In this document: positions 1-64,000 of the stretch, one piece after another
How positions within the stretch are numbered: position 1 is the first letter of the stretch
Layout of the letters: each line of letters starts with the position of its first letter
DNA from: Gammaproteobacteria bacterium
GTDB lineage: Bacteria; Pseudomonadota; Gammaproteobacteria; GCA-001735895
Reading direction: 5' to 3'
Length of the DNA stretch: 64,000 nucleotides
NCBI GenBank assembly: GCA_030066085.1
Contig: JASJCI010000031.1
Coordinates: 39,626 to 103,625 of the forward strand
The notes under the pieces: generated by a model
The model's input: only the letters and a program-made list of their open reading frames with translations
What the model was told of the DNA's origin: nothing
Database searches by the model: none
Translations under genes and position numbers: made by a program

Positions 1-64
1 TTGCATCCATAAATTACGCAATAAACAGGGGATCAAACACTTTATTAGTGCGTATAATGCACGA

Positions 65-970
65 ATGCAGCTCGAATCCCTGCAGCTTTTCGTCGAAGTC
101 ATGCGTTATGGCAACTTTGCCGATGTCGCCCGGGCCCACGGGGTCGCGCCATCGTCGGTATCGCGCAGCATCGCCGCACTCGAGCGCGATCTCGGGGCAC
201 GCCTGTTCCAGCGCAGCACCCGGCGGCTCACGCCCACCGAGGCCGCAGCGGTTTTTTACCATCGCCTGCAGCCGGCACTGCGTGAAATCGAATCTGCGCG
301 CGCGGCCGCCGGCGACCTGCAGCGCGAAGTCAGCGGTACTCTGCGCGTGTCGGCACCGGCGGCGTTCGCCAACAGCGCCATCGTGCCGCTGTTGCCGGAA
401 TTCGCCGCGCTCTATCCGCAACTGGGTCTCGACCTGGAGATTTCGGATCGTTTCGTCGACCTGCTGGAGGAGCGCATAGACGTCGCGATTCGCCTCGGCT
501 CGCTGCCGGACTCGAACCTCGTCGCCCGGCGACTTGCGCAAATGTCTTTCCAGGTATGCGCGAGCCCTGACTACCTGCGCCGCCGCGGCGTACCGCAAGT
601 GCCCGCCGACATTGCCGCTCACGACTGCCTGTTGTTTCCGCGCGTCGGCTACGACCTGGACTGGCTGTTCCGCGACAGCGGGGGCGAGGTCGAAAAGGTT
701 CGTATCGAGGGCCGTATCCAGATCGCCAACTCGGCCGCGATCCTCAGCTGCGCCATCGCGGGCATGGGTCTCGCCCTGCTGCCGGACTGGCTGCTGCGCG
801 ACGCACTGGCAACCGGTCGGCTGCAGGCACTGTTCGCCGACTACGAGGTCAGCGCCACCGATTTCGACAGCGCGGTCTGGATCCTGTACCCTTCGCGCTC
901 CTACCTGCCGCAGAAAACCCGCGTTTTCGTCGATTTTCTCGGCGAGCGTTACGCCACCCGACCCGCATGA
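65..970 (+). CDS. LysR-family transcriptional regulator
   Basis: N-terminal wHTH (LQLFVEVMRYGNFADVARAHGVAPSSVSRSIAALE) plus LysR substrate-binding domain; 301 aa. Confidence 0.85.
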   Translation: MQLESLQLFVEVMRYGNFADVARAHGVAPSSVSRSIAALERDLGARLFQRSTRRLTPTEAAAVFYHRLQPALREIESARAAAGDLQREVSGTLRVSAPAAFANSAIVPLLPEFAALYPQLGLDLEISDRFVDLLEERIDVAIRLGSLPDSNLVARRLAQMSFQVCASPDYLRRRGVPQVPADIAAHDCLLFPRVGYDLDWLFRDSGGEVEKVRIEGRIQIANSAAILSCAIAGMGLALLPDWLLRDALATGRLQALFADYEVSATDFDSAVWILYPSRSYLPQKTRVFVDFLGERYATRPA

Positions 971-1470
971 CGCCGAGCACCGCACCGCCGAGATCAATTA
1001 CCGAGATCAAGACCACCCTCGACGGCCGTGAAAAACGTTTCGACTGCGAACTGCTGTCGCTCGCTCCGCCGCGCGAATGCGTGGTGATCTACCGCCTGCC
1101 CGCGGAGGTAGAGGTCGAGGATCTCCTGCTGCCGGCCGGCACGGTCAGCCTCGGCTACTTCTGGCAGCAGAAACCGTTCAACCTGTACCAGTGGGTGGAC
1201 GACAACGCCGATACGCTCGCGTTATACTTCAATATCTGCGATAAGACCCGTATCCACGAAGACCGGATCGCCTGGCGCGACCTTTGTGTCGACGTGCTGC
1301 TGACACCCGACCTGCGATGCCGGGTGCTGGATGAAGAGGAATTGCCCGATGACATCGATCCGGCGCTGCGCGCCTACATCGACTCCGCCCGCGACCATCT
1401 CGGCGCCGACCCGGCGCACCTGTTCGCGGCCTTTGCCGCGCGTGGCCGCCGGCTGCTCGGCGGGAGTTGA
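967..1470 (+). CDS. DUF402-family protein (FomD-like putative nucleoside di/triphosphatase fold)
   Basis: 167 aa; motif block YFWQQKPFNLYQW...ALYFNICDKT...WRDLCVDVLLTPD...VLDEEEL resembles DUF402; start overlaps LysR stop by 4 nt. Confidence 0.45.
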   Translation: MTPSTAPPRSITEIKTTLDGREKRFDCELLSLAPPRECVVIYRLPAEVEVEDLLLPAGTVSLGYFWQQKPFNLYQWVDDNADTLALYFNICDKTRIHEDRIAWRDLCVDVLLTPDLRCRVLDEEELPDDIDPALRAYIDSARDHLGADPAHLFAAFAARGRRLLGGS

Positions 1471-2111
1471 ACATGCCGCTTGAAATCTGGCTTGCCTACG
1501 TCGCCACCAGCGCGGTGGTGCTGGCGATCCCGGGACCGACGATCCTGCTGGTGCTGAGCTACTCGATCGCGCACGGCCGCCAGGCCACGCTGCCGCTGGT
1601 AGCCGGCGTTGCCCTCGGTGATGCGGTCGCGATTACGCTATCGCTGATCGGCCTCGGCACGCTGCTCGCGGCGTCGGCCTTCTGGTTTACCGTGATCAAG
1701 TGGATCGGCGGGCTCTACCTGATTTACCTCGGTATCGCGCTGCTGCGCGGAGTGCGCAAGCCGATGCAGCTCGAGGCCGAGGCGGGCAAAGCGTCGACGC
1801 CACGCAAGCTTTTCGGCAATGCATTCATCGTTACCGCGCTCAATCCCAAGAGCATCGTATTCTTCATCGCGCTGCTGCCGCAGTTCATCGCCGCCGGCCA
1901 CCCGGTGACGCCGCAGCTGTGGATCCTCGGCATCACCTTCGTCGTCCTGGCGACGATCGGCGCAACCAGCTACGCGCTGTTCGCGGCCACCATTCGCCGC
2001 TTCCTGCGCACGCGCCGCGCGCAGCAGGCCTACGGCCTGCTTGGTGGCGGACTGCTGTGCGGCGCGGGCGCCTGGGCGCTCAGCGCTCGCCGGGTAGTGG
2101 AACAGGCATGA
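1467..2111 (+). CDS. LysE/RhtB-family amino acid exporter
   Basis: 214 aa, 6 predicted TM segments, N-terminal AIPGPTILLVLSYSIAHG signature of LysE translocators. Confidence 0.8.
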   Translation: MNMPLEIWLAYVATSAVVLAIPGPTILLVLSYSIAHGRQATLPLVAGVALGDAVAITLSLIGLGTLLAASAFWFTVIKWIGGLYLIYLGIALLRGVRKPMQLEAEAGKASTPRKLFGNAFIVTALNPKSIVFFIALLPQFIAAGHPVTPQLWILGITFVVLATIGATSYALFAATIRRFLRTRRAQQAYGLLGGGLLCGAGAWALSARRVVEQA

Positions 2112-2236
2112 CGAAGCGCAGTTTCGCCTTGCTCACGTGCCTGTGCCTGCTGGCCGCGCTCGCCGGCTGCGGCAACAAGGGGCCACTGGAACTGCCGCAA
2201 GAAGAAACCGAAAAACGCGCGCGCGGCGCTAACTGA
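2108..2236 (+). CDS. small lipoprotein (LptM/LppL-like) preceding lysA
   Basis: 42 aa; signal peptide with lipobox LAGC (MTKRSFALLTCLCLLAALAGCGNKGPLELPQEE); conserved position upstream of lysA-dapF as in Pseudomonas lppL and E. coli yifL-dapF. Confidence 0.6.
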   Translation: MTKRSFALLTCLCLLAALAGCGNKGPLELPQEETEKRARGAN

Positions 2237-2237
2237 C

Positions 2238-3485
2238 GTGGACCACTTCGAATACCAGGACGGCGAACTCCGCTGCGAGCAAGTGCCGATCAGGACGCTG
2301 GCGGAGCATTACGGCACGCCGTTGTTCGTTTACTCGCGCGCGACCCTCGAACGCCACTGGCACGCGTTCGACCAGGCCCTGGCCGGGCACGACCACCTCG
2401 TCTGCTACGCCGTCAAGGCCAACTCGAACCTGGCAATCCTGAACCTGCTGGCGCGCCTCGGCTCCGGCTTCGATATCGTCTCCGGCGGTGAGCTGCAGCG
2501 CGTGTTGCGCGCCGGCGGCGATCCCGCGCGCATCGTCTTCTCCGGTGTCGGCAAGCTGGCCGACGAAATCGAGGCCGCGCTCGAGGCCGGCATTCTCTGT
2601 TTCAACGTGGAGTCTTCGGCCGAGCTCGAACGCATCGATGCGATTGCAGGTCGGCACGGCGTGCGCGCGCCGGTGTCGTTCCGCGTCAATCCCGATGTCG
2701 ACGCCAAGACGCATCCCTACATATCCACCGGCCTGCGCGAGAACAAGTTCGGTGTCGCCTTTGCCGAGGCCGAGGCCGTCTATCGAAGGGCGACCCAGCT
2801 CGAACACATCGATGTCATCGGTATGGATTGCCACATCGGCTCGCAGCTGACCGAGATGTCACCGTATATCGACGCGCTCGATCGCCTGCTCGAACTGATC
2901 GAGCGCCTGCGCGATCACGGCATCCTGATCAGCCACCTCGATCTCGGTGGCGGGCTCGGCATTCGCTACCGCGACGAGCAGCCGCCGCTGCCGGCCGAGT
3001 GGGCCAGCACCCTGCAGGCGCACCTCGAGCGTTTCGACGGCACCGTGCTGATCGAACCCGGGCGCGCGATCGCCGGCAATGCCGGCATCCTGGTCACCCG
3101 TGTCAACTACCTCAAGCACTCGCCGGACAAGAACTTCGCCGTGGTCGACGCCGCGATGAACGACCTGATCCGGCCGTCGCTGTACGGCGCCTGGCAGGAA
3201 ATCATCCGGGTCGACGCCGATAGCGATGCCGAGGAGGGGATTTACGACGTGGTCGGCGCTATCTGCGAATCGAGCGATTTTCTCGGCAAGGACCGCGAGC
3301 TGCGTCTTGCCGCGGACGACCTGCTGGCGGTGCGGTCGAGCGGGGCTTACGCCTTCGGCATGGCGTCGAACTACAATACCCGCCCGCGTGCCGCCGAGGT
3401 GCTGGTGGACGGCGATCGGCACTACTGCGTGCGGGAACGCGAACGCTTCGATGACCTGGTGCGCGGAGAAAACCTGCTGCCGTGA
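2238..3485 (+). CDS. lysA: diaminopimelate decarboxylase
   Basis: 415 aa PLP fold-III decarboxylase; conserved motifs (YAVKAN, GGGLGI, CESSD) and operon context with dapF. Confidence 0.9.
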   Translation: MDHFEYQDGELRCEQVPIRTLAEHYGTPLFVYSRATLERHWHAFDQALAGHDHLVCYAVKANSNLAILNLLARLGSGFDIVSGGELQRVLRAGGDPARIVFSGVGKLADEIEAALEAGILCFNVESSAELERIDAIAGRHGVRAPVSFRVNPDVDAKTHPYISTGLRENKFGVAFAEAEAVYRRATQLEHIDVIGMDCHIGSQLTEMSPYIDALDRLLELIERLRDHGILISHLDLGGGLGIRYRDEQPPLPAEWASTLQAHLERFDGTVLIEPGRAIAGNAGILVTRVNYLKHSPDKNFAVVDAAMNDLIRPSLYGAWQEIIRVDADSDAEEGIYDVVGAICESSDFLGKDRELRLAADDLLAVRSSGAYAFGMASNYNTRPRAAEVLVDGDRHYCVRERERFDDLVRGENLLP

Positions 3486-4315
3486 AGCTGCGTTTCGCCA
3501 AGATGCACGGCCTCGGTAACGATTTCATGGTGATCGACGCGGTGCGCCAGTCCTTCGCGCCGCGCCCCGAGCTGGTGCGTCGCTGGGCCGACCGCTTCGC
3601 CGGCGTCGGTTTCGACCAGCTGCTGCTGATCGAAACGCCGCGCGGCGACGAGGCCGAGTTTCGTTACCGCATCTTCAACGCCGATGGCGGCGAGGTGGCG
3701 CAATGCGGTAACGGCGCCCGCTGCTTCGCGCGCTTCGTGCGCGAGCAAGGCCTCAGCGACAGCGACGTGATCCCGGTCGAGACCAATACCGGCCTGTTGC
3801 GCCTCGAGCTCGTCGACCAGGCCCGCGTGCGGGTCGACATGGGACAGCCGCGCTTCGAGCCGGCCGAGATACCGTTGCGCGAAGACCGGCGACGCGACCT
3901 CTATATCACCGAATACGACGGGCGCGAGATCAGTTTCAGCGCACTGTCGGTGGGTAACCCGCACATGGTGATCCCGGTCGATGATGTCGATACCGCCGAG
4001 GTCGAAAAAATCGGTGCTTATTTCGAAGGCCACCCGATGTTTCCCGAGCGGGCCAATATCGGCTTTATGCAGGTGCTGGACCCCGAACACTTTCGCCTGC
4101 GGGTATTCGAGCGCGGCGTCGGCGAAACCCGGGCCTGCGGCAGCGGCGCCTGCGCGGCGATGGTGGCCGGCGTTCAGCTGGGTCTGCTGCACGAGCGCGC
4201 CTGCGGCCAGTTGACCGGCGGTGAACTCATTCTGGAATGGCAAGGCGAGTCAAAGCCCGTTATGATGACCGGCGATACGGCAATGGTTTACCGGGGTGAA
4301 ATCGAATATGACTGA
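3482..4315 (+). CDS. dapF: diaminopimelate epimerase
   Basis: 277 aa; MHGLGNDFMVID and catalytic Cys motifs (GNGARC, ACGSGA). Confidence 0.9.
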   Translation: MKLRFAKMHGLGNDFMVIDAVRQSFAPRPELVRRWADRFAGVGFDQLLLIETPRGDEAEFRYRIFNADGGEVAQCGNGARCFARFVREQGLSDSDVIPVETNTGLLRLELVDQARVRVDMGQPRFEPAEIPLREDRRRDLYITEYDGREISFSALSVGNPHMVIPVDDVDTAEVEKIGAYFEGHPMFPERANIGFMQVLDPEHFRLRVFERGVGETRACGSGACAAMVAGVQLGLLHERACGQLTGGELILEWQGESKPVMMTGDTAMVYRGEIEYD

Positions 4316-5015
4316 AGTGTCGGCGGAATCGCAGGCCAAGGACGGAGACGAGGAAGAAGCCCGCGTCATCCGCTATTTGCAGCAAAATCCCGAGGTCATG
4401 ATGCAGCACCCCGAGATTTTCTCGCAGCTGACCATTCCCCACCTGACCGGCGGCGCTACCTCGCTGGTCGAACGCCAGCTCAAAATGCTGCGCGACGAGA
4501 ACGCCGCACTCAAGTCCAAGATCGAGGAACTGGTCGGCATCGCGCGCGAAAACGAGGACCTGAACCAGCGCTTTCACCGGCTCGCGCTCGAACTGATGCA
4601 CACCGACCAGCTGCACGACGTGCTGGCGATGGTGCAGGACCAGGTGCAAACCTTCTTTTATACCGACTTCGTCTGCTTTCGCTTCCTGCCGGGTGTCGGT
4701 GGCGATAACAGCCTGCTGGACGGCCTCTACCTCGACGCCAGAAGCGGCATCGTCGACAGCGTCAAACCCTGGATCGAAGCCCGTCGGCCGGTCTGCGGCC
4801 GCCAGGACGACAAGATCAACCGCGAACTTTTCGGCGCCGACATTCGCGTCGGTTCGAGCGCGCTGATACCGCTCTATCACACCAGCGACCTCGGCCTGCT
4901 TTGTCTCGGCAGCGGCAGCAGCGAGCGATTCGGCCTGGCCATGGGTACTATTTTCCTGCAGCAACTCGGCGACCTGGTCAGCAACCGCCTGAAGAACTTG
5001 CTGCAGGCGGAGTAA
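4296..5015 (+). CDS. DUF484-family protein (YigA-like)
   Basis: 239 aa; conserved location between dapF and xerC; N-terminal coiled coil and GAF-like C-terminus typical of DUF484. Confidence 0.75.
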   Translation: MKSNMTEVSAESQAKDGDEEEARVIRYLQQNPEVMMQHPEIFSQLTIPHLTGGATSLVERQLKMLRDENAALKSKIEELVGIARENEDLNQRFHRLALELMHTDQLHDVLAMVQDQVQTFFYTDFVCFRFLPGVGGDNSLLDGLYLDARSGIVDSVKPWIEARRPVCGRQDDKINRELFGADIRVGSSALIPLYHTSDLGLLCLGSGSSERFGLAMGTIFLQQLGDLVSNRLKNLLQAE

Positions 5016-5020
5016 CGGCC

Positions 5021-5935
5021 GTGCGGGATGATCTGGACGACTACATCCAGATGCTGCGCGCCGAGAAATACTACTCCCCCCACACCTGCGCAAACTATCG
5101 TCGCGACCTCGAACGATTTCTCGAGTTTGTCGATGCCCGCGAAATCGACGCCTGGTCCCGGGTGCAGCACAACGATGTCGCCGCCTACGCGGCCGGGCGC
5201 CACCGCCAGGGTCGCAAGAGTCGCACGATCCAGCGCGAGCTATCCGCGATCCGCAGCTTCTACCAGTTCCTGATTCGCCAGCAGCGCGCGCAGCGCAACC
5301 CGGCACGCGACGTCGGCGCGCCGCGCGCGGACAAGCCCTTACCGAAAACATGCGACGCCGAAACCCTGGACCGCCTGCTGCAGCCGGGGCCTGGCGACGA
5401 TCCGTTACTGCTGCGCGACCTCGCGATCTTCGAGCTGATCTACTCGTCGGGCCTGCGGCTGGCCGAACTGGTCAACGCCGATATCGATCAACTCGATCTC
5501 GCCGCGAGCACGCTCAGGGTTACCGGCAAGGGTAACAAGACCCGCCAGCTGCCGGTTGGCGCCAAGGCTATCGCGGCGCTCGAACGCTGGTTGCGGCATC
5601 GCCCGGAATTCTGTCGCGACCCGCAGCAGCGCGCGCTGTTCCTGAGCCGGCGGGGCGAGCGTATTTCGACCCGCAACGTGCAGCGCCGGCTACTCGAACT
5701 GATTCGCCGGCGCGGCCTCGGCCAGCACCTGTCGCCGCACATGCTGCGCCATTCCTTCGCTACCCACATGCTCGAGTCGAGCGCCGACCTGCGCGCGGTA
5801 CAGGAGCTGCTCGGCCACGCCAATATCGCGACCACGCAGGTGTATACCCACCTCGACTTCCAGCACCTCGCACAGGTCTACGACGGCGCACATCCGCGCG
5901 CCCGGCGACAGAAGCCCCCGGATTCCCAGGAATAG
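5021..5935 (+). CDS. xerC: tyrosine site-specific recombinase XerC
   Basis: GTG start just after the DUF484 stop; R..HxxR..Y catalytic residues (RHSFATH...[14 protein letters not shown]); dapF-DUF484-xerC synteny. Confidence 0.85.
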
Positions 5936-5970
5936 GCTTCGGCAAAGCCGGGAAGCCGGCGTCATTGCGG

Positions 5971-6012
5971 ACCCGAAGGACCCAGCTACCCGAAGGACCC
6001 AGCTACCCGAAG
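5971..6012. repeat. 17-bp tandem direct repeat ACCCGAAGGACCCAGCT x2.5
   Basis: seen directly: acccgaaggacccagct acccgaaggacccagct acccgaag, between xerC and hslV. Confidence 0.8.
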
Positions 6013-6116
6013 TGCACGAGTACCCGGAGGGCACTAGAGCGCGGCGAAGCATTCTCCCGCCCCGTGGCTCGCGCTCAGACCCGGACGACGAATATCGACC
6101 GCGACGACCCGAAGTG

Positions 6117-6144
6117 CTTGCATTTGAGGGTCGCGGCTATATAT
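6117..6144 (+). promoter_or_regulatory. putative sigma32-type heat-shock promoter of hslVU
   Basis: CTTGCA, then 14 nt, then CTATATAT; resembles CTTGAA-N13-15-CCCCATnT about 40 nt upstream of hslV. Confidence 0.3.
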
Positions 6145-6179
6145 CTTTCCGCCAAAGGCAGACAACCCGGGGCTATAGC

Positions 6180-6719
6180 TTGCAACAGTTCGACGGCACG
6201 ACGATTCTCTCCGTGCGCCGCGGCAACCGTGTCGTCATCGGTGGTGACGGCCAGGTCAGCCTCGGCAACACGATCATGAAGGGCAATGCGCGCAAGGTAC
6301 GCAGGCTCTACAAGGACCGGGTCATTGCCGGTTTTGCCGGCGGCACGGCCGACGCGTTCCTGCTGTTCGAACTGTTCGAGGGCAAGCTCGAACAGCATAA
6401 CGGCCAGATGACCCGTGCCGCGGTCGAGCTGGCAAAGGAGTGGCGCTCGGATCGTGCGCTGCGCCGCCTCGAGGCCCTGCTGTGCGTGGCCGATGCCACG
6501 GCGTCGTTGATCATCTCCGGTAACGGCGACGTGATCGAACCCGAGGACAGCCTGATGGCGGTGGGTTCGGGCGGCGCCTACGCGCAGGCCGCGGCCCGCG
6601 CGATGCTGGATACCACCGAACTCGACGCGCGCGAGATCGTCGAACGTGGCCTGCAAATCGCCGGCAGCATCTGCGTTTACACCAACCAGAACCACACTTT
6701 CGAAGAAATTAGCTACTAG
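6180..6719 (+). CDS. hslV: ATP-dependent protease subunit HslV
   Basis: strong identity to HslV ([10 protein letters not shown]...GGTADAF...SGNGDV...GSGG); only in-frame start close to the catalytic Thr is the TTG at 6180. Confidence 0.85.
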
Positions 6720-6748
6720 TGGACAGCAAGTTGATCAACCAGTCGCCG

Positions 6749-8068
6749 ATGACCCCGCGTGAGATTACGCAGGAACTCGACAATCACATCATTGGCCAGG
6801 ACGACGCCAAGCGCTCGGTCGCGATTGCGCTGCGCAATCGCTGGCGTCGCCAGCAGGTCGCCGAAGAGCTGCGCAACGAAATCACGCCCAAGAATATCCT
6901 GATGATGGGACCGACCGGCGTCGGTAAAACCGAGATCGCCCGCCGGCTCGCACGCCTCGCCAACGCGCCGTTCATCAAGGTCGAGGCTACCAAGTTCACC
7001 GAGGTCGGTTACGTCGGCCGCGATGTCGAATCGATCATTCGCGACCTGGTGGACGTATCGGTCAAGCAAATGCGTGAAGCGGAGGTTGCGCGCGTGCGCC
7101 ATCGCGCCGAGGACGCCGCCGAGGAAAAGGTGCTCGACGCGCTGTTACCGCGGCCCAACGAATTCGCCGCGGAAGCCGACAGCGGCCAGGGCGAGGGTAC
7201 GCGGCAGAAATTCCGCAAGATGCTGCGCGAGGGCAAACTCGACGACCGTGAAATCGAGGTCGACCTGCAGATGCCCAACGTCGGCGTCGAGATCATGGCG
7301 CCGCCGGGCATGGAAGAGATGACCAACCAGCTGCAGGGGCTTTTTCAGAACTTCGGCGGTGGCAAGAGCCGCACCCGCAAGCTGCGCGTCGAGGACGCGC
7401 TCAAAATGCTGACCGACGAAGAAGCCGCCAAGCTGATCAACGAGGAAGAACTCAAGCTCACCGCGCTGGAAAACGCCGAGCAGAACGGCATCGTTTTCAT
7501 CGACGAAATCGACAAGGTCGCGCGGCGCCAGGAAACCAGCGGTGCCGACGTGTCGCGTGAAGGCGTGCAGCGCGATCTGCTGCCGCTGGTCGAGGGCTGC
7601 ACCGTGTCGACCAAGGCCGGCATGATCAAGACCGACCACATCCTGTTCATCGCCTCGGGCGCGTTCCACGTGTCCAAGCCCTCCGACCTGATCCCGGAAC
7701 TGCAGGGCCGCCTGCCGATCCGGGTCGAGCTGTCGGCGCTGACCGTTGAAGATTTCGTGCGCATCCTGCGTGAACCCAACGCTTCGCTGACCGAACAGTA
7801 CACCGCGCTGATGGAAACCGAGGGCGTCAGCCTCGAGTTCACCGACGACGGACTCGCGCGCATTGCGCAGGTGGCCTTCCAGGTCAACGAGAAACAGGAA
7901 AACATCGGCGCGCGCCGGCTGCATACCGTCATGGAGCGGTTGCTCGAAAAAGTCAGCTTCGAGGCCACCGACATGGTCGAGGAAAGCGTGACGATCGACG
8001 CCGCTTACGTCAACGAACATCTCGGCGAACTGTCGCTGGACGAAGACCTGTCGCAATACATACTCTGA
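6749..8068 (+). CDS. hslU: ATP-dependent protease ATPase subunit HslU
   Basis: MTPREI...[21 protein letters not shown], Walker A GPTGVGKT; ATG 6749 preferred over GTG 6719 by alignment to E. coli HslU. Confidence 0.9.
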
Positions 8069-8427
8069 TGAAACCAACCACGATCAACCTGCACAAGATC
8101 TCGCGCGTACTCGAACTGACCTTCGACGACGGTGCCCATTTCCGCCTGCCGGCCGAGTACCTGCGGGTTTACTCGCCGTCGGCCGAAGTCCAGGGCCACG
8201 CGCCGGGGCAGGAAGTGCTGCAGGTCGGCAAGGAAGACGTCGCGATCGAAAATATCGAACCGATCGGGCACTACGCGATCAAGCTGGTGTTCGACGATAA
8301 CCACGACTCCGGTATCTACAGCTGGTCTTACCTGCACGAACTCGGCAGCACCTACGAAGACCGCTGGCAAAACTACCTGCAACGACTCGAGGACGCCGGC
8401 CACAAGCGTAAAGCGGACGCCGGATAA
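8068..8427 (+). CDS. DUF971-family protein
   Basis: 119 aa; pattern LELTFDDG..F.LPAEYLRVYSPSAE typical of DUF971; follows hslU as in Pseudomonas. Confidence 0.7.
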   Translation: MKPTTINLHKISRVLELTFDDGAHFRLPAEYLRVYSPSAEVQGHAPGQEVLQVGKEDVAIENIEPIGHYAIKLVFDDNHDSGIYSWSYLHELGSTYEDRWQNYLQRLEDAGHKRKADAG

Positions 8428-8593
8428 CACGATCGTTGCGCAACCCGCGGCGTCGAAGCCATCTTCGCACCTCGTCGCGACAGCACAATTACCTCACTTC
8501 GGTGCCGGGCTCTTCGGGTCCGCAGTGACGAGTCACGCAGGCGGTCACGGCGTTTGAATGACGGGTGGGGCGGCTCGTGGTATCTTTGCCGCC

Positions 8594-9346
8594 ATGCAAA
8601 AAGACACGACCACCGATTTCGGTTACGAAGACATACCGGCCGACGAAAAGCAGGGCCGGGTCGGCGCGGTTTTCGATTCCGTGGCCGATCGTTACGACCT
8701 CATGAACGACGTCATGTCGTTCGGCATCCATCGCCTGTGGAAACGCTATACGCTCGAACTCTGCGGCCTGCGACCGGGACAGCATGTGCTCGACCTGGCC
8801 GGCGGTACCGGCGATCTCGCCTTGCAGCAGGCGCGCCGGGTAGGGCCCACGGGGCGGGTCGTGCTGGCCGACATCAACGCCGAGATGCTGGTTCGCGGTC
8901 GTGACCGGATGATCGACGCCGGCCTGGTCGCCAGTGTCGACAGCGTGTTGTGTAACGCCGAATCACTGCCGTTTGCCGACGCCAGCTTCGACCTGGTGAC
9001 GATTGCTTTCGGCCTGCGCAACGTCACCGACAAGGCCGCCGCACTGGCCTCGATGCAGCGGGTGCTCAAGCCCGGTGGACGCCTGTGCGTGCTGGAGTTC
9101 TCGCGCCCGCTGTGCGAGCCGCTGGAAAAAATCTACGACTTCTACTCGTTCCAGGTGCTGCCGCGACTCGGAGAACTGATCGCGCGGGACCGCGACAGTT
9201 ACCGCTACCTGGCCGAGTCGATCCGCCGTCACCCGGACCAGGAAACGCTGCGGCAAATGATCGCCGAGCAGGGCGGCTTCGACGAAGTGGAGGTGCACAA
9301 CCTCAGCGGCGGCATCGTCGCGCTGCACCGCGCGTTCAAGTACTAA
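8594..9346 (+). CDS. ubiE: ubiquinone/menaquinone C-methyltransferase UbiE
   Basis: near-colinear with E. coli UbiE ([29 protein letters not shown], ends ...[11 protein letters not shown]). Confidence 0.9.
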
Positions 9347-9352
9347 CCAGCG

Positions 9353-10009
9353 ATGATCACCGCGGAGCGCTCCGGTGCCAGCCTGTTCGATTCGTTGCAA
9401 GACGGCATGCTGACCCTGGCCGAAATCAGCGCCAACCGGCTGCTCGGCTACGACGCCGAGGCGCTGGCCGGCTGCCAGGCGCTGCAGGGCCGCGTCATCG
9501 CGCTCGAAATTACCGACCTCGAGTTCGAGACCTACTGTCATCCAGGCGGCTGGGGCATCAGGCTGTCGCGCAATCCGCCGGCGCGCGCTGCGGACGCGCG
9601 CATTTCAGGTCGGCTCGCGGCACTGGTCGAGCTGGTGACCAGCGACGACCAGGCCGCAACCTCGATGCGCGAGCGCGTGCGCTTCGACGGCGATGTCGCG
9701 GTGGCGCAGAAACTGCAGCGGATAATGGCCGCGCTCGATATCGACTGGGAAGAAATTCTCGCCGACTACACCGGCGACCGGGTCGCGTTTCAACTGCACC
9801 GGAGCCTGCGCCGCCTCGGCGACCGGGTACGAAAAAATCTCGATTCGGTCCTGATGACCAGTAGCGAGTACCTGCGCGAGGAGGCGCGCCTGTCACCGAC
9901 CCAGACCGAATTCGACCAGTTCTCGGCCGGCGTGACCCGCACCAAGCACGACGTCGCCCGCAGCGAGGCGCGCCTGCAGGCGCTGCTCGATCGCCTCGAC
10001 GACGCCTGA
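9353..10009 (+). CDS. ubiJ: ubiquinone biosynthesis accessory factor UbiJ (SCP2 domain)
   Basis: 218 aa between ubiE and ubiB, the conserved ubiE-ubiJ-ubiB arrangement; SCP2-like N-terminal region. Confidence 0.7.
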   Translation: MITAERSGASLFDSLQDGMLTLAEISANRLLGYDAEALAGCQALQGRVIALEITDLEFETYCHPGGWGIRLSRNPPARAADARISGRLAALVELVTSDDQAATSMRERVRFDGDVAVAQKLQRIMAALDIDWEEILADYTGDRVAFQLHRSLRRLGDRVRKNLDSVLMTSSEYLREEARLSPTQTEFDQFSAGVTRTKHDVARSEARLQALLDRLDDA

Positions 10010-10014
10010 ACACA

Positions 10015-11682
10015 ATGCGCAACCTGTTTCGGCTGATCGCAATCAACTTCACCGCGGCGCGTTTCGGGCTCGACGAGATCGTGCTGTCGATTCACTTTTT
10101 CCGCCCGCTGTACCTGCTCGGCCTGGTGAATCCGTTCAACTGGTTTCGCGACCGCAGCCAGTCGCAGGCGGTGCGTCTGCGGCTGTGTATCGAGGCGCTG
10201 GGACCGATATTCATCAAGTTCGGCCAGGCGTTGTCTACCCGGCGCGACCTGTTCGGCGACGAGATCACGGATGAACTGGAGAAACTGCTCGACCAGGTAC
10301 CGCCGTTCAGCTGGGCGGAGGCGCACGCGATTCTCGAAAGCCAGCTCGGCGCGCCGCTGGATAGCATATTCGAGAGCTTCGACCGCCAGGAAATCGCGTC
10401 GGCATCGATTGCGCAGGTTTACGCGGCCCGGCTGATCGGCGGCGAAGAGGTCGTGGTCAAGATCGTACGCCCGGGAATCGAGCGTCGGATTCGCAAGGAC
10501 ATCGGACTGTTGATGCAGCTGGCTCGCCTTGCCGAGCGTTACTGGGACGAGGCGCCGCGAGTCAAGCCACTGCAGGTCGTGCGCGAGTTCGAAAGCACCA
10601 CCCTGAACGAACTCGACCTCGTGCGCGAGGCCGCTAACGCAAGCGAATTGCGCCGCAACTTCGAGGATTCAGCCGACCTGTACGTGCCGCGTGTCTACTT
10701 CGACTACTGCAAACCCCGCGTGATGGTCATGGAGCGAATCCGCGGTATTCCGGTAACCGACATCGAGTCGCTCAGGGCGGCCAATATCGACCTCGAGGTG
10801 CTTGCGCGCAAGGGCGTGGAAATTTTCTTCACCCAGGTTTTTCGCAACAATTATTTCCATGCCGACATGCATCCCGGCAACATCTTCGTCGACCCGGGCA
10901 ATCCCGCGGATCCGCAATATATCGCGGTCGATTTCGGCATCATGGGATCGCTGTCGACCAGCGATCAGCGTTATCTCGCGGAAAATTTCGCCGCCTTTTT
11001 CAACCGTGACTACCGCCGCGTGGCCGAGCTGCACGTCGATTCCGGCTGGGTCGACGCGGATACGCGCATCGACGAATTCGAGGCCGCGGTGCGCAGCGTT
11101 TGCGAACCGATGTTTCAGCGTCCGCTGGCGGAGATATCCTTCGGCCAGCTCCTGTTGCGCCTGTTCCAGACCGCGCGCAAGTTCAACATGGAAATCCAGC
11201 CGCAACTGCTCCTGCTGGAAAAAACCTTCCTCCACATCGAGGGCATCGGGCGCCAGCTTTACCCGCAGCTCGACCTGTGGACCACGGCCAAGCCTTTCAT
11301 CGAGCGCTGGCTGTCGGAGCAGCTGGGCGCGCGCGCGCTGGTAGAGGGATTCAAAAAGAACCTGCCGTACCTCGCCGAGCATCTGCCGGATCTGCCGCAG
11401 CTTGCGGTCCGGGCCATCACCAACATCGCGAAGGGTGAGCTGCACGTCGCCTTGCGACCCCGGCAGGTCGACGAATTACGCCGCGAAATCCGCCGCGCCA
11501 ACCGGCGTAACGTGCGCGCCATCATCGGCTCGGGTTTCGTCGTAAGCGCCAGTATCGTGCTCGGCCTCGACGGGCTGGCACCGGTCATGGTCGGCGATGG
11601 CCGCTGGCTGGTGCCGCTGTTCAGCGCGGTGCTGTTCATCCCCGGCTTTTACCTGCTGGCCAGCAGTTATCTCGACGACTGA
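10015..11682 (+). CDS. ubiB: ubiquinone biosynthesis regulatory kinase-like protein UbiB
   Basis: 555 aa ABC1/ADCK atypical kinase motifs (ASIAQVY, HADMHPGNIFV, DFGIMG), C-terminal TM helices. Confidence 0.9.
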   Translation: MRNLFRLIAINFTAARFGLDEIVLSIHFFRPLYLLGLVNPFNWFRDRSQSQAVRLRLCIEALGPIFIKFGQALSTRRDLFGDEITDELEKLLDQVPPFSWAEAHAILESQLGAPLDSIFESFDRQEIASASIAQVYAARLIGGEEVVVKIVRPGIERRIRKDIGLLMQLARLAERYWDEAPRVKPLQVVREFESTTLNELDLVREAANASELRRNFEDSADLYVPRVYFDYCKPRVMVMERIRGIPVTDIESLRAANIDLEVLARKGVEIFFTQVFRNNYFHADMHPGNIFVDPGNPADPQYIAVDFGIMGSLSTSDQRYLAENFAAFFNRDYRRVAELHVDSGWVDADTRIDEFEAAVRSVCEPMFQRPLAEISFGQLLLRLFQTARKFNMEIQPQLLLLEKTFLHIEGIGRQLYPQLDLWTTAKPFIERWLSEQLGARALVEGFKKNLPYLAEHLPDLPQLAVRAITNIAKGELHVALRPRQVDELRREIRRANRRNVRAIIGSGFVVSASIVLGLDGLAPVMVGDGRWLVPLFSAVLFIPGFYLLASSYLDD

Positions 11683-11859
11683 CGCCCGCGTCATTACCGT
11701 CCCTGGACACGGGCAGCGAGACGAGCTCCCCGGAAAACCGTTAGCCAGCGGGAGACTGCTTCGAACCTGCGGGTCTCGCAGTGACGCGGCAAGCGGCCGG
11801 GGAAGCGGTTGTCTGGTGCCGGATAGATCGTGGTAAATATCGAGAGACCATGACCCTTT

Positions 11860-12603
11860 TCAGCTGTTGGGGCATTGCTCCCTGGTAAGGAACTTGTTGA
11901 GGCGCTCGCCGTGCTTGTAGCCCTTCCAGTAGGCCTGTTTCGCTTCCTCGCGAAAATCTTCCGGCACCGACTCGAGGTATTCGTTGTAGTCGCGGTTGAA
12001 CACCGCCTCGTCCTCGCAGAAGCGCCGCTTGTAGGCGAGCTGACCGGACATCTCGGCAATGCGCATGTGGCGCTGCTTCGGTTCTTCCGCTGGCGCGGCT
12101 TCCCGCTCCGGTTCGGGTGCTGCCTGCGGTGCATCCGCCGTGCGCGTCTGCTCCTGCTTGACGTTGGCCTCGGCCTCGGTTTCGCCGCGGTTGCGCGAGC
12201 GCGTCAGGCGCTCGCATTCGTCCTGCGAGAGCAGCGGCGTTTCTTCCTTGCTCTTGTCGAAACCCTCCTGGAAGGCATCGCGCATGGCGTCACGATTTTC
12301 GTCCGGCATCAGCTGGACCCGCCGGGTGAATTCAGCCAGCACGCCGGCTTCACCGCACTGCAGGCGGGAGTAACTCAGGGTACCGAGCGTGCGCGACAGG
12401 TTCACGATCGCGGCCACCGCGGTTTCGGTCGCGGCGGGATCCGCTGCGCCATCGTCGCCGGCAGCCGGTTCGCCGAGTTCTTCGATCGCCTTGTCGATGA
12501 TCAGCATGATCGAGTTGAGTCCCTGGTCCTGAAGTTCCGCGCGGGCGCCGGGCAAAAGACAGGTAGCCAGGAGCAGGGGCAGCAGCAATTTTAATGATTT
12601 CAT
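11860..12603 (-). CDS. exported hypothetical protein (acidic, Cys-containing)
   Basis: 247 aa; N-terminal signal peptide MKSLKLLLPLLLATCLLPGARA; Glu/Ala-rich linker; conserved-looking C-terminal Cys-containing domain; no family recognised. Confidence 0.5.
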   Translation of the reverse strand: MKSLKLLLPLLLATCLLPGARAELQDQGLNSIMLIIDKAIEELGEPAAGDDGAADPAATETAVAAIVNLSRTLGTLSYSRLQCGEAGVLAEFTRRVQLMPDENRDAMRDAFQEGFDKSKEETPLLSQDECERLTRSRNRGETEAEANVKQEQTRTADAPQAAPEPEREAAPAEEPKQRHMRIAEMSGQLAYKRRFCEDEAVFNRDYNEYLESVPEDFREEAKQAYWKGYKHGERLNKFLTREQCPNS

Positions 12604-12825
12604 AACCTTACCGGTATCTGCTGAGTTTCTGGATTAAATCACGGATTGTCTCAGTCTGCCACTGAAGATAGCAGTTCTGTTTTGCGCTGCATCACAAATT
12701 CACCGATAATAGCGCGTCTGTTTTGCGCCCGACTCCGCCGTGAGCCCGCTTTCGTTCCACCTCGTCGCCAGCGCGATAAGCGCAACGCTACTCGCTGCAC
12801 CGGCACCCGGGGCCGGGCGCCAACC

Positions 12826-14142
12826 ATGAGTAACAACACCCACCGCATCGGCTTCGTCAGTCTCGGCTGCCCCAAGGCCACGGTCGACTCGGAACAGGTA
12901 ATCACCCAGCTGCGCGCCGAGGGTTACGATATCGTGCCCGACTACGATGCCGACATGATCATCATCAACACCTGCGGATTTATCGACGCCGCGGTGGAAG
13001 AGTCCCTCGACAGTATCGACGAGGCCATGCGCGAGAACGGCCGCGTCGTCGTTACCGGCTGCCTCGGAACCCGTGCCGACATGATTCGCGAGCGTTTCCC
13101 CGAACTGCTGGCGGTAACCGGGCCGCACGCACGCGACGAAGTCATGAGCGCGGTACATCGACACCTGCCGGCGCCGCACGACCCCTTCGTCGACCTGGTG
13201 CCGCCGCAGGGCGTGCGCCTGACGCCGCGGCATTACGCCTATCTCAAGATCTCCGAGGGCTGCAATCATCGCTGCAGCTTCTGCATCATACCGTCACTTC
13301 GCGGTGACCTGGTGAGCCGGCCGATCGACGAAGTCATGCAGGAAGCGCAGACCCTGGTCGATGCCGGCACCCGGGAAATCCTGGTGATATCGCAGGATAC
13401 GAGCGCCTACGGCGTCGATCTGCGCTATCCGACCCGCTTCTGGCGCGGCCAGCCACTCAGGACTCGCTTCGTCGACCTCGCACGCGCGCTCGGTCAGCTC
13501 GGCGCCTGGGTGCGGTTACACTACGTCTATCCCTATCCCCACGTAGACGACGTCATTCCATTGATGGCCGACGGCGCTATCCTGCCGTATCTCGATATCC
13601 CGTTTCAGCATGCGAGCCCGCGCATTCTCAAGTTGATGAAGCGACCCGGCAATCGCGAACGGGTGCTCGAGCGTATCGCGGCCTGGCGCGAAATCTGCCC
13701 GCAACTCGCCATTCGCAGCACCTTCATCGTCGGCTTTCCTGGCGAAACCGAGCAGGATTTCGAAATGCTGCTCGACTTTCTCGAGCAGGCGCAGCTCGAT
13801 CGCGTCGGCTGTTTTGCCTATTCCGCGGTCGACGGCGCCGCCGCCAACGCGCTGCCGGACGCGGTTCCCGAGGCGGTCAAACAGGAACGTTTCGACCGTT
13901 TCATGCGCACCCAGCAAGCCATCAGCACGGCGCGCCTTGCCAGGCGAGTTGGCCAGCGATTGCAGGTGCTGGTGGAGGCGGGTGACGAATCGGGATACGT
14001 CGCCCGGTCTTATGCCGATGCCCCCGAGATCGACGGCCTGGTGCACGTCGCAGCCACCCGGGCACTTGCCATCGGCGACTTCTGCGAGGTAGAAATCACC
14101 GGCGCCGACGAATACGACCTCTACGGCTCGCCGACGAGGTAA
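12826..14142 (+). CDS. rimO: ribosomal protein S12 methylthiotransferase RimO
   Basis: MTTase N-domain, radical [11 protein letters not shown] motif, TRAM C-terminus; ATG at 12826 preferred over the longer ORF. Confidence 0.9.
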
Positions 14143-14465
14143 ACGAGGTCGCCGTCGAGGCCAATCGCCAGCGGCTCCAGGCTGGTTCCCGGGCAAGGCC
14201 CGAAGACACATTCCCCGGTATCGATCAGGAAGCGCGCATCGTGCGTGGCGCACTGGATCAAGGCCCCGTCCAGGTCGAGAAACTGGTGCTCGACCCAGTC
14301 CAGCGGAGAGCCGGTATGCGGGCAGCTGTTGCGGTAGGCGAACAGCTCGCCATCACGCTGCACTACGAAACCGTCGACGCGCCGGCCCCGATGTTGCACC
14401 GAGAATCCGCGCGACCCGGGGTCGGATAATTCCCCGAGGCGGCAAATCTGCGTTGTTGCGCCCAT
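14121..14465 (-). CDS. Rieske [2Fe-2S] domain protein
   Basis: 114 aa; CPH...CATH ligand boxes ([10 protein letters not shown] / [10 protein letters not shown]). Confidence 0.7.
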
Positions 14466-14565
14466 TTTTTGCTTATGAAACCCGCCTTGCAGCCGATAAC
14501 TGTCCCGTATCGGTATCGGTAAGAAATGTCCGCGTGCCGGTAGGGATAACGGACGAGGAATTGCG

Positions 14566-16260
14566 TTGATGCTCAGTCAACTGGAACAAACTAGCGACTG
14601 GAAGTCCAGATATCAAGACGCTCTCGGCGAACTCGAGGCGCGCGAACGCGAATGGCGAGCGATCGAGGAGCTGCTGCGCAAGACGATCGGGCGCCTGGCC
14701 ATTGCCGGTCGCGGGCTCGATCAGCGCCTCGATCGACAACTGCTCGAAATCCAGGAACTGTCGCGCGAAAAACGCGATGAAAAGCTGGCCGAGGCGCTGG
14801 CTCGCCTGTCGGAAATCATCACCGCGCTCGACGATCCGAAACCCGGCGGCAAATCACGCCGCTCGGACCCGATCATGCTGATGCTCGAACTGCTGCAGGG
14901 CATCCATTTCAATATCGACCAGCGCGCCCACCTGCGTGAAATCTGCTCCGAACTGCTTAAATCGGTAGCGGGCGGACACGATCGCGAAAAGATCAGTACC
15001 TACGTCCAGCAGCTTGCAGCGCTGATCAACGAGAACTTCGACAATGTCGACCAGGACCGGTCGGTTGCGGTAGTCATGCGCCTGCTCGACCTGCTCGAGC
15101 TGGAACCTGCCTGCAGCCTGCAGGTACAGGAGAAATTCGCCCACCTCGAAAACTTCGAGGAGGCAGAGCTGCAAAATCTCGCCCGCATGCTGAACCTGCA
15201 GCTCGTCGGCAAACCCGACGACTCGTCGATCGACGAAGTCATGACCACGCTGCTCGAGCGGCTGGCTATCGTGCAGGGTAACGACGGCAGCGCGCAGGCG
15301 ATTCAGACGCGTATTCACGAAAATGGCGAAGAGAACTGGGCCGACACGCTGAACGACATCGTCAACTCGGTATCCGCATCGCTCAAGCGGCTCGACAGCG
15401 AAAAAAAGGAACTCGAAGCTTTCATCGTGCACGTCACGACCCAGCTCGGCGAAATCACCGAGTCGGTCGCCGACGGTCATCGCGACCACTGTTCCGATCA
15501 CGAGGATGCCCAGTCGCTGCACAACTTCGTCGAGGACGGCATGGCGCTGATCCAGAAGAATTTCCAGTCGGCCTCGGACCTGCACGAGCTGAAGGCATCG
15601 ATCGCGGACAACATCACCCAGATTCGCGACGGGGTCGAGACCTTCGTCGAACGTTTCCACGAGCGCCACGAAGCGACCGAGGAGCGCAACCTGCGGCTGA
15701 CCGAGCAACTGTCGAAAATGGAGCAGGAGACGCAGGAACTGCAGGTCATGCTGAACGAAAACCGCGAAAAGCTGCTCTACGACTCGCTGACCGGGGTGCA
15801 CAGCCGCATGGCTTATGACGAGCGTATCGTCCAGGAGCTTGCGCGCTGGGATCGCTACCAGACTCCGTTCAGCTACGCGATTCTCGACATCGATCACTTC
15901 AAGCACATCAACGACAGCTTCGGCCACAATGCCGGTGACAAGGCGCTCAAGATCGTCGCGCAGATGATGCTGCAATACGTGCGCCAGTCGGATTACGTGT
16001 TCCGCATCGGTGGCGAGGAATTTGTCCTGCTGCTGACCAACACGCCCGCCGCGGATGCGGCCGGCATGATCGAGAAGCTGCGTGCCGGTATCGCTTCCAG
16101 CGCAATTCACTTCAAGGGTGAACCGGCCAACCTGACCCTGTCGGCGGGCATTACCGAGACCCGGCCCGACGATAATTTCGAATCGATCTACGAGCGCGCC
16201 GACAACGCGCTCTACCGCGCCAAGCATTCCGGGCGCAATTGCCAGTTCATCGCCGACTAG
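14566..16260 (+). CDS. diguanylate cyclase (GGDEF) with long N-terminal coiled-coil region
   Basis: C-terminal GGDEF domain (RIGGEEFVLLL, DHFKHINDSFGH); about 390 aa helical/coiled N-terminal region with no recognisable sensor domain or TM. Confidence 0.85.
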   Translation: MMLSQLEQTSDWKSRYQDALGELEAREREWRAIEELLRKTIGRLAIAGRGLDQRLDRQLLEIQELSREKRDEKLAEALARLSEIITALDDPKPGGKSRRSDPIMLMLELLQGIHFNIDQRAHLREICSELLKSVAGGHDREKISTYVQQLAALINENFDNVDQDRSVAVVMRLLDLLELEPACSLQVQEKFAHLENFEEAELQNLARMLNLQLVGKPDDSSIDEVMTTLLERLAIVQGNDGSAQAIQTRIHENGEENWADTLNDIVNSVSASLKRLDSEKKELEAFIVHVTTQLGEITESVADGHRDHCSDHEDAQSLHNFVEDGMALIQKNFQSASDLHELKASIADNITQIRDGVETFVERFHERHEATEERNLRLTEQLSKMEQETQELQVMLNENREKLLYDSLTGVHSRMAYDERIVQELARWDRYQTPFSYAILDIDHFKHINDSFGHNAGDKALKIVAQMMLQYVRQSDYVFRIGGEEFVLLLTNTPAADAAGMIEKLRAGIASSAIHFKGEPANLTLSAGITETRPDDNFESIYERADNALYRAKHSGRNCQFIAD

Positions 16261-16285
16261 GTCAGCGATGCGAACGGTAATGGAA

Positions 16286-16516
16286 TCAGGCGATCTCGGC
16301 GGGCGTTTTGGCGACGATGGTCAGCGCGTGCAGCTCACCGGAGGCGATTTGATCGTTGACGCAGGCATACACCAGCTTGTGACGCTTGATCGACGTCAGG
16401 CCTTCGAAGGCGTCACTGGTAACGTTGGCAACGTACTTGCCCTCGCCGCCACTGACCTCGACTTCGGCATCGGGCATGCGTTGTGAGATTAACTGCTGGA
16501 TTTTTTCCGGTGACAT
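16286..16516 (-). CDS. ibaG: BolA-family protein (IbaG/YrbA-like)
   Basis: 76 aa from ATG at 16516 (MSPEKIQQLISQRMPDAEVEV...HALTIVAKTPAE) matches the BolA fold signature. Confidence 0.7.
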   Translation of the reverse strand: MSPEKIQQLISQRMPDAEVEVSGGEGKYVANVTSDAFEGLTSIKRHKLVYACVNDQIASGELHALTIVAKTPAEIA

Positions 16517-16576
16517 AACAGGAGACGGAGCACGACAATGACTCGCACTATAGTACAAGAGGCAATGGGAATAACC

Positions 16577-16981
16577 ATGCAAAAAATACTTTTATCGCTG
16601 CTGGTGCTTGCGTTCGGTATCGCGGCGGTACAGGCAGCCGACGAAGAGCAGCCCGCGACGGGCAAGTCGGCCTACATATCGCTCGGCGACCCGATGGTGC
16701 TGAACCTGAGCGGCAAGCGCAAGCTGACTTTCCTGCAAATCAGCGCCGACGTACTGGTGCGCGATTCGGATACCGAGGAAGCGGTCAAGATACACGTGCC
16801 GGCCATTCGCCATAGCCTGATCATGCTGCTGAGCGAACAAAAAGCCGCCGACATCAAGTCGCCCGCCAAACGTGAAGAGATTCGCCAGGTAGCGACCGCC
16901 AACGTCAAGCGCCTGGTCACGGACCTGTCCGGCAACGGCGAGGTTGCCGAGGTCCTGTTCTCCAATATCCTGGTGCAGTAG
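16577..16981 (+). CDS. FliL-like flagellar basal-body-associated family protein (exported)
   Basis: signal/TM MQKILLSLLVLAFGIAAVQA, then FliL-like core (YISLGDPMVLNL...LQISADVLV...IRHSLIMLLSEQKAADI). Confidence 0.55.
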   Translation: MQKILLSLLVLAFGIAAVQAADEEQPATGKSAYISLGDPMVLNLSGKRKLTFLQISADVLVRDSDTEEAVKIHVPAIRHSLIMLLSEQKAADIKSPAKREEIRQVATANVKRLVTDLSGNGEVAEVLFSNILVQ

Positions 16982-17065
16982 TGTCCCCCACGGCAGCGGC
17001 GTTGCGCGCCGCTGCCCCGTATCCGGCTATAATGGCCAACCTGTTTTCCCTGGATATGGTCTTTC

Positions 17066-17605
17066 TTGTCGCTCCTTCGCTTCCACCGCTGCCTTGCGCT
17101 AATCGCGCTGCTGCCGGGCGTCGCGCTCGGCAATACATTGCCCGACGACGATGACGGCGGGCTGCCGAAGTTTACCCTGATCGGCAGTGACGGCGACGAC
17201 CTGCTGCGCGGCGGGGACGGCAAAGATACCATTTACGGCGGTTCCGGCGTGGACCGGATTTTTGGCGGGGACGGCGCCGACCGTTTCGTATTCGATTTCG
17301 ACGCGACCGAAACGGACGAAATTCTCGATTTCGATCCGGCCGAGGGCGACGAAATCTGGATCCGCATGACTCCCCGCAAACCTGACGAGCTGTCGGCCTC
17401 TGTCAAGCTGCGCACCAATCGCATCGACCTCAACCTGAAGGGCGCAGCGACCGACCGGGTGCGACTCAACAAGCACGGCGACGTAGAGGTGCGCTTCCAG
17501 GACCGTGACTGGACGCAGCTGGTGCGTACCGGGCGCAGCAGGTTCGACGTCAAGATCAACCGCGTGGGCGACTACCTGCGACTGCGCTTCCAGCAGCAGT
17601 TCTGA
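17066..17605 (+). CDS. small secreted protein with hemolysin-type (RTX) calcium-binding repeats
   Basis: signal peptide; three GGxGxD nonapeptide-like repeats (LLRGGDGKDTIYGGSGVDRIFGGDGADRFVF); 179 aa. Confidence 0.6.
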   Translation: MSLLRFHRCLALIALLPGVALGNTLPDDDDGGLPKFTLIGSDGDDLLRGGDGKDTIYGGSGVDRIFGGDGADRFVFDFDATETDEILDFDPAEGDEIWIRMTPRKPDELSASVKLRTNRIDLNLKGAATDRVRLNKHGDVEVRFQDRDWTQLVRTGRSRFDVKINRVGDYLRLRFQQQF

Positions 17606-17670
17606 AACATACTGCTCCCCCGTATTCGCGCCGCGTGATTAGCGACGCATGGGCCACAACGCGGCTTCTG

Positions 17671-17694
17671 AAAAAACGGGGTACGTCCCCGTTT
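17671..17694. terminator. bidirectional rho-independent terminator hairpin (copy 1)
   Basis: AAAAACGGGG-TACGT-CCCCGTTTT: 9-bp stem, 5-nt loop, A-tract/T-tract flanks; 65 nt downstream of the RTX-like gene. Confidence 0.6.
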
Positions 17695-17735
17695 TGTTGA
17701 GCCGCGGTATCCAGTTTATTGCCATTTGTTCTGGA

Positions 17736-17756
17736 CCCCGCGATCAAGTCGCGGGG
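17736..17756. repeat. perfect 8-bp-stem palindrome CCCCGCGA-TCAAG-TCGCGGGG
   Basis: seen directly, between the two terminator copies. Confidence 0.4.
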
Positions 17757-17864
17757 TGACATATCCGGAGTAAACCGGGTGCAGCATATTTCTCCGGGCA
17801 ACCCGGAGGCAGATCATCGTTTGAAGGCCGGGTCGACCAGCATCGAAGTCGGCTAAAAAGGGGC

Positions 17865-17888
17865 AAAAAAGGGGTACGTCCCCGTTTT
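17865..17888. terminator. bidirectional rho-independent terminator hairpin (copy 2)
   Basis: AAAAAAGGGG-TACGT-CCCCGTTTT, one mismatch to copy 1; 24 nt downstream of the rnd stop (minus strand). Confidence 0.6.
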
Positions 17889-17911
17889 AAACGAGTTCGG
17901 CGGGGCAGGCG

Positions 17912-19075
17912 TCAGTCGTCGAGGGAAAGATGATTGTCTTCGACGCGCAGGCAGGACTGCCCGTGCACGAACTTCAACAGGCGTTCGCCGACCATCGCGA
18001 AGCGCCAGCCCTGCATCAGCCGGCTACTCTTCTGCGACAGGATCAGGTTGTCGATGTCCTTGCGCGTCGCCAACGTCGCCAGTGCGATCGAGTTTTCCTC
18101 GGCCGCGACGCGGCATATCGCCATCAGGCAGTCGCCGAGAGCGGTTTGCCAGGTATCGAGACTGCGGGTTTTCTCGTGCCTTGGCCAGTTCGACGGATCG
18201 CTGCGCCCGGCATCGGCAACGATACGCAACAGTTTTTTGCCGTGCCGTTCGGCCAGTTTGCCGCCGAGTTCGGGAATCGCGGCGAGCTCGTCGATGCTGT
18301 CCGGCTTGCGCCGCGCAATCTCGATCAGCGCATCGTCCTTGACAATCCAGCGCCGCGGCCGGTTGCGTTCGCGCGCTACCTGCTCGCGCCAGCGGCACAG
18401 CTCGCTGGCGATCTGCAGGCGCTCGCCCCTGAGCTTCTGTACGCCGCGCAGACGCTGCCACAGCGAAGCCTCGTCTACCTCGTAGCTTTTTGGATCACTC
18501 ATCGCCGCGAGGTCTTTTTCGATCCAGCCGAGGCGTGCGTCGCTTTCCAGCCGGGACAAGAGCTCGCGGTATACCGGCAGCAGGTAGCGCACGTCGTCCA
18601 TCGCGTAGTCGAGTTCGCCCGGCGCCAGCGGGCGCCGGGTCCAGTCCGCGCGCGTGTGTTTCTTCTCGAGTACGACCCCGGTCAACTGCGCCACCAGGTC
18701 GGCATAGGAAATCTGGTGGTTGAAGCCAAGCACCGCGGCCGCCAGCTGGGTATCGAATAGCGGCGCCGGCACCTGGCCGAACTTCTGGTAGAGAATTTCA
18801 AGGTCCTGCGACGGTGAGTGGAAAACCTTGAGCAGCCCGGGACGCAGCAATTGTTCCGCCAGCGGCGACAGGTCGTCGATCGCCAGCGGATCGACGCAGG
18901 CAGCCTCGCTTTCGGTCGCGACCTGGATCAGCGCCAGTACCGGATAATAGGTACTCTCGCGCACGAACTCGGTATCGATGGCACAGACCTCGGCCGCGTC
19001 GAGTCGTTCGCACAAGGCGTCGAGCCCGCTGGAACTGTCCACATAGGAGAAATCGCGCTCTGGTTTCGTGTTCAT
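17912..19075 (-). CDS. rnd: ribonuclease D
   Basis: 387 aa from ATG at 19075 (MNTKPERDF...); DEDDy exonuclease motifs (AIDTEF, YAMDDVRYL) and HRDC region; the longer track ORF is an N-terminal over-extension into mreD. Confidence 0.85.
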   Translation of the reverse strand: MNTKPERDFSYVDSSSGLDALCERLDAAEVCAIDTEFVRESTYYPVLALIQVATESEAACVDPLAIDDLSPLAEQLLRPGLLKVFHSPSQDLEILYQKFGQVPAPLFDTQLAAAVLGFNHQISYADLVAQLTGVVLEKKHTRADWTRRPLAPGELDYAMDDVRYLLPVYRELLSRLESDARLGWIEKDLAAMSDPKSYEVDEASLWQRLRGVQKLRGERLQIASELCRWREQVARERNRPRRWIVKDDALIEIARRKPDSIDELAAIPELGGKLAERHGKKLLRIVADAGRSDPSNWPRHEKTRSLDTWQTALGDCLMAICRVAAEENSIALATLATRKDIDNLILSQKSSRLMQGWRFAMVGERLLKFVHGQSCLRVEDNHLSLDD

Positions 19076-19542
19076 CGCAGCATTGCCTTGCGCCGGATAT
19101 CGCGCAGTAGCACGAACACCCAGGGCCAGATCAGCGTGCCGATGAACGGCGCGCCGAAGAACGTCAGGATCGGCGTCGGACGGCCCATGATACCTTCCAC
19201 CCAGGCGACCAGCACCTGGTTGATCAGCAGCAGGGCAAACACGTAGATCGCCTGTTGCGGCATCGTCAGCACGCGGATGCGCTGGTAAAAGTTCATGTTG
19301 ATGAAAATGATCACGACCAGCGCAAGCGTATGCTGACCGAACAGCGTACCCTGCGACACGTCGACGACGATTCCGGTCAGAAAGGCAAACCACAGCCCGA
19401 CGCGCTTGGGCAGGGCCATGCTCCAGTAAATGAGTACCAGCGCAACCCAGTTCGGGCGATAGATTTCGACCCATTCGGGCAGCGGCAGAATCATCAGCAC
19501 CAGCGCTAGCAGCAAGCTGAGGTATATCACCAGGTAGCGCAC
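19072..19542 (-). CDS. mreD: rod shape-determining protein MreD
   Basis: 156 aa polytopic membrane protein immediately downstream of mreC. Confidence 0.85.
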   Translation of the reverse strand: MRYLVIYLSLLLALVLMILPLPEWVEIYRPNWVALVLIYWSMALPKRVGLWFAFLTGIVVDVSQGTLFGQHTLALVVIIFINMNFYQRIRVLTMPQQAIYVFALLLINQVLVAWVEGIMGRPTPILTFFGAPFIGTLIWPWVFVLLRDIRRKAMLR

Positions 19543-19551
19543 GCGTCGACC

Positions 19552-20373
19552 TTATTGCTGACGCGGCTGGATAACGAGTACCTGCCGGCTGGAATCGAGG
19601 CGAGCCCTCGGTGCGGCCAGCGCCGACACGAATCCGCGCACCTGGTCTTCGCGAATCTCGATCACCTCGGCCACCGGGTAATCCGGCGGAAAGCGGCCGC
19701 CGAGACCCGAGGTCACCAGTTCGTCGCCGATCATGATATCAGCCGTCGCCGGCAGGTAGCGCAGCTCGAGGCTGTCGGTGGTGCCGCGACCGAAGGCTAC
19801 CGAGCGGGTACCGCTGCGGATGAACTGCACCGGGGTCGCGTGTTCCGCGTCGGAAATCAGGATGGTCGTCGCCGAGCGCGGATTGACGTGGATGACCTGG
19901 CCCATGACGCCGAAGTCGTCGATGATCGCGTGCCCGATCTCGACGCCATCGTCACTGCCCTTGTTGATTTCGATGAGCTGGCGATAGGGATTCTGATCCA
20001 CCGACAGCAGCTCGGCGATGATGACCTCGTCGTTGATCCGCGCGGCCGAACCGAGCAGGTTGCGCAGGCGCGCGTTTTCCTCGGCCAGTACCTGCAGCTT
20101 CTGCAGGCGCGCGTTGAGAATTCTGCCCTCGGTGCGCAGCGCCTCGTTTTCCTCGAGCAGCGCCTTGTGCGACGTGAACCACTCCCCGGCCCAGTTACCC
20201 GCAATTGCCGGCAGGCTGACCGCGTAACGTAGCGGCGCCAGCGCAAACGAAATATTGGAGCGGACCACTTCGAGGTGCTGGAAGCGATGGTCGAAGATCA
20301 TCATCGCGATGCAGATCACGATGAGGAACAGCGCCTGCAGGAATGCGCCACGTGCCTGAAGTAGGTTTTTCAT
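19552..20373 (-). CDS. mreC: rod shape-determining protein MreC
   Basis: 273 aa; N-terminal TM, coiled coil (LEENEALRTEGRILNARLQKL), beta-rich C-domain; mreBCD synteny. Confidence 0.85.
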   Translation of the reverse strand: MKNLLQARGAFLQALFLIVICIAMMIFDHRFQHLEVVRSNISFALAPLRYAVSLPAIAGNWAGEWFTSHKALLEENEALRTEGRILNARLQKLQVLAEENARLRNLLGSAARINDEVIIAELLSVDQNPYRQLIEINKGSDDGVEIGHAIIDDFGVMGQVIHVNPRSATTILISDAEHATPVQFIRSGTRSVAFGRGTTDSLELRYLPATADIMIGDELVTSGLGGRFPPDYPVAEVIEIREDQVRGFVSALAAPRARLDSSRQVLVIQPRQQ

Positions 20374-20394
20374 TTAGGCGGTGGCAGCGCGGGA

Positions 20395-21450
<1,056 letters not shown>

Positions 21451-21653
21451 TTAACCCGTCGTAGTCGTTTTGCGGGGTTAGGAACCGGTTTTCCCGACGC
21501 TTGTGCAAAATAATCCCGCAACGTGGCGTACTCTAGCACGGAAAACAATTTTCACAAGCCGAAAAACCTTGCAAATCAGTCTTTTGCTTATACAAGCCGC
21601 GAAATTGTGGTAAGTTTGCGGGCTTTTCCATAGCGCGCAGGAAAATTCCTCAA

Positions 21654-21941
21654 ATGAGCCTGAAACCGGACGACGTGCGTAACATCGCGCAGCTCGCGCG
21701 ATTGCATATCGACGAGGCCGTAATCGACGAATACGCCGCCGATCTTTCGAGCATCCTGGAACTGGTAGAGCAGATGAACCGGGTCGACACCAGTGACGTC
21801 GCGCCGCTGTCCAATCCGCTCGACGCGACCCAGCGCCTGCGCGACGACAGCGTCAGCGAGAGCGACGAGCGCGACAAGTTCCAGGCGATCGCGCCCGACG
21901 TCGCCGACGGGCTCTACCGCGTACCGAAGGTCATAGAATAA
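21654..21941 (+). CDS. gatC: Asp-tRNA(Asn)/Glu-tRNA(Gln) amidotransferase subunit C
   Basis: 95 aa; [15 protein letters not shown]...[11 protein letters not shown] pattern; operon gatCAB. Confidence 0.9.
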
Positions 21942-23386
21942 TGGCGCGCGGTGTCGGCGATATCCTGCAGGGACTCGAAAGCGGCGAGTTTTCCAGCGTC
22001 GAAATCACGCAGGACTACCTCGAGCGCATCGAACGCCTGAATCCGTCCCTGAACTGCTTCATCAGCGTGACCGGCGAGATCGCGCTCGAGCAGGCGCGTG
22101 CCGCCGACGCGGCCCGCGCCGCGGGCGAGGCCGGGCCGTTATGCGGCGTGCCGCTGGCCCACAAGGACCTGTTCTGCACCGACGGCGTACGTACCTCCTG
22201 TGGTTCGCGCATGCTCGACAATTTCATCGCACCCTACGATGCCACCGTGATCGCACAGTGCAAGCGTGACGGCGCGGTCATGCTGGGCAAGACCAACATG
22301 GACGAGTTCGCGATGGGCTCGTCGAACGAGAATTCCTACTACGGCCCGGTCGCCAATCCCTGGGACCCGGCGCGCGTGCCCGGCGGCTCGTCCGGCGGTT
22401 CCGCGGCGGCGGTGGCTGCCGGGCTGACACCGGCCGCAACCGGCACCGACACCGGCGGCTCGATTCGCCAGCCGGCCGCGCTGTGCGGCGTGACCGGCAT
22501 CAAGCCAACCTACGGCCGCGTATCGCGCTACGGCATGGTTGCGTTTGCATCCAGCCTCGACCAGGGTGGCCCGCTCGCGCACAGCGCGGCTGACTGCGCT
22601 CGCCTGCTGCAGACCATGGCCGGTTTCGACCAGCGCGACTCGACCTCGGCCGACACCGCGCTGCCCGATTTCAGCGCCGGCCTCGACGGCGGCCTGGCCG
22701 GTCGCAGGATCGGGTTGCCGAAAGAATACTTCGCCGAGGGACTGGATGCGCGCCTCGGCGACGTGATCCAGCAGGCGATCGATGAATTGCAGCAAATGGG
22801 CGCGGAGCTGGTCGAGATCTCGCTCGCCAACATCGACCTGTCGATCCCCGTTTATTACGTGATCGCGATGGCGGAGGCCTCGTCCAACCTGTCGCGCTAC
22901 GACGGCGTACGCTTCGGTCATCGCTGCGACGACCCGGCCGACCTGGAAGACCTGTACAAGCGCTCGCGCTGGGAGGGCTTCGGTGCCGAGGTCAAGCGCC
23001 GCATCATGATCGGCACTTATGCCCTGTCGGCCGGCTACTACGACGCCTACTATCTCAAGGCGCAGCAGCTTCGCCGGCTGATCAAGCAGGATTTCCAGCA
23101 GGCCTTTACCCGTGTCGACTACATCCTGGCACCGGTGACCCCGGAGACCGCGTTCGAGATCGGCGCCAAGGCCAATGACCCGGTCAGCATGTACCTGCAG
23201 GATATCTACACTATCTCGCTCAACCTCGCCGGCCTGCCCGGCATCTCGCTGCCGGCCGGCTTCGTCGACGGCCTGCCGGTCGGTATGCAGCTGATCGGCA
23301 ACTACTTCGACGAGTCCGGGCTGCTGGCCGCCGCGCATGCCTACCAGCAGGTTACCGACTGGCACCTGCGGGAGCCCGGGTCATGA
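21941..23386 (+). CDS. gatA: Asp-tRNA(Asn)/Glu-tRNA(Gln) amidotransferase subunit A
   Basis: 481 aa amidase signature ([14 protein letters not shown]). Confidence 0.95.
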
Positions 23387-24822
23387 GCGAGTGGGAAAGC
23401 GTCATCGGGCTCGAGATCCATGCGCAGCTGGCCACCACGAGCAAGATTTTTTCCGGCGCGTCGACCGCGTTCGGCGCCGAACCCAATACCCAGGCCTGCG
23501 CGGTCGATCTCGGCCTGCCCGGCGTGCTGCCGGTGCTCAACCGCGGCGTGGTCGAAATGGCGATCCGCTTCGGCGTTGCGATCGATGCCGATATCGATCA
23601 CCGGTCGATTTTCGCGCGCAAGAATTACTTCTACCCGGACCTGCCGAAGGGTTACCAGATCTCGCAGTACGAGCACCCGATCGTCGGCCGCGGCCACGTC
23701 AGCATCACGCTCGATGACGGCGCGACTATGGAGATCGGCGTGACACGCGCGCACCTGGAGGAAGACGCGGGCAAATCGGTGCACGACCGTTTCGCCGAGC
23801 AAAGCGGTATCGACCTCAACCGCGCCGGCACGCCGCTGCTCGAAATCGTGTCCGAGCCCGACATGCGCAGCGCGAAACAGGCCGTGGCTTACGCGCGCAA
23901 GATCCATTCGCTGGTGCGCTACCTCGAGATCTGCGACGGCAACATGCAGGAAGGCTCATTCCGCTGCGACGCCAACGTGTCGATACGGCGGCGCGGTGAA
24001 AGCGAGCTCGGCACGCGCACGGAACTCAAGAATATCAACTCGTTTCGCTTCCTCGAGCGCGCCATCAACCACGAGATCGAGCGCCAGATCGACCTGCTGG
24101 AAGACGGCGGCGCGGTAGTGCAGGAAACCCGCCTGTACGATGCCGATCGCGACGAAACCCGCTCGATGCGCAGCAAGGAAGAAGCCAACGACTACCGTTA
24201 CTTCCCCGATCCCGACCTGTTGCCGGTGGCGATAACCGACGACGACATCGAGCGCGTTCGCGCCAGCCTGCCCGAACTGCCGGAGCAGAAAAAGACGCGC
24301 TTCGTCGATACGCTCGGCCTGTCGGCGGACAATGCCGAGGTCTTGACCGCCAACCGCGATACCGCGCTCTACTTCGAAGCCGCGCTCGAGGCGCAGCCGG
24401 AACTGGCGGCGCCGATCGCGAACTGGGTACTCGGCGATCTCGCCGGCGCGCTCAACAAGGCGGGGATCGAAATCGGCGACAGCCCGATTTCGCCGGCCCG
24501 GCTCGCCGGCCTGGTCGCGCGCATTGCCGACGACACCATCTCCGGCAAGATCGCGAAAGAGGTATTCGAAGCTATCTGGCAGGGCGAGGGTGACGCCGAC
24601 GCGATCATCGAAGCGCGCGGACTCAAGCAGATCACCGACAGCGGCGCGATCGAGGCGCTGATCGATGCCGTCATCGCCGACAATCCCGAGCAGGTCGAAC
24701 AGTTTCGCGCCGGCAAGGAAAAGGTGCTCGGATTTTTCGTCGGCCAGGTCATGAAGCAGTCGCAGGGCAAGGCCAACCCGGGCCAGGTCAACGCCCTGCT
24801 GCGGGACAAGCTGAAAGCTTGA
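23383..24822 (+). CDS. gatB: Asp-tRNA(Asn)/Glu-tRNA(Gln) amidotransferase subunit B
   Basis: 479 aa, GatB/YqeY C-terminus. Confidence 0.95.
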
Positions 24823-25157
24823 ATCGGCTGACTATCAGGCGCGCGGCAAGTTACCGCATCATCACGCGGGCACTGGAGTTCGAGGGCCGCGCGCTGGTGG
24901 GCCTGCTGCAAACCGATGCCGACGACTGCGAAACCGGTCTTGATCCGGATCAACTGCGCGCCAGACTGGATGCCAACCCGGATGCGATAATCGTTTACAA
25001 TCAGCAGGCCGACGCGATGTCGCTGGTCGATTCGCTGGACGCGAAGCCGGACCGGGTTTACATCGAAATCGAGCAGGATACCAAGGGAGTTCTCGGCCTG
25101 TATGCCCATCGCCGCGTTGCCGGCGAACGCGAGACCGTGGAACTCGTTTACCAGTAA
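24819..25157 (+). CDS. hypothetical protein, possibly translationally coupled to gatB
   Basis: 112 aa; TTG start overlaps the gatB TGA (cTTGAat); no recognised domain. Confidence 0.35.
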
Positions 25158-25196
25158 CCGGCGGGGCGGTTCCCGCCCATCGACAATTCCGACGCC

Positions 25197-25943
25197 ATGT
25201 CCAAAGTCATGCTGATTACCGGCGCGAGTCGCGGTATCGGTGCCGAAACGGCCCGGCAGGCCGCCGCGCGCGGTTACGCGCTGTGCCTCAATTACCGCTC
25301 GCGCGCCGACGCCGCCGAGGAAATCCGCGCGGCCTGCGCGGCCGAGGGCGCACAGGCCATTACCTGCCAGGCCGACGTGGCCGACGAGGCAGAGGTCGCG
25401 CGCCTGTTCGCAACCATCGACAGCCAGCTCGGGCCGATCAGCGCGCTGGTCAATAACGCCGGCATACTCGAAACCCAGAGCGACCTGGTCGACATGAGCG
25501 TCGAGCGCTGGCGCCGGGTTTACGAGGTCAACGTGCTCGGGACCTTCCTGTGCTCGCGCGCGGCGGTGCGCCGCATGTCGACCCTTCACGGCGGCAAGGG
25601 GGGGGCGATCGTGAACCTGTCGTCACGCGCGGCCGATCTCGGCGCACCGCACGAGTACGTCGACTACGCGGCGTCCAAGGGTGCGGTCGACGCGATGACG
25701 ATCGGCCTCGCCAAGGAAGTCGGCGCACAGGGTATCCGCGTGAACGCGGTCAAGCCCGGACTGATCTACACCGACATACACGCGGACAGCGGCGAAGCCG
25801 GCCGGGTCGACCGGCTCAAGGTCAATGTACCGATGCAACGCGGCGGCCTGCCGTCGGAGGTGGCCGAGGCAATTATCTGGCTATTGTCCGATGCCGCGGC
25901 CTACACGACCGCGAGCTTCATCGACGTGTCCGGCGGCCGTTGA
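25197..25943 (+). CDS. SDR-family NAD(P)-dependent oxidoreductase
   Basis: TGASRGIG Rossmann motif, NNAG, catalytic S...YxxxK (YAASKGA). Confidence 0.85.
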   Translation: MSKVMLITGASRGIGAETARQAAARGYALCLNYRSRADAAEEIRAACAAEGAQAITCQADVADEAEVARLFATIDSQLGPISALVNNAGILETQSDLVDMSVERWRRVYEVNVLGTFLCSRAAVRRMSTLHGGKGGAIVNLSSRAADLGAPHEYVDYAASKGAVDAMTIGLAKEVGAQGIRVNAVKPGLIYTDIHADSGEAGRVDRLKVNVPMQRGGLPSEVAEAIIWLLSDAAAYTTASFIDVSGGR

Positions 25944-25945
25944 AC

Positions 25946-28042
25946 ATGTCGCACGATCCCGGCTCCATTCCACTGCTCTCGCTCGACGCGATCGCGTTCG
26001 ATTCGGAAACCACCGGCCTCGATACGTCCAAGGCGCGCATGATCCAGCTCGGCGCGGTGCGCATCGTGCACGGCGAGGTAGTGGTGGACGCCAATTTCCA
26101 GGAATTGATCAACCCCGGCGTGCCGATCCCGGCGGAAAGCCAGGCGATTCACGGCATCAGCGACAGCGATGTCGCCGATGCGCGCGGCTTCGCCGACGTC
26201 GCCGCCGAATTCGACGCCTGGCGCGGTAATTCCGTGCTGATCGGCTATGCCAGCGGTTTCGACCTGGCGATGCTCAAGCGCGAGCGCGACCTCGCCGGCC
26301 TCGAGTGGCAGGCGCCGCGCTGCCTCGACGTGCGTTTCCTGGTCAACCTGCTGGCGCCCAACCTGCCCGATTTTTCGCTCGACACCATCGCCAGCTGGTC
26401 CGGGGTCGACATCAAGGGCCGCCACAGCGCGCTCGGCGACGCGATCGCTACCGCCGAGATTTTCGTCGCGCTGATCCCGCGCCTGCGCGAGGCCGGCATC
26501 CGCACGCTGGCCGAGGTCGAACGCGCCTGCGACCGTTTCAGCGAATCCAGCATGCGCGAGACCCAGATCGGCTGGCACGACCTCAACGAGGCGCGCCGTT
26601 CGCGCACGGTCATGGCGCGTATCGACAGTTTTCCCTACCGCCACCGCCTGCGGGACCTGATGAACAGTCCGCCAATCCTGGTGCCCGGATCCATGTCGCT
26701 GCGCGAAGCGCTGGCGGAGATGATCGATCACGAGGTCAGCTCGCTGTACGTCAAGCCGCTCGAGCAAGGCGGTGATACCGGCATCCTGACCGAGCGCGAT
26801 ATCCTGCGGCGGTTCCGCCAGGATGGCGAGGAAGCGTTTGCGCTGCGCGTGCGCGAGGTCGCGGTTTTTCCGCTCGCGAGCCTGCCGGCGGAGGCCTTCG
26901 TCTACCGCGCCATCGCGCGCATGAAACGCATGCACGTGCGCCATCTCGGCGTACACGATTATCGCGGCCGCATCATCGGCGCGCTGTCGGCACGCGATCT
27001 CTTGCGCCAGCGCGCCGACGACGCGATCCAGCTCGGCGACGACATCATGGCCGCCAAGACCGCGGGGCAGATGGCCGCGGTGTGGGGCAAGATTACCCTG
27101 GTCGCGAAAAGCCTGGTGGCCGAGGACGTCGACGCGCGCGATATCGCCGCGGTGATCTCGCGCGAGCTTTGCGCGCTGACCCGCCAGGCCTGCGTAATTG
27201 CCGAGCACATGATGCCGAGCCCGCCGCCGCGCAAGTACGCGCTGCTGGTACTCGGTTCCGGCGGCCGCGGCGAGAGCCTGCTGGCAATGGACCAGGACAA
27301 CGCCGTGGTCTATGCCGATGCCGAGGAAGACGACGCTGCCGACGAGTGGTTCGAAGCTTTCGGCAAACACGTCGCGGACATACTCGACGAGGCCGGCGTT
27401 CCCTACTGCAAGGGCGGCATCATGGCCAGCAACGCGGAGTGGCGCATGTCGCTCAAAGCCTGGAAAAAAACGGTCAAGCAATGGATCAAGCGCAAGTCGC
27501 CGGAAGACATTCTCAACTGCGATATCTTTTTCGACGCGGTACCGGTGCACGGCGACTTCAAACTCGCCAACAAGCTGCTCGACAGGGCGTTCGAAATCGG
27601 CGGCAGCTCCGGCCTGTTCATCAAGCTGATGTCGATCAACGCCTGCAAGAACGGGCCACCGCTCGGCCTGTTCGGCCGCTTCAAACTCGACAACGGCCGC
27701 ATGGATTTGAAGATGGGCGGCATCATGCCGCTGTTTTCGACCGCGCGTACGCTGGCCATTACCCATGGTATTCGCGCACAGTCGACCCCGGAGCGCCTCG
27801 CCGCCGTCGGCCGCGAGCTCGGCAAGATGGAGACCACGCTGGAGAACCTGGGCGAGGCCCACCGGATCATATTCCACGCCATCCTGGAACAGCAGCTGCT
27901 CGATCTGGAAGCCGGCATACCGCTGTCGAACCGGGTCGCGCCGAACAGCCTCAACTCGGCCATGCGCGACCAGCTGAGCTGGGCGCTGGAACAGGTGCCG
28001 AACGTGTCCAACCTGCTGGGTGACCCGCTCTCGCGCGGCTGA
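25946..28042 (+). CDS. DnaQ-like DEDDh 3'-5' exonuclease :: tandem CBS :: DUF294 nucleotidyltransferase-type fusion protein
   Basis: 699 aa from ATG 25946; N-terminus FDSETTGLD...HGISDSD...HSALGDA (PolIII epsilon-like exo motifs I-III); middle CBS pair; C-terminal half matches DUF294/DUF294_C (LGSGGRGE...DQDNAVVY). Confidence 0.8.
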   Translation: MSHDPGSIPLLSLDAIAFDSETTGLDTSKARMIQLGAVRIVHGEVVVDANFQELINPGVPIPAESQAIHGISDSDVADARGFADVAAEFDAWRGNSVLIGYASGFDLAMLKRERDLAGLEWQAPRCLDVRFLVNLLAPNLPDFSLDTIASWSGVDIKGRHSALGDAIATAEIFVALIPRLREAGIRTLAEVERACDRFSESSMRETQIGWHDLNEARRSRTVMARIDSFPYRHRLRDLMNSPPILVPGSMSLREALAEMIDHEVSSLYVKPLEQGGDTGILTERDILRRFRQDGEEAFALRVREVAVFPLASLPAEAFVYRAIARMKRMHVRHLGVHDYRGRIIGALSARDLLRQRADDAIQLGDDIMAAKTAGQMAAVWGKITLVAKSLVAEDVDARDIAAVISRELCALTRQACVIAEHMMPSPPPRKYALLVLGSGGRGESLLAMDQDNAVVYADAEEDDAADEWFEAFGKHVADILDEAGVPYCKGGIMASNAEWRMSLKAWKKTVKQWIKRKSPEDILNCDIFFDAVPVHGDFKLANKLLDRAFEIGGSSGLFIKLMSINACKNGPPLGLFGRFKLDNGRMDLKMGGIMPLFSTARTLAITHGIRAQSTPERLAAVGRELGKMETTLENLGEAHRIIFHAILEQQLLDLEAGIPLSNRVAPNSLNSAMRDQLSWALEQVPNVSNLLGDPLSRG

Positions 28043-28281
28043 AAGCTCGAAGACAGTTTTCTGTCGGTAATTCACCGGGCTCGCCGCCAGGTTGCCAGCC
28101 GAACGCACGAGGGACCAAAACAGGTTCTGTGCCCGAAGCGGTCTCCGGGAACACTCACACCAGGGGCGTTCGCCTGAAAGCGGGCCCCAGTCCCGGACCT
28201 GGCACTCAGAATCGCGCCCCCGGCCGGGCATTAACGCCGAGATTGACAATCATTAGACCGGGGCGTCAAATCGACGGCACT

Positions 28282-29292
28282 ATGAACGAACAGGCAACAC
28301 CAGCACCGGCGGCACTATTAGACGTGGGCAGGTTTGATCCGAAGTGCGCCGAATCGTCCTGGACACTTCCGTCAACGTGGTATTTCGATGAACAAATCTA
28401 CGCCCTTGAACAAAGCCGCATATTCAGCAAGACGTGGTGTTACCAGTGCCATAAGGGGGATGTAGCCAGTCCGGGCGATCGTTGTTACGGCAATGTGGCA
28501 GGTCAACCCATTGTCATCTGGCATGAGCAAGACCATGGCCTGCATGCCATAAATCTTACCAATCAGCGAGCCATATCTATCGAAACTTATGCTGGTTTCG
28601 TGTTTGTGAACCTGGATCCCGCTGCGTTGCCGCTAAGGCAACAGGCCGGAAAGTTCATCGATGACATGTATCGCTGCTGTCCACGATTGGACGAGCTGGT
28701 TCGCGTGCAGCGTATCGAGCGTGAAGTCGGCGCCAACTGGAAAACCCTGATCGATAACAACCACGAGTGCTATCACTGCGCCTTCAATCACAAGTCGTTG
28801 ATGCAGCTTGTCGACTACGAAAGCCAGGCGGTCTGGAGTGATGACGGCATTACCTTTAGTCACGAGGTCAAGCGCAAACAACTCGACAATCCAGCTTATG
28901 CGCTAAATCCCGACGAACTCAGGCAGGACTCACTATTTGGCTTCATTTGGCCAACACTGATCCCGCTGTGGTTCCCGGGCTCCCCAAGCGCGGTCTTGTT
29001 TCAGGTGATACCGAATGGCCCTGAAAGCAGTATCGCACGGCATGATTTTTATTTTCTCGATACAGGGATGAGCAGCCAGGAACAGGATTTTGTTGATTAT
29101 ATAGACAAGGTACTGGTACCCGAGGACGTGACTTTGTGCGAATCGGTGCAGAGAGGACTGCGGTCGCGTGGTTACCGACAGGGCAAGCTGATTGTCGATC
29201 GCTCACGACCTGATTTCTCCGAGCACCACGTGCATTTTTTTCAGCAGTTTGTCTATCAGGCGTTACTCGAAGCCAAAGCAGCAGTTCCATAG
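28282..29292 (+). CDS. aromatic-ring-hydroxylating oxygenase alpha-subunit homolog with degenerate (ligand-less) Rieske domain
   Basis: 336 aa; N-terminal Rieske-fold region aligns to RHO alpha subunits but all four ligands are replaced (CxH box read as LTNQRA, CxxH box read as ETYAGF); catalytic-domain mononuclear Fe motif retained (NWKTLIDNNHECYHCAFNH); lower GC than flanks. Confidence 0.6.
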   Translation: MNEQATPAPAALLDVGRFDPKCAESSWTLPSTWYFDEQIYALEQSRIFSKTWCYQCHKGDVASPGDRCYGNVAGQPIVIWHEQDHGLHAINLTNQRAISIETYAGFVFVNLDPAALPLRQQAGKFIDDMYRCCPRLDELVRVQRIEREVGANWKTLIDNNHECYHCAFNHKSLMQLVDYESQAVWSDDGITFSHEVKRKQLDNPAYALNPDELRQDSLFGFIWPTLIPLWFPGSPSAVLFQVIPNGPESSIARHDFYFLDTGMSSQEQDFVDYIDKVLVPEDVTLCESVQRGLRSRGYRQGKLIVDRSRPDFSEHHVHFFQQFVYQALLEAKAAVP

Positions 29293-29517
29293 CGGGCAAC
29301 CGGCAAATCCCTTCTTTATTCATGGAATCATGTGACAGCAGGCAATACCGCCGTTGACAGTGGCCAAATTGTGTCTGTTTGCTTGCCAGGTATCTGGCGA
29401 GATCCAAAGACTTTAGAGGCCATCTTTTTCCTCAACATCACTCCTCCAACGGGCGTATGATTAACTGGACCGGCTGTATCCGCCGGCACGTGAATTTCAG
29501 GGGCCGAGGACAGCGGA

Positions 29518-30330
29518 ATGGGCAACATTTCTGATCCACCGGGGGGTAGCTACGCCTTCAGCCAAAATCCTGACCGTGCGCGTGAGCTGGACCGCCTGCG
29601 CCACCAGGCGCTGGCCGCGTGGCCGATGGAGGAGGCCTGGCTAAAGAATCGGGGCCTGGCGGACGGGATGCATGTGCTCGATATCGGCTGCGGGCCGGGG
29701 TTCGTCAGCGAGAAGCTCGCACGGCTGAATCCTGCCGGGGTGACCGTCGGTCTCGAGCCGGATCCCGAACTTGCGCACCTCGCTGGCAAGCGCTTCGACG
29801 CTATCCCGGGACTGTCGCTGCACCAGGGCAGCCTGGCACATAACCATCTCCAGGAGAGTTATTTCGATCTCGCTTATGCGCGGTTCGTAGCGCAACACTT
29901 CGGGTCTCCGCAGGCTGAAATGGCACATATTTTTCGACTCCTCAAGCCCGCTGGTCAGGTTGTGCTGGCGGACGTGGACGACGGCCTGACCCTGGTGTAT
30001 CCCGAGCTGCCGGAGCTACTCGAGGTCATGCGGCTTTCGGACAAACTCCAGGCCGAGGCGGGCGGGGATCGCCGGGTTGGACGAAAGTTACCCGCATTAC
30101 TTACCGCGGCAGGCTTCACCGATGTCGGCTTCGACATTTTGCCTTTCACGAGTCGCCAGCTCGGCCGTCACGCCCTGTTCGACCTGGCATGGTCATTTCG
30201 TCTGCACCGGATCGAACAACTTACCGGCGCCGACAACAAGCGCCTGGTCGAAAAAGTGAAGGACTTCTTCAGCAGCCAGGACTGGTATGGCGTCACCTGC
30301 GTGATAGCCGCATATGGTGTCAAACAGTGA
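29518..30330 (+). CDS. class I SAM-dependent methyltransferase
   Basis: 270 aa; motif I VLDIGCGPGFVSEKLA, motif post-I/II present; lower-GC island. Confidence 0.8.
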   Translation: MGNISDPPGGSYAFSQNPDRARELDRLRHQALAAWPMEEAWLKNRGLADGMHVLDIGCGPGFVSEKLARLNPAGVTVGLEPDPELAHLAGKRFDAIPGLSLHQGSLAHNHLQESYFDLAYARFVAQHFGSPQAEMAHIFRLLKPAGQVVLADVDDGLTLVYPELPELLEVMRLSDKLQAEAGGDRRVGRKLPALLTAAGFTDVGFDILPFTSRQLGRHALFDLAWSFRLHRIEQLTGADNKRLVEKVKDFFSSQDWYGVTCVIAAYGVKQ

Positions 30331-31484
30331 CTGCGGTGGCGCCCGATGCACCGGAGCCGGTATCACTCGCCCGCACGTCGACGCAGCGCGAGGCGGTGTA
30401 TCGACTTAGATACGACGTGTACATGCGCGAGCTCAGAAAGGGGTTCCTGGGCGATGTGGATCACGAGCACTGCAGGGTTCGGGATGCGGAGGACGAACAA
30501 CAGGACGTCAGCATCTTCTACACCGGGACCGAAGAGGACATGACCGGCTCGCTGCGGCTGCAGGTCTGGGATCCTGGCCGGATTCCGGACGACATCGTGC
30601 AACGTTTCTCACTGCACCTGTTCCCCGGTATCGAGGCGTACAAGGTGAGCGAGGCGGCACGACTGGTTGTAAGACCGGGCATGCGCGGCGGGCGTCTGCT
30701 GGACTCGCTCGCCCTCGCCGCGTGCGAGCATGCAGTGGTCAACCACGGTGTCTTCGTCTGTTTCCTGTACTGTTCGCCAGGTCTTGTGCGTACCTTTATG
30801 CGTCTCGGCTTTCAGCCTTACCCGGGCTACGTGATACCGAACGAGGACGGGATTCGGCTACCCATGTTCGTAGTGTTAACCGACCTCGAGCATCTCGATG
30901 CTGTCGGCTCACCGCTGGCACCGCTCATGGCACGCCACCTTTCCGCCGACACCGCGCCTCCTGTCAGGTCTGTTTTCCTGCAGGCAATGAGCGATCAGCC
31001 ATACCACTACGAAACCCGTGCGGCGCGGGTCTGGCAGGAAGTGCGAGACCAGCTTCAACCTGGTCCCGGGAACCGCTCTCCCTTGCTGGAGGGGATCTCG
31101 GCCAGCGATACCGAGGTGCTTTGCCACTGCGGCTTTATCATGGAGATCCCCGCCGACAAGGTGGTCATAAGAGAGGGCCTGGTGGAACGGGAGCTCTACC
31201 TGGTTTTACGCGGCGAATACGAAGTTCGCATAGGAAACAGGGTGCTCGGGGTGCTGGGCGTGGGTGACGTGCTGGGAGAGATGTCGTTTTTCGATAATCC
31301 GGGCGAACGTGTGGTCACGGTCCGCTCGTTGACAGCCGGACGCGTCATGGTACTGGAGCGCCATTTCCTCGAACACCTGGCTCCCTCCCATCCGAGACTG
31401 GCGTCTCGCCTGCTAATGAACCTTGGGCGCATCCTCTCGCGACACCTGGCCATCGCGCTGCGGACCTGCCCGGGCGTAGACTAG
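30327..31484 (+). CDS. LuxI/FeeM-type N-acyl amino acid synthase domain fused to a C-terminal cyclic-nucleotide-binding (CAP-type) domain
   Basis: GTG start overlaps the MTase stop (GTGA). N-terminal half matches Acetyltransf_5/autoinducer-synthase-like NAS signature (AVYRLRYDVYMRELRKGF...DEQQDVSIFY...SEAARLVV...RLGF). C-terminal about 120 aa is a cNMP-binding beta-barrel (LYLVLRGEYEV...GVGDVLGEMSFFDNPGERVVTVRSLTAGRVMVL). Confidence 0.65.
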   Translation: MTAVAPDAPEPVSLARTSTQREAVYRLRYDVYMRELRKGFLGDVDHEHCRVRDAEDEQQDVSIFYTGTEEDMTGSLRLQVWDPGRIPDDIVQRFSLHLFPGIEAYKVSEAARLVVRPGMRGGRLLDSLALAACEHAVVNHGVFVCFLYCSPGLVRTFMRLGFQPYPGYVIPNEDGIRLPMFVVLTDLEHLDAVGSPLAPLMARHLSADTAPPVRSVFLQAMSDQPYHYETRAARVWQEVRDQLQPGPGNRSPLLEGISASDTEVLCHCGFIMEIPADKVVIREGLVERELYLVLRGEYEVRIGNRVLGVLGVGDVLGEMSFFDNPGERVVTVRSLTAGRVMVLERHFLEHLAPSHPRLASRLLMNLGRILSRHLAIALRTCPGVD

Positions 31485-32356
31485 GGCCTGTTCGGTCTCA
31501 GCATCTCGAGCAGAGATCCGACGTCATTTGTTGCCAACCCGAGATCTACCGCCCTGCCGAAGAGTTGCCGGGCAAACGCGGACACATCGGTGCGGTATCC
31601 AGTTTCCTGCTGGAACTCGATCATCAGGTCCGCAATCTGGACCCATACCCCGATCGGCGCATCCGATGAATCGAGGCCACCGTTTTCGATTTTGCGGAGA
31701 CTCCCCATCAGCGCTTGCGCGTCATAGGCGGTATTTGTCGGCAAGTCTCGCACCAGCTCCTGCAACGATATGCCCGCTGCCTCACAGAGTGCTGCGCCAT
31801 TCATGATGCCGATGGTCATACCGAGCGATCCAGATAAGGCCGCCAGGTTCAGAGCAGACGATTTTGCGGGATCGGATCCCAGGTACCTGGCCTGCGGTGT
31901 ATATTCCTTGAGCAACGGTTCAGCCGCATCGTAGGCGGCTTTATCGCCGGCCAGCAGCAAGGGAAATTCATCACCACCTATCTGGTTTGGATAGGCCACT
32001 ATCTCACCATCCAGGTAGGCGGCACCGGCCCGTTTTGCCCAGTCACTGGCTGATCGGGACAGCGTGGGTGAACCACTGGAAAGCTGGATCAGTATCCGCC
32101 CCTTTAGCGCAGCCATGCACTCCGGGGTAGCCAGTAACGACGCCGTTGTTGCGTAATCACTTACGCAAACAACGACCATGGGGCTCGCGGATATTGCTTC
32201 GGCCGGCGTTGCTGCAACGGTGACATTGCCGACAGCGAGCGGCAGCGCCTTGTCGCTGGTGCGGTTCCAGACAACGATTTCGCGACCGAATTTCGCCGCG
32301 GTATCAGCCAGGGCAAACCCCATGGCACCCAACCCGATGAAAGAAACTTGCGCCAT
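31481..32356 (-). CDS. NAD(P)-dependent beta-hydroxyacid dehydrogenase family (HIBADH/6PGDH-NAD-binding) oxidoreductase
   Basis: 291 aa; MAQVSFIGLGAMGFALA dinucleotide-binding motif; convergent 4-nt overlap with the preceding gene. Confidence 0.8.
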   Translation of the reverse strand: MAQVSFIGLGAMGFALADTAAKFGREIVVWNRTSDKALPLAVGNVTVAATPAEAISASPMVVVCVSDYATTASLLATPECMAALKGRILIQLSSGSPTLSRSASDWAKRAGAAYLDGEIVAYPNQIGGDEFPLLLAGDKAAYDAAEPLLKEYTPQARYLGSDPAKSSALNLAALSGSLGMTIGIMNGAALCEAAGISLQELVRDLPTNTAYDAQALMGSLRKIENGGLDSSDAPIGVWVQIADLMIEFQQETGYRTDVSAFARQLFGRAVDLGLATNDVGSLLEMLRPNRP

Positions 32357-32452
32357 TCCGATATCCCCTCGTACACCCCGCCAGTCTCGACCAGCATGAC
32401 GCCCGGTCGAGTGACATGCAAGCCCGCATAATCAGGGGGGATCGATATCGAT

Positions 32453-32480
32453 TGATTTATCTATCGTGATTTATCTATCG
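32453..32480. repeat. 14-bp tandem direct repeat TGATTTATCTATCG x2 in promoter region of the dehydrogenase gene
   Basis: seen directly, about 100 nt upstream of the minus-strand start at 32356; AT-rich, candidate regulator-binding direct repeat. Confidence 0.55.
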
Positions 32481-32639
32481 GCCGGGTGTCCGCCAGCCTC
32501 GTACGAGTGTCGGCCCGGTAGACGGCGTGTCCCGGGTTTCTGCAACCGGCGACACCCTGTCGGGCACTATTTTTTCAGCCGCCTGTTTTGCCAGTCACTG
32601 ACAACCAATAATCGCATCGATTTCCCGGGCTTCTGTGAT

Positions 32640-33551
32640 TTAGCGGCACTCGGTTACCAGCTTCTTTACCAGCATCCTGCGCCGGTCTCTGAGCTCTTCA
32701 CCCAATGACGCCGTGTAACCCCGGCTCATGCGGTCATCGATGCTTTCGATTTCGGCCTGGTAGTTTTCCCTGCAGCGCTCGATTCGTGCCTGCTCTTTTT
32801 CGTTCTTCTTTCGTTCGCGCGCCTGGTCCCGCTCCTGGTTTCCCGCGTCGTCGCCTTGCAAGCCATAGCCAGCCGCGTTGCCCGAATTATCGATCGGGTA
32901 CTGTCGTGCTGCGCCCTGGTCGAACAGCTGCTGCAGTCGCATCGCCTCTTTTCGTTGTTCATCATCGCAACTAAAGATCATTTGCTGGAATTCTCGCGGA
33001 AAATCCTCACATGAAACCGTGCCGAAAGCCTGCGCGTTGCACCTGGCAACGGTGAGCTGTGCAAGCCTGTCGGGTTGCATGGTTTCCGAGTGTTTGAACG
33101 AGTAGACGTAGTTGATTACTCCGAGGGTACTTCGCGAAATGGAACTGGCGCCGCCATAGCGATCGAACAGCTGCTGAGTGTCGAGGCCGGAACGCATGTG
33201 TCCGAAAATCACCTGCGAAAACGCGCCGGCAAACTTGCAGTCTTCCATCTGCACCGGTTTTTTGCCGTTCTTCAGCAGCTTGTCGGTTTTCTCGTTTTTT
33301 CTACACGGTTGCTGGGAGTACGTGACGTCGCCATTTTCATCGATGCACTTGTAGGTTGCCGCCATGACATCCGCTGACAACGACAGCACAAGCAGCATTG
33401 AATAAACAGCCGCCAGGGCAACTGTCGACGACCCCTTAAAGCTGCGACTCAGTTCGCGGGATACAGGCAACCCGGACACTTTTTTTGCTGGCTGCAGGTT
33501 CACGAAAGCAGCGGCCTCCTGATTACTACCGGAGCGCGACCTGTCGATCAT
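32640..33551 (-). CDS. DUF4124-domain exported protein
   Basis: signal peptide (MLLVLSLSADVMA) then DUF4124 motif ATYKCIDENGDVTYSQQPC; Cys-rich middle; charged coiled-coil C-terminus; true start is probably the internal Met at about 33398. Confidence 0.55.
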   Translation of the reverse strand: MIDRSRSGSNQEAAAFVNLQPAKKVSGLPVSRELSRSFKGSSTVALAAVYSMLLVLSLSADVMAATYKCIDENGDVTYSQQPCRKNEKTDKLLKNGKKPVQMEDCKFAGAFSQVIFGHMRSGLDTQQLFDRYGGASSISRSTLGVINYVYSFKHSETMQPDRLAQLTVARCNAQAFGTVSCEDFPREFQQMIFSCDDEQRKEAMRLQQLFDQGAARQYPIDNSGNAAGYGLQGDDAGNQERDQARERKKNEKEQARIERCRENYQAEIESIDDRMSRGYTASLGEELRDRRRMLVKKLVTECR

Positions 33552-33642
33552 GGGCGTGATACTCCGGGGGCAAAAACAGATTTGCTTCTTGCTGGATTAT
33601 AGTCCCTGTCCCGATGCCTGCCCCGGGCCGAGTTCAGGCCGG

Positions 33643-34926
33643 CTAGACAGATCCGAGCATTTCCTCGACAGCAGCGATTTCGGACCTGGATTCCTCGATA
33701 AAACTGATGCTGTCGCGGGCGGTGAATCCAAGCTGCAGTTTCAGGAACGCGGGCATCTTCGAAAGCGCCGGCAGACGTTTCGTGGCCGATGTGCCCAAAA
33801 GGCTGTAGTAGCGGGCAACCAGCACCAGGTCGCACAGGTCGGCCTGGTCGCGATGGTTGCGAAACCAGTTGCGTGATTCTTCGCCAACCGTGACGATTTC
33901 TTCACCCAGGTTCCACCGGAAGAGCAACATCCCATTGATCTGGGCATGCAGATCACGAATGGTTTGATCGAGCGCGGCATCGTCGCCGTAGAGATCGCTG
34001 TGCTCCTGCGCATAGTTCAGGATGGCGATGATACCGAGGTCGCTTAACAGGCCCGCCATCTGCGCCATTTCCGGGTCGAATTTGCCGGAGCGCGCGGCAA
34101 GCACGCGACTGAATGCCGAGATCCTGCGGCTGTTTTTCCACAGCAGCTGCATGCGTTTTTGCATGGCGCTCGATTTCGACCGGAACAGTTGCGTGGCCGC
34201 GTAAATCATGATCTGTTTTCGAATGACGTCCATGCCCATGCGCACTATGGCCTGCTGCAGGGTTTCGATTTGCGCATTTCCGCGGTACAGGGCGCTGTTC
34301 GCGGTCTTGAGCAGCTTGGCCGATATTGCGGGATCGGACTGGATCAGCCCGGAAACCTGCGCCATGTCGTAATCATCATCGGCAAACAGCTGCTGGATCT
34401 TGTGCACCACGTCGGGCATGATCGGCAGCGTGATGCTGCCATTGCTGATATCCATGCACAGGCTGATGGTGAGTCGATTGGCTTCTTCGGACTGCTCGAT
34501 CAGCTCGACATCCATTTGTCCGTTGGTCGCCTCGTCGACCAGCGAGAGCTCGGTCAACAGGTCATGGGGAATCCGGAGATATTCGACAGGCGAAACAGCT
34601 TCGACGTCATACAGGCTCGGGCGAATCTTTGCCACGGGCTCGAGATTGCCGTCATTTTCCACCGGCACAGGGCGCTCGGTGCCGTCGCCGTCGCGGCAAA
34701 TGGCTTCACCCTGCAAAAAGTACAGGCTGTAATCGCCCGTATCGCCCCGGGCTATGATGCGCTGCCTCGGCTCCGCAACCTCGGTATCGAGCCTGTTGGC
34801 GAGCATATCCAGCTGTTCGTCGCTGAACAGGACCAGGTCCCTGATACGCCTGAAGACCGAATGGTCGAGCTGTTTGCTGCTGTCTTGCATATCCGCATTC
34901 CGTATACACACCATCACCTTCGGCAT
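33643..34926 (-). CDS. cyclic-nucleotide-binding-like domain :: HDOD signalling protein
   Basis: about 427 aa from ATG at 34926; N-terminal CAP-like barrel (LVLFSDEQLDMLANRLDTEVAEPRQRIIARGDTGDYSLYFLQGEA); C-terminal HDOD (LPIMPDVVHKIQQLF...VIRMGMDVIRKQ). Confidence 0.65.
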   Translation of the reverse strand: MPKVMVCIRNADMQDSSKQLDHSVFRRIRDLVLFSDEQLDMLANRLDTEVAEPRQRIIARGDTGDYSLYFLQGEAICRDGDGTERPVPVENDGNLEPVAKIRPSLYDVEAVSPVEYLRIPHDLLTELSLVDEATNGQMDVELIEQSEEANRLTISLCMDISNGSITLPIMPDVVHKIQQLFADDDYDMAQVSGLIQSDPAISAKLLKTANSALYRGNAQIETLQQAIVRMGMDVIRKQIMIYAATQLFRSKSSAMQKRMQLLWKNSRRISAFSRVLAARSGKFDPEMAQMAGLLSDLGIIAILNYAQEHSDLYGDDAALDQTIRDLHAQINGMLLFRWNLGEEIVTVGEESRNWFRNHRDQADLCDLVLVARYYSLLGTSATKRLPALSKMPAFLKLQLGFTARDSISFIEESRSEIAAVEEMLGSV

Positions 34927-35041
34927 GACAGGTGATCTCACTGTCTGTATCGGCTTTGTCCGGCCGGACTTGAAAACCGGTTTGCGACGGCGATAGCCGG
35001 GTAAGCGGCGGTTTTGGATGCCTCCGCTATTTCGGCCCGGG

Positions 35042-35920
35042 TTATCTCGACTTGCCGAGAACGACGTAGTTGCCGAGCAGCACGAGCAGAAAACCAAACC
35101 CGGCGCGCGGGGTCCACTGGTAATCCTCGAACAGGGTCGACAATCCCAGCGCAATCACCGGAAACAGGACCGCGGCGTAAGCCGCGCGGTCGGCGCCGAT
35201 ACGCCCGACCAGCGTCAGGTACGAGCCAAAGGCGAGGATCGATCCGAACAGGGCGAGGTAGAGCAGCGATACGGTGTATGCCGGCGCCGGATCAAAATTG
35301 AACGGTACCCCGCTGAACAGCGCGTACACGAACATGATCGCGGCGCCATAACTCATTCCCCAGGCGTTGGTCTGGATCACCGGCATGCCGGCGCGCTGGT
35401 TGCGCGCGGAGATGATGTTGCCGACCGACGCGAGCCAGGTGGCGCCGAGACACATCCACAGGCCCCGCCAGGTGTCGGCGCTGGCATCCACCGCGCTGAC
35501 TTCCGACCAGAAAACCGTTGCAATACCGCCGATCCCGATCGCCGCGCCGATAACGACACGGGCACTGACCCGGCTGCCGAGGAACAGCGCGCCGTTGACG
35601 ATATTGAGCAGGATCACGGTAGAAAACAACAGCGCGATGATGCCCGAGGTCAACAACCCGGTCGCCCAGTAGAACACGAGGTAATTGGTGGAAAACAGGA
35701 ACAGTCCCAGCAGCGCCATGTAGCCGTGTTGCACCCGGGAATACTTCAACGGGCGCCCGGTCAGCAGGCAAAACAGCAGCAGGATTACCGCCGCCAGCGC
35801 AAAGCGGTAAACCAGCGATACCTCCTCGGCGACGATACCGAGCTGGAACCTGATCGCGAACCAGGTGGAGCCCCAGATCAGCACCGCGGCCAGGTAGAGA
35901 CTGACCGAGTGGGTGTACAA
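35042..35920 (-). CDS. DMT-superfamily (EamA/RarD-like) transporter
   Basis: 10-TM duplicated EamA pattern; probable TTG start near 35920 just downstream of the kinase gene stop; the long track ORF is an over-extension. Confidence 0.7.
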   Translation of the reverse strand: MYTHSVSLYLAAVLIWGSTWFAIRFQLGIVAEEVSLVYRFALAAVILLLFCLLTGRPLKYSRVQHGYMALLGLFLFSTNYLVFYWATGLLTSGIIALLFSTVILLNIVNGALFLGSRVSARVVIGAAIGIGGIATVFWSEVSAVDASADTWRGLWMCLGATWLASVGNIISARNQRAGMPVIQTNAWGMSYGAAIMFVYALFSGVPFNFDPAPAYTVSLLYLALFGSILAFGSYLTLVGRIGADRAAYAAVLFPVIALGLSTLFEDYQWTPRAGFGFLLVLLGNYVVLGKSR

Positions 35921-35933
35921 GAGTCGTTTTCCG

Positions 35934-36731
35934 TTATCGGGATTCGACCAGCGCGGCCATCCAGCAGTCGGCCAGCAGCTGCAGCAGGTTGCGGTAGTCG
36001 AACAGCAGGGATTCTTCCACCTGCGCCCCGTCGGCGCAATAGTCTGCGAGCAGCGCGCGGCTGTCGGCGTAATCGAGTCGCGCGGCATTACACAGGGTCG
36101 CGAGATCCCAGCAGGGTGACGCCATGGCGGAAAACTCCCAGTCGATCAGCCAGACTCGATCATGTCCGCGCAGCAGGTTAGCCAGCACCGGGTCGTTGTG
36201 CGATGGCACATAGTCACCGTCACGGTCCTGCACCTGTGGCCACAGTAGCCCGGCCGCGCGTACGCGGGCCGCGAACTCGGCCCGGCGCGACCGCGGCAGC
36301 AATGCCTGGTAGCGGTCGATCAGCGGGCCGGGTTCGGCCCGGCCACGAAACCGCAGCCCGCTGCGATGCAGACGACGCAGCGGCTCGATGACTTGCGCGC
36401 GCCGGCCTGGATCACGCAGGTCGTCCGCAACCAGGGTTTTACCCGGCCGAATCGTCGCCGTCAGCGACACGCCGTCATCATCGCGCCAGGCCGGCGTCGA
36501 CGCGATCCCGAGCCCCGCCGCCATGCGCTGGTTGTCGGCCTCCGCCAGGCGATCGATATGCGGATTGGTTCGTGCGCGCGGGATCCGCAAGACCCAGTCC
36601 TGGTGTTGATTCCTGAGATGATAGTTCTCGTTGGTGTAGCCCGGCAGTGGCGTTATCTCGAAGTCGGCGGGCGCGTAATCGGCAAGCGGTTCGATTCGCC
36701 TGAACAAGGACGCGAGTCGGTCAGTATTCAT
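35934..36731 (-). CDS. thiK: APH/choline-kinase-family phosphotransferase, probable thiamine kinase
   Basis: 265 aa; Brenner motif HNDPVLANLL and DWEFS (DxE) of the APH/ChoK fold; last gene of the TPP-riboswitch-controlled thiBPQ cluster. Confidence 0.55.
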   Translation of the reverse strand: MNTDRLASLFRRIEPLADYAPADFEITPLPGYTNENYHLRNQHQDWVLRIPRARTNPHIDRLAEADNQRMAAGLGIASTPAWRDDDGVSLTATIRPGKTLVADDLRDPGRRAQVIEPLRRLHRSGLRFRGRAEPGPLIDRYQALLPRSRRAEFAARVRAAGLLWPQVQDRDGDYVPSHNDPVLANLLRGHDRVWLIDWEFSAMASPCWDLATLCNAARLDYADSRALLADYCADGAQVEESLLFDYRNLLQLLADCWMAALVESR

Positions 36732-37438
36732 AGCTCACCGAGGTAATCGCGCACGGCCGGCAGCTCGGGGGTGTCGAGCAGGGCCCCGGTCGAATCGATG
36801 GCCGCGATCCGGCCGTCGAGTACGAACGCGGTGCGCTCGGCGGCGATACGTGCGTCACGCGGTTGATGCGATACCATCAGCGCGGCCATCCGCCGTTCGG
36901 TGACCAGCGTTTTGACCAGCAAGATCAGCTCCCTGCGTTGCGCGGGTCCGAGCGCGCCAAAGGCTTCGTCGAGCAACAGCACGGGGCGCGCACGCACCAG
37001 TGCGCGCGCGAGCGCCGCGCGCTGGCGCTGCCCGCCGGAAACTTCGCCCGGCTTGCGTCGCTGCAGACCATCGAGATCGACCCGGGCAAAGGCCGCATCG
37101 ACCGCGTCGCGCTGGTCCGAATCGAGTGACAGGGATGGCGCGATGCCAAGCGCAACGTTGGCGTAGAGATCGAGATGCGGGAACAGGTTGTGCTGTTGAA
37201 ACACGATTGTGATGGGTCTTTCTGCCACCGGCAGAAGCTCGATCGGGCTGCCGTCGACGCGGATGCGGCCGGCACCGGGCTGCAGGAACCCGGCCAGCAG
37301 GTGCAGCAGGGTCGATTTACCGGCGCCGCTGGGCCCGATCAGGCATACCAGTTCACCGGCTTCGACGGTCAGGCTGAACGACATCGACGGGGTTGTGCTC
37401 GTGGCATAACGAAACGCGAGCGAATCGATTTCAAGCAT
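36728..37438 (-). CDS. thiQ: thiamine ABC transporter ATP-binding protein
   Basis: Walker A GPSGAGKST, signature LSGGQRQR, Walker B LLLDE. Confidence 0.8.
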   Translation of the reverse strand: MLEIDSLAFRYATSTTPSMSFSLTVEAGELVCLIGPSGAGKSTLLHLLAGFLQPGAGRIRVDGSPIELLPVAERPITIVFQQHNLFPHLDLYANVALGIAPSLSLDSDQRDAVDAAFARVDLDGLQRRKPGEVSGGQRQRAALARALVRARPVLLLDEAFGALGPAQRRELILLVKTLVTERRMAALMVSHQPRDARIAAERTAFVLDGRIAAIDSTGALLDTPELPAVRDYLGEL

Positions 37439-38981
37439 CGCGACCTCCGATCACACGTTCGATCAGCCAGAACAGCGCCAGGCACAGCAATAGCAGCAGG
37501 CCCGCGCTGACCGCGGCTTCGTCGGTGCGGTAGGCGCCGAGCTGCTGGTAGAGCAGCAGCGGCAGGGTCGTGCTGTCGGACGAGCCGAACAGCGCGATCA
37601 CGCCGAGGTCACCCATCGCGAGCACGCAGACCATGGCCGCCGACAGGCCGAACGCGCGCCGCAGCACTGGCCAGTCGATCCAGCGCCAGCGAGCCCAGCC
37701 GCGCAGGCCGAGGCTCTGGCACAACCATTCGTGACGCGCCTGGTGCTGGCGCAGCGCGGGACCGAGGCAGCGAATCACGAACGGCAGGCCCATCAGTGCA
37801 TTTACCCCGATAACCAGTGGCAGTACCCAGTCGAACGGACTGACGTATGGCGACAACAGCACGAAGTAACCGGTCCCGAGCACCAGCGGCGGCACGACGT
37901 AGACCACCGAGGCCCCGGTCTCGATCCAGCCGGCGCGTTCGGCCCGTCCCCGGCGCGCCAGGTCGGCACTGGTGCGCAACAGTAACCAACCGGCGAGGGT
38001 CGCAACGAATGCCGCGCAGAAACCGATCGCGAGCGAGATCCCGGCCGCGCGCCACAGTCGAGGACGGCCCAGCATTTCCAGCGCCGGTCCACGCAGCGCA
38101 TCCAGGGTCAGCGCCGCCAGTGGCAAGGCGACAAACAACGCCGCGATCATGATCAGCGGCAGCGCGGCACGAGAACGACGATGCTGCCCGGCGAGTATCG
38201 GCGCGGTATCGATTTCGACCTCTGGCAGGCGCTGCCAGCGCAGTGTTGCCAGCGCCACCAGTACACACAGACCGAGCTGCAGCAGCGCGAGAATCACCGC
38301 GCGCGGCGGATCGAAATCGAACCGCAGGGACTGGTAGATCGCAACCTCGAGCGTGGTGCTGCGCGGACCGCCGCCGAGCGTCAGCACCACGGCAAAACTG
38401 GTCAGGCACAACATGAACACCAGCAGCGCTACACCGGGTAGTCCCTCGCGCAGCGCCGGCCATTCGAGATGCCGCCAGCGCTGGCGGACGTCGAATCCGA
38501 GCTGCTCGCCGAGCTGCCAGTGATGCGCCGGGATGGACTGCCACAGCGGTAACAGCAGGCGTACCGCCAGCGGCAGGTTGAAAAACACGTGCGCGAGCAG
38601 GATACCGTTGAGGCCATACAGCGAGCGCCCCAGCGGCAGCCAGCCCTGGCTGCCGTAAACACCCACCACGCCCATGACCGCGACGACCGCGGGCACCACC
38701 AGCGGCACCGCGAACAGGCGCAGCACGAAAGCGCGTCCGGTGAAATCGCCGGCATGCGCCAGCGCGCGCGCGACCAGGATAGCCGGCGCGAGGCTCAAGG
38801 CGGTCGACAGGGTCGCCTGCCACAGGCTGAAGCGCAGCGCGCGCCAGACATAGGCACTGTTCCAGAACGCGAGGTCGGCGGTTTCCAGGCGGCCGCCGCC
38901 GAGCAACCCGGCCAGCGGCGCCAGCGTTACCAGCGCCAGCAGCGCCAGCACGGGGTAGGCCGATACCGGGCCGCGGATCAC
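37431..38981 (-). CDS. thiP: thiamine ABC transporter permease (two-domain)
   Basis: 516 aa, 12 TM, duplicated BPD-transport domain. Confidence 0.8.
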   Translation of the reverse strand: MIRGPVSAYPVLALLALVTLAPLAGLLGGGRLETADLAFWNSAYVWRALRFSLWQATLSTALSLAPAILVARALAHAGDFTGRAFVLRLFAVPLVVPAVVAVMGVVGVYGSQGWLPLGRSLYGLNGILLAHVFFNLPLAVRLLLPLWQSIPAHHWQLGEQLGFDVRQRWRHLEWPALREGLPGVALLVFMLCLTSFAVVLTLGGGPRSTTLEVAIYQSLRFDFDPPRAVILALLQLGLCVLVALATLRWQRLPEVEIDTAPILAGQHRRSRAALPLIMIAALFVALPLAALTLDALRGPALEMLGRPRLWRAAGISLAIGFCAAFVATLAGWLLLRTSADLARRGRAERAGWIETGASVVYVVPPLVLGTGYFVLLSPYVSPFDWVLPLVIGVNALMGLPFVIRCLGPALRQHQARHEWLCQSLGLRGWARWRWIDWPVLRRAFGLSAAMVCVLAMGDLGVIALFGSSDSTTLPLLLYQQLGAYRTDEAAVSAGLLLLLCLALFWLIERVIGGRDA

Positions 38982-38994
38982 GCTGCCTGCCGGC

Positions 38995-39999
38995 TCAGCG
39001 GGTTACCGCCTCGAGCCACTCGTCGATCCAGCCGCGGCGTTCGCGCGCAACCTGCTGATCGTCGAACAGCAGTGCCGGTGACGGGTCGATCAGGTCGCTG
39101 AATTCCGGCGGCAGTTCCGTCGCCGGCAGCGCGGCGGGGTACATCCAGTTGGTCGTCGGAATGATGCGCTGGAACTCGCTGCCGAGCATGAACTGCAGAA
39201 ACTCTCGCGCCAGCGGTTTTTGCTTGCTGCTCTTCAACATGCCGGCAACCTCGATCTGTTGGTAATGGCCCTCGCTGAAGCGCGCCGCGGCAAAGCGCCG
39301 ATCCTGTTCGGCGATCATGTGGTAGGCCGGTGACGTGGAGTAACTCAACACCATGTCGGCTTCACCATCGAGAAACAGGCCATAAGCTTCGCTCCAGCCC
39401 TTGCTGACCGTCACGATTCTCGGCGCGAGTTGCGCCCAGGCCGTGGCCGCATCATCGCCGAAAACATTCTTCATCCACAGCAGCAGGCCAAGGCCCGGGG
39501 TCGACGTGCGCGGATCCTGGATCAACAGGGTCGGCCCGTCCCCGGCTTCGACCAGCTGGCGCAGGCTCAGCGGCGGGTCGGGGAGCCTCTCGCGATTATA
39601 AACGAAAGCAAAATATCCATAGTCATAGGGCAGGAAGAGATCATCCTGCCAGGATTCCGGCAATGCCGACGAATTCATCCGCAGCCCGTGCTCCGCGAAC
39701 AGTCCGGTCGCGCGCGCTTCGGCGGTCAGGTTGGTGTCGATACCGAGCAGCACGTCGGCCTTGCTGGCGTCACCCTCGAGCCGCAGCCGATTGAGAATCG
39801 ATACGCCGTCCTCGAGACCCAGCAGCTGCAGGTCGCAGTTGCAGGATTTTTCGAACGCGGCCTCGACCTGCGGGCCTGGCCCCCACTCGCTGGTAAACGA
39901 GTCGTAGGTGTAGACGACGAGCGTCGGTTGCGCGGCCGAGACGACTCCGGCGAACAGGCAGGCCAGGGCGACGGCAAAAAAGCGCGTAAAACTGAACAT
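38995..39999 (-). CDS. thiB: thiamine/TPP-binding periplasmic protein
   Basis: 334 aa; signal peptide; TbpA-like (PTLVVYTYDSF..., W/Y-rich ligand pocket); directly downstream of the TPP riboswitch. Confidence 0.85.
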   Translation of the reverse strand: MFSFTRFFAVALACLFAGVVSAAQPTLVVYTYDSFTSEWGPGPQVEAAFEKSCNCDLQLLGLEDGVSILNRLRLEGDASKADVLLGIDTNLTAEARATGLFAEHGLRMNSSALPESWQDDLFLPYDYGYFAFVYNRERLPDPPLSLRQLVEAGDGPTLLIQDPRTSTPGLGLLLWMKNVFGDDAATAWAQLAPRIVTVSKGWSEAYGLFLDGEADMVLSYSTSPAYHMIAEQDRRFAAARFSEGHYQQIEVAGMLKSSKQKPLAREFLQFMLGSEFQRIIPTTNWMYPAALPATELPPEFSDLIDPSPALLFDDQQVARERRGWIDEWLEAVTR

Positions 40000-40057
40000 G
40001 AAGCGTCTCCATTCAGGTACAGATTCAAACGGAGAGATGGGGGAATACGCAGGATTC

Positions 40058-40142
40058 GCTCACATCCCTACGCCAGTATTAACTGGATCAGGTTCATCGG
40101 GTTGGCCATGGCCTCTCAGCTCGTGCGAGCACCCCGTAGAGG
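40058..40142 (-). promoter_or_regulatory. TPP (THI-box) riboswitch
   Basis: minus-strand sequence ACGGGGTGCTCGCACGAGCTGAGAGGCCATGGCCAACCCGATGAACCTGATCCAGTTAATACTGGCGTAGGGATG contains the invariant GGGGTGC, CTGAGA, ACCC..GAACCTGATC..GTTAATAC..GCGTAGGGA blocks; ends about 58 nt upstream of the thiB start. Confidence 0.85.
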
Positions 40143-40396
40143 AGCCACGAAATATATTATCTTCGCCAGCAATCCGCAACCGTGTTACGGCGCATCAGTC
40201 TCGCCGAGCCGCAAAAGCAGGTGCGGGTAAAGCGGTTATCCGGGCGGACCGGGAGCCAGGAGAAACCCGTTGAATCCGGGTCACATTTCAGCCTTGTGAG
40301 CGGAATCGGGCCGGTTTAATCGCCCCGATTTACAAACCTGGCTAACCCCGCTTATGGGAACCATGGTTGCCCGGGATCCCGATAACCCTGGCGAAA

Positions 40397-40864
40397 TCAA
40401 CGGTGGAAGACGTGGCCCTCGCAAAGTTCCTCGAACAGGCGATAGGGCGTCTCACGCATACCGAGCGCGGCATAGGCCTGCTGTGCCGTGACGTTGGTGC
40501 GCTCCACGTATAGCCGGAAACCACAAACCTCGGGTTCCTGTTCGGCGAGTTCCTTGATGCGCGCGTAAAGCTCGCGGTACAGCCCCTGGCGGCGGTACTC
40601 GGGGCGCACGTAGACGCTCTGGATCCACCAGAACATACCATTGCGCCAGTCGCTCCATTCGGTGGTGATCATCAGCGACGCCTGGATACCGTTATCGAGC
40701 TCGACCACGAGATAGAATCCCCAGGCAGGGTTGGCAATCATGGTATCGACGCCGGCACGAATAACCTCGGGTACAAGTTCGGTGCTCTCGGTTTCGCGCG
40801 CCATGCGAATGTTGAAGTCGGCGAGTTCGGCTGCGTCCTGCGCCAGCGCCTTGCGGATAATCAT
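40397..40864 (-). CDS. GNAT-family N-acetyltransferase
   Basis: 156 aa from ATG at 40864; acetyl-CoA-binding motif A (VRPEYRRQGLYRELYARI). Confidence 0.7.
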   Translation of the reverse strand: MIIRKALAQDAAELADFNIRMARETESTELVPEVIRAGVDTMIANPAWGFYLVVELDNGIQASLMITTEWSDWRNGMFWWIQSVYVRPEYRRQGLYRELYARIKELAEQEPEVCGFRLYVERTNVTAQQAYAALGMRETPYRLFEELCEGHVFHR

Positions 40865-40881
40865 CGTGGTTATGCCTCGTC

Positions 40882-41793
40882 TTACTTTGCCGCGCGCCTT
40901 TTTCGCCGCGCTTTTTTTGCCGCTGCTCGGTCGGCCTTGCGCTGCCGTGCCCGCTCCTGTTCGTCGGCAAATTCCGTCGGCGTTTCCAGGCACAGGCCAC
41001 CCAGCTCGCCTGCACGCAATTCGCTGATCAACAGGCGCGAAACCTTTTCGAAATCGACGCGCCCGCCCGCAACGATACTGCCGCGTTTGCGCGCGATGGC
41101 TTCGAGCAGTTCGATCTCGTCGTCCGGCAGTGGATCGATATCATAGCGCTGAATTAGTCTTGCGGGATAGCTTTCGAGCATAAACTCGGCGACGAAAGCA
41201 GCGACATCCTGCAGTTCGAGCGCGGTATCCCGAATGGCGCCGGTTGCCGCCAAACGATAGCCGCTGGCCTCGTTTTCGATATCGGGCCAAAGCATGCCCG
41301 GCGTGTCGATCAGGGTAAGTTCGGGCGATACCTCGATACGCTGCTGCATACGGGTCAGGGCGGCCTCGTTACCGGTTTTCGCGATCCTACGGCTCGCCAG
41401 GCGGTTGATCAGGGTGGACTTGCCAACGTTGGGAATTCCGGCAATCAGCGCATAAATCATGCTGGAACGGTTCGGCCGGCGCGGTACCAGCGCGCGGCAA
41501 AGATCCGGCAGTTCGGCGATACGGTTATCGTCCAGGCTGGTCACCAGCGTGCGGGTTTGCTCCCTGGATTCGAACAGGTCCAGCCAGGCCTGCAGCCTTT
41601 CCGAATCCGACAGGTCTCCCTTGTTCAGCAGCTTGATCGCGGGCTTGTCGCGACGCAGCTGCTGCAGCATCGGATTTTCGCTCGATCCCGGCAGGCGCGC
41701 ATCGAGCACCTCGATGACGAGGTCGACCTGCGGCAGGATCTTGCGGAATTCCTTGCTCGCCTTGTACATGTGGCCTGGGAACCACTGGATCAT
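40882..41793 (-). CDS. rbgA: ribosome biogenesis GTPase A (circularly permuted YlqF/RbgA)
   Basis: G4 (NKGDL) precedes G1 (GIPNVGKST) and G3 (DTPG); basic C-terminal tail. Confidence 0.8.
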   Translation of the reverse strand: MIQWFPGHMYKASKEFRKILPQVDLVIEVLDARLPGSSENPMLQQLRRDKPAIKLLNKGDLSDSERLQAWLDLFESREQTRTLVTSLDDNRIAELPDLCRALVPRRPNRSSMIYALIAGIPNVGKSTLINRLASRRIAKTGNEAALTRMQQRIEVSPELTLIDTPGMLWPDIENEASGYRLAATGAIRDTALELQDVAAFVAEFMLESYPARLIQRYDIDPLPDDEIELLEAIARKRGSIVAGGRVDFEKVSRLLISELRAGELGGLCLETPTEFADEQERARQRKADRAAAKKARRKRRAAK

Positions 41794-41952
41794 CTGCAGT
41801 TACCGAAAATACCGGACACACAACGGCCAACAGTCGCGATCGCCGGGGGATTGTTCGAATATTTGAATCCTATCTCAGTTTGGGTGCAAAAATCGCCTGC
41901 AGCGGCCGAATTTGAGCCTTTTCTGGTGAGGCAAAACGGTTAAACTAGCGCC

Positions 41953-42396
41953 ATGGCGGAAATCAGGCATCGCGTCGGAATTCGAGGTAGCGCCGCGGAC
42001 ATCTATTTCCTGCTGACCACGGATGCCGGCCTGTCGCGCTGGTGGACGCGCGATATCCGCGGCAGCGGCGAGGTCGGCTCCGTGATCCGGTTTCGCTTCG
42101 GCGGCGATGGGCCGGATTTCGAGGTGATCGAGTTGCTACCCGATCGCCTGGTCCGCTGGCGGCATCGCGGCCATATGCCACCCGCGTGGCAAGACACGGA
42201 AATCCTGTTCGAGCTCCAGCCCGAGGGCAAGCAGACCTTTGTCAACTTCAGCCACTACAACTGGCGCGAAGCGGGTGAATTTCTGGCACACTGCAGCACC
42301 AAGTGGGCGATATTCATGATGAGTATCAAGTCCTGCATCGAGACCGGCACGGGCCACCCCTTCCCGGACGACGTGCACATCGACCTGGACGAATAA
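41953..42396 (+). CDS. SRPBCC-superfamily (AHSA1/polyketide-cyclase-like) protein
   Basis: 147 aa; topology and conserved W/R positions of the Bet v1-like fold. Confidence 0.6.
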   Translation: MAEIRHRVGIRGSAADIYFLLTTDAGLSRWWTRDIRGSGEVGSVIRFRFGGDGPDFEVIELLPDRLVRWRHRGHMPPAWQDTEILFELQPEGKQTFVNFSHYNWREAGEFLAHCSTKWAIFMMSIKSCIETGTGHPFPDDVHIDLDE

Positions 42397-42398
42397 TC

Positions 42399-42635
42399 GT
42401 GGACGATTCCGAAAACATCATTGCCGAGCTCGAGTCCGAATTCGTCGAGTTGTACAAGATCCTCAAGTTCGAAGGCCTGTCCGAAAGCGGCGGTGAAGCC
42501 AAGCAGGCAATCGCGCAGGGTCGCGTGCAGGTCAACGGCGAAGTCGAAACGCGCAAGCGCAAGAAAATCCGGCCCGGCGACCAGATCGATTTTATCGATC
42601 ATCACATCGAGGTCATCGGCAAGGCCGACGACTAG
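42399..42635 (+). CDS. S4-domain ribosome-associated protein (YbcJ-like)
   Basis: 78 aa from GTG; ELYKILKFEGLSESGGEAKQAIAQGRVQVNGEVETRKRKKIRPGD is the YbcJ S4-like pattern. Confidence 0.6.
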   Translation: MDDSENIIAELESEFVELYKILKFEGLSESGGEAKQAIAQGRVQVNGEVETRKRKKIRPGDQIDFIDHHIEVIGKADD

Positions 42636-42746
42636 GCGCGCGCTGCCCGCGCATCCGGCGTGAAGACGGGTGACGGCACTGGCGTGCCCGGTTAAAATAC
42701 GCCGCTCCCGAAAACATGGCTCTGGATTTACGCTCCAGGAGGCTTT

Positions 42747-43733
42747 ATGTCAGAACCCGTCGTGATAGCGGCGCTGTACCGCTTCGTGCGCCTCGACGAT
42801 TACGTCGAGTTGCGTCAACCATTACTGCAAACCATGCTCGACCATGCGGTTCGCGGCACGCTGCTGCTCGCCGCCGAGGGTATCAACGGCACCGTGGCCG
42901 GAACACAAGCCGGTATCGATGCGTTGCTGGCACGCCTGCGCGCGGATCCAAGACTGGCCGACTTCGACTGCAAGTTGTCCTACGATCGCGAGCTGCCGTT
43001 CAATCGCTCGCGCGTCAAGCTCAAGCGCGAGATCGTCACCATGGGGGTGGCAGATCTCGATCCTTCGATGGCAGGAACTTACGTCGAACCGCGCGACTGG
43101 AATGCCTTGATCAGCGACCCGGACGTTACCCTGATCGATACCCGCAACGACTACGAGAGCGGCATCGGCAGTTTCAAGGGCGCGATCCACCCCGCGACCA
43201 CGTCGTTCCGTGAATTTCCGGACTACGCGCGCGAGCACCTCGATCCGGCGCGCCAGCGCAAGATCGCGATGTTCTGTACCGGCGGGATACGTTGCGAAAA
43301 ATCGACCGCTTATCTCCGGCAGCAGGGTTTCGACGAGGTCTATCATCTCAAGGGCGGCATCCTCAATTACCTCGCGCAGGTTCCCGAGGAAGAATCGCTG
43401 TGGCAGGGCGAGTGCTTCGTGTTCGATAATCGCGTCAGCGTCAATCACGCGCTGGAAAAAGGCAGCTACGATCAATGTCATGCCTGCCGGCGGCCGATCA
43501 CCGAGGCAGACAAGCGGGATTCCCGCTACCGCGCAGGGGTGAGCTGTCCTACCTGTTTCGCCGAGAAAGACGAGGCCGAGCGCGCGCGTTACCGCGAACG
43601 CGAAAAGCAGGTGCGCCTTGCGCGCGCGCGCGGCGAAACGCATATCGGCGGTGACGTGGCGGCAACCGCGGCGGTACGCAAGTCGGACAAGTACCGGGCA
43701 CGCCAGGCCCAGCGCGACAAGGCTGCCGGCTAG
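42747..43733 (+). CDS. trhO: rhodanese-domain tRNA U34 hydroxylase TrhO (YceA/UPF0176)
   Basis: 328 aa; N-terminal UPF0176 block (YRFV.LDDY..LRQPLL), central rhodanese with active-site Cys ([12 protein letters not shown]), C-terminal Cys cluster. Confidence 0.85.
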
Positions 43734-43948
43734 ACGCGCTCGAGTTTTTGCAGGCGGTTGGAGTCGTCGATCCGGACGCGGAATCGTCCCTGGATGCCGT
43801 TGCAATCGACAAAGGGACGGAAGTTGCCCGCCGGCAGGCGCAGGCTCAGGCCCGCATCGGTCTCGACCAGGATGTAGCGACCGTCGCCGCGGTATATCCG
43901 CTCGGTTTCGCTTGCAGAAAGTGCCAGGCTGAATTCGTAAGCCGTCAT
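43730..43948 (-). CDS. small hypothetical protein (72 aa), convergently overlapping trhO stop by 4 nt
   Basis: only the 3' 73 codons of a long antisense ORF are free of the Asp-racemase gene; no homology recognised; may be non-coding. Confidence 0.2.
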
Positions 43949-43993
43949 CGCGATAACTGTTATAGTGCAGATCCGGGTCTTCGGGAACAGAAC

Positions 43994-44692
43994 ATGAAAA
44001 CCATCGGCCTGATCGGGGGCATGAGCTGGCAGAGCAGCGTGCTCTACTACCGCATGCTGAACGAGGGTATCGAGCGCCGTCTCGGTGGCCTGCATTCGGC
44101 GCAGATCCTGCTCTACAGCGTTGATTTCCAGCCGATCGAGTCCCTGCAGCACGCCGGCGACTGGGACGGCGCCGCCGAGGTGCTGGCGGATGCAGCGCGC
44201 CGCCTGCAGGCAGGGGGCGCGGATTTTTTCCTGATCGGTACCAACACCATGCACCAGGTCGCCGACGCGGCCGGCGCCGCGGTCGACATTCCGCTGCTGC
44301 ATATCGCCGATGCTACCGCGCGAGTACTGCAAAACGATGGCGTGAAGCGCATCGGGCTGCTTGGCACCGCGTTTACCATGGAACTTGATTTTTATCGCCA
44401 ACGGCTGATCGACCAGTTCGGAATCGATGTCGTCGTGCCCGAGCTGCACGACCGGCAGATCGTGCACGACATCATTTACCAGGAGCTGTGTGCCGGCAAG
44501 GTGGACGACGATTCGCGTGAAGTATACCTGGCGGTTATCGAGCGCATGGCCCGGGAGCAGATCGACGGTGTCATTCTGGGCTGTACCGAAATCGGCATGC
44601 TGGTGCAACCGCAACACACCGCGATGCGGCTGTACGACACCACCGCCATCCATGCCGAGGCAGCGGTGGAACTGGCGCTTGCCGACAGCTGA
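43994..44692 (+). CDS. aspartate/glutamate racemase-family protein
   Basis: 232 aa from ATG 43994; the two catalytic Cys/Thr boxes (GGMSWQSS; GCTEIGML). Confidence 0.8.
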   Translation: MKTIGLIGGMSWQSSVLYYRMLNEGIERRLGGLHSAQILLYSVDFQPIESLQHAGDWDGAAEVLADAARRLQAGGADFFLIGTNTMHQVADAAGAAVDIPLLHIADATARVLQNDGVKRIGLLGTAFTMELDFYRQRLIDQFGIDVVVPELHDRQIVHDIIYQELCAGKVDDDSREVYLAVIERMAREQIDGVILGCTEIGMLVQPQHTAMRLYDTTAIHAEAAVELALADS

Positions 44693-44734
44693 GCGGCACG
44701 GCGGGGAGACCGCACCGCGCTGACCGATCATCGT

Positions 44735-45127
44735 TCAAGTCCTCGAAGCGAATTTCCGCATGGCTATCGCCTGCAGTTCATCGAGCGACGGCGTAGCCAG
44801 TTCTATTGTCAGGTCGGAAACCGGGAAAGCGCTGCAAAACAACACGTAGCCGGACACGCGCTGCTCCTCATCGAGCGCATCGGGCGGACCCGCGGGATAG
44901 ACCACATTGCCACTGACAAGCCGACCGCGACAGGTTCCGCAGCGGCCACCACGACAGCTGTAGGGAAACAGCAGGTTAGCGCCATGTGCCGCATCGAGCA
45001 GCGACCGGTCCGGGGCGCATTCGAACACTTCGCCGCCGGGCAGCAGCGTAACTTGCCAGGGCCGGGCGCTTATGGTCAGGCCGAATAGCTGCGCTTGCTG
45101 TTGAGCCAGCGGACGATCGGATCCCAC
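44735..45127 (-). CDS. plant-type [2Fe-2S] ferredoxin domain protein
   Basis: CRGGRCGTCRG...C ligand pattern (CxxxxCxxC...C); GTG start gives a 16-aa extension overlapping the parA 3' end. Confidence 0.6.
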   Translation of the reverse strand: MGSDRPLAQQQAQLFGLTISARPWQVTLLPGGEVFECAPDRSLLDAAHGANLLFPYSCRGGRCGTCRGRLVSGNVVYPAGPPDALDEEQRVSGYVLFCSAFPVSDLTIELATPSLDELQAIAMRKFASRT

Positions 45128-45717
45128 TGCTCGATATCGCGGCGCACCGAGTAGGGTGCCAGCTCGAAAATCCCGAGGCCGCGCTCGGCCGCACGCACGT
45201 AGTTCTGGGTTTCGCGCAGTACGCTGATGAACGGCGCCTTGCGCACCTTGCGCAGAAAGGCGTCGAGCTCGTGGTAAATATTGTAGTTTTCGCGACAGCG
45301 GTTGGCGATCAGCGCAACGCGGGCTTCCTTGCGCGCTACCCGGTTATTGTCCAGCACTTTCTGGATAAACGGCGTGGCCGCGCGCATATCGATCGGCGAA
45401 GGCAACACCGGGATGATGATACTTTGCGCCTGCCGCAGAAGATTGGCGAGCTCGCGCCCGTGCACCGCCGCGGGGGTATCGAAAACCACGAAATCGGTAC
45501 TGCGCGGTACGCGCACACCGCCGCCCGAGCCATCGATGCCGTTGATCGTGCTGCGCCCTGCCGGTCGCGCATCGAGCCAGTCGAGGCTGGAGCCCTGGGG
45601 ATCGAGATCGACCAGTGTCACCCGTTTGCCCTGGGTTGCATAGTAGCTCGCGATATTGGTCGCAACGGTGCTCTTGCCGGAGCCGCCCTTGGCGTTGAGA
45701 ACCATGATCTTGCGCAT
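45076..45717 (-). CDS. orphan ParA/MinD-family P-loop ATPase
   Basis: 213 aa from ATG 45717; deviant Walker A KGGSGKST; no parB or parS partner in window. Confidence 0.8.
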   Translation of the reverse strand: MRKIMVLNAKGGSGKSTVATNIASYYATQGKRVTLVDLDPQGSSLDWLDARPAGRSTINGIDGSGGGVRVPRSTDFVVFDTPAAVHGRELANLLRQAQSIIIPVLPSPIDMRAATPFIQKVLDNNRVARKEARVALIANRCRENYNIYHELDAFLRKVRKAPFISVLRETQNYVRAAERGLGIFELAPYSVRRDIEQWDPIVRWLNSKRSYSA

Positions 45718-45788
45718 GCCTATTCTCCGTGCTTGCTTGCCCTGTTGGCGCCGATTATCGTCGAATTCGGCACGTCGTGCAAAAAGCC

Positions 45789-47255
45789 TCAGTCGAGACC
45801 CAGCTCGGACCAGAGTGCATCGACCCTCGCGCAAACGTCATCGCTCATGCGAATCGGTTCACCCCACTCGCGTTCCGTCTCTCCGCCAATCTTGTTGGTC
45901 GCATCGAGGCCCATCTTCGAGCCAAGGCCCGATACCGGGGACGCAAAATCGAGGTAATCGATCGGGGTGTTTTCGATCAGCGTGATATCGCGCGCGGGAT
46001 CCGTGCGCGTCGAGATTGCCCAGATTACGTCTTCCCAGCTGCGCGCGTCGATATCATCGTCGACCACGATGACGAACTTGGTGTACATGAACTGGCGCAG
46101 GAACGACCACACCCCCATCATGATCCGCTTGGCGTGACCGGGATACTGCTTGCGCATACTGACCACGGCAACCCGGTAAGAACAGCCTTCGGCCGGCAGG
46201 TAGAAGTCAACGATCTCGGGAAACTGTTTCTGCAGTAACGGTATGAAAACCTCGTTCAGGGCGAGGCCGAGGATGGCCGGTTCATCCGGCGGGCGCCCGG
46301 TATAGGTGCTGTGATAAATCGGATCGGGCCGCATGGTCATGGTTTCGATCGTGAACACCGGGAAACGCTCGACCTCGTTGTAATAGCCGGTGTGATCGCC
46401 GAACGGACCCTCATCGGCTTCGTCATTCGGATAGATGTAGCCTTCGAGTACGATTTCGGCACGCGCCGGAATGTCGAGATCGGACAACAGGGTTTTCGCG
46501 ACCTCGGTTTTACGCCCGCGCAGCAGGCCCGCGAAAGCGTATTCGGACAGCGCATCCGGCACCGGCGTCACCGCCCCGAGGATGGTCGCGGGGTCGCAGC
46601 CGAGGACAACGGCCAGCGGAAAGGGCTCGTCACCGCGTTGCTTGCGCCAGGCCTGGAAGTCGAGCGCACCCCCACGATGTGCCAGCCAGCGCATGATGAC
46701 CCGGTTACGCGCGATCACCTGCTGGCGATAAATACCGAGATTCTGGCGCCCGCCATCCGGTCCCCGGGTGGTGACCAGGCCCCAGGTGATCAGCGGTCCC
46801 GCGTCGCCGGGCCAGCAGGTCTGGATCGGCAAGCGGCCGAGATCGACCTCGTCACCGCTGAATCGAATTTGCTGGCACGGCGGTTTTTTCACCGTTTTCG
46901 GTGACATGTCGAGCACTTTCTTGTAGATCGGCAGCGTCTGCAGCGCTTCCTTGAATCCTTTCGGTGGCGCCGGTTCCTTCAGGAACGCGAGCAGGCGGCC
47001 TATTTCGCGCAATGCCGTGACCTGTTCCTCGCCCATCGCGCGGGCCACTCGACGTTCGGTACCGAAGAGGTTCGCCAGCAGGGGGACGCCGGTATCGCCG
47101 GCGTTCTCGAACAGCAACGCGGGGCCACCGGCGAGCAACACGCGATGTGATATCTCGGTCACTTCGAGGTCAGGGTCGACGCGCGCGGTGATACGCTTCA
47201 GATCACCGTCCTTCTCCAGCTGGTCGATGAAGTCTCGCAGGTCCCGGTATTCCAT
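45789..47255 (-). CDS. ubiD: 4-hydroxy-3-polyprenylbenzoate decarboxylase
   Basis: 488 aa, colinear with UbiD ([15 protein letters not shown]...). Confidence 0.9.
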
Positions 47256-47921
47256 TTACCAGATCTTGATACCGTGGAACCTGGCCTTGATGCGGGATTC
47301 GACAATTTGCTTGCTGACGTAAAAGCTGACAGCGACGATGACGAGCAGAAACGGCACGATGACCGTCCAGAAACGCAGGAAAGTGTCCGTCAGCACTTCC
47401 AGCATGGGCATGCCATCGCTCTCCCGGCGTTCGAGCTCGAGCTGCTTCGCTTCGACCTCGGCCTCGAGTTCGAGTATCTTTTCATCGGCCTCGGTGCGGG
47501 CTTCCTCGAGTTCCTGCATCTGCTCCGCCAGAGCATTCATGTCCTGTTCGTACTGATCGATGACAACCTTGCTGTTGCCCAGTTTGTCTATCTCTGCCTG
47601 CAGTGCTTCCGTCTTGCGCTGTTCCTCGGCCAGCAGCAGATTTGAGGTCGGCTTACTGACCAGGAATCCTCGTTTGACCCAGCCGCGTTTGCCTTCGGGA
47701 GTCACCACCAGTGCATAATTGCCCTGCACCTGCTCGATTTCGAGCAAATCGCCCGATCGCAACAACTGTATCTGCCCGGTGCCGTTGGGATTGGCATATA
47801 GCGACAGGCGTAACTGGTCGGTGACGTACTGACGATCGCGGTCCTGGCTGGTTTCTTCCTGCGCGGCGGCGGACCACGCTTGCAGCATCAGAAGCAACGC
47901 AATTACAAGTTTTCTGCACAT
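47256..47921 (-). CDS. YgiM-like SH3b-domain protein with coiled coil and C-terminal TM anchor
   Basis: signal peptide, SH3b-like block (YVTDQLRLSLYANPNG...), long coiled coil, C-terminal TM helix. Confidence 0.6.
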   Translation of the reverse strand: MCRKLVIALLLMLQAWSAAAQEETSQDRDRQYVTDQLRLSLYANPNGTGQIQLLRSGDLLEIEQVQGNYALVVTPEGKRGWVKRGFLVSKPTSNLLLAEEQRKTEALQAEIDKLGNSKVVIDQYEQDMNALAEQMQELEEARTEADEKILELEAEVEAKQLELERRESDGMPMLEVLTDTFLRFWTVIVPFLLVIVAVSFYVSKQIVESRIKARFHGIKIW

Positions 47922-47924
47922 TAA

Positions 47925-49973
47925 TTACTGAATTCCGCTGTGGCGCAACAGTGCATCGATTTCGGGTTCCCGTCCGCGAAAGCAACGAAAGGAATCCATC
48001 GCGGGACGTGAGCCGCCCTTTTCGAGCACGCATTGCAGAAATCTACGGCCGGTGTCCGGATTGAATATTCCTTCTTCTTCGAACGCCGAAAAAGCATCGG
48101 CAGATAATACCTCGGCCCACTTGTAGCTATAATAACCCGCGGCATAACCCCCTGCAAAAATATGTGAAAAACCATTTTGAAAGCGGTTGATGCGGGGTGT
48201 CCTGACCACGCTGACCTCGTCGCGTACCGCGTCCAGGATGGACTGGATATCGTCGGCACTGGCAACATCGTCGCGCATGTGCAACTGCAGGTCGAACAGC
48301 GCGAACTCGATCTGGCGCAACATCTGCAATGCGCTCTGGAAGTTCTTCGCCGCCAGCATGCGCTGGTAAAGATCCTCCGGCAGGCGTTCACCGGTCTGGT
48401 AGTGCGTCGCGAACAGGTCCAGTGCCTCCCGCTCCCAGCAGTAGTTCTCCATGAACTGGCTGGGTAATTCGACCGCGTCCCATTCGACGCCGTTGATACC
48501 CGCCACTTCGGGCACGTCGATACGCGTCAGCATGTGATGCAGTCCATGGCCGAATTCATGGAACAGGGTGAGTACTTCATCGTGGGTAAACAATGCCGGT
48601 TCGTCACCGATCGGCGGCGTCAGGTTGCAGGTCAGGTAGGCAACCGGCAGCTGGGTCTTGCCGTCGATCCGGTAGCGATTGATGCACTCGTCCATCCATG
48701 CGCCGCCACGCTTGTGCTCGCGGGCATAAAGATCGAGGAAAAAATAACCCATGGCATTGCCTTCGACGTCGTCGATTCGATAGAAGCCGACCGCGGGGTC
48801 CCAGCGCTCGATACCGTCACCCGCTTCCGAGATCTGCACACCGTAGAGACGCTTCACCACTTCGAACAGGCCGGCAACCACCCGGGTATCGGAAAAATAG
48901 GGTTTGAGGTCTTCGTCGGTGATGCTGTAGCGCTGCTGTTTGAGTTTTTCGCTGTAGTAGGGGTAATCCCAGGCTTCGAGCTCGCCTTCGAAACCGAGTG
49001 ACTCGGCAAACGCCTGGCGTTCGGCAACCTCGTCCTGGGCTGCCTGGCGTGAACGCCTGGCAAGGTCGCGCAGAAATTCGACGACCTGCTCGACAGATTC
49101 GGCCATCTTGCTTGCGAGAGAATACTCGGCGTAGTTACCGAACCCGAGTAATTTGGCTTTTTCACGCCTTTTAACCACAATTTCCCGCATGATCGCCGCA
49201 TTATCCCATTTTTTATCGGTAACACCGGCATCCGATGCACGGCTCACGTAGGCCTCGTAGATGCGCTGGCGCAATGTTCTGTCGTCAGCATGGGTAATGA
49301 CGGCGAGATAACAGGGTATATCGAGCGTGATGCGATAACCCGGTAAACCCTTCTGCTCGGCCAGTTGCCGCAGCATGGCCCGCGCGTATTCGGGCAGACC
49401 GGCCAGTTCCCGTTCGTCCTCGACCAGGTATTGCCAGGCCTGGGTCGAATCGAGCAGGTTGTTTTCGAAACGGGACTGCAGTTCGGACAAGTCTTTTTGC
49501 AGCTGCTGGTAAGTTTCCCGATCGGCGCCTTCGAGATCCACGCCACCGAGGTGAAAGTGCAACAGCGCATCCTTGACGGTTTTTTGCCGGGCTTCATCGA
49601 GATGCTCGAAGTCGGCCGAGTCGGCAATCGTGCGATAGGCAGTATAGAGGTCGCGATTCTGGCTGATCTCGGTGCTCAGGTCGCTCAACAGCGGCAGGCA
49701 GCTATTATAGGCATCGCGCAGTTCGTCGCTGCTTTTGACCGAGTTCAGGTGGCGCACGGGAGACCAGGCGCGGTCTAGCCGGTCGCTAACCAGTTCGAGC
49801 GGTTTGATCAGGCTGTCCCAGTCCGACTTGCCCGCGGCGACCAGCGACGCGATCGTGGCCCTGTTCTCGGCGATCAGTGCACTGATCGCCGGCTGTACAT
49901 GTTCGGGAAGTATTTGCTCGAACGGCGGTAAATCGTTTTGTTCGAGCAAGGGATTGGTGTCGGTATCAGGCAT
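47925..49973 (-). CDS. prlC: oligopeptidase A (M3 family)
   Basis: 682 aa; HEFGHGLHH zinc motif. Confidence 0.9.
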   Translation of the reverse strand: MPDTDTNPLLEQNDLPPFEQILPEHVQPAISALIAENRATIASLVAAGKSDWDSLIKPLELVSDRLDRAWSPVRHLNSVKSSDELRDAYNSCLPLLSDLSTEISQNRDLYTAYRTIADSADFEHLDEARQKTVKDALLHFHLGGVDLEGADRETYQQLQKDLSELQSRFENNLLDSTQAWQYLVEDERELAGLPEYARAMLRQLAEQKGLPGYRITLDIPCYLAVITHADDRTLRQRIYEAYVSRASDAGVTDKKWDNAAIMREIVVKRREKAKLLGFGNYAEYSLASKMAESVEQVVEFLRDLARRSRQAAQDEVAERQAFAESLGFEGELEAWDYPYYSEKLKQQRYSITDEDLKPYFSDTRVVAGLFEVVKRLYGVQISEAGDGIERWDPAVGFYRIDDVEGNAMGYFFLDLYAREHKRGGAWMDECINRYRIDGKTQLPVAYLTCNLTPPIGDEPALFTHDEVLTLFHEFGHGLHHMLTRIDVPEVAGINGVEWDAVELPSQFMENYCWEREALDLFATHYQTGERLPEDLYQRMLAAKNFQSALQMLRQIEFALFDLQLHMRDDVASADDIQSILDAVRDEVSVVRTPRINRFQNGFSHIFAGGYAAGYYSYKWAEVLSADAFSAFEEEGIFNPDTGRRFLQCVLEKGGSRPAMDSFRCFRGREPEIDALLRHSGIQ

Positions 49974-50016
49974 GGCGTCGGGTCTTTGCAGGCTTACGGG
50001 CGCCCGGGTTAACGAT

Positions 50017-50946
50017 TTATATCCAGGGTCGAGCCGAATAGATGAGTATCAGCGCGGTGAAAATCAAGAATGCCGCGAGCACGGCGCCGTGAGACATCCA
50101 TTTCTTGCGCCGAACGAGGCTTTCCTCGGGAATGGCTGACAGGATAAACGGACTGTTCTTGTCCTCCGCGCTGGCCAGCACGTGTTGCGGTTTGGCCTCG
50201 TCATGAATCTCCCGCTGTACCTCGCGACGTGCCGCGGCATAGATGTTCTGCCATTCATCCTTGCGAATCGTGCCGTCGCCGTCGACATCGAACCTTCCCA
50301 GGTGCTTCTGTGGCTGGAGGCGCCAGTCGGCGACGCGTTGCTCGACTCGCTTGTCGATATATTCCTCGGCCGGATTACTGTACACGGTGCGGAACCATCC
50401 AAGCGCATAGATCTCTGTCGCCGGGCGTATCAGTAGTTCGCGGAAACGGTATTTATGATTACCGAACGACACGTGCACCGTTTTGGCGGGAGGACGGCTC
50501 TTGGCGTCGGTATCGTGCCCGTACCAGGTCTTGCGCGTTTCCGGCACGACATGCGCGAAGTCCGGATCGACCACGCATTCACCGGTTTCGTCGACTATGC
50601 GGAACAGGTGTTCGCTGCAAAGATCGAGGATATTGCTCCAGCTGGTTCTTTTACCGGAACGCTGCTGGCGATCGATGGTGCAGTGATACCAGACGCAACG
50701 GCTGTTGCTGAAAGGCGAGACGATGACATCGTTCGGCAGGAACTCGGCCAGGCCTTTCAGTTCGACGTAACCCTGGGCCGCTGAACGAATCCTCGAGGTT
50801 GCCGTGGCATCCATCGAACGATAGCGCTTGTAGGTACCGTAGGCGAACACCACCAGGGCCAATAAAACAAACAGGAGGACTCCATTGAGCGCAACGTAGT
50901 CCTGCGCCGACATCCCTCCGACCTGTTGCTCGAGCCAGGGAAACAC
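50017..50946 (-). CDS. membrane protein with GIDE-like domain and an EF-hand calcium-binding loop
   Basis: N- and C-terminal TM helices; canonical EF-hand loop DVDGDGTIRKDE; architecture resembles bacterial GIDE (PF12483) proteins that pair with LemA. Confidence 0.45.
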   Translation of the reverse strand: MFPWLEQQVGGMSAQDYVALNGVLLFVLLALVVFAYGTYKRYRSMDATATSRIRSAAQGYVELKGLAEFLPNDVIVSPFSNSRCVWYHCTIDRQQRSGKRTSWSNILDLCSEHLFRIVDETGECVVDPDFAHVVPETRKTWYGHDTDAKSRPPAKTVHVSFGNHKYRFRELLIRPATEIYALGWFRTVYSNPAEEYIDKRVEQRVADWRLQPQKHLGRFDVDGDGTIRKDEWQNIYAAARREVQREIHDEAKPQHVLASAEDKNSPFILSAIPEESLVRRKKWMSHGAVLAAFLIFTALILIYSARPWI

Positions 50947-50960
50947 CGCAATGCTTCGAA

Positions 50961-51536
50961 TCAGGTATTGAAGAGTTGCCTGACGTTGACGTCGGCAATT
51001 TCACCGGCAGAGAATTCCAGCAAATCGCGCGGCCCGAACCCGAGCAGGCGGGCTACGATGATATCGGGAAACTGCTCGATGCCGATGTTATTGATGTTGA
51101 CGGACTCGTTGTAAAACTCGCGGCGATCAGCAATGGTGTTCTCGAGCGTGCTGATTCGAGTCTGTAAATGCTGAAAATTTTCGTTAGCGCGCAATTCGGG
51201 ATAGTCCTCTGCCAGCGCAAACAGCTGGCCCAGTCCCATACGCAAGGCACCCTCGGCAATACCGAGTCCGGCAACGTCCTGGCTCTCGCGTGCCTGCGAC
51301 ACCTGTGCGCGTGCCTGCATGACTTTCTCGAGTGTTTCCTGTTCGAACTGCATGTACTGCTTGCAGGTCTCGACCAGCTTCGGTATTTCGTCGTGACGCT
51401 GTTTCAGCAGGACGTCGATATTCGACCATGCCTTGGAAACGTTGTGCTTTAGCCTGACGAGGTGGTTATAAATACTGACCGCGTAAATTGCGATGATGAC
51501 GATAGCTGCCCAGAAAATGATGCTGCCGATATCCAT
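50961..51536 (-). CDS. lemA: LemA-family membrane protein
   Basis: 191 aa; N-terminal TM plus conserved LemA core. Confidence 0.8.
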   Translation of the reverse strand: MDIGSIIFWAAIVIIAIYAVSIYNHLVRLKHNVSKAWSNIDVLLKQRHDEIPKLVETCKQYMQFEQETLEKVMQARAQVSQARESQDVAGLGIAEGALRMGLGQLFALAEDYPELRANENFQHLQTRISTLENTIADRREFYNESVNINNIGIEQFPDIIVARLLGFGPRDLLEFSAGEIADVNVRQLFNT

Positions 51537-51612
51537 CAGCCCGCTCTCCTTTATAATATTGAACTCTATATAGAGATATTTTCAATAAAATCAAGGATTT
51601 GCGTTTTTCTTG

Positions 51613-55096
<3,484 letters not shown>

Positions 55097-55113
55097 CGAA
55101 TCCCCGTACGGAA

Positions 55114-56214
55114 TTACAACCGCATCGGCATGACCACGTACAGGCTGGATTCGTCCTCGCTGTCGTTGATCACGCAACTGCTGTTGGCATCCTTGAGCTT
55201 GATCTTGACCTTGTCTGACTCGAGTACGTTGAGTACGTCGATCAGGTAGGTTACGTTGAAACCAATCTCCATGTCGGCCTCGTCGTAACTGACCGGAAGT
55301 TCCTCTTCCGCTTCTTCCTGGTCCGGATTGTTTGCCTGGATAGACAGGTTGCCCGGTGACAGTACCAGGCGAATACCGCGGTACTTTTCGTTCGACAAGA
55401 TCGAGATTCGACTCATGGACTGTTTCAGTACATCGCGCTCGACCTCGAGCATACGATTGCCGTCTAGCGGAATAACTCGCTGGTAATCGGGGAACTTGCC
55501 GTCAATCAGCTTGGTCGTGAACACGAGCGATCCCAACTCGACCCGCAGGTGATTCGGGCTCAGCACTATCCGCGCTTCCTCTTCGCTCCCGTCGAGTAAC
55601 CGCGACAGCTCGAGTACGGCTTTACGCGGAATGATCACCTGGCGCTCTTCACCAATGCCCGTATCCATGGCTACCTCGCTCATGGCGAGCCGATGACCAT
55701 CCGTAGCGACGAGCCGAAGGCAGTCGGATGAAATCTCCATCAAGATACCGTTCAGGTAGTAGCGCACGTCCTGCTGGGCCATCGCGAAACCGGTTTTTTC
55801 GAACAGGTTCTTGAACCTTTTCCGCGGTACGCCAAAACTGTGTTGGGCGTCAATCTCATCGAGGCCCGGGAAATCGCTGGCGGGCAGGGACGCGAGGGTA
55901 AAACGACTGCGGCCCGAAGTGAGCGATACCTTGTTGTCCGCGATCGCGAGATTGATACTCGCGCCTTCCGGAAGTGCCTTCGAGATATCGAGCAGCTTTC
56001 GCGCTGGAATAGTAGTATCGAAATCTTCCGCCGTATCCGCGGTTAATGCAGCAACCATTTCGATTTCAAGGTCCGTTGCGGTCAAACGTAAGTCACCACC
56101 CGTAGACTTCAGTAGGACATTGCCCAGTATCGGCAAGGTCTGCCGCCGTTCCACGGCTCCGATTACCTGTTGCAAGGGCGCAAGAAGATCTTCTCTTTTA
56201 ATAGTTGTCTTCAT
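55114..56214 (-). CDS. dnaN: DNA polymerase III beta sliding clamp
   Basis: 366 aa three-domain clamp. Confidence 0.9.
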   Translation of the reverse strand: MKTTIKREDLLAPLQQVIGAVERRQTLPILGNVLLKSTGGDLRLTATDLEIEMVAALTADTAEDFDTTIPARKLLDISKALPEGASINLAIADNKVSLTSGRSRFTLASLPASDFPGLDEIDAQHSFGVPRKRFKNLFEKTGFAMAQQDVRYYLNGILMEISSDCLRLVATDGHRLAMSEVAMDTGIGEERQVIIPRKAVLELSRLLDGSEEEARIVLSPNHLRVELGSLVFTTKLIDGKFPDYQRVIPLDGNRMLEVERDVLKQSMSRISILSNEKYRGIRLVLSPGNLSIQANNPDQEEAEEELPVSYDEADMEIGFNVTYLIDVLNVLESDKVKIKLKDANSSCVINDSEDESSLYVVMPMRL

Positions 56215-56340
56215 TTATCTATATAAGGTTACTGTTTTTAACAATGGCTTTAACACTGTATAACTAAAATAAGTCTTTTACTTTCAACGACTTATTTCCC
56301 AATAGCCGGCTAGAAAACTGTCCGAAACCGTTTTCCAACC

Positions 56341-56395
56341 TGTGGATAACAGCGGGATAAATATGTCTGCCTGAATTATCAAATGCTTATCCACA
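56341..56395. promoter_or_regulatory. pair of inverted consensus DnaA boxes (TGTGGATAA ... TTATCCACA) in dnaA-dnaN intergenic region
   Basis: exact 9-mers at 56341-56349 and 56387-56395. Confidence 0.6.
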
Positions 56396-56425
56396 GGTCG
56401 TCCAGCGAATGTTACGCTTTTCGCG

Positions 56426-57742
56426 TCAATTACTCAGCATCCGTGCGAGGATTTCGAAATCCTCGTCGATTCTGCGATCCTCCTGGCGTAACTCGTCTAC
56501 CTTGCGGCAGGCATGAAGCACCGTTGTATGGTCCCTGCCGCCGAAGGCACTGCCGATTTCGGGCAAACTGTGTCTCGTCAGTGCCTTGCACAGTGCCATG
56601 GCTATTTGCCGTGGCCGCGTGATCGAGCGATTTCGCCGGCTCGACAACAAATCGGCCACGCGGATCTTGAAGTATTCCGCGACCAGTTTCTGGATGTTAT
56701 CGATAGTGATTGGCTTGTCCTGTACCGCCAGCAGCTCCTTGAGTGCCTGGCGGGCAAAATCCTGTGTAATCGGTTCACCGGTAAACCGGGCATGTGCCAC
56801 CACTCGTTTCAAAGCGCCCTCCAGCTCCCTGATGTTGGACTTGAATCGCTCGGCGATAAAAAAAGCGACGTCATCCGGCACATCGGCGTCGGCCTGTTCG
56901 GCCTTGCTATTGAGAATGGCCACGCGGGTTTCGAGGTCGGGCGGTTTTATATCGACCGCGAGCCCCCAGCCAAGACGTGAGCGGATGCGGTCCTCGAGGC
57001 CTTCGATCTCCTTCGGAAAACGGTCGCAGGTGATCACCATTTGTGCATGGGCTTCGTACAGCGAGTTGAAAGTGTGGAAAAACTCTTCCTGCGAGCGGCT
57101 TTTGTCGGCCAGGAACTGGATATCATCGATCAGCAGTGCATCCAGGCTGCGGTAGGAATTCTTGAAATCGTTCATGCGGCTGTGCTGCAAGGCCTTGACC
57201 ATGTCGGACACGAAACGCTCGCAATTGACGTAGAGAATATTCGCCTCGGGATTGCTCTCCCTGATCTGGTTGCCAATGGCGTGCATCAGGTGGGTTTTGC
57301 CGAGACCTACGCCACCGTAAATGTACAGGGGGTTGTACTCCGAGCCTGGATTGTTGCCGACCTGGATCGATGCGGCTCGCGCCAGCTGGTTCGACTTACC
57401 CTCGACGAAGTTGCGAAAACGTTGCGCATCGTTCAGACCCGATGATCGATAGGCACGCGGTGGCGGGGCGTTGACCCCTGCTTCTTCAGGCTCCGGGCGG
57501 CTTTGCGATCCGATCGCGAGGCTTACCGAGATGGACTTGGTGTCGTCGAGGCTGGTGACCAGCTCGCGAATGCGGTCGAGGAAGTGCTTGCGCACCCAGT
57601 CCATGACGAACCGGTTCGGCGCCAGCAAGCGCAATGTGTTCATTTCCTGTTCCGCCTGCAGGGGCAGGATCCAGGTGTTCAACTGCTGTTCGCTTATTTC
57701 CCCCTCGAGGCAGGCCACGCACTGTTGCCAGATCGAATTCAA
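56426..57742 (-). CDS. dnaA: chromosomal replication initiator protein DnaA
   Basis: 438 aa; AAA+ ([10 protein letters not shown]), C-terminal DnaA-box-binding HTH. Confidence 0.95.
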
Positions 57743-58112
57743 ACCGGTTCACCATTCGTTGTGTCGAAAACGCCGTGTGGCGGCGCGAATCGAAGCCTGT
57801 TCCCGATCTCTACTCGTCGCGGAGAGCGGGAAAAAGACCCTGTTTTTAGAATTTTCGGCCGCAATTCCCGCCTTGGCGGGCCGATCCCGTTGCTCGACCG
57901 ACAGGCTGCAATATTATACTTATCCACAGCCCGAGCAAAGAGGCAAAATCAAAATTCGCAGTCGCTGCCAGGATATTCGCCGAACCTTACCCACGATACC
58001 TTTCGCGATTGATGCCGCAAAGCCAATATAAAGATTGACGTGGCGCGCCTTGGCAAGTAAATTGTCGCGCCTTTGCTGAATTCGACGAACCAGAAACGCC
58101 GAGACGTCAGAC
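57743..58112. other. candidate oriC / dnaA promoter region between rpmH and dnaA
   Basis: exact DnaA box TTATCCACA at 57920-57928, AT-rich stretches (AATATTATAC, AAAATCAAAATT), position between rpmH and dnaA as in Pseudomonas oriC. Confidence 0.45.
58035..58063 (+). promoter_or_regulatory. sigma70-type promoter of rpmH-rnpA
   Basis: TTGACG, then 17 nt, then TAAATT, about 50 nt upstream of the rpmH ATG. Confidence 0.45.
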
Positions 58113-58247
58113 ATGAAACGTACTTTTCAACCGAGTAATCTGAAGCGCGCCAGAACGCACGGCTTTCGCGCCCGCATGCGCACCCGTGGGGGTCGCAACG
58201 TAATCCGCGCCCGACGAGCTCGCGGCAGGGCGCGTCTCACCCCGTAA
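58113..58247 (+). CDS. rpmH: 50S ribosomal protein L34
   Basis: 44 aa [44 protein letters not shown]; absent from the ORF track because it is under 60 aa. Confidence 0.9.
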
Positions 58248-58248
58248 C

Positions 58249-58617
58249 GTGGCTGGCGGCGCCGGCGAATCGTTCTCCCGACGCCTGAGGTTAACCCGGG
58301 CGGACGAGTATCGGCAGGTTTTCAAAGACAATACCCGACGCAGCGACAGTTGCATGACCATACTGGTCGGTCGCTGCCTGGGTGAACGTCCCCGCCTCGG
58401 GTTTGCCATCGCGCGCAAACAAATACCGAAGGCCGTGCAGAGAAACGCACTCAAACGGCTTTTTCGCGAGAGCTTTCGCAGGAACCGTACAAGGTTGCCG
58501 TCGCGGGACATGGTAATTATGGTGAAGCGCGATATTCTGGCGCTCGACCGGGACCGAATAAGAGCCCGACTGGATCAACACTGGAACAGCATCATCGAGT
58601 CATGCGACAAATCCTGA
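58249..58617 (+). CDS. rnpA: ribonuclease P protein component
   Basis: RNR-like basic motif ([14 protein letters not shown]); rpmH-rnpA-yidD-yidC synteny. Confidence 0.85.
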
Positions 58618-58838
58618 TTGGCCTGATTCGCCTATACCGCTACCTGCTAAGCCCCCTGCTCGGCCCGAGCTGCCGTTATACGCCGACCTGCTCGGAATAC
58701 GCGCAGCAGGCGATAGCCCGGCATGGCGCCTTGCGCGGTAGCTGGCTGGCGCTGAAGCGACTCGGCAGTTGCCACCCATGGGGCTCCAGTGGCTACGACC
58801 CGGTTCCCGATACGCGGCAGGACCATCATCATGGATAA
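58602..58838 (+). CDS. yidD: membrane protein insertion efficiency factor YidD
   Basis: 78 aa; [27 protein letters not shown] signature. Confidence 0.85.
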
Positions 58839-60495
58839 TACCCGGCTGTTCCTGTTTGCCGCGCTGGTTTTCGTAGGCATGCTGCTGTGGCAACAGTGGC
58901 AGATCGATTACGGCCCGCAAGCGGAGCCACCGGCACAAGTCAGCGCCGGCGATACATCATCGGGAGCCGAGTCTGGTGATCTGCCGATTACCGATGATCT
59001 GCCGGAGCTTTCCGACGAGGTAAGTACCGCGGGAACATCGACCGAGACCGGTCAGGCTGCGCTCCCACCAGCACGCCTGGTCCTTGTCGATACCGACGTG
59101 ATCGAAGCGCAAATCGATACTCGTGGCGGCGTCGTGCGCTCGCTGAAGCTGAAAAACTACCCGACCTCGCTCGAACAACCCGATGACTGGCTGGAGCTGG
59201 TGCATAGCGAAACCGATACGCTGCACGTACTGCAAAGCGGACTGCGCAACAAGGAAGAGCTGGCGCCTACTCACCACAGCATGTTCAGCGTCGCGCAAAC
59301 GGAGTTCCGCCTGGCCGAAGGCGAGGATGAACTCGTCGTGCCCATGACCTGGGAGAAGGACGGTATCCAGGTCAGCAAGGAATATCGATTTCGCCGCGGC
59401 GACTACCTTGTCGACGTCATTCACAGGGTCGCCAACAACAGTGATAACGAATGGCAGGGCAGCCAGTACCGCCAGATCACGCGTGCACGTCCACTCGAGA
59501 CATCGCGAATCCTCTACACCTACACCGGTGCGGTGTATTACAACGAAATCGACAAGTACGAGAAAATCGATTTCGACGACATGGAAGACAGCCAGCTGAA
59601 GTTCGAGGCCGACGGCGGGTGGATTGCGATGATCCAGCATTACTTCCTGTCTTCCTGGATCCCGGCGCAGGATGAGAGCAACCTGGTCTACAGTATTGCC
59701 AACACGCGCCGTCAGCCCGCCAGCTACACCATCGGCCTGCGCTCGCAGAACCGCGTCGTGCCCGCGGGGGGCAATACGGAATTCCTGAGCCAGCTGTTCG
59801 TCGGGCCCAAGCTGACGCAGCGACTGGAAGAGATTTCTCCCGGTCTCGAATTGACCGTTGACTATGGTGTGCTGACTTTTCTGTCGAAGCCGCTCTACTG
59901 GCTGCTTTCCTGGTATCACGGTTTTGTCGGCAACTGGGGTTTGGCGATTATTTTACTGGTGTTTACGGTCAAGGCAGTGTTCTACAAGCTGTCCGAGACC
60001 AGCTACCGCTCGATGGCAAAAATGCGCAAGGTCAGCCCGCGGCTGCAAACGTTAAAGGAACGTTACGGTGACGATCGCCAGCGCATGAACCAGGAAATGA
60101 TGAAGATGTACAAGGAGGAGAAGATCAATCCGCTCGGCGGCTGCCTGCCGATCCTGATCCAGATCCCCGTCTTTATTGCCCTCTACTGGGCCCTGCTCGA
60201 AAGCGTCGAGCTGCGCCAGGCGCCTTTCGTCCTCTGGATCGAAGACCTCTCGGTGATGGATCCCTACTTCGTACTGCCGATCCTGATGGGTATCAGCATG
60301 GTTATCCAGCAGCGTCTCAACCCGCCGCCGCCAGACCCGATCCAGGCCAAGATCATGATGGCGCTGCCGTTCGTGTTCACCGTGTTTTTCGCATTCTTCC
60401 CGGCCGGGCTGGTGTTGTACTGGGTCGTCAACAACGTGTTGTCGATAGCCCAGCAATGGGTCATCACCAAACGTATCGAGGCGGGCGGCAACTAG
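58831..60495 (+). CDS. yidC: membrane protein insertase YidC
   Basis: ATG 58831 ([14 protein letters not shown]...); large periplasmic domain, then conserved 5-TM core. Confidence 0.9.
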
Positions 60496-60529
60496 CCGCT
60501 TCCTCTTTTCGCATACCCCGGCTTGCCCG

Positions 60530-61864
60530 ATGTTCGCGGATGAAACCATCGCCGCGATAGCAACTCCCCCGGGTATCGGCGGTATCGGCGTTATCCGGGT
60601 ATCCGGTCCGGCGGCATACCAGGTCGGTACTTCGTTATGTCAAAAGGCAATCGACGCGGGTGCAATACAGTTTCGCCGATTTATCGCCGCCGACGGCGAT
60701 ACGCTCGACCATGGTCTTTGCCTGTACTTCAGGGGACCGCACAGTTTCACCGGCGAAGACTGTATCGAGATCCAGGCCCACGGCGGTCCCGTGGTGCTCG
60801 ACATGTTGCTCGAGCGCGTCTGTGAACTCGGTGCCCGACTCGCGCGCGCCGGCGAGTTTTCCGAGCGTGCATTCCTCAACGGTCGTATCGACCTGGCCCA
60901 GGCCGAGGCGATTGCCGACCTGATCGAATCCGGCAGCCGTGCGGCCAGCCGCGCCGCGATGCGCTCGCTGGAAGGACGTTTTTCCGAACGGGTACATGTA
61001 TTGGTCGATGAAGTAATCGACCTGCGGGCGTTTATAGAGGCTGCGCTCGATTTTGCCGAGGAGGAAATCGATTTTCTCGACAATCGACAAATAGGCGAGC
61101 GCCTCGATAACTGCCGCCAACATCTCGACGAGTTGCTGGCGATGTCTGAGCAGGGACGCACACTGCGGGAAGGTCTGAGCGTGTCGCTCGCCGGCCTGCC
61201 CAACGCGGGCAAGTCGAGCCTGCTCAATACCCTCGCGGGGTACGATGCCGCGATCGTGACCGATATCGAAGGCACTACTCGTGACGTACTGCGCGAGCAC
61301 ATGTCGTTGAAGGGCATCCCGGTCAGGATCAACGATACTGCCGGCCTGCGCGACGCGCAAAACCCGGTAGAAGCGGAAGGTATTCGGCGCGCCTGGGCAG
61401 AAATCGAAAGCGCGGATATCGTCGTTTACCTGGTTGATGCGCAGCGCGGAATCAGCAATGCCGATCGCGAGATCCTGCATAAATTACCCGCGGACCGAAC
61501 GCGTCTCGTGTATAACAAGGCAGATCTGCTCGAGGAGGATTCGGCCAGGAACCCGGATGCCATGTATATCTCGGCGCGCGACGGGGACGGCATCGAAGAA
61601 CTGATAGAAGCCATCACCGATCACAGTGTCGACTTCAACCAGGACCACCAGGTCTTTCTTGCGCGACGCCGGCACGTCGATGCCCTGCGGCTGGCGCGTG
61701 ATGCCGTGCTTGCCGCCGGCGCGAGTTTTGCCGAGGGGGCTGGCGGTGAACTCATGGCGGAGGACCTGCGGCAGGCGCAGCAGCAGCTGAACGAGATTAC
61801 CGGTGAATTCACCAGCGACGATCTACTCGGCAGGATCTTCGCCCGATTTTGCATCGGTAAATAA
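60530..61864 (+). CDS. mnmE: tRNA modification GTPase MnmE
   Basis: 444 aa; G-domain GLPNAGKSS, C-terminal CIGK. Confidence 0.9.
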   Translation: MFADETIAAIATPPGIGGIGVIRVSGPAAYQVGTSLCQKAIDAGAIQFRRFIAADGDTLDHGLCLYFRGPHSFTGEDCIEIQAHGGPVVLDMLLERVCELGARLARAGEFSERAFLNGRIDLAQAEAIADLIESGSRAASRAAMRSLEGRFSERVHVLVDEVIDLRAFIEAALDFAEEEIDFLDNRQIGERLDNCRQHLDELLAMSEQGRTLREGLSVSLAGLPNAGKSSLLNTLAGYDAAIVTDIEGTTRDVLREHMSLKGIPVRINDTAGLRDAQNPVEAEGIRRAWAEIESADIVVYLVDAQRGISNADREILHKLPADRTRLVYNKADLLEEDSARNPDAMYISARDGDGIEELIEAITDHSVDFNQDHQVFLARRRHVDALRLARDAVLAAGASFAEGAGGELMAEDLRQAQQQLNEITGEFTSDDLLGRIFARFCIGK

Positions 61865-62794
61865 ATCCAGCCGGGCGGCCAGCCGCAACTCCGCTATGTT
61901 GCGATACTCCTCGGGCGGCTTGACCAGGACCAGGTCGCCGGTCAGCGGGAAGGCCAGGTCGTGCAGGCGTGAAAGCCAGAATCGCAGCGCGGTAAAGGCC
62001 AGCATCGCCGGCAGGGCACGCATCTCGGTCGGCAACAGCGCGCGTTGCGCGCGATATGCAGCCAGCGTGGCATTCACTCTTGCCGGGATCAATTCGCCGA
62101 CGCCGTCGATACACCAGTCGTTGAGCAGTACCGCGATATCGAAGCAGAAGTTGTCATGACAGGCGTAGTCGAAATCGAAAATACCCCCCAGTTCACCGTT
62201 CATAAACATGGCATTGTCGTGAAACAGGTCTGCATGTATCGCGCCGGCGGGCAGGGTAGCCGGATCGATTGCTGAAACCCGGCCAAGCACGTCGTCGATC
62301 AGGCTCCGACCGCTATCGTCCATTTGTTTGCGTAACATTTCGCGCATCGACAGTATCCACTGTTGTCCGCGGGGATTGATGCGTCGCGCAGAGTAACCCG
62401 CGCCGGCGAGATGAAAACGGGCCAGCTCCGCGCCGATCGCGGCACACTGCCCGAGATCGGGATTCGCTGCCACTGCGCCGGGCAGGCGTTCGATGATCGC
62501 GGCGGGCCGTTGATTCAAAACCTTAAAAAGCCGGCCCTGTCGATCGATTACCGGCCTCGCGCAGCGGACACCATTACCCGCGAGGTGGCGCTGCAGTCCG
62601 AGAATATAAGCGAGATCCCGCGGCGCGTGATGCTCGTAGAGGGTAAGGATAAAGTCACCCGCGGCAGTATCGAGTCGATAATTCGAGTTGGTGACGCCCG
62701 CCGCTATCGGTTCGAGCAAGCGCGCTTCGCCGATATCGTAGCTCTCGAGAAAATCCGCCAGTTCGGCACTGTCGACCCGGGTGAAAACTGACAT
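61823..62794 (-). CDS. thrB: APH-fold homoserine kinase (Pseudomonas ThrB type)
   Basis: 324 aa from ATG at 62794; aminoglycoside-phosphotransferase fold motifs (HADLFHDN, DFDYAC); adjacent to polA as in Pseudomonas; 42-nt convergent overlap with mnmE. Confidence 0.65.
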   Translation of the reverse strand: MSVFTRVDSAELADFLESYDIGEARLLEPIAAGVTNSNYRLDTAAGDFILTLYEHHAPRDLAYILGLQRHLAGNGVRCARPVIDRQGRLFKVLNQRPAAIIERLPGAVAANPDLGQCAAIGAELARFHLAGAGYSARRINPRGQQWILSMREMLRKQMDDSGRSLIDDVLGRVSAIDPATLPAGAIHADLFHDNAMFMNGELGGIFDFDYACHDNFCFDIAVLLNDWCIDGVGELIPARVNATLAAYRAQRALLPTEMRALPAMLAFTALRFWLSRLHDLAFPLTGDLVLVKPPEEYRNIAELRLAARLDLFTDAKSGEDPAE

Positions 62795-62887
62795 CGGACG
62801 GCCCCACAAAGCATTGATACCGCGCGAGAATGCCGCCGCGGCTGTGTTATGATCGAGCGCAACTGTCTCGTCATTTTAGCGGACGCT

Positions 62888-64000
62888 ATGAATCAAGAGA
62901 AACAAAAAAAACTGGTGCTGGTGGACGGCAGTTCATACCTTTTCCGGGCATTTCATGCGCGCATCAACAGCAACCTGAGCGCGCCCGACGGTTTCCCCAC
63001 CCAGGCGATTTTTATCGTCGTCAACATGCTGCGCAAACTGCTCAAGGACGAGGCCCCGGACCGCGTGGCGGTGGTGTTCGACGCCAAGGGCAAAACGTTC
63101 CGTAACGATATTTATCCCGAATACAAGGCGAATCGACCGCCGATGCCGGACGAACTGCGCATGCAGATCGAGCCGCTGCACGAAATCATCCGGGCCATGG
63201 GCCTGCCGCTGCTGTCGATCGCGGGCGTCGAGGCGGACGATGTCATTGGCACGCTGAGCCGCGAAGCCGCCGAGCAGGATTACGCCGTTTTGATATCTAC
63301 CGGTGACAAGGACATGGCGCAGCTGGTCAATACCCGTGTGCGGCTGGTCAACACGATGAACAACCAGTTCCTCGACGAGGCAGGGGTCGAGGAAAAGTTC
63401 CAGGTCCGCCCGGACCGGATCATCGATTACCTCGCCCTGATGGGGGACAGTTCCGATAACATACCCGGGGTACCAAAAGTGGGGCCAAAGACAGCGGCAA
63501 AGTGGATCGCCGAGTATGGCAGCCTGGATAACGTGATGCAGCATGCCGAAGATATCGGCGGCAAGATCGGAGAAAATCTGCGTGCGTCGCTCGACTTCCT
63601 GCCCATGTCATACGACCTGGCGACGATTCGCCTCGATTGCGATACCGGCGTTACTATCGACGAGCTCGCGGCCGCTGCCGCGGATACCGAAAAGCTGGCG
63701 CAGCTTTACCGGCAGTATGGATTTACTCGCTGGCTCGACGAGCTGGACGCACCCGGCGCCAACGAACAGCAGCAAGCGGCGCAGGAACGGGGGGAATACA
63801 GCTGCGTGCTGACGCGTGAAGATTTCGACGCATGGCTCGAACGCCTGCGCGAGGCCGGTAGTTTCGCGGTCGACACCGAGACCACCAGTATCGATTACAT
63901 GCGCGCCGAGCTCGTCGGTATTTCGCTGTGTGTCGAGAGTGGGCGGGCCTGTTACATTCCGGTCGCGCACGCATACGAGGGAGCGCCGTCGCAACTGGAC
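62888..64000 (+). CDS. polA: DNA polymerase I (5' portion; runs off window end)
   Basis: ATG 62888; 5'-3' exonuclease domain (LVLVDGSSYLFRAFHA...DDVIGT) and start of 3'-5' exo domain; no stop before position 64000. Confidence 0.9.
   Translation, partial: MNQEKQKKLVLVDGSSYLFRAFHARINSNLSAPDGFPTQAIFIVVNMLRKLLKDEAPDRVAVVFDAKGKTFRNDIYPEYKANRPPMPDELRMQIEPLHEIIRAMGLPLLSIAGVEADDVIGTLSREAAEQDYAVLISTGDKDMAQLVNTRVRLVNTMNNQFLDEAGVEEKFQVRPDRIIDYLALMGDSSDNIPGVPKVGPKTAAKWIAEYGSLDNVMQHAEDIGGKIGENLRASLDFLPMSYDLATIRLDCDTGVTIDELAAAAADTEKLAQLYRQYGFTRWLDELDAPGANEQQQAAQERGEYSCVLTREDFDAWLERLREAGSFAVDTETTSIDYMRAELVGISLCVESGRACYIPVAHAYEGAPSQLD

Follow-up and report, generated by a model that had tools for sequence, protein, structure and literature searches.

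A strain-specific mosaic insertion in a gammaproteobacterial genome carries a methyltransferase and an N-acyltransferase predicted to be gated by cyclic nucleotides

The insertion and its junction

The window analyzed, a 64,000-nucleotide stretch of a gammaproteobacterial contig, contains a strain-specific insertion with six genes, numbered 1 to 6 from left to right (Table 1), which fills the convergent junction between the stop codons of the core genes dnaQ-CBS-DUF294 (28042) and eamA (35042). Both flanks are syntenic in relatives, the left one in 30 metagenome loci. At least 17 metagenomic contigs with a DnaQ-CBS-DUF294 protein 73-79% identical to that of the window have convergent eamA-thiK-thiQPB directly after gatB-orf-SDR-dnaQ-CBS-DUF294, with no insert and only about 8-170 bp from one stop codon to the other. 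Three closer relatives display different cargo at the same place: a Sel1-repeat gene (L096, 98.5% nucleotide identity), an ankyrin lipoprotein with an outer-membrane barrel (L121, 87%) and an outer-membrane barrel with a glyoxalase-like gene (L124, 87.5%). We conclude that this junction, where two convergent core genes meet at their 3′ ends, is a hypervariable site at which accessory DNA has accumulated.

Table 1. Features of the insertion and its flanks (positions in the window)
Feature	Position	Strand	Basis
DnaQ-like exonuclease-CBS-DUF294, core left flank, 698 aa	25946..28042	+	Pfam RNase_T, CBS, DUF294, DUF294_C
Strain-specific insertion	28057..35041	.	homology to relatives ends 28056, restarts 35045
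Gene 1, CntA-like RHO alpha subunit without [2Fe-2S] binding segment, 336 aa	28282..29292	+	Ring_hydroxyl_A (PF00848) 95.5 bits
Sigma-70-like promoter match upstream of gene 2	29432..29461	+	single consensus match, not above chance; weak
Gene 2, class I SAM-dependent methyltransferase, 270 aa	29518..30330	+	Pfam Methyltransf_23/11/25/31/12
Gene 3, FeeM-type N-acyltransferase with C-terminal cyclic-nucleotide-binding domain, 385 aa	30327..31484	+	
Gene 4, beta-hydroxyacid dehydrogenase/imine-reductase-like NAD(P) oxidoreductase, 291 aa	31481..32356	-	NAD_binding_2 72 bits, RedAm-like_C 39.5 bits
Gene 5, exported DUF4124 protein, charged C-terminal tail, up to 303 aa (start uncertain)	32640..33551	-	DUF4124 38 bits
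Gene 6, HDOD protein with divergent CAP-like N-terminal domain, 415 aa	33643..34890	-	HDOD 140 bits
EamA-family transporter, core right flank, followed by thiK-like kinase and thiQPB	35042..35920	-	Pfam EamA

The status of the segment as an insertion follows from this synteny, which is the decisive evidence. Absence from the relatives' locus fits a classical integrase-mediated island; the other marks of such an island are lacking, with no tRNA within the window, no meaningful repeats at the borders and no integrase domain among the six island proteins in Pfam searches. Searches of Rfam and of plasmids likewise gave no match. The initial annotation, which described an accessory segment devoid of integrase, tRNA and border repeats, is borne out on these points. 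It also pointed to a drop in GC content, estimated by eye at 50-55% against flanks of about 65%. Computed GC and GC3 values confirm that the island lies below its flanks; the drop is real but modest, and the estimate by eye was overstated: the annotated interval has 57.8% GC, compared with 61.4% for the remaining window and 65-67% for the flanking 4 kb to its left and right. The dip is uneven, with the oxygenase gene at 50-54% (53.7% and GC3 0.59 for gene 1, the lowest of the island), the methyltransferase and N-acyltransferase genes at about 61% and genes 4-6 at 55-58%. GC3 is 0.59-0.72 in the six genes as against 0.76-0.86 in the flanking core genes. The dip is not diagnostic of insertion, because the core genes gyrB, recF, dnaN and dnaA in the same window (51.6-57.7 kb) are equally low (GC 54-57%, GC3 0.62-0.73).

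Six genes of separate affinities

The initial annotation took all six genes for one cyclic-nucleotide-controlled pathway of biosynthesis and sensing, in which the NAS (N-acyl amino acid synthase) of gene 3 produces a signal that is an N-acyl amino acid or resembles an AHL, the ring-hydroxylating oxygenase (RHO), the methyltransferase and the HIBADH-family oxidoreductase tailor it, and a cNMP-binding::HDOD protein senses the same nucleotide. The contiguity of the genes within one insertion, a GC3 below that of the flanks in all six and enzyme classes plausible for tailoring speak for such a pathway. Against it, homologs of the RHO, HIBADH, DUF4124 and HDOD genes occur within 10 kb at none of the 81 other loci that encode the NAS::cNMP fusion, and the co-occurrence expected of the fusion with a ligand-less RHO and HDOD partner gave way to co-occurrence with the methyltransferase alone. 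Moreover, the RHO, methyltransferase-NAS and HDOD genes each have other conserved contexts elsewhere, genes 4-6 lie on the opposite strand, with gene 4 converging on gene 3 and their stops overlapping by 4 nt, and GC differs among the blocks as given above. Judged by these sequence comparisons, a six-gene module is already largely refuted by the neighborhood test, and we give it very little credence. The interval 28057-35041 is better described as mosaic DNA in which four or more independent units lie together: it holds an orphan oxygenase, a methyltransferase plus NAS::cNMP operon, and opposite-strand oxidoreductase, DUF4124 and HDOD genes with separate histories. Genes 4-6 could interact with the methyltransferase-NAS operon in this one strain through recent functional recruitment. 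The unusual composition of the six genes owes its uniqueness to the mosaic and does not mark a new system. Genome scanning can take a methodological lesson from this case, namely that island contiguity and suggestive domain names yield an attractive six-gene 'system', which a neighborhood census resolves into a mosaic.

At the level of single domains, Pfam searches upheld five of the six initial assignments, including the HIBADH-family, DUF4124 and class I methyltransferase calls (Table 1), the exception being the cNMP part of the HDOD protein. Gene 1 has CntA, the oxygenase subunit of carnitine monooxygenase (PDB 6Y8J), as its best match both in sequence (E 2.5e-45) and in structure (TM 0.77 for the gene 1 model), with the quaternary-amine Rieske oxygenases Stc2 and GbcA as further comparison systems. 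It shares with CntA the iron ligands H165, H170 and D282 and the bridging E162, all invariant and aligning to CntA, but lacks CntA-type Rieske ligands: a gap of about 50-57 residues takes out the CxH ... CxxH pairs, and the Rieske domain gives no Pfam match above threshold (15 bits over the first 40 of 88 positions). The description of a ligand-less Rieske domain next to an intact mononuclear-iron motif was accurate. Without both ligand pairs the protein has no canonical electron input, which weighs against the six-gene pathway. Elsewhere, genes for an FA_hydroxylase, an aromatic lyase and OCD adjoin its Rieske-less orthologs; the window contains none of these (FA_hydroxylase, HAL, OCD), and gene 1 is an orphan here, its usual neighbors missing.

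The oxidoreductase of gene 4 has only weak NCBIfam matches and gene 5 has none; the DUF4124 gene is absent both beside the HDOD orthologs and at the NAS loci. For gene 6, the start was corrected to the ATG at 34890, which gives 415 aa as in its homologs. Its closest ortholog lies in a locus whose homology is confined to 33641-34890, and orthologs elsewhere have another HDOD/HD gene, an APH kinase or BenE as neighbor. The HDOD half of the initial cNMP-binding::HDOD call stands firmly, whereas the N-terminal domain scores 18 bits for cNMP_binding against a gathering score of 27.5. Some members of the gene 6 family do score for PF00027, which lends the six-gene pathway some support; family-wide, however, the domain carries G..L.P.A..RPS in place of GE...R[ST]A, with no GE and a shorter loop, and is devoid of the phosphate-binding Gly-Glu and Arg-Ser/Thr-Ala residues. 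With these residues missing, it can hardly be counted as a matching cNMP receptor.

The methyltransferase and NAS::cNMP pair

Genes 2 and 3 are translationally coupled, the GTG start of the NAS gene overlapping the TGA stop of the methyltransferase gene (GTGA, with the gene 3 start corrected to 30327); a 385-aa protein (P0001) that is 100% identical to the gene 3 product agrees with this start. The putative promoter upstream lies inside a stretch conserved with another methyltransferase-NAS locus (L050), tblastx homology to which begins at 29398 of the window. The methyltransferase has only weak and unspecific NCBIfam matches (BioC at 42 bits, UbiG, ArsM); its orthologs adjoin NAS-cNMP genes in 16 loci by phmmer and in L010 and L050 by tblastn, about 18 in total. 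In the phmmer set they are immediately adjacent and co-directional, upstream in 13 loci and downstream in three, and the loci come from Gammaproteobacteria, Thermodesulfobacteriota, delta-proteobacterial and Myxococcales MAGs. Two proteins (P0022 and P0038) are single-chain methyltransferase-NAS-cNMP fusions. Hence, the initial placement of the methyltransferase with the NAS::cNMP gene holds. About three-quarters of the NAS-cNMP loci have no adjacent methyltransferase, and methylation is therefore not obligatory for the family. Where close homologs of both genes occur (77-84% aa identity), homology to this genome is confined to about 29400-31500 of the window. On the strength of these alignments and neighborhoods, we conclude that the conserved unit of the island is the methyltransferase together with the FeeM-type NAS::cNMP gene.

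The gene 3 product consists of a FeeM domain (PF21926, GNAT clan; about 30393-30940; 31.8 bits against a gathering score of 27) fused in-frame, as initially annotated, to a CAP-type cyclic-nucleotide-binding domain (CNB; about 31080-31460; cNMP_binding 44.6 bits), and its two-domain structure model reaches a pTM of 0.88. It has the enlarged FeeM/LuxI-like GNAT fold, and PF21926 is precomputed on nearly all homologs. In the homolog alignment the candidate general-base Glu, E109, is nearly invariant and R112 invariant. The phosphate-binding cassette of the CNB (G-E ... R-x-A/V-T) is intact (GEMSFFDNPGERVVTV), retaining Gly, Glu, Arg and Thr at CRP spacing; across 20 homologs neither G317 nor E318 varies, and R328 is nearly invariant. 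Sequence matches of the CNB are to PKG, CRP and PKA-R. The fusion family comprises 956 clusters at 50% identity (E<=1e-30), the best 150 being nearly all full length, and a literature search found no paper on it. In other genomes, gene neighbors suggest a tie to cNMP signaling: a GAF-adenylate/guanylate cyclase lies directly downstream of the fusion in three loci, and a cNMP-NTE-patatin phospholipase adjoins it in 4-6.

Predicted activity and relation to known systems

With moderate confidence, we favor the view that the insert is a strain-specific mosaic in a hypervariable spot whose sole functional unit is the methyltransferase plus NAS::cNMP operon, encoding an N-acyltransferase gated by cyclic nucleotides and an enzyme that methylates its product. 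The N-terminal FeeM/LuxI-like GNAT domain has the fold of enzymes that take a fatty acyl chain from acyl-ACP or acyl-CoA and attach it to an amino acid, or a related amine, at the amino group; it would carry out the first step. The C-terminal CNB would then bind cAMP or cGMP, ligands predicted from motif conservation, and might allosterically switch the acyltransferase on or off, by analogy with Rv0998, a GNAT protein acetyltransferase that is reportedly switched by cAMP in this way. Finally, the co-translated methyltransferase would methylate the product or the amine substrate on an O, N or C atom, so that either an N-acyl amino acid methyl ester or an N-methylated aminolipid might result. 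The final compound may be a diffusible signal, a surfactant or a membrane lipid. In this way an intracellular second messenger would act directly on lipid output, and the pair is probably a lipid-making unit under second-messenger control. If so, bacteria of many phyla control N-acyl lipid synthesis not by transcription but through a sensor of cyclic nucleotides that is part of the synthase.

Rv0998 and MSMEG_5458 (MtKat, MsKat) are cAMP-activated GNAT protein lysine acetyltransferases that, like gene 3, combine a CNB and a GNAT domain in one polypeptide. The order is reversed, the CNB being N-terminal in Rv0998 and C-terminal in gene 3; the GNAT subfamilies differ (Pat-type protein acetyltransferase versus FeeM/LuxI-like), and the sequence relationship is limited to the domains. 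Gene 3 might acetylate proteins or small molecules under cNMP regulation, with the methyltransferase as an unrelated co-regulated enzyme, an option we consider very unlikely: alignments with FeeM/LuxI-type enzymes are longer (166-173 residues against about 140), FeeM scores above the gathering score in gene 3 and nearly all homologs, the weak PDB profile matches (E 0.045-0.75) include the AHL synthases BjaI and TofI, and the conserved methyltransferase fusion would be hard to account for. A gated N-acyltransferase would carry the principle known from Rv0998, a GNAT gated by cAMP, beyond protein acetylation and into the making of lipids or signals.

Gene 3 is 13% identical to FeeM, with no detectable PDB sequence match, has a CNB that FeeM lacks, and is partnered by a methyltransferase in place of the fee cluster enzymes. 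Unlike the LuxI-type AHL synthases (TofI, LasI, RpaI, BjaI), it has no match to Autoind_synth (PF00765) at E<=0.01, and there is no evidence for SAM as its acyl acceptor; the island differs from LuxI-type systems in having no LuxR-type receptor gene, with neither an autoinducer-binding nor a GerE domain among its proteins in Pfam. The same pair might remodel membrane lipids and not make a signal, the NAS forming a lyso-aminolipid like OlsB/GlsB, the methyltransferase modifying its head group like OlsG, and the cNMP level setting membrane composition, in parallel with the recurrently adjacent cNMP-gated patatin phospholipases. Besides these neighbors, the weak NCBIfam similarity of the NAS to OlsB and to a PEP-CTERM-associated acyltransferase, and the cytoplasmic nature of the protein with no linked exporter, are consistent with this role. 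We hold it to be unlikely, since the pair has no OlsA-like second acyltransferase next to it, Pfam gives FeeM and not an OlsB-specific model, and the OlsB match (18.5 bits) falls far under the cut-off of 350 bits.

Returning to the gated, methylating N-acyltransferase, NAMEs (N-acyl alanine methyl esters) from Roseovarius tolerans, whose biosynthetic genes were reported as still unidentified (PMC11580390), would be related to the methyltransferase-NAS pair by chemical logic only. The sole Rhodobacteraceae match to the fusion is 23% identical, with no methyltransferase seen beside it. A bolder combination, in which a cAMP/cGMP-gated synthase yields an extracellular lipid signal and Rieske-less CntA-like subunits are perhaps active oxygenases, strikes us as rather improbable. 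Were the signal part true, hundreds of environmental lineages would have a single protein that couples a second messenger inside the cell to a lipid signal outside it. The Rieske-less, CntA-like product of gene 1 is a member of a conserved group with repeated losses of the cluster; such subunits may be active, taking electrons from a non-canonical partner, and the recurrent loss poses a separate, small electron-transfer puzzle.

Variable cargo between dnaQCBS and eamA

With the protein of the left flank gene dnaQCBS (DnaQ-CBS-DUF294) as query, a metagenome scan recovered 30 syntenic loci, at least 17 of which display gatB-orf-SDR-dnaQCBS followed directly by the convergent eamA-thiK-thiQ-thiP-thiB block (protein 73–79% identical), with only about 8–170 bp between the dnaQCBS and eamA stop codons. 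Nucleotide homology of the relatives to the window ends at 28056 and restarts at 35045, a few bases off both stop codons. This empty junction, combined with the different cargo found 3′ of dnaQCBS in three closer relatives (L096, L121 and L124; see table), identifies the dnaQCBS/eamA junction as a recurrent hypervariable insertion hotspot and the 7-kb segment as strain-specific cargo. The hotspot bears no visible marks of a recombinase: we found no integrase in the island, no tRNA gene anywhere in the window, and no convincing direct or inverted repeats, tRNA genes or Rfam families across 27.5–35.5 kb. Both the island and its lack of integrase, tRNA and border repeats, as described in the initial annotation, are thus upheld. 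A search of PLSDB for a plasmid origin returned no match to the NAS protein or to the whole island DNA. The window corresponds to contig JARPNO010000311.1 in the MAG GCA_029979825.1.

Positions of features in the window and in comparison loci, with the nucleotide identity of the relative where noted
Sequence	Position	Strand	Feature	Identity
Window	31481-31484		Stop-to-stop overlap of genes 3 and 4 (convergent)
Window	31481-32356	-	Gene 4, HIBADH-type oxidoreductase
Window	32640-33551	-	Gene 5, DUF4124 protein
Window	33643-34890	-	Gene 6, HDOD protein
Window	50017-51536	-	LemA gene, then GIDE-like membrane protein gene
Window	51613-57742	-	gyrB, recF, dnaN, dnaA
L096	4127-4311		Cargo: Sel1-repeat gene	98.5%
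L121	778-1728		Cargo: ankyrin lipoprotein and small outer-membrane barrel	87%
L124	506-1679		Cargo: outer-membrane barrel and glyoxalase-like gene	87.5%
L001	7655-11158		NAS::cNMP and cNMP-NTE-patatin protein
L016	6028-7964		MT and NAS::cNMP pair
L016	15226-17112		MT and NAS::cNMP pair
L050 (CP070646.1)	about 10265-10360		Run of N in NAS gene

The lower GC content first estimated by eye at 50–55% proved right in direction and overstated in size, with 57.8% in 28043-35041 against 61.4% in the remaining window and 65–67% in the 4 kb on either side. The dip is uneven (50–54% in gene 1, about 61% in genes 2 and 3, and 55–58% in the minus-strand genes 4–6), and GC3 is 0.59–0.72 for the six island genes versus 0.76–0.86 for the flanking core genes. 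The gyrB, recF, dnaN and dnaA genes, whose classical order marks a replication-origin neighborhood within the window, are as low as the island genes (54–57% GC, GC3 0.62–0.73). Composition alone is therefore non-diagnostic for the island, and low GC is ruled out as proof of foreign origin; the strong evidence for insertion comes from the comparative loci.

A scan of a genome collection with a profile of the NAS::cNMP fusion (gene 3, a FeeM-type acyltransferase fused to a cyclic-nucleotide-binding (CNB) domain) found it encoded in 145 species-level genomes, from which 80 loci were retrieved and searched, along with other retrieved loci, with all six island proteins by tblastn. This neighborhood check, proposed in the initial annotation, was clearly negative for four of the genes: not one of the 81 loci outside this genome has a homolog of the CntA-like oxygenase (RHO, gene 1), HIBADH, DUF4124 or HDOD protein at 10 kb or less from the fusion. 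The closest loci with the fusion and the class I SAM methyltransferase (MT, gene 2), at 77–84% amino-acid identity, have in common with the window only ~29400–31500, and their flanks (topoisomerase VI, phosphodiesterase and GCS2-CBS) are unrelated to the island. Hence, the island is a mosaic, and the claim that its six genes constitute one cNMP-gated module for signal synthesis and sensing is not borne out, the RHO and HDOD orthologs also being found in other contexts. Genes 3 and 4 converge with stop codons that overlap by 4 nt, too close for an intervening terminator, and it is here that homology to the MT-NAS cassettes of other genomes ends.

The MT and NAS::cNMP pair

Pfam recovered Ring_hydroxyl_A, class I methyltransferase, FeeM with cNMP_binding, NAD_binding_2 with RedAm-like_C, DUF4124 and HDOD domains in the six proteins, confirming the initial domain calls save for the N-terminal cNMP call of the HDOD protein, which at 18 bits falls below the gathering score of 27.5. 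With its start corrected to GTG 30327, in a GTGA overlap with the stop codon of the MT gene, the NAS protein exactly matches a 385-aa database protein. It is a two-domain, FeeM/LuxI-like predicted acyltransferase with an intact CNB domain, whose phosphate-binding cassette GEMSFFDNPGERVVTV equals that of CRP in length and keeps the Gly, Glu, Arg and Thr, residues that are invariant or nearly so across the family. Profile searches of PDB with the N-terminal domain did not match the FeeM structure 2g0b, retrieving ElaA and weak AHL-synthase matches instead, so the putative FeeM assignment rests on Pfam and fold comparison. An HMM search through all 1.84 billion representatives yielded 956 clusters at E<=1e-30; among the best 150, nearly every protein is full length, with both domains in 360–400 aa. 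These enzymes are thus an uncharacterized, widespread family of FeeM-type acyltransferases with a fused CNB domain predicted to gate them.

Within this family, a conserved coupling to a SAM methyltransferase recurs: an ortholog of the gene-2 MT directly adjoins the fusion in the same direction, upstream in 13 loci, downstream in 3, and also in L010 and L050, in Gammaproteobacteria, Chromatiaceae, Thermodesulfobacteriota, and delta-proteobacterial and Myxococcales MAGs. In the database proteins P0022 (667 aa) and P0038 (661 aa), MT, NAS and cNMP are joined in one polypeptide. Together with the 4-nt start/stop overlap in the window, these linkages are good evidence from gene organization that MT and NAS::cNMP form a functional pair, in keeping with the methyltransferase association noted at the outset. 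In L050, a complete chromosome, the NAS gene only looks truncated: the stored sequence has a stretch of N there, and the gene is not truly disrupted. L016, L017 and L018, from MAGs labeled 'Enterobacterales' or 'proteobacterium', each feature two divergent pairs about 8 kb apart, one in the order MT-NAS and the other NAS-MT.

We posit that the enzyme would N-acylate an amino acid or amine under allosteric control by cAMP or cGMP, and that the MT might modify its product or substrate; NCBIfam and PDB sequence searches with the MT gave generic class I matches only. N-acyl alanine methyl esters (NAMEs) are known from Roseovarius tolerans, and the genes for their synthesis are described as not yet identified (PMC11580390); the predicted product would be linked to NAMEs by chemical logic only.

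Scanning co-directional flanking ORFs against Pfam and with phmmer revealed occasional further coupling to cyclases and cNMP-gated phospholipases, all other neighbors being singletons. A GAF-adenylate/guanylate cyclase gene lies directly downstream of the fusion in 3 genome loci (alignment A4) and may be a dedicated supplier of its nucleotide ligand. In 4–6 loci, the neighbor is a cNMP-NTE-patatin phospholipase, and both proteins would then be nucleotide-gated lipid enzymes. The one in L001, directly beside the fusion, has 756 aa and combines two cNMP-binding domains with an NTE P-loop domain and a patatin phospholipase domain; L002, L003 and about 3–5 further genome loci have this arrangement as well. 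The patatin association would fit about equally well with a role of the pair in making membrane aminolipids, akin to OlsB/OlsG, an option that we regard as rather unlikely; we consider it distinctly improbable that the fusion is a cNMP-gated acetyltransferase.

The Rieske-less oxygenase and the HDOD protein

Gene 1 aligns with CntA (6Y8J) in two blocks that skip CntA residues 103–159, and its predicted model superimposes on CntA with a TM of 0.77. In a 19-sequence alignment, the absent ~50 residues correspond exactly to the CxH...CxxH segment. All sequences share the bridging Glu (E162), the ligands of the iron (H165, H170 and D282) and many positions of the catalytic domain. The CxH..CxxH motif is missing in 30/117 close homologs, 21 of which make up the clade of the window protein; the others are scattered over at least 4 further places in a neighbor-joining tree of the catalytic domain, which suggests repeated loss of the Rieske segment under continued selection. 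Our literature search on Rieske-less oxygenase alpha subunits found none, all matches being on bc1 complexes. Rieske-less orthologs of 61–64% identity (3 contigs; L090, L094 and L095) neighbor a divergent FA_hydroxylase (PF04116), a convergent aromatic ammonia-lyase and an OCD/mu-crystallin-like gene, none of which occurs in the window. This oxygenase is a side observation, unconnected to the MT-NAS unit. LemA-DUF2207 pairs adjoin the RHO loci L090 and L095, and the recurrence of a LemA gene in the window is probably a coincidence.

With its start corrected to ATG 34890, the HDOD protein has 415 aa, as in its homologs. Family-wide, its N-terminal domain displays G..L.P.A..RPS in place of the phosphate-binding cassette, with a shorter loop that lacks the Gly-Glu. 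Judged by these sequence features and the sub-threshold score, the domain is a CAP-like fold that would at most be a candidate cNMP receptor, and the idea of a matching cNMP/HDOD sensor for the synthase is not supported. Its orthologs (57–84% identity) neighbor a second HDOD/HD gene and betaine-catabolism genes, an APH kinase and hydantoinase, or BenE; homology of the closest ortholog to the window is confined to the gene itself (33641-34890).

Follow-up and report, generated by a model that had tools for sequence, protein, structure and literature searches.

Can a Rieske oxygenase do without its Rieske cluster, and if it can, where would its electrons come from? The cluster defines the superfamily, and the relay between subunits, from the cluster through a Glu or Asp to the mononuclear iron, is the textbook mechanism. 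The question is raised by a gene in a 64,000-nucleotide stretch of gammaproteobacterial DNA (the whole stretch analysed, hereafter the window). A sequence-only reading had described its product as an alpha-subunit homologue of ring-hydroxylating oxygenases that has lost all four cluster ligands. That description is partly confirmed: it is right in substance, with no cluster and the catalytic motif present, and wrong in anatomy. The gene is as follows:

28282–29292, plus strand: homologue of the group V oxygenases lacking the Rieske cluster, complete coding sequence, 336 amino acids plus stop (from the ORF list, the sequence, PF00848, the CntA match and the AlphaFold2 model)

The open reading frame is intact in both the ORF list and the sequence, running from an ATG at 28282 to a stop at 29290–29292, and its product is identical to a protein in NCBI/Logan (P0001). 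A longer start, the GTG at 28129, is possible on paper, but every homologue starts at the counterpart of MNE..., which makes the ATG the real start. The 336-residue protein contains no CxH...CxxH pair, and none is restored by another frame or start: the other two plus-strand frames of 28100–29300 contain 16 and 18 stops and no CxH.

The proposed kinship with Rieske, or ring-hydroxylating, oxygenase alpha subunits is borne out by alignment to CntA and by a Pfam search, in which PF00848 (Ring_hydroxyl_A) matches residues 136–327 with 95.5 bits (cut-off 24.9, E 5.5e-27). The Rieske model, PF00355, matches with its first half only (profile positions 2–40 of 88, E 0.085, below cut-off). The protein thus has the PF00848 domain of an alpha subunit but not the Rieske ligands that define one.

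CntA (group Va; 6y8j/6y9c) is the best solved relative (PDB sequence search, E 2.5e-45). It aligns in two pieces, residues 24–90 to residues 36–102 of the 6y8j chain and residues 97–326 to residues 160–388. Chain numbering is native CntA numbering plus 20, verified by counting to E205 in the alignment; residue 90 corresponds to chain residue 102 (native 82), and residue 97 to chain residue 160 (native 140). Six residues stand in place of 57 in CntA. Both proteins have the N-terminal helices and the first Rieske strands, whereas native CntA 83–139, with the cluster, its four ligands and both ligand boxes (NVCSHRAHPLL...CPYHQWCY...), has no counterpart here. Relatives of ~380 residues read ...RAFYNVCSHRAHPLL-(20)-CPYHQWCY-(25)-NADLKPVxVExYGGFLFVNLDP where the window protein reads ...HAIN-LTNQRAISIETYAGFVFVNLDP, and the segment at residues 88–98 measures 11 residues in the window protein against 61–62 in full-length relatives. 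The four Rieske ligands were removed by an in-frame deletion of ~50 residues, not by point changes. Two N-terminal parts can be delimited:

28282–28551, plus strand: N-terminal helices and retained basal strands of the former Rieske domain, residues 1–90 (residues 24–90 correspond to native CntA 16–82)
28552–28572, plus strand: scar or linker NLTNQRA, residues 91–97, replacing the ~50-residue [2Fe–2S]-binding subdomain with its CxH and CxxH boxes (alignments to CntA and to the ~380-residue relatives)

The sequence-only reading had aligned the first 120 residues position by position with Rieske domains and had taken LTNQRA for a substituted CxH box and ETYAGF for a substituted CxxH box. This does not hold. 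Residues 24–90 match and the ~50-residue gap follows; LTNQRA falls opposite 'NADLKP' and ETYAGF opposite 'ENYGGF', in segments that follow the cluster-binding region; and the alignments to CntA and to the ~380-residue relatives show a deleted module in place of substituted ligands. Its conclusion that no [2Fe–2S] cluster can form stands, both ligand boxes being gone with the gap. The source is a metagenome-assembled genome, in which an assembly or sequencing artefact might remove a segment; the chance of this is negligible here, and we rule it out because dozens of sequences, gathered by independent projects and collections, share the in-frame gap.

The rest of the protein is the catalytic domain, with these features:

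28687–29262, plus strand: catalytic domain (mononuclear iron, SRPBCC fold), residues 136–327 (PF00848)
28735–28791, plus strand: motif NWKTLIDNNHECYHCAFNH with N160, E162, Cys163/Cys166, H165 and H170 (residues mapped from the CntA alignment)
29122–29127, plus strand: E281-D282, with D282 the presumed carboxylate of the 2-His-1-carboxylate triad ('PEDVTLCESVQRGL' aligned to 'PEDLNLVESVQRGL' of CntA)

The two-His part of the facial triad is present in NWKTLIDNNHECYHCAFNH, as had been claimed, and the downstream catalytic Asp, for which a search had been advised, is found as D282. By alignment, E162-C163-Y164-H165-C166 and H170 correspond to CntA E205-C206-Y207-H208-C209 and H213, and D282 in PEDVTLCESVQRGL to D323. 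The two proteins have in common the E-C-Y-H-C-x3-H motif, the bridging Glu, the Cys pair, the two His ligands and the Asp ligand, which in CntA lies in 'PED..ESVQRGL'. The 2-His-1-carboxylate ligands and the bridging carboxylate are thus assigned, on the alignment, through CntA H208, H213, D323 and E205. H165, H170, D282, E162, C163 and C166 are invariant in an alignment of 61 sequences that includes 30 Rieske-less ones.

AlphaFold2, run on the monomer with the family alignment, predicts a CntA-like fold with confidence (mean pLDDT 88.6, pTM 0.88). The N-terminal remnant is modelled as confidently as the rest (pLDDT above 90; blocks 91–97) and forms a small β-structure with strands predicted at residues 53–57, 67–72, 75–82 and 86–91. 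In a Foldseek search of the model, CntA 6y9c is the top match (TM 0.83 normalised to the query) and the Stc2 structures 4quq and 3vca come next. A Cys pair around the first His ligand (CntA C206/C209) is the definition of group V, and the pair has been proposed to hold the iron ferrous (PMC10952381). The window protein has this pair, and CntA and then Stc2 are its top fold matches; by catalytic domain, motifs and predicted fold it is to be placed in the Rieske oxygenase superfamily and in group V.

Within group V, it departs from CntA at residue 160. An aromatic residue, Tyr203, is needed in CntA for cation–π contact with trimethylammonium (PMC7948474), and Tyr or Phe at this position marks group Va. 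Here N160 occupies the position of Y203. Asn is the Vb state, the signature of Stc2 and GbcA, and because it replaces the aromatic residue, recognition of carnitine or trimethylammonium of the Va type is not expected. Stc2 and GbcA have a Rieske cluster, unlike the window protein. Identity with GbcA itself was considered and rejected (NCBIfam equivalog NF058607, 64.4 bits against a cut-off of 670). Full-length members of the subfamily adjoin genes of N-methyl amine catabolism: a DMGDH-type gene (DAO+FAO_M+GCV_T) lies nearby in 19 of ~50 loci, and DAO/FAD oxidoreductases and an M24 peptidase, typical of such catabolism, are often close. The window copy has no such neighbours. Asn160, of the Vb type, and the genes found around full-length relatives hint at a small zwitterionic N-methylated compound as substrate.

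How widespread is the cluster-less form? A protein search yielded 1047 relatives. The segment is missing in 30 of the 117 listed relatives of at least 300 residues, in which the part equivalent to residues 88–98 measures 9–13, 15, 25 or 26 residues (61–62 in the others). In a neighbour-joining tree of 314 columns outside the deleted region, with P0001 left out as identical to the window protein, the 30 sequences fall into five groups. The window protein's clade has 21 members (22 counting P0001) and is sister to the full-length P0022; a second group has five (P0084, P0109, P0086, P0094 and P0095); P0027 and P0035 form a pair; and P0031 and P0074 each stand alone. At least five separate Rieske-less groups appear in 99 of 100 bootstrap trees, and the window clade is monophyletic in 98 of 100; the trees are all neighbour-joining, and all sequences come from metagenomes or MAGs. 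Loci from independent collections add three members to the P0027 group (L007, L076 and L098) and further Rieske-less patterns (L084, L122/L125 and L062). A profile search of 1.8 billion representatives found six Rieske-less proteins at only 29–32% identity to the window protein (P0145, P0155, P0160, P0167, P0218 and P0189), all of which keep NWK, E162, H165, H170 and E281-D282. Because the Rieske-less sequences form separate groups in the tree and also occur among such distant relatives, the module has been lost many times in group-V-like oxygenases.

Rieske-less proteins are currently labelled as a carnitine/choline monooxygenase subunit or just as 'SRPBCC family protein'. A protein in the same 90%-identity cluster as the window protein bears the NCBI name 'SRPBCC family protein [Gammaproteobacteria bacterium]'. 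Full-text phrase searches of a limited collection returned only papers on the bc1 complex and a review of NdmC, with no other Rieske-less oxygenase homologue described, and a 2025 review of Rieske oxygenases makes no mention of such proteins.

Codon comparisons within the window clade gave dN/dS values of 0.09–0.16, with dS saturated in the more divergent pairs. Paired with L067 and L068, its two nearest relatives (~85% amino acid identity, dS ~0.7), the window gene gives 0.094 and 0.116, and paired with L006 it gives 0.125. Divided by part, they are 0.07–0.11 for the catalytic domain and 0.17–0.31 for the N-terminal remnant. Column by column, we also set the conservation of the clade against that of 87 full-length relatives. 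The catalytic domain is without a fixed change, the only difference being V107 against L, and loss of constraint is limited to residues 74, 75 and 90–96, next to the scar; residues 90, 92, 93, 95 and 96 are conserved in full-length relatives and free to vary in the Rieske-less clade. Low dN/dS and column conservation together indicate that the gene is kept by selection and that its active site is as constrained as in cluster-bearing relatives. The leftover Rieske strands are relaxed, yet still under purifying selection and not neutral. What emerges is a recurrent, selected, cluster-less form of group V Rieske oxygenases, hidden under current annotations.

These data bear on the two functional alternatives that the sequence-only reading had left side by side. 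The invariant site and the purifying selection seem to favour its first alternative, electrons supplied in trans by a separate Rieske protein or ferredoxin, and to disfavour its second, a non-redox binding or cyclase-type scaffold. More broadly, the protein could be a non-catalytic derivative that uses the SRPBCC pocket for ligand binding or sensing, as a structural or regulatory subunit, or as a pseudoenzyme. The bare family name given to a near-identical protein, the lack of pathway context in the window and the relaxed constraint on the N-terminal remnant would all fit this explanation. We consider it improbable, given that independent Rieske-less lineages all keep the three metal ligands, the bridging Glu and the Cys pair unchanged and that the catalytic domain, by its dN/dS, is held as strictly as expected of an enzyme.

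The window is an ordinary gammaproteobacterial chromosome with mreBC, rnd, gatAB, rimO and ABC transport genes. On one side of the gene is a DUF294/CBS/exonuclease protein (25961–28042), on the other a class-I SAM methyltransferase (29518–30330); beyond the latter come a FeeM-like/cNMP-binding protein and an NAD-binding dehydrogenase encoded on the opposite strand. Its composition differs from its surroundings (GC 0.52 against 0.62–0.67 in the flanks; GC3 0.58 against mostly 0.64–0.86 in neighbouring genes). DNA similarity to L067 and L068 is confined to the coding sequence and 60–110 nucleotides upstream (28169/28225 to 29301), with unrelated flanks, and the three share a nearly unchanged stretch of ~57 nucleotides directly ahead of the ATG despite the coding-sequence dS of ~0.7:

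28225–28281, plus strand: conserved upstream region, putative promoter/operator, containing ATTGACAAT (near-identical in the window, L067 and L068)

The gene and its own control region have evidently moved as a unit, and horizontal acquisition of a compositionally foreign gene is, judged from the sequence, the best explanation. Nothing beyond chance was found around the gene borders when flanking repeats, terminators, tRNA and Rfam elements were sought. An independent metagenome contig (L128) repeats 29125–31890 at 99.96% identity; because it reproduces the 3′ junction with the methyltransferase, that junction is no accident of assembly.

The deeper members of the clade (54–75% identity) share a conserved gammaproteobacterial neighbourhood, in the order TfoX_N, LemA, DUF2207, (RlmG), FA_hydroxylase, Rieske-less gene, HAL-like, OCD/mu-crystallin. 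In these loci the FA_hydroxylase-family gene, on the opposite strand, shares the promoter region, and the HAL-like gene is convergent. None of the FA_hydroxylase, HAL-like, OCD-like and RlmG neighbours has a tblastn match in the 64 kb of the window, and all clade-A neighbour genes score far below the NCBIfam cut-offs. In the three other Rieske-less lineages examined the genes are likewise solitary, in unrelated surroundings. In the P0084 contigs the gene has tadA on one side and guaA on the other (L072 has guaA too); in L007 its neighbour is an IS5-like transposase, in L073 an aminotransferase and in L074 a pilin gene.

An orphan, compositionally foreign gene might be a decaying remnant, and some relatives are visibly broken: L046 and L062 carry frameshifts, L123 is truncated and the L066 copy is split by ~3 kb. 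Some Rieske-less copies elsewhere are thus not necessarily alive; the window copy is without defect. Pseudogene status is very improbable for it, against which stand the intact frame, dN/dS of 0.09–0.12 on the branches leading to the window copy (and nowhere near 1 in the clade as a whole), the conserved upstream region, and the recurrence of the gene and its downstream junction in L128.

If the protein is an enzyme, its electrons need a source. Each turnover of a monooxygenase of this type consumes two electrons from outside. The explanation that we favour, at a probability of roughly 45%, is that the protein is an oxygenase with a working mononuclear iron that receives its electrons in trans, in the manner of NdmC/NdmD. 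The cluster-binding subdomain would have been excised in frame, with the basal part and the whole catalytic domain kept. The protein would still bind Fe(II) and activate O2 on a small polar (betaine-like) substrate, with electrons arriving in trans through the retained Glu162 route from a donor that may dock at the site vacated by the deletion. The donor could be a separate ferredoxin (of the Rieske type or another), a reductase, or a second alpha subunit that lends its Rieske domain within a mixed head-to-tail trimer.

Rieske oxygenases form head-to-tail α3 (or α3β3) assemblies in which the cluster of one subunit serves the iron of the next. In CntA, 44 Å separate cluster and iron within a subunit, and the electrons come from the neighbouring subunit's cluster, over 12.2 Å and by way of E205 (PMC7948474). 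All E205 mutants are inactive with unchanged structure, and the residue relays electrons from cluster to iron (PMC7948474). The strongest argument for supply in trans is that this bridging Glu is kept in every independent Rieske-less lineage; with CntA E205 essential for electron transfer, its universal presence suggests that the relay through it is still used.

NdmC provides the precedent. This component of the NdmCDE caffeine N7-demethylase of Pseudomonas putida CBB5 has no Rieske cluster and uses an extra cluster on the reductase NdmD (PMC4408171). It is likewise a non-heme iron oxygenase of the Rieske family without its own [2Fe–2S] cluster, active when the cluster is provided in trans (PMC4408171). 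The anatomy differs, in that the window protein has lost just the cluster-binding subdomain and retains the remainder of the Rieske fold, and so does the lineage, no Ndm structure being among its PDB sequence matches. The window protein is, like NdmC, an oxygenase homologue without a Rieske cluster, but the partner genes of an NdmC-type system are missing: neither an NdmD-like reductase with an extra Rieske domain nor a GST-like NdmE was found in the 64-kb window or the related loci.

The weakness of supply in trans lies in the partner. No linked partner gene is present in any locus examined: no cntB-like reductase gene lies beside the window gene, in contrast to CntA, and no reductase, ferredoxin or GST-like gene adjoins the Rieske-less copies of the window, the clade-A loci or the three other lineages. 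The sole CxH..CxxH motif in the 64 kb belongs to a 114-residue stand-alone Rieske ferredoxin (14121–14465, minus strand) resembling BphF/TodB-type ferredoxins. It is a possible donor, but it lies 14 kb away beside rimO and does not derive from the family's Rieske domain. The idea that it might be a split-off copy of the missing module was rejected, since it has only the generic CxH motif in common with that domain. Mixed trimers with a close paralogue are argued against, because no second gene of the subfamily was found in three species-representative MAGs that carry a Rieske-less copy (genome scan with two peptide patterns, the MAGs being incomplete).

The same solitude can be read differently. 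In every Rieske-less lineage examined the gene stands alone, its neighbours being unrelated housekeeping genes and no redox partner lying near. This fits a self-sufficient mononuclear-iron enzyme that needs no protein donor and acts either as an H2O2-dependent peroxygenase or as an oxidase or dioxygenase that takes all its electrons from the substrate. CntA can run a peroxide shunt with H2O2, the retained Cys pair may keep the iron ferrous (PMC10952381), and the recurrent, apparently easy loss of the module suggests that the cluster is dispensable for some role. We hold this explanation to be unlikely, though it is the main rival. It leaves unexplained why the bridging Glu, known for electron transfer between domains, is invariant in all lineages, and no adaptive change sets the catalytic pocket apart from that of cluster-bearing relatives. 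In Rieske oxygenases, moreover, peroxide shunts are generally slow or limited to a single turnover. Supply of electrons in trans through Glu162 accordingly stays our preferred explanation.

These proteins form a diversified natural set, under purifying selection, in which exactly the Rieske module has been cut out and the surroundings of the iron are intact. If a donor in trans docks where the cluster was, the single precedent of NdmC/NdmD would be generalised; alternatively, the catalytic domain can work alone. Group V oxygenases may even, although we would sooner bet against it, have given rise repeatedly (at least 5–10 times) to stand-alone Rieske-less enzymes that need no iron–sulfur relay and run on H2O2 or on the electrons of the substrate. 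Such enzymes would constitute an unrecognised class of cofactor-independent oxygenases or peroxygenases, spread through uncultured Proteobacteria of sea and soil, each as a lone mobile gene. Either outcome would bear on how these enzymes are wired, on the engineering of minimal oxygenases and on the annotation of the family.

The only Rieske motif in the 64-kb window (CPH...CATH; PF00355) belongs to a stand-alone ferredoxin:

14121-14465, -, Rieske-type ferredoxin, 114 aa

Its nearest kin are the BphF/TodB ferredoxins of three-component dioxygenases, its gene adjoins rimO, and no cognate oxygenase is encoded close by. It is conceivable that this ferredoxin serves in trans as electron donor to the cluster-less oxygenase, the CntA-like homologue that has no [2Fe-2S]-binding segment; nothing connects the pair.

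Two genes for multidomain proteins lie near the Rieske-less gene, the first immediately 5' of it and the second, an unusual fusion, just downstream; the third entry is an ORF further along the window:

25961-28042, +, large protein: RNase_T-type exonuclease, two CBS domains, DUF294 nucleotidyltransferase and the substrate-binding domain that goes with it
30327-31484, +, fusion of a FeeM-like N-acyl amino acid synthase domain to a C-terminal cyclic-nucleotide-binding domain
35292-35771, -, 159-aa ORF, GC3 0.48 (lowest in the window)

On one side of the fusion gene is a SAM methyltransferase gene, on the other the gene for a RedAm-like NAD(P) dehydrogenase. The 159-aa ORF, another compositional outlier, has no Pfam match; it is either of foreign origin or a spurious ORF.

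About 57 nt directly 5' of the Rieske-less gene (28225-28281) are near-identical in the window and in two close relatives (L067 and L068); dS between the coding regions of these relatives and that of the window gene is about 0.7. Within this stretch, ATTGACAAT forms an ATTG/CAAT inverted repeat overlapping TTGACA. The stretch may be an operator/promoter that travels with the gene.

Several family copies are damaged. Frameshifts affect a copy in L046 (1952-2949) and the Rieske-less copy in L062 (9944-10956), which still has beside it the DAO gene that characterises full-length loci. The L123 copy (346-879) ends early, after about 178 aa. In L066, an insertion of about 3 kb splits a full-length copy into two parts (6279-6899 and 10001-10534). 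Either sequencing error or real decay could account for these broken copies. In an alphaproteobacterial MAG (L007), an IS5-like transposase gene lies directly 3' of an independent Rieske-less copy:

L007 11422-12777, +, transposase with DUF772 and DDE_Tnp_1 domains

Deeper members of the window's clade share a conserved gene block, which is not found in the window. In it, a divergent FA_hydroxylase-family gene, which encodes a membrane di-iron protein with weak resemblance to OlsE, precedes the Rieske-less oxygenase gene; next come a convergent HAL-like (Lyase_aromatic) gene and an OCD/mu-crystallin gene.

Conserved block by locus, with the HAL-like genes (these all on the - strand)
L001: block 6670-9098
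L005: block 1244-5612; HAL-like 3130-4611
L006: block 2272-6547; HAL-like 4170-5651
L046: block 1063-5442; HAL-like 2962-4443
L069: block 4996-9377; HAL-like 6886-8379
L070: block 3088-7054; HAL-like 4989-6467
L075: block
L123: block

The five HAL-like proteins lack the Ala-Ser-Gly triad for the MIO cofactor, with GHGMA[AS]D standing at the expected site, and their HutH scores fall far under the cut-off, making them MIO-less members of the ammonia-lyase family. Together, the FA_hydroxylase, Rieske-less oxygenase, HAL-like and OCD genes may constitute a functional unit, or may reflect conserved synteny only.

Follow-up and report, generated by a model that had tools for sequence, protein, structure and literature searches.

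The window (the whole stretch of 64,000 nucleotides analysed here) carries on its minus strand a gene for a two-domain protein, with a CNB-like beta-barrel at the N-terminus and an HDOD domain behind it, and upstream of the gene a putative promoter of the sigma-28 (FliA) type. The gene and the elements that belong to it are:

33643..34890, minus strand: CNB-like::HDOD coding sequence, 415 aa (from the open reading frame, the conserved ATG, homologue lengths and purifying selection)
33655..34488, minus strand: HDOD domain with C-terminal helical extension, residues ~135-412
34039..34044, minus strand: codons S283-D284, in place of the HD dyad (AGLLSDLG here, AGLIHDLG in HD-intact paralogues; alignment and motif table)
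34132..34134, minus strand: codon N253, in place of the first His of H...HD (LWKNS here, LWKHS in HD-intact paralogues; alignment and motif table)
34543..34863, minus strand: CNB/CAP-type beta-barrel, residues ~10-116
34609..34638, minus strand: family-specific loop P85-V-A-K-I-R90-P91-S92-L-Y94, where a phosphate-binding cassette would lie (conservation and predicted secondary structure)
34898..34901, minus strand: Shine-Dalgarno-like GGAA, 7 nt before ATG 34890
34973..34947, minus strand: putative sigma-28 (FliA)-type promoter TCAAGTCC-N11-GCCGATAC, the end of its -10 box 56 nt before ATG 34890
34973..34966, minus strand: -35 box of this promoter
34954..34947, minus strand: -10 box of this promoter

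The reading frame is closed by a TAG stop at 33643-33645 and has a maximal extent of 33643..35154; the first-pass annotation had read it from ATG 34926, as a protein of 427 aa. The gene is real, and its start belongs at ATG 34890. A database search returned ~150 homologues, nearly all of them 415 aa long and aligning from Met13 of the 427-aa reading, and in an alignment of the upstream DNA of six orthologues ATG 34890 is invariant and ATG 34926 is not conserved; the gene therefore spans 33643..34890. The same alignment contains a GGA(A/G) ~8-11 nt 5' of ATG 34890, in which G110, G111 and A112 are invariant. ATG 34926 was rejected as a start for its lack of conservation and for lying only ~20-30 nt past the -10 box, and the latter also speaks against ATG 34914. 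An identical protein is found, by database search, in the uncultured-gammaproteobacterium MAG assemblies GCA_029979885.1 and GCA_029979825.1.

Across all 415 codons the orthologues align without gaps. The N-terminal 120 codons have a dN/dS of 0.12-0.17 and the HDOD domain one of 0.05-0.09 (ratios that are approximate, dS being saturated). Gapless alignment and low dN/dS together show that both the N-domain and the HDOD domain are translated and constrained, which settles the doubt, raised at first pass, as to whether the N-terminal region is translated at all.

The HDOD assignment holds: PF08668 matches with 140.7 bits against a Pfam cut-off of 22.9 (E = 5.4e-41), it matches 86/86 relatives as well, and this part of the protein has the all-helical HD-like fold. 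Both histidines of the H...HD metal site are missing, their places being taken by N253 and S283, and the protein does not match PF01966 (HD), though 47/86 family members do. In nearly all members at ≥50% identity the first His is replaced by N, D or S and the His of the HD dyad by S, C or N; relatives at ≤50% identity keep LWKHS...GLIHDLG and match PF01966, with one lower-identity outlier, L040, that has also lost both histidines. Because both are lost, we regard the HDOD domain of the window clade as a non-enzyme.

That the protein might even so be an active metal-dependent phosphohydrolase, regulated by its N-domain, would find its precedent in the paralogous clades, which retain H...HD and match PF01966 and many of whose HD-intact members adjoin a glycerophosphodiester phosphodiesterase (GDPD) gene, and in the structural homologue 3hc1, whose two iron ions are coordinated by five His and one Asp (PMC12075610). 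We consider such activity extremely improbable here, since the substitutions at the two histidines extend to the whole window clade, the PF01966 match is absent, and HDOD domains have been reported to lack phosphodiesterase activity (PMC6543031). The HDOD structures 3hc1 (Geobacter sulfurreducens) and 3i7a and 3m1t (Shewanella amazonensis) are single-domain proteins whose function is not known; compared with 3hc1, the protein described here has lost the H...HD histidines and adds an N-terminal CNB-like domain.

The protein could also be an effector that binds c-di-GMP or another dinucleotide in a degenerate, HD-GYP-like HDOD pocket, as was once proposed for SadB. This reading we hold to be quite unlikely: the protein lacks the metal ligands with which HD-GYP enzymes hold the phosphates, the window clade has no conserved GGDEF, EAL or PilZ neighbour, and SadB of Pseudomonas aeruginosa itself does not bind c-di-GMP, mutations in its pocket being without effect; it is a proteolysis adaptor that needs no ligand in the pocket (PMC12075610). 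The SadB pocket (9qzk) is similarly depleted, and any likeness would be one of mechanism only: identity is 16%, the N-domain of SadB is YbaK/ProRS-like and that of the present protein is a CNB barrel, so that it is not an adaptor of the SadB type (YbaK-like N-domain plus HDOD), and the SadB target AmrZ/Lon cannot be assumed for it. Taken together, the lost metal site, the very low dN/dS and the comparison with SadB point to a non-catalytic, interaction-based role.

The N-domain (residues ~10-116) is an eight-stranded beta-barrel with flanking helices. PF00027 scores 16.6 bits in this protein, below its Pfam cut-off of 27.5; it matches 24/86 relatives at E≤0.01, and the cut-off is passed only by the remote full-length relatives P0225 (34.1) and P0245 (29.4). 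A profile of the family matches the domains of PKG and PKA-R at E ~1e-6. On the strength of the PF00027 relatives and these profile matches, the CAP-like barrel is real and homologous to CNB domains, and the initial domain reading of a CAP-like barrel followed by HDOD holds, by fold as well as by PF08668, with PF00027 remaining under its cut-off in this protein. Searching with a profile of the N-domain alone returned only fragments of the same family, and no other architecture with this domain was thus detected.

With canonical CNB domains (CRP/GlxR/Clr, PKA-R, PKG, Epac, HCN) the barrel shares its strands and the N-terminal helix, with sequence similarity in helix A and strands 1-4, and there the likeness ends: the profile alignment with CNB domains in the PDB stops near position 75, short of the cassette. 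The canonical cassette G-E-x-A...R-[ST]-A, with its short helix, is not found in the protein; the region reads EPVAKIRPS, is ~5 residues shorter, has P85-V86 in place of the G-E pair, and forms a P-x-A-x-x-R-P-S loop in which no helix is predicted at residues 87-94, between the strands at 82-86 and 95-98. P85 and P91 are invariant in the family down to 25% identity; A87, R90 and S92 are nearly invariant among closer members, but the conservation of R90 does not extend to the wider family. By its sequence, the N-domain is a distinct subfamily of the CNB fold for which binding of cAMP or cGMP cannot be assumed, and in the cassette region its closer likeness is to CNB-homology domains without cNMP binding (KCNH CNBHD, 5d1i).

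A true cAMP/cGMP receptor, in which binding of a 3',5'-cyclic nucleotide to the CNB domain would be passed on to the HDOD output, is accordingly an unlikely reading, albeit one with several observations to its credit: the CNB fold is clear, remote members of the family do rise above the PF00027 cut-off, R90 and S92 are conserved about where the cassette has its Arg-Ser/Thr, and R90-P91-S92 could yet hold a cyclic phosphate. Against these stand the end of the similarity before the cassette, the exchange of G-E for P85-V86 in a shortened and helix-less loop, the restriction of invariance in the wider family to P85 and P91, the CNB folds without cNMP binding that figure among its good matches by structure (KCNH CNBHD 6syg and 4llo; Brucella "CNB-like" 5d1i), and an annotated neighbourhood in which no cyclase was noted.

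The gene is an ordinary member of a large family without experimental characterisation. An exhaustive search at E≤1e-30 found 566 cluster representatives (clustered at 50% identity), from which it follows that the CNB-like::HDOD architecture is widespread; among the best 150 of these 566 most are full-length (~415 aa) with 26-35% identity, while a few are longer by ~270-300 residues at the N-terminus. Cluster names of the remote relatives are almost all empty, and a literature search found no paper that joins HDOD with a CNB domain or studies members of the family experimentally. The 63 loci taken from species-representative genomes come nearly all from MAGs of uncultured Gammaproteobacteria, often with several paralogues per MAG. 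The HD-intact paralogues from related Gammaproteobacteria share length, architecture and N-domain loop with the window protein at 40-50% identity, and the two groups are otherwise mirror images: the paralogues have H...HD, a PF01966 match, conserved synteny and no sigma-28-type motif, and the window clade the reverse.

The synteny in question is the order Zn-peptidase, GDPD, CNB::HDOD, CvfB, which surrounds the HD-intact paralogues in 17-19 loci and is not found around the His-less clades. Instances of this Zn_peptidase_2 - GDPD - CNB::HDOD - CvfB(S1_2) order are L009 (7254-10139), L010 (984-5093) and 17-19 of the loci L028-L061; in L009 and L010 it is adjoined by phosphate genes (PhoU, PHO4, a Na/Pi cotransporter, PhoBR, PstS). 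It is possible that the ancestral CNB::HDOD gene had a connection with phosphate or phosphodiesters.

Neither a second HDOD gene nor a paralogue or remnant of one was found in the window. In at least 4 of 9 orthologous loci, a stand-alone HDOD gene follows ~95 nt downstream of CNB::HDOD:

L005, 11344-12090: stand-alone second HDOD gene
L016, 11343-12278: stand-alone second HDOD gene
L017, 11348-12271: stand-alone second HDOD gene
L018, 11290-12273: stand-alone second HDOD gene

The copy in L005 matches both HDOD and HD (PF01966); in the window, the place of this gene is occupied by a DUF4124 gene. CNB::HDOD and the stand-alone HDOD protein could form a pair, either of pseudo-enzyme and enzyme or as a heterodimer. 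Elsewhere, L011 has four HDOD-family ORFs in 9 kb (4273-8125). Upstream, the clade A loci L005, L012, L016, L017 and L018 share divergently oriented ORFs of matching sizes (~4784-9891), which in L005 encode a periplasmic protein of the phosphonate-binding type, an MTTB-family methyltransferase and a DAO/GCV_T dehydrogenase; the window copy of CNB::HDOD lies in a different neighbourhood, with EamA, APH and an ABC transporter.

The first-pass annotation had taken the protein for the putative signal receiver of an island, suggested to share a ligand with a cNMP-domain synthase said to lie next to it. The genes concerned are:

30327..31484, plus strand: FeeM/GNAT-type N-acyl synthase with C-terminal CNB domain
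31481..32356, minus strand: reductase gene, between the synthase and CNB::HDOD
32640..33551, minus strand: DUF4124 gene, between the reductase and CNB::HDOD

The two genes are indeed in the same region, but they are not adjacent: the synthase is 2.2 kb away and on the opposite strand, with two genes intervening, and converges on the reductase gene. Its close partner is the SAM methyltransferase upstream, with whose stop codon it has a 4-nt overlap, the two being translationally coupled (29518-31484, plus strand).

In other genomes, synthase, methyltransferase, DUF4124, reductase and hydroxylase genes are found at 0/69 homologue loci, each flank being surveyed for up to 10 kb or as far as the contig reached; an 82%-identical orthologue is included, on a contig that spans only ~2-5.6 kb around the gene. 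Conversely, an HDOD gene lies within 9 kb of the synthase at 0/3 synthase loci from other genomes, and the methyltransferase is upstream of it at two of the three (L074, L076); at the third, L075, a neighbour of the synthase encodes a cNMP_binding-patatin protein. The synthase family is small (46 proteins) and without study. P0142 (667 aa) is a fusion of methyltransferase and synthase, and P0158 (661 aa) an apparent one, the FeeM part of which gives no Pfam match. The CNB domain of the synthase has no significant similarity to the N-domain of CNB-like::HDOD (BLASTP E = 0.73), and the ligand sites differ, the synthase keeping G-E...R where the other protein does not. Synthase and CNB::HDOD occur together only in the near-identical contigs L001-L004, four in number, which are ~100% identical and therefore amount to one observation.

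Reception of the product or ligand of the FeeM-type N-acyl synthase by CNB-like::HDOD, as a synthase-receptor pair in an island, is hence very unlikely. Both genes do fall inside a 5-kb span where GC3 is low, both proteins have a CNB-type domain, and all four contigs show the same arrangement; yet these contigs count once, the genes are on opposite strands with two others between them, the two CNB domains are unrelated at the sequence level and differ in the cassette, the conserved or fused partner of the synthase is the methyltransferase, and the CNB::HDOD gene carries its own conserved promoter. A pair of LuxI/LuxR-like logic, with conserved adjacent genes, is not what the 0/69 and 0/3 counts describe. 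In essence, the idea of a shared ligand rests on the arrangement in a single genome and is not supported, nor is the role of island receiver.

The stretch in question comprises six consecutive genes at 28282-34890, the first for the ring hydroxylase alpha subunit and the last CNB::HDOD, with a GC3 of 0.58-0.75 as against 0.76-0.86 in the flanks, and part of it may be of foreign origin. As a mark of a co-acquired island, the GC3 dip at 28.2-34.9 kb is weak, because CNB::HDOD has a GC3 of 0.75, at the upper end of the range and near the flanks, and composition varies widely elsewhere in the window. Directly upstream of the ring-hydroxylase gene, at 25946-28042 (plus strand), is a gene for a 698-aa protein made up of RNase_T (DEDD exonuclease), CBS, DUF294 and DUF294_C (putative nucleotidyltransferase). 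The chromosomal origin region, with gyrB, recF, dnaN and dnaA at 51613-57742 (minus strand) and yidC at 58789-60495 (plus strand), accounts for the low GC at 48-58 kb; CNB::HDOD is ~22 kb from dnaA and thus part of the core chromosome.

The most useful new feature of the locus lies outside the interval covered by the first-pass annotation, namely the sigma-28-type promoter, which in full reads TCAAGTCC-GGCCGGACAAA-GCCGATAC. Compared with the FliA (sigma-28) consensus TAAAGTTT-n11-GCCGATAA (PMC2859248, PMC12784957), the boxes match at 5/8 positions (-35) and 7/8 positions (-10) with exact spacing, and the -35 box carries C at position 2 (TCAAG vs TAAAG). Both boxes are invariant amid diverged DNA in the six aligned orthologue upstream regions, and TCAAGTyy-N11-GCCGATAn is present both in the window and in 9/9 other members of the clade (≥71% identity), its -10 box ending 56-58 nt ahead of the start codon. 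The upstream and neighbouring genes vary among these 10 promoter-bearing loci, and in every other clade the motif is absent upstream.

Matches of this quality have a background of 0.007 per 290 nt in the loci, and the exact core motif occurs once in the window against 0.04 expected. In 76 loci (~1 Mb) there are 14 exact matches, 13 of which precede a CNB::HDOD gene; the fourteenth lies 39 nt upstream of a gene for a methyl-accepting chemotaxis protein (L061, 8205..8180, minus strand). L061 (CAXMOZ010000032.1) is labelled as an Acidimicrobiia MAG, yet has the gammaproteobacterial synteny GDPD - CNB::HDOD - CvfB, and is probably mis-binned. A simple scan of 32200-35300 found no sigma-70 promoter-like site, and there is no convincing terminator between the genes; no fliA or flagellar gene was seen in the annotated parts of the window. 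As a phylogenetic footprint, the conserved boxes speak strongly for a promoter of the FliA type and suggest, with the chemotaxis-gene match in L061 as indirect support, that CNB::HDOD may depend on FliA; it is possible that they serve another sigma factor or a transcription factor.

The best reading, to which we give a probability of about 55%, is that CNB-like::HDOD acts as an adaptor, non-catalytic and modulated by a ligand, whose expression goes with that of the late flagellar and chemotaxis regulon. It would be a cytoplasmic signalling protein of two domains, with transcription from a sigma-28 (FliA)-type promoter of its own that moves with the gene from genome to genome; such a promoter would mean that the protein is made together with the late flagellar and chemotaxis proteins. 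The CNB-like barrel probably senses a small ligand, which need not be cAMP or cGMP given the helix-less, family-specific loop at the cassette position, and the His-less HDOD domain would be a non-catalytic interaction module that contacts a partner. Most likely, motility or the motile-to-sessile decision would be tuned through protein-protein contacts, with the N-domain setting the state. The stand-alone, HD-intact HDOD protein encoded ~95 nt downstream in orthologous loci is a candidate partner. The adaptor mechanism is here extrapolated from SadB, a protein with an unrelated N-domain, and the motility role and the control by a ligand are what promoter and barrel would suggest.

HDOD proteins recur as regulators of motility, among them GsmR, Cj0248, SadB and PFL_0554/PFL_5871 (PMC11004494), as well as PSPTO_4229 (PMC11813219), and this recurring genetic link between HDOD and motility agrees with a promoter of the sigma-28 type. 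Loss or overexpression of GsmR (REC-HDOD, Xanthomonas campestris), Cj0248, PSPTO_4229 or PFL_0554/PFL_5871 alters swimming motility or flagellar gene expression; their inputs are different from that of the present protein, being REC or none.

HDOD is a poorly understood signalling domain that occurs widely in bacteria. The analysis removes an attractive synthase-receptor story and puts in its place a testable clade of His-less HDOD proteins with a conserved FliA-type promoter, which directs attention to motility and chemotaxis phenotypes, to flagellar partners and to the stand-alone HD-intact HDOD gene. It also flags a distinct subfamily of the CNB fold, the conserved loop of which points to a ligand that is neither cAMP nor cGMP. 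As the organism is uncultured, the impact will be modest unless a cultured relative is found. A more far-reaching history can be put forward tentatively, in which an HD-intact gene was duplicated, the copy lost its metal site and was recruited to sigma-28 control, and the result would be a pseudo-enzyme adaptor in which a small non-cNMP ligand, recognised by a novel kind of CNB pocket (P-x-A-x-x-R-P-S), is coupled to a flagellar or chemotaxis output; if this were true, it would be the first HDOD family with a defined input, output and regulon.
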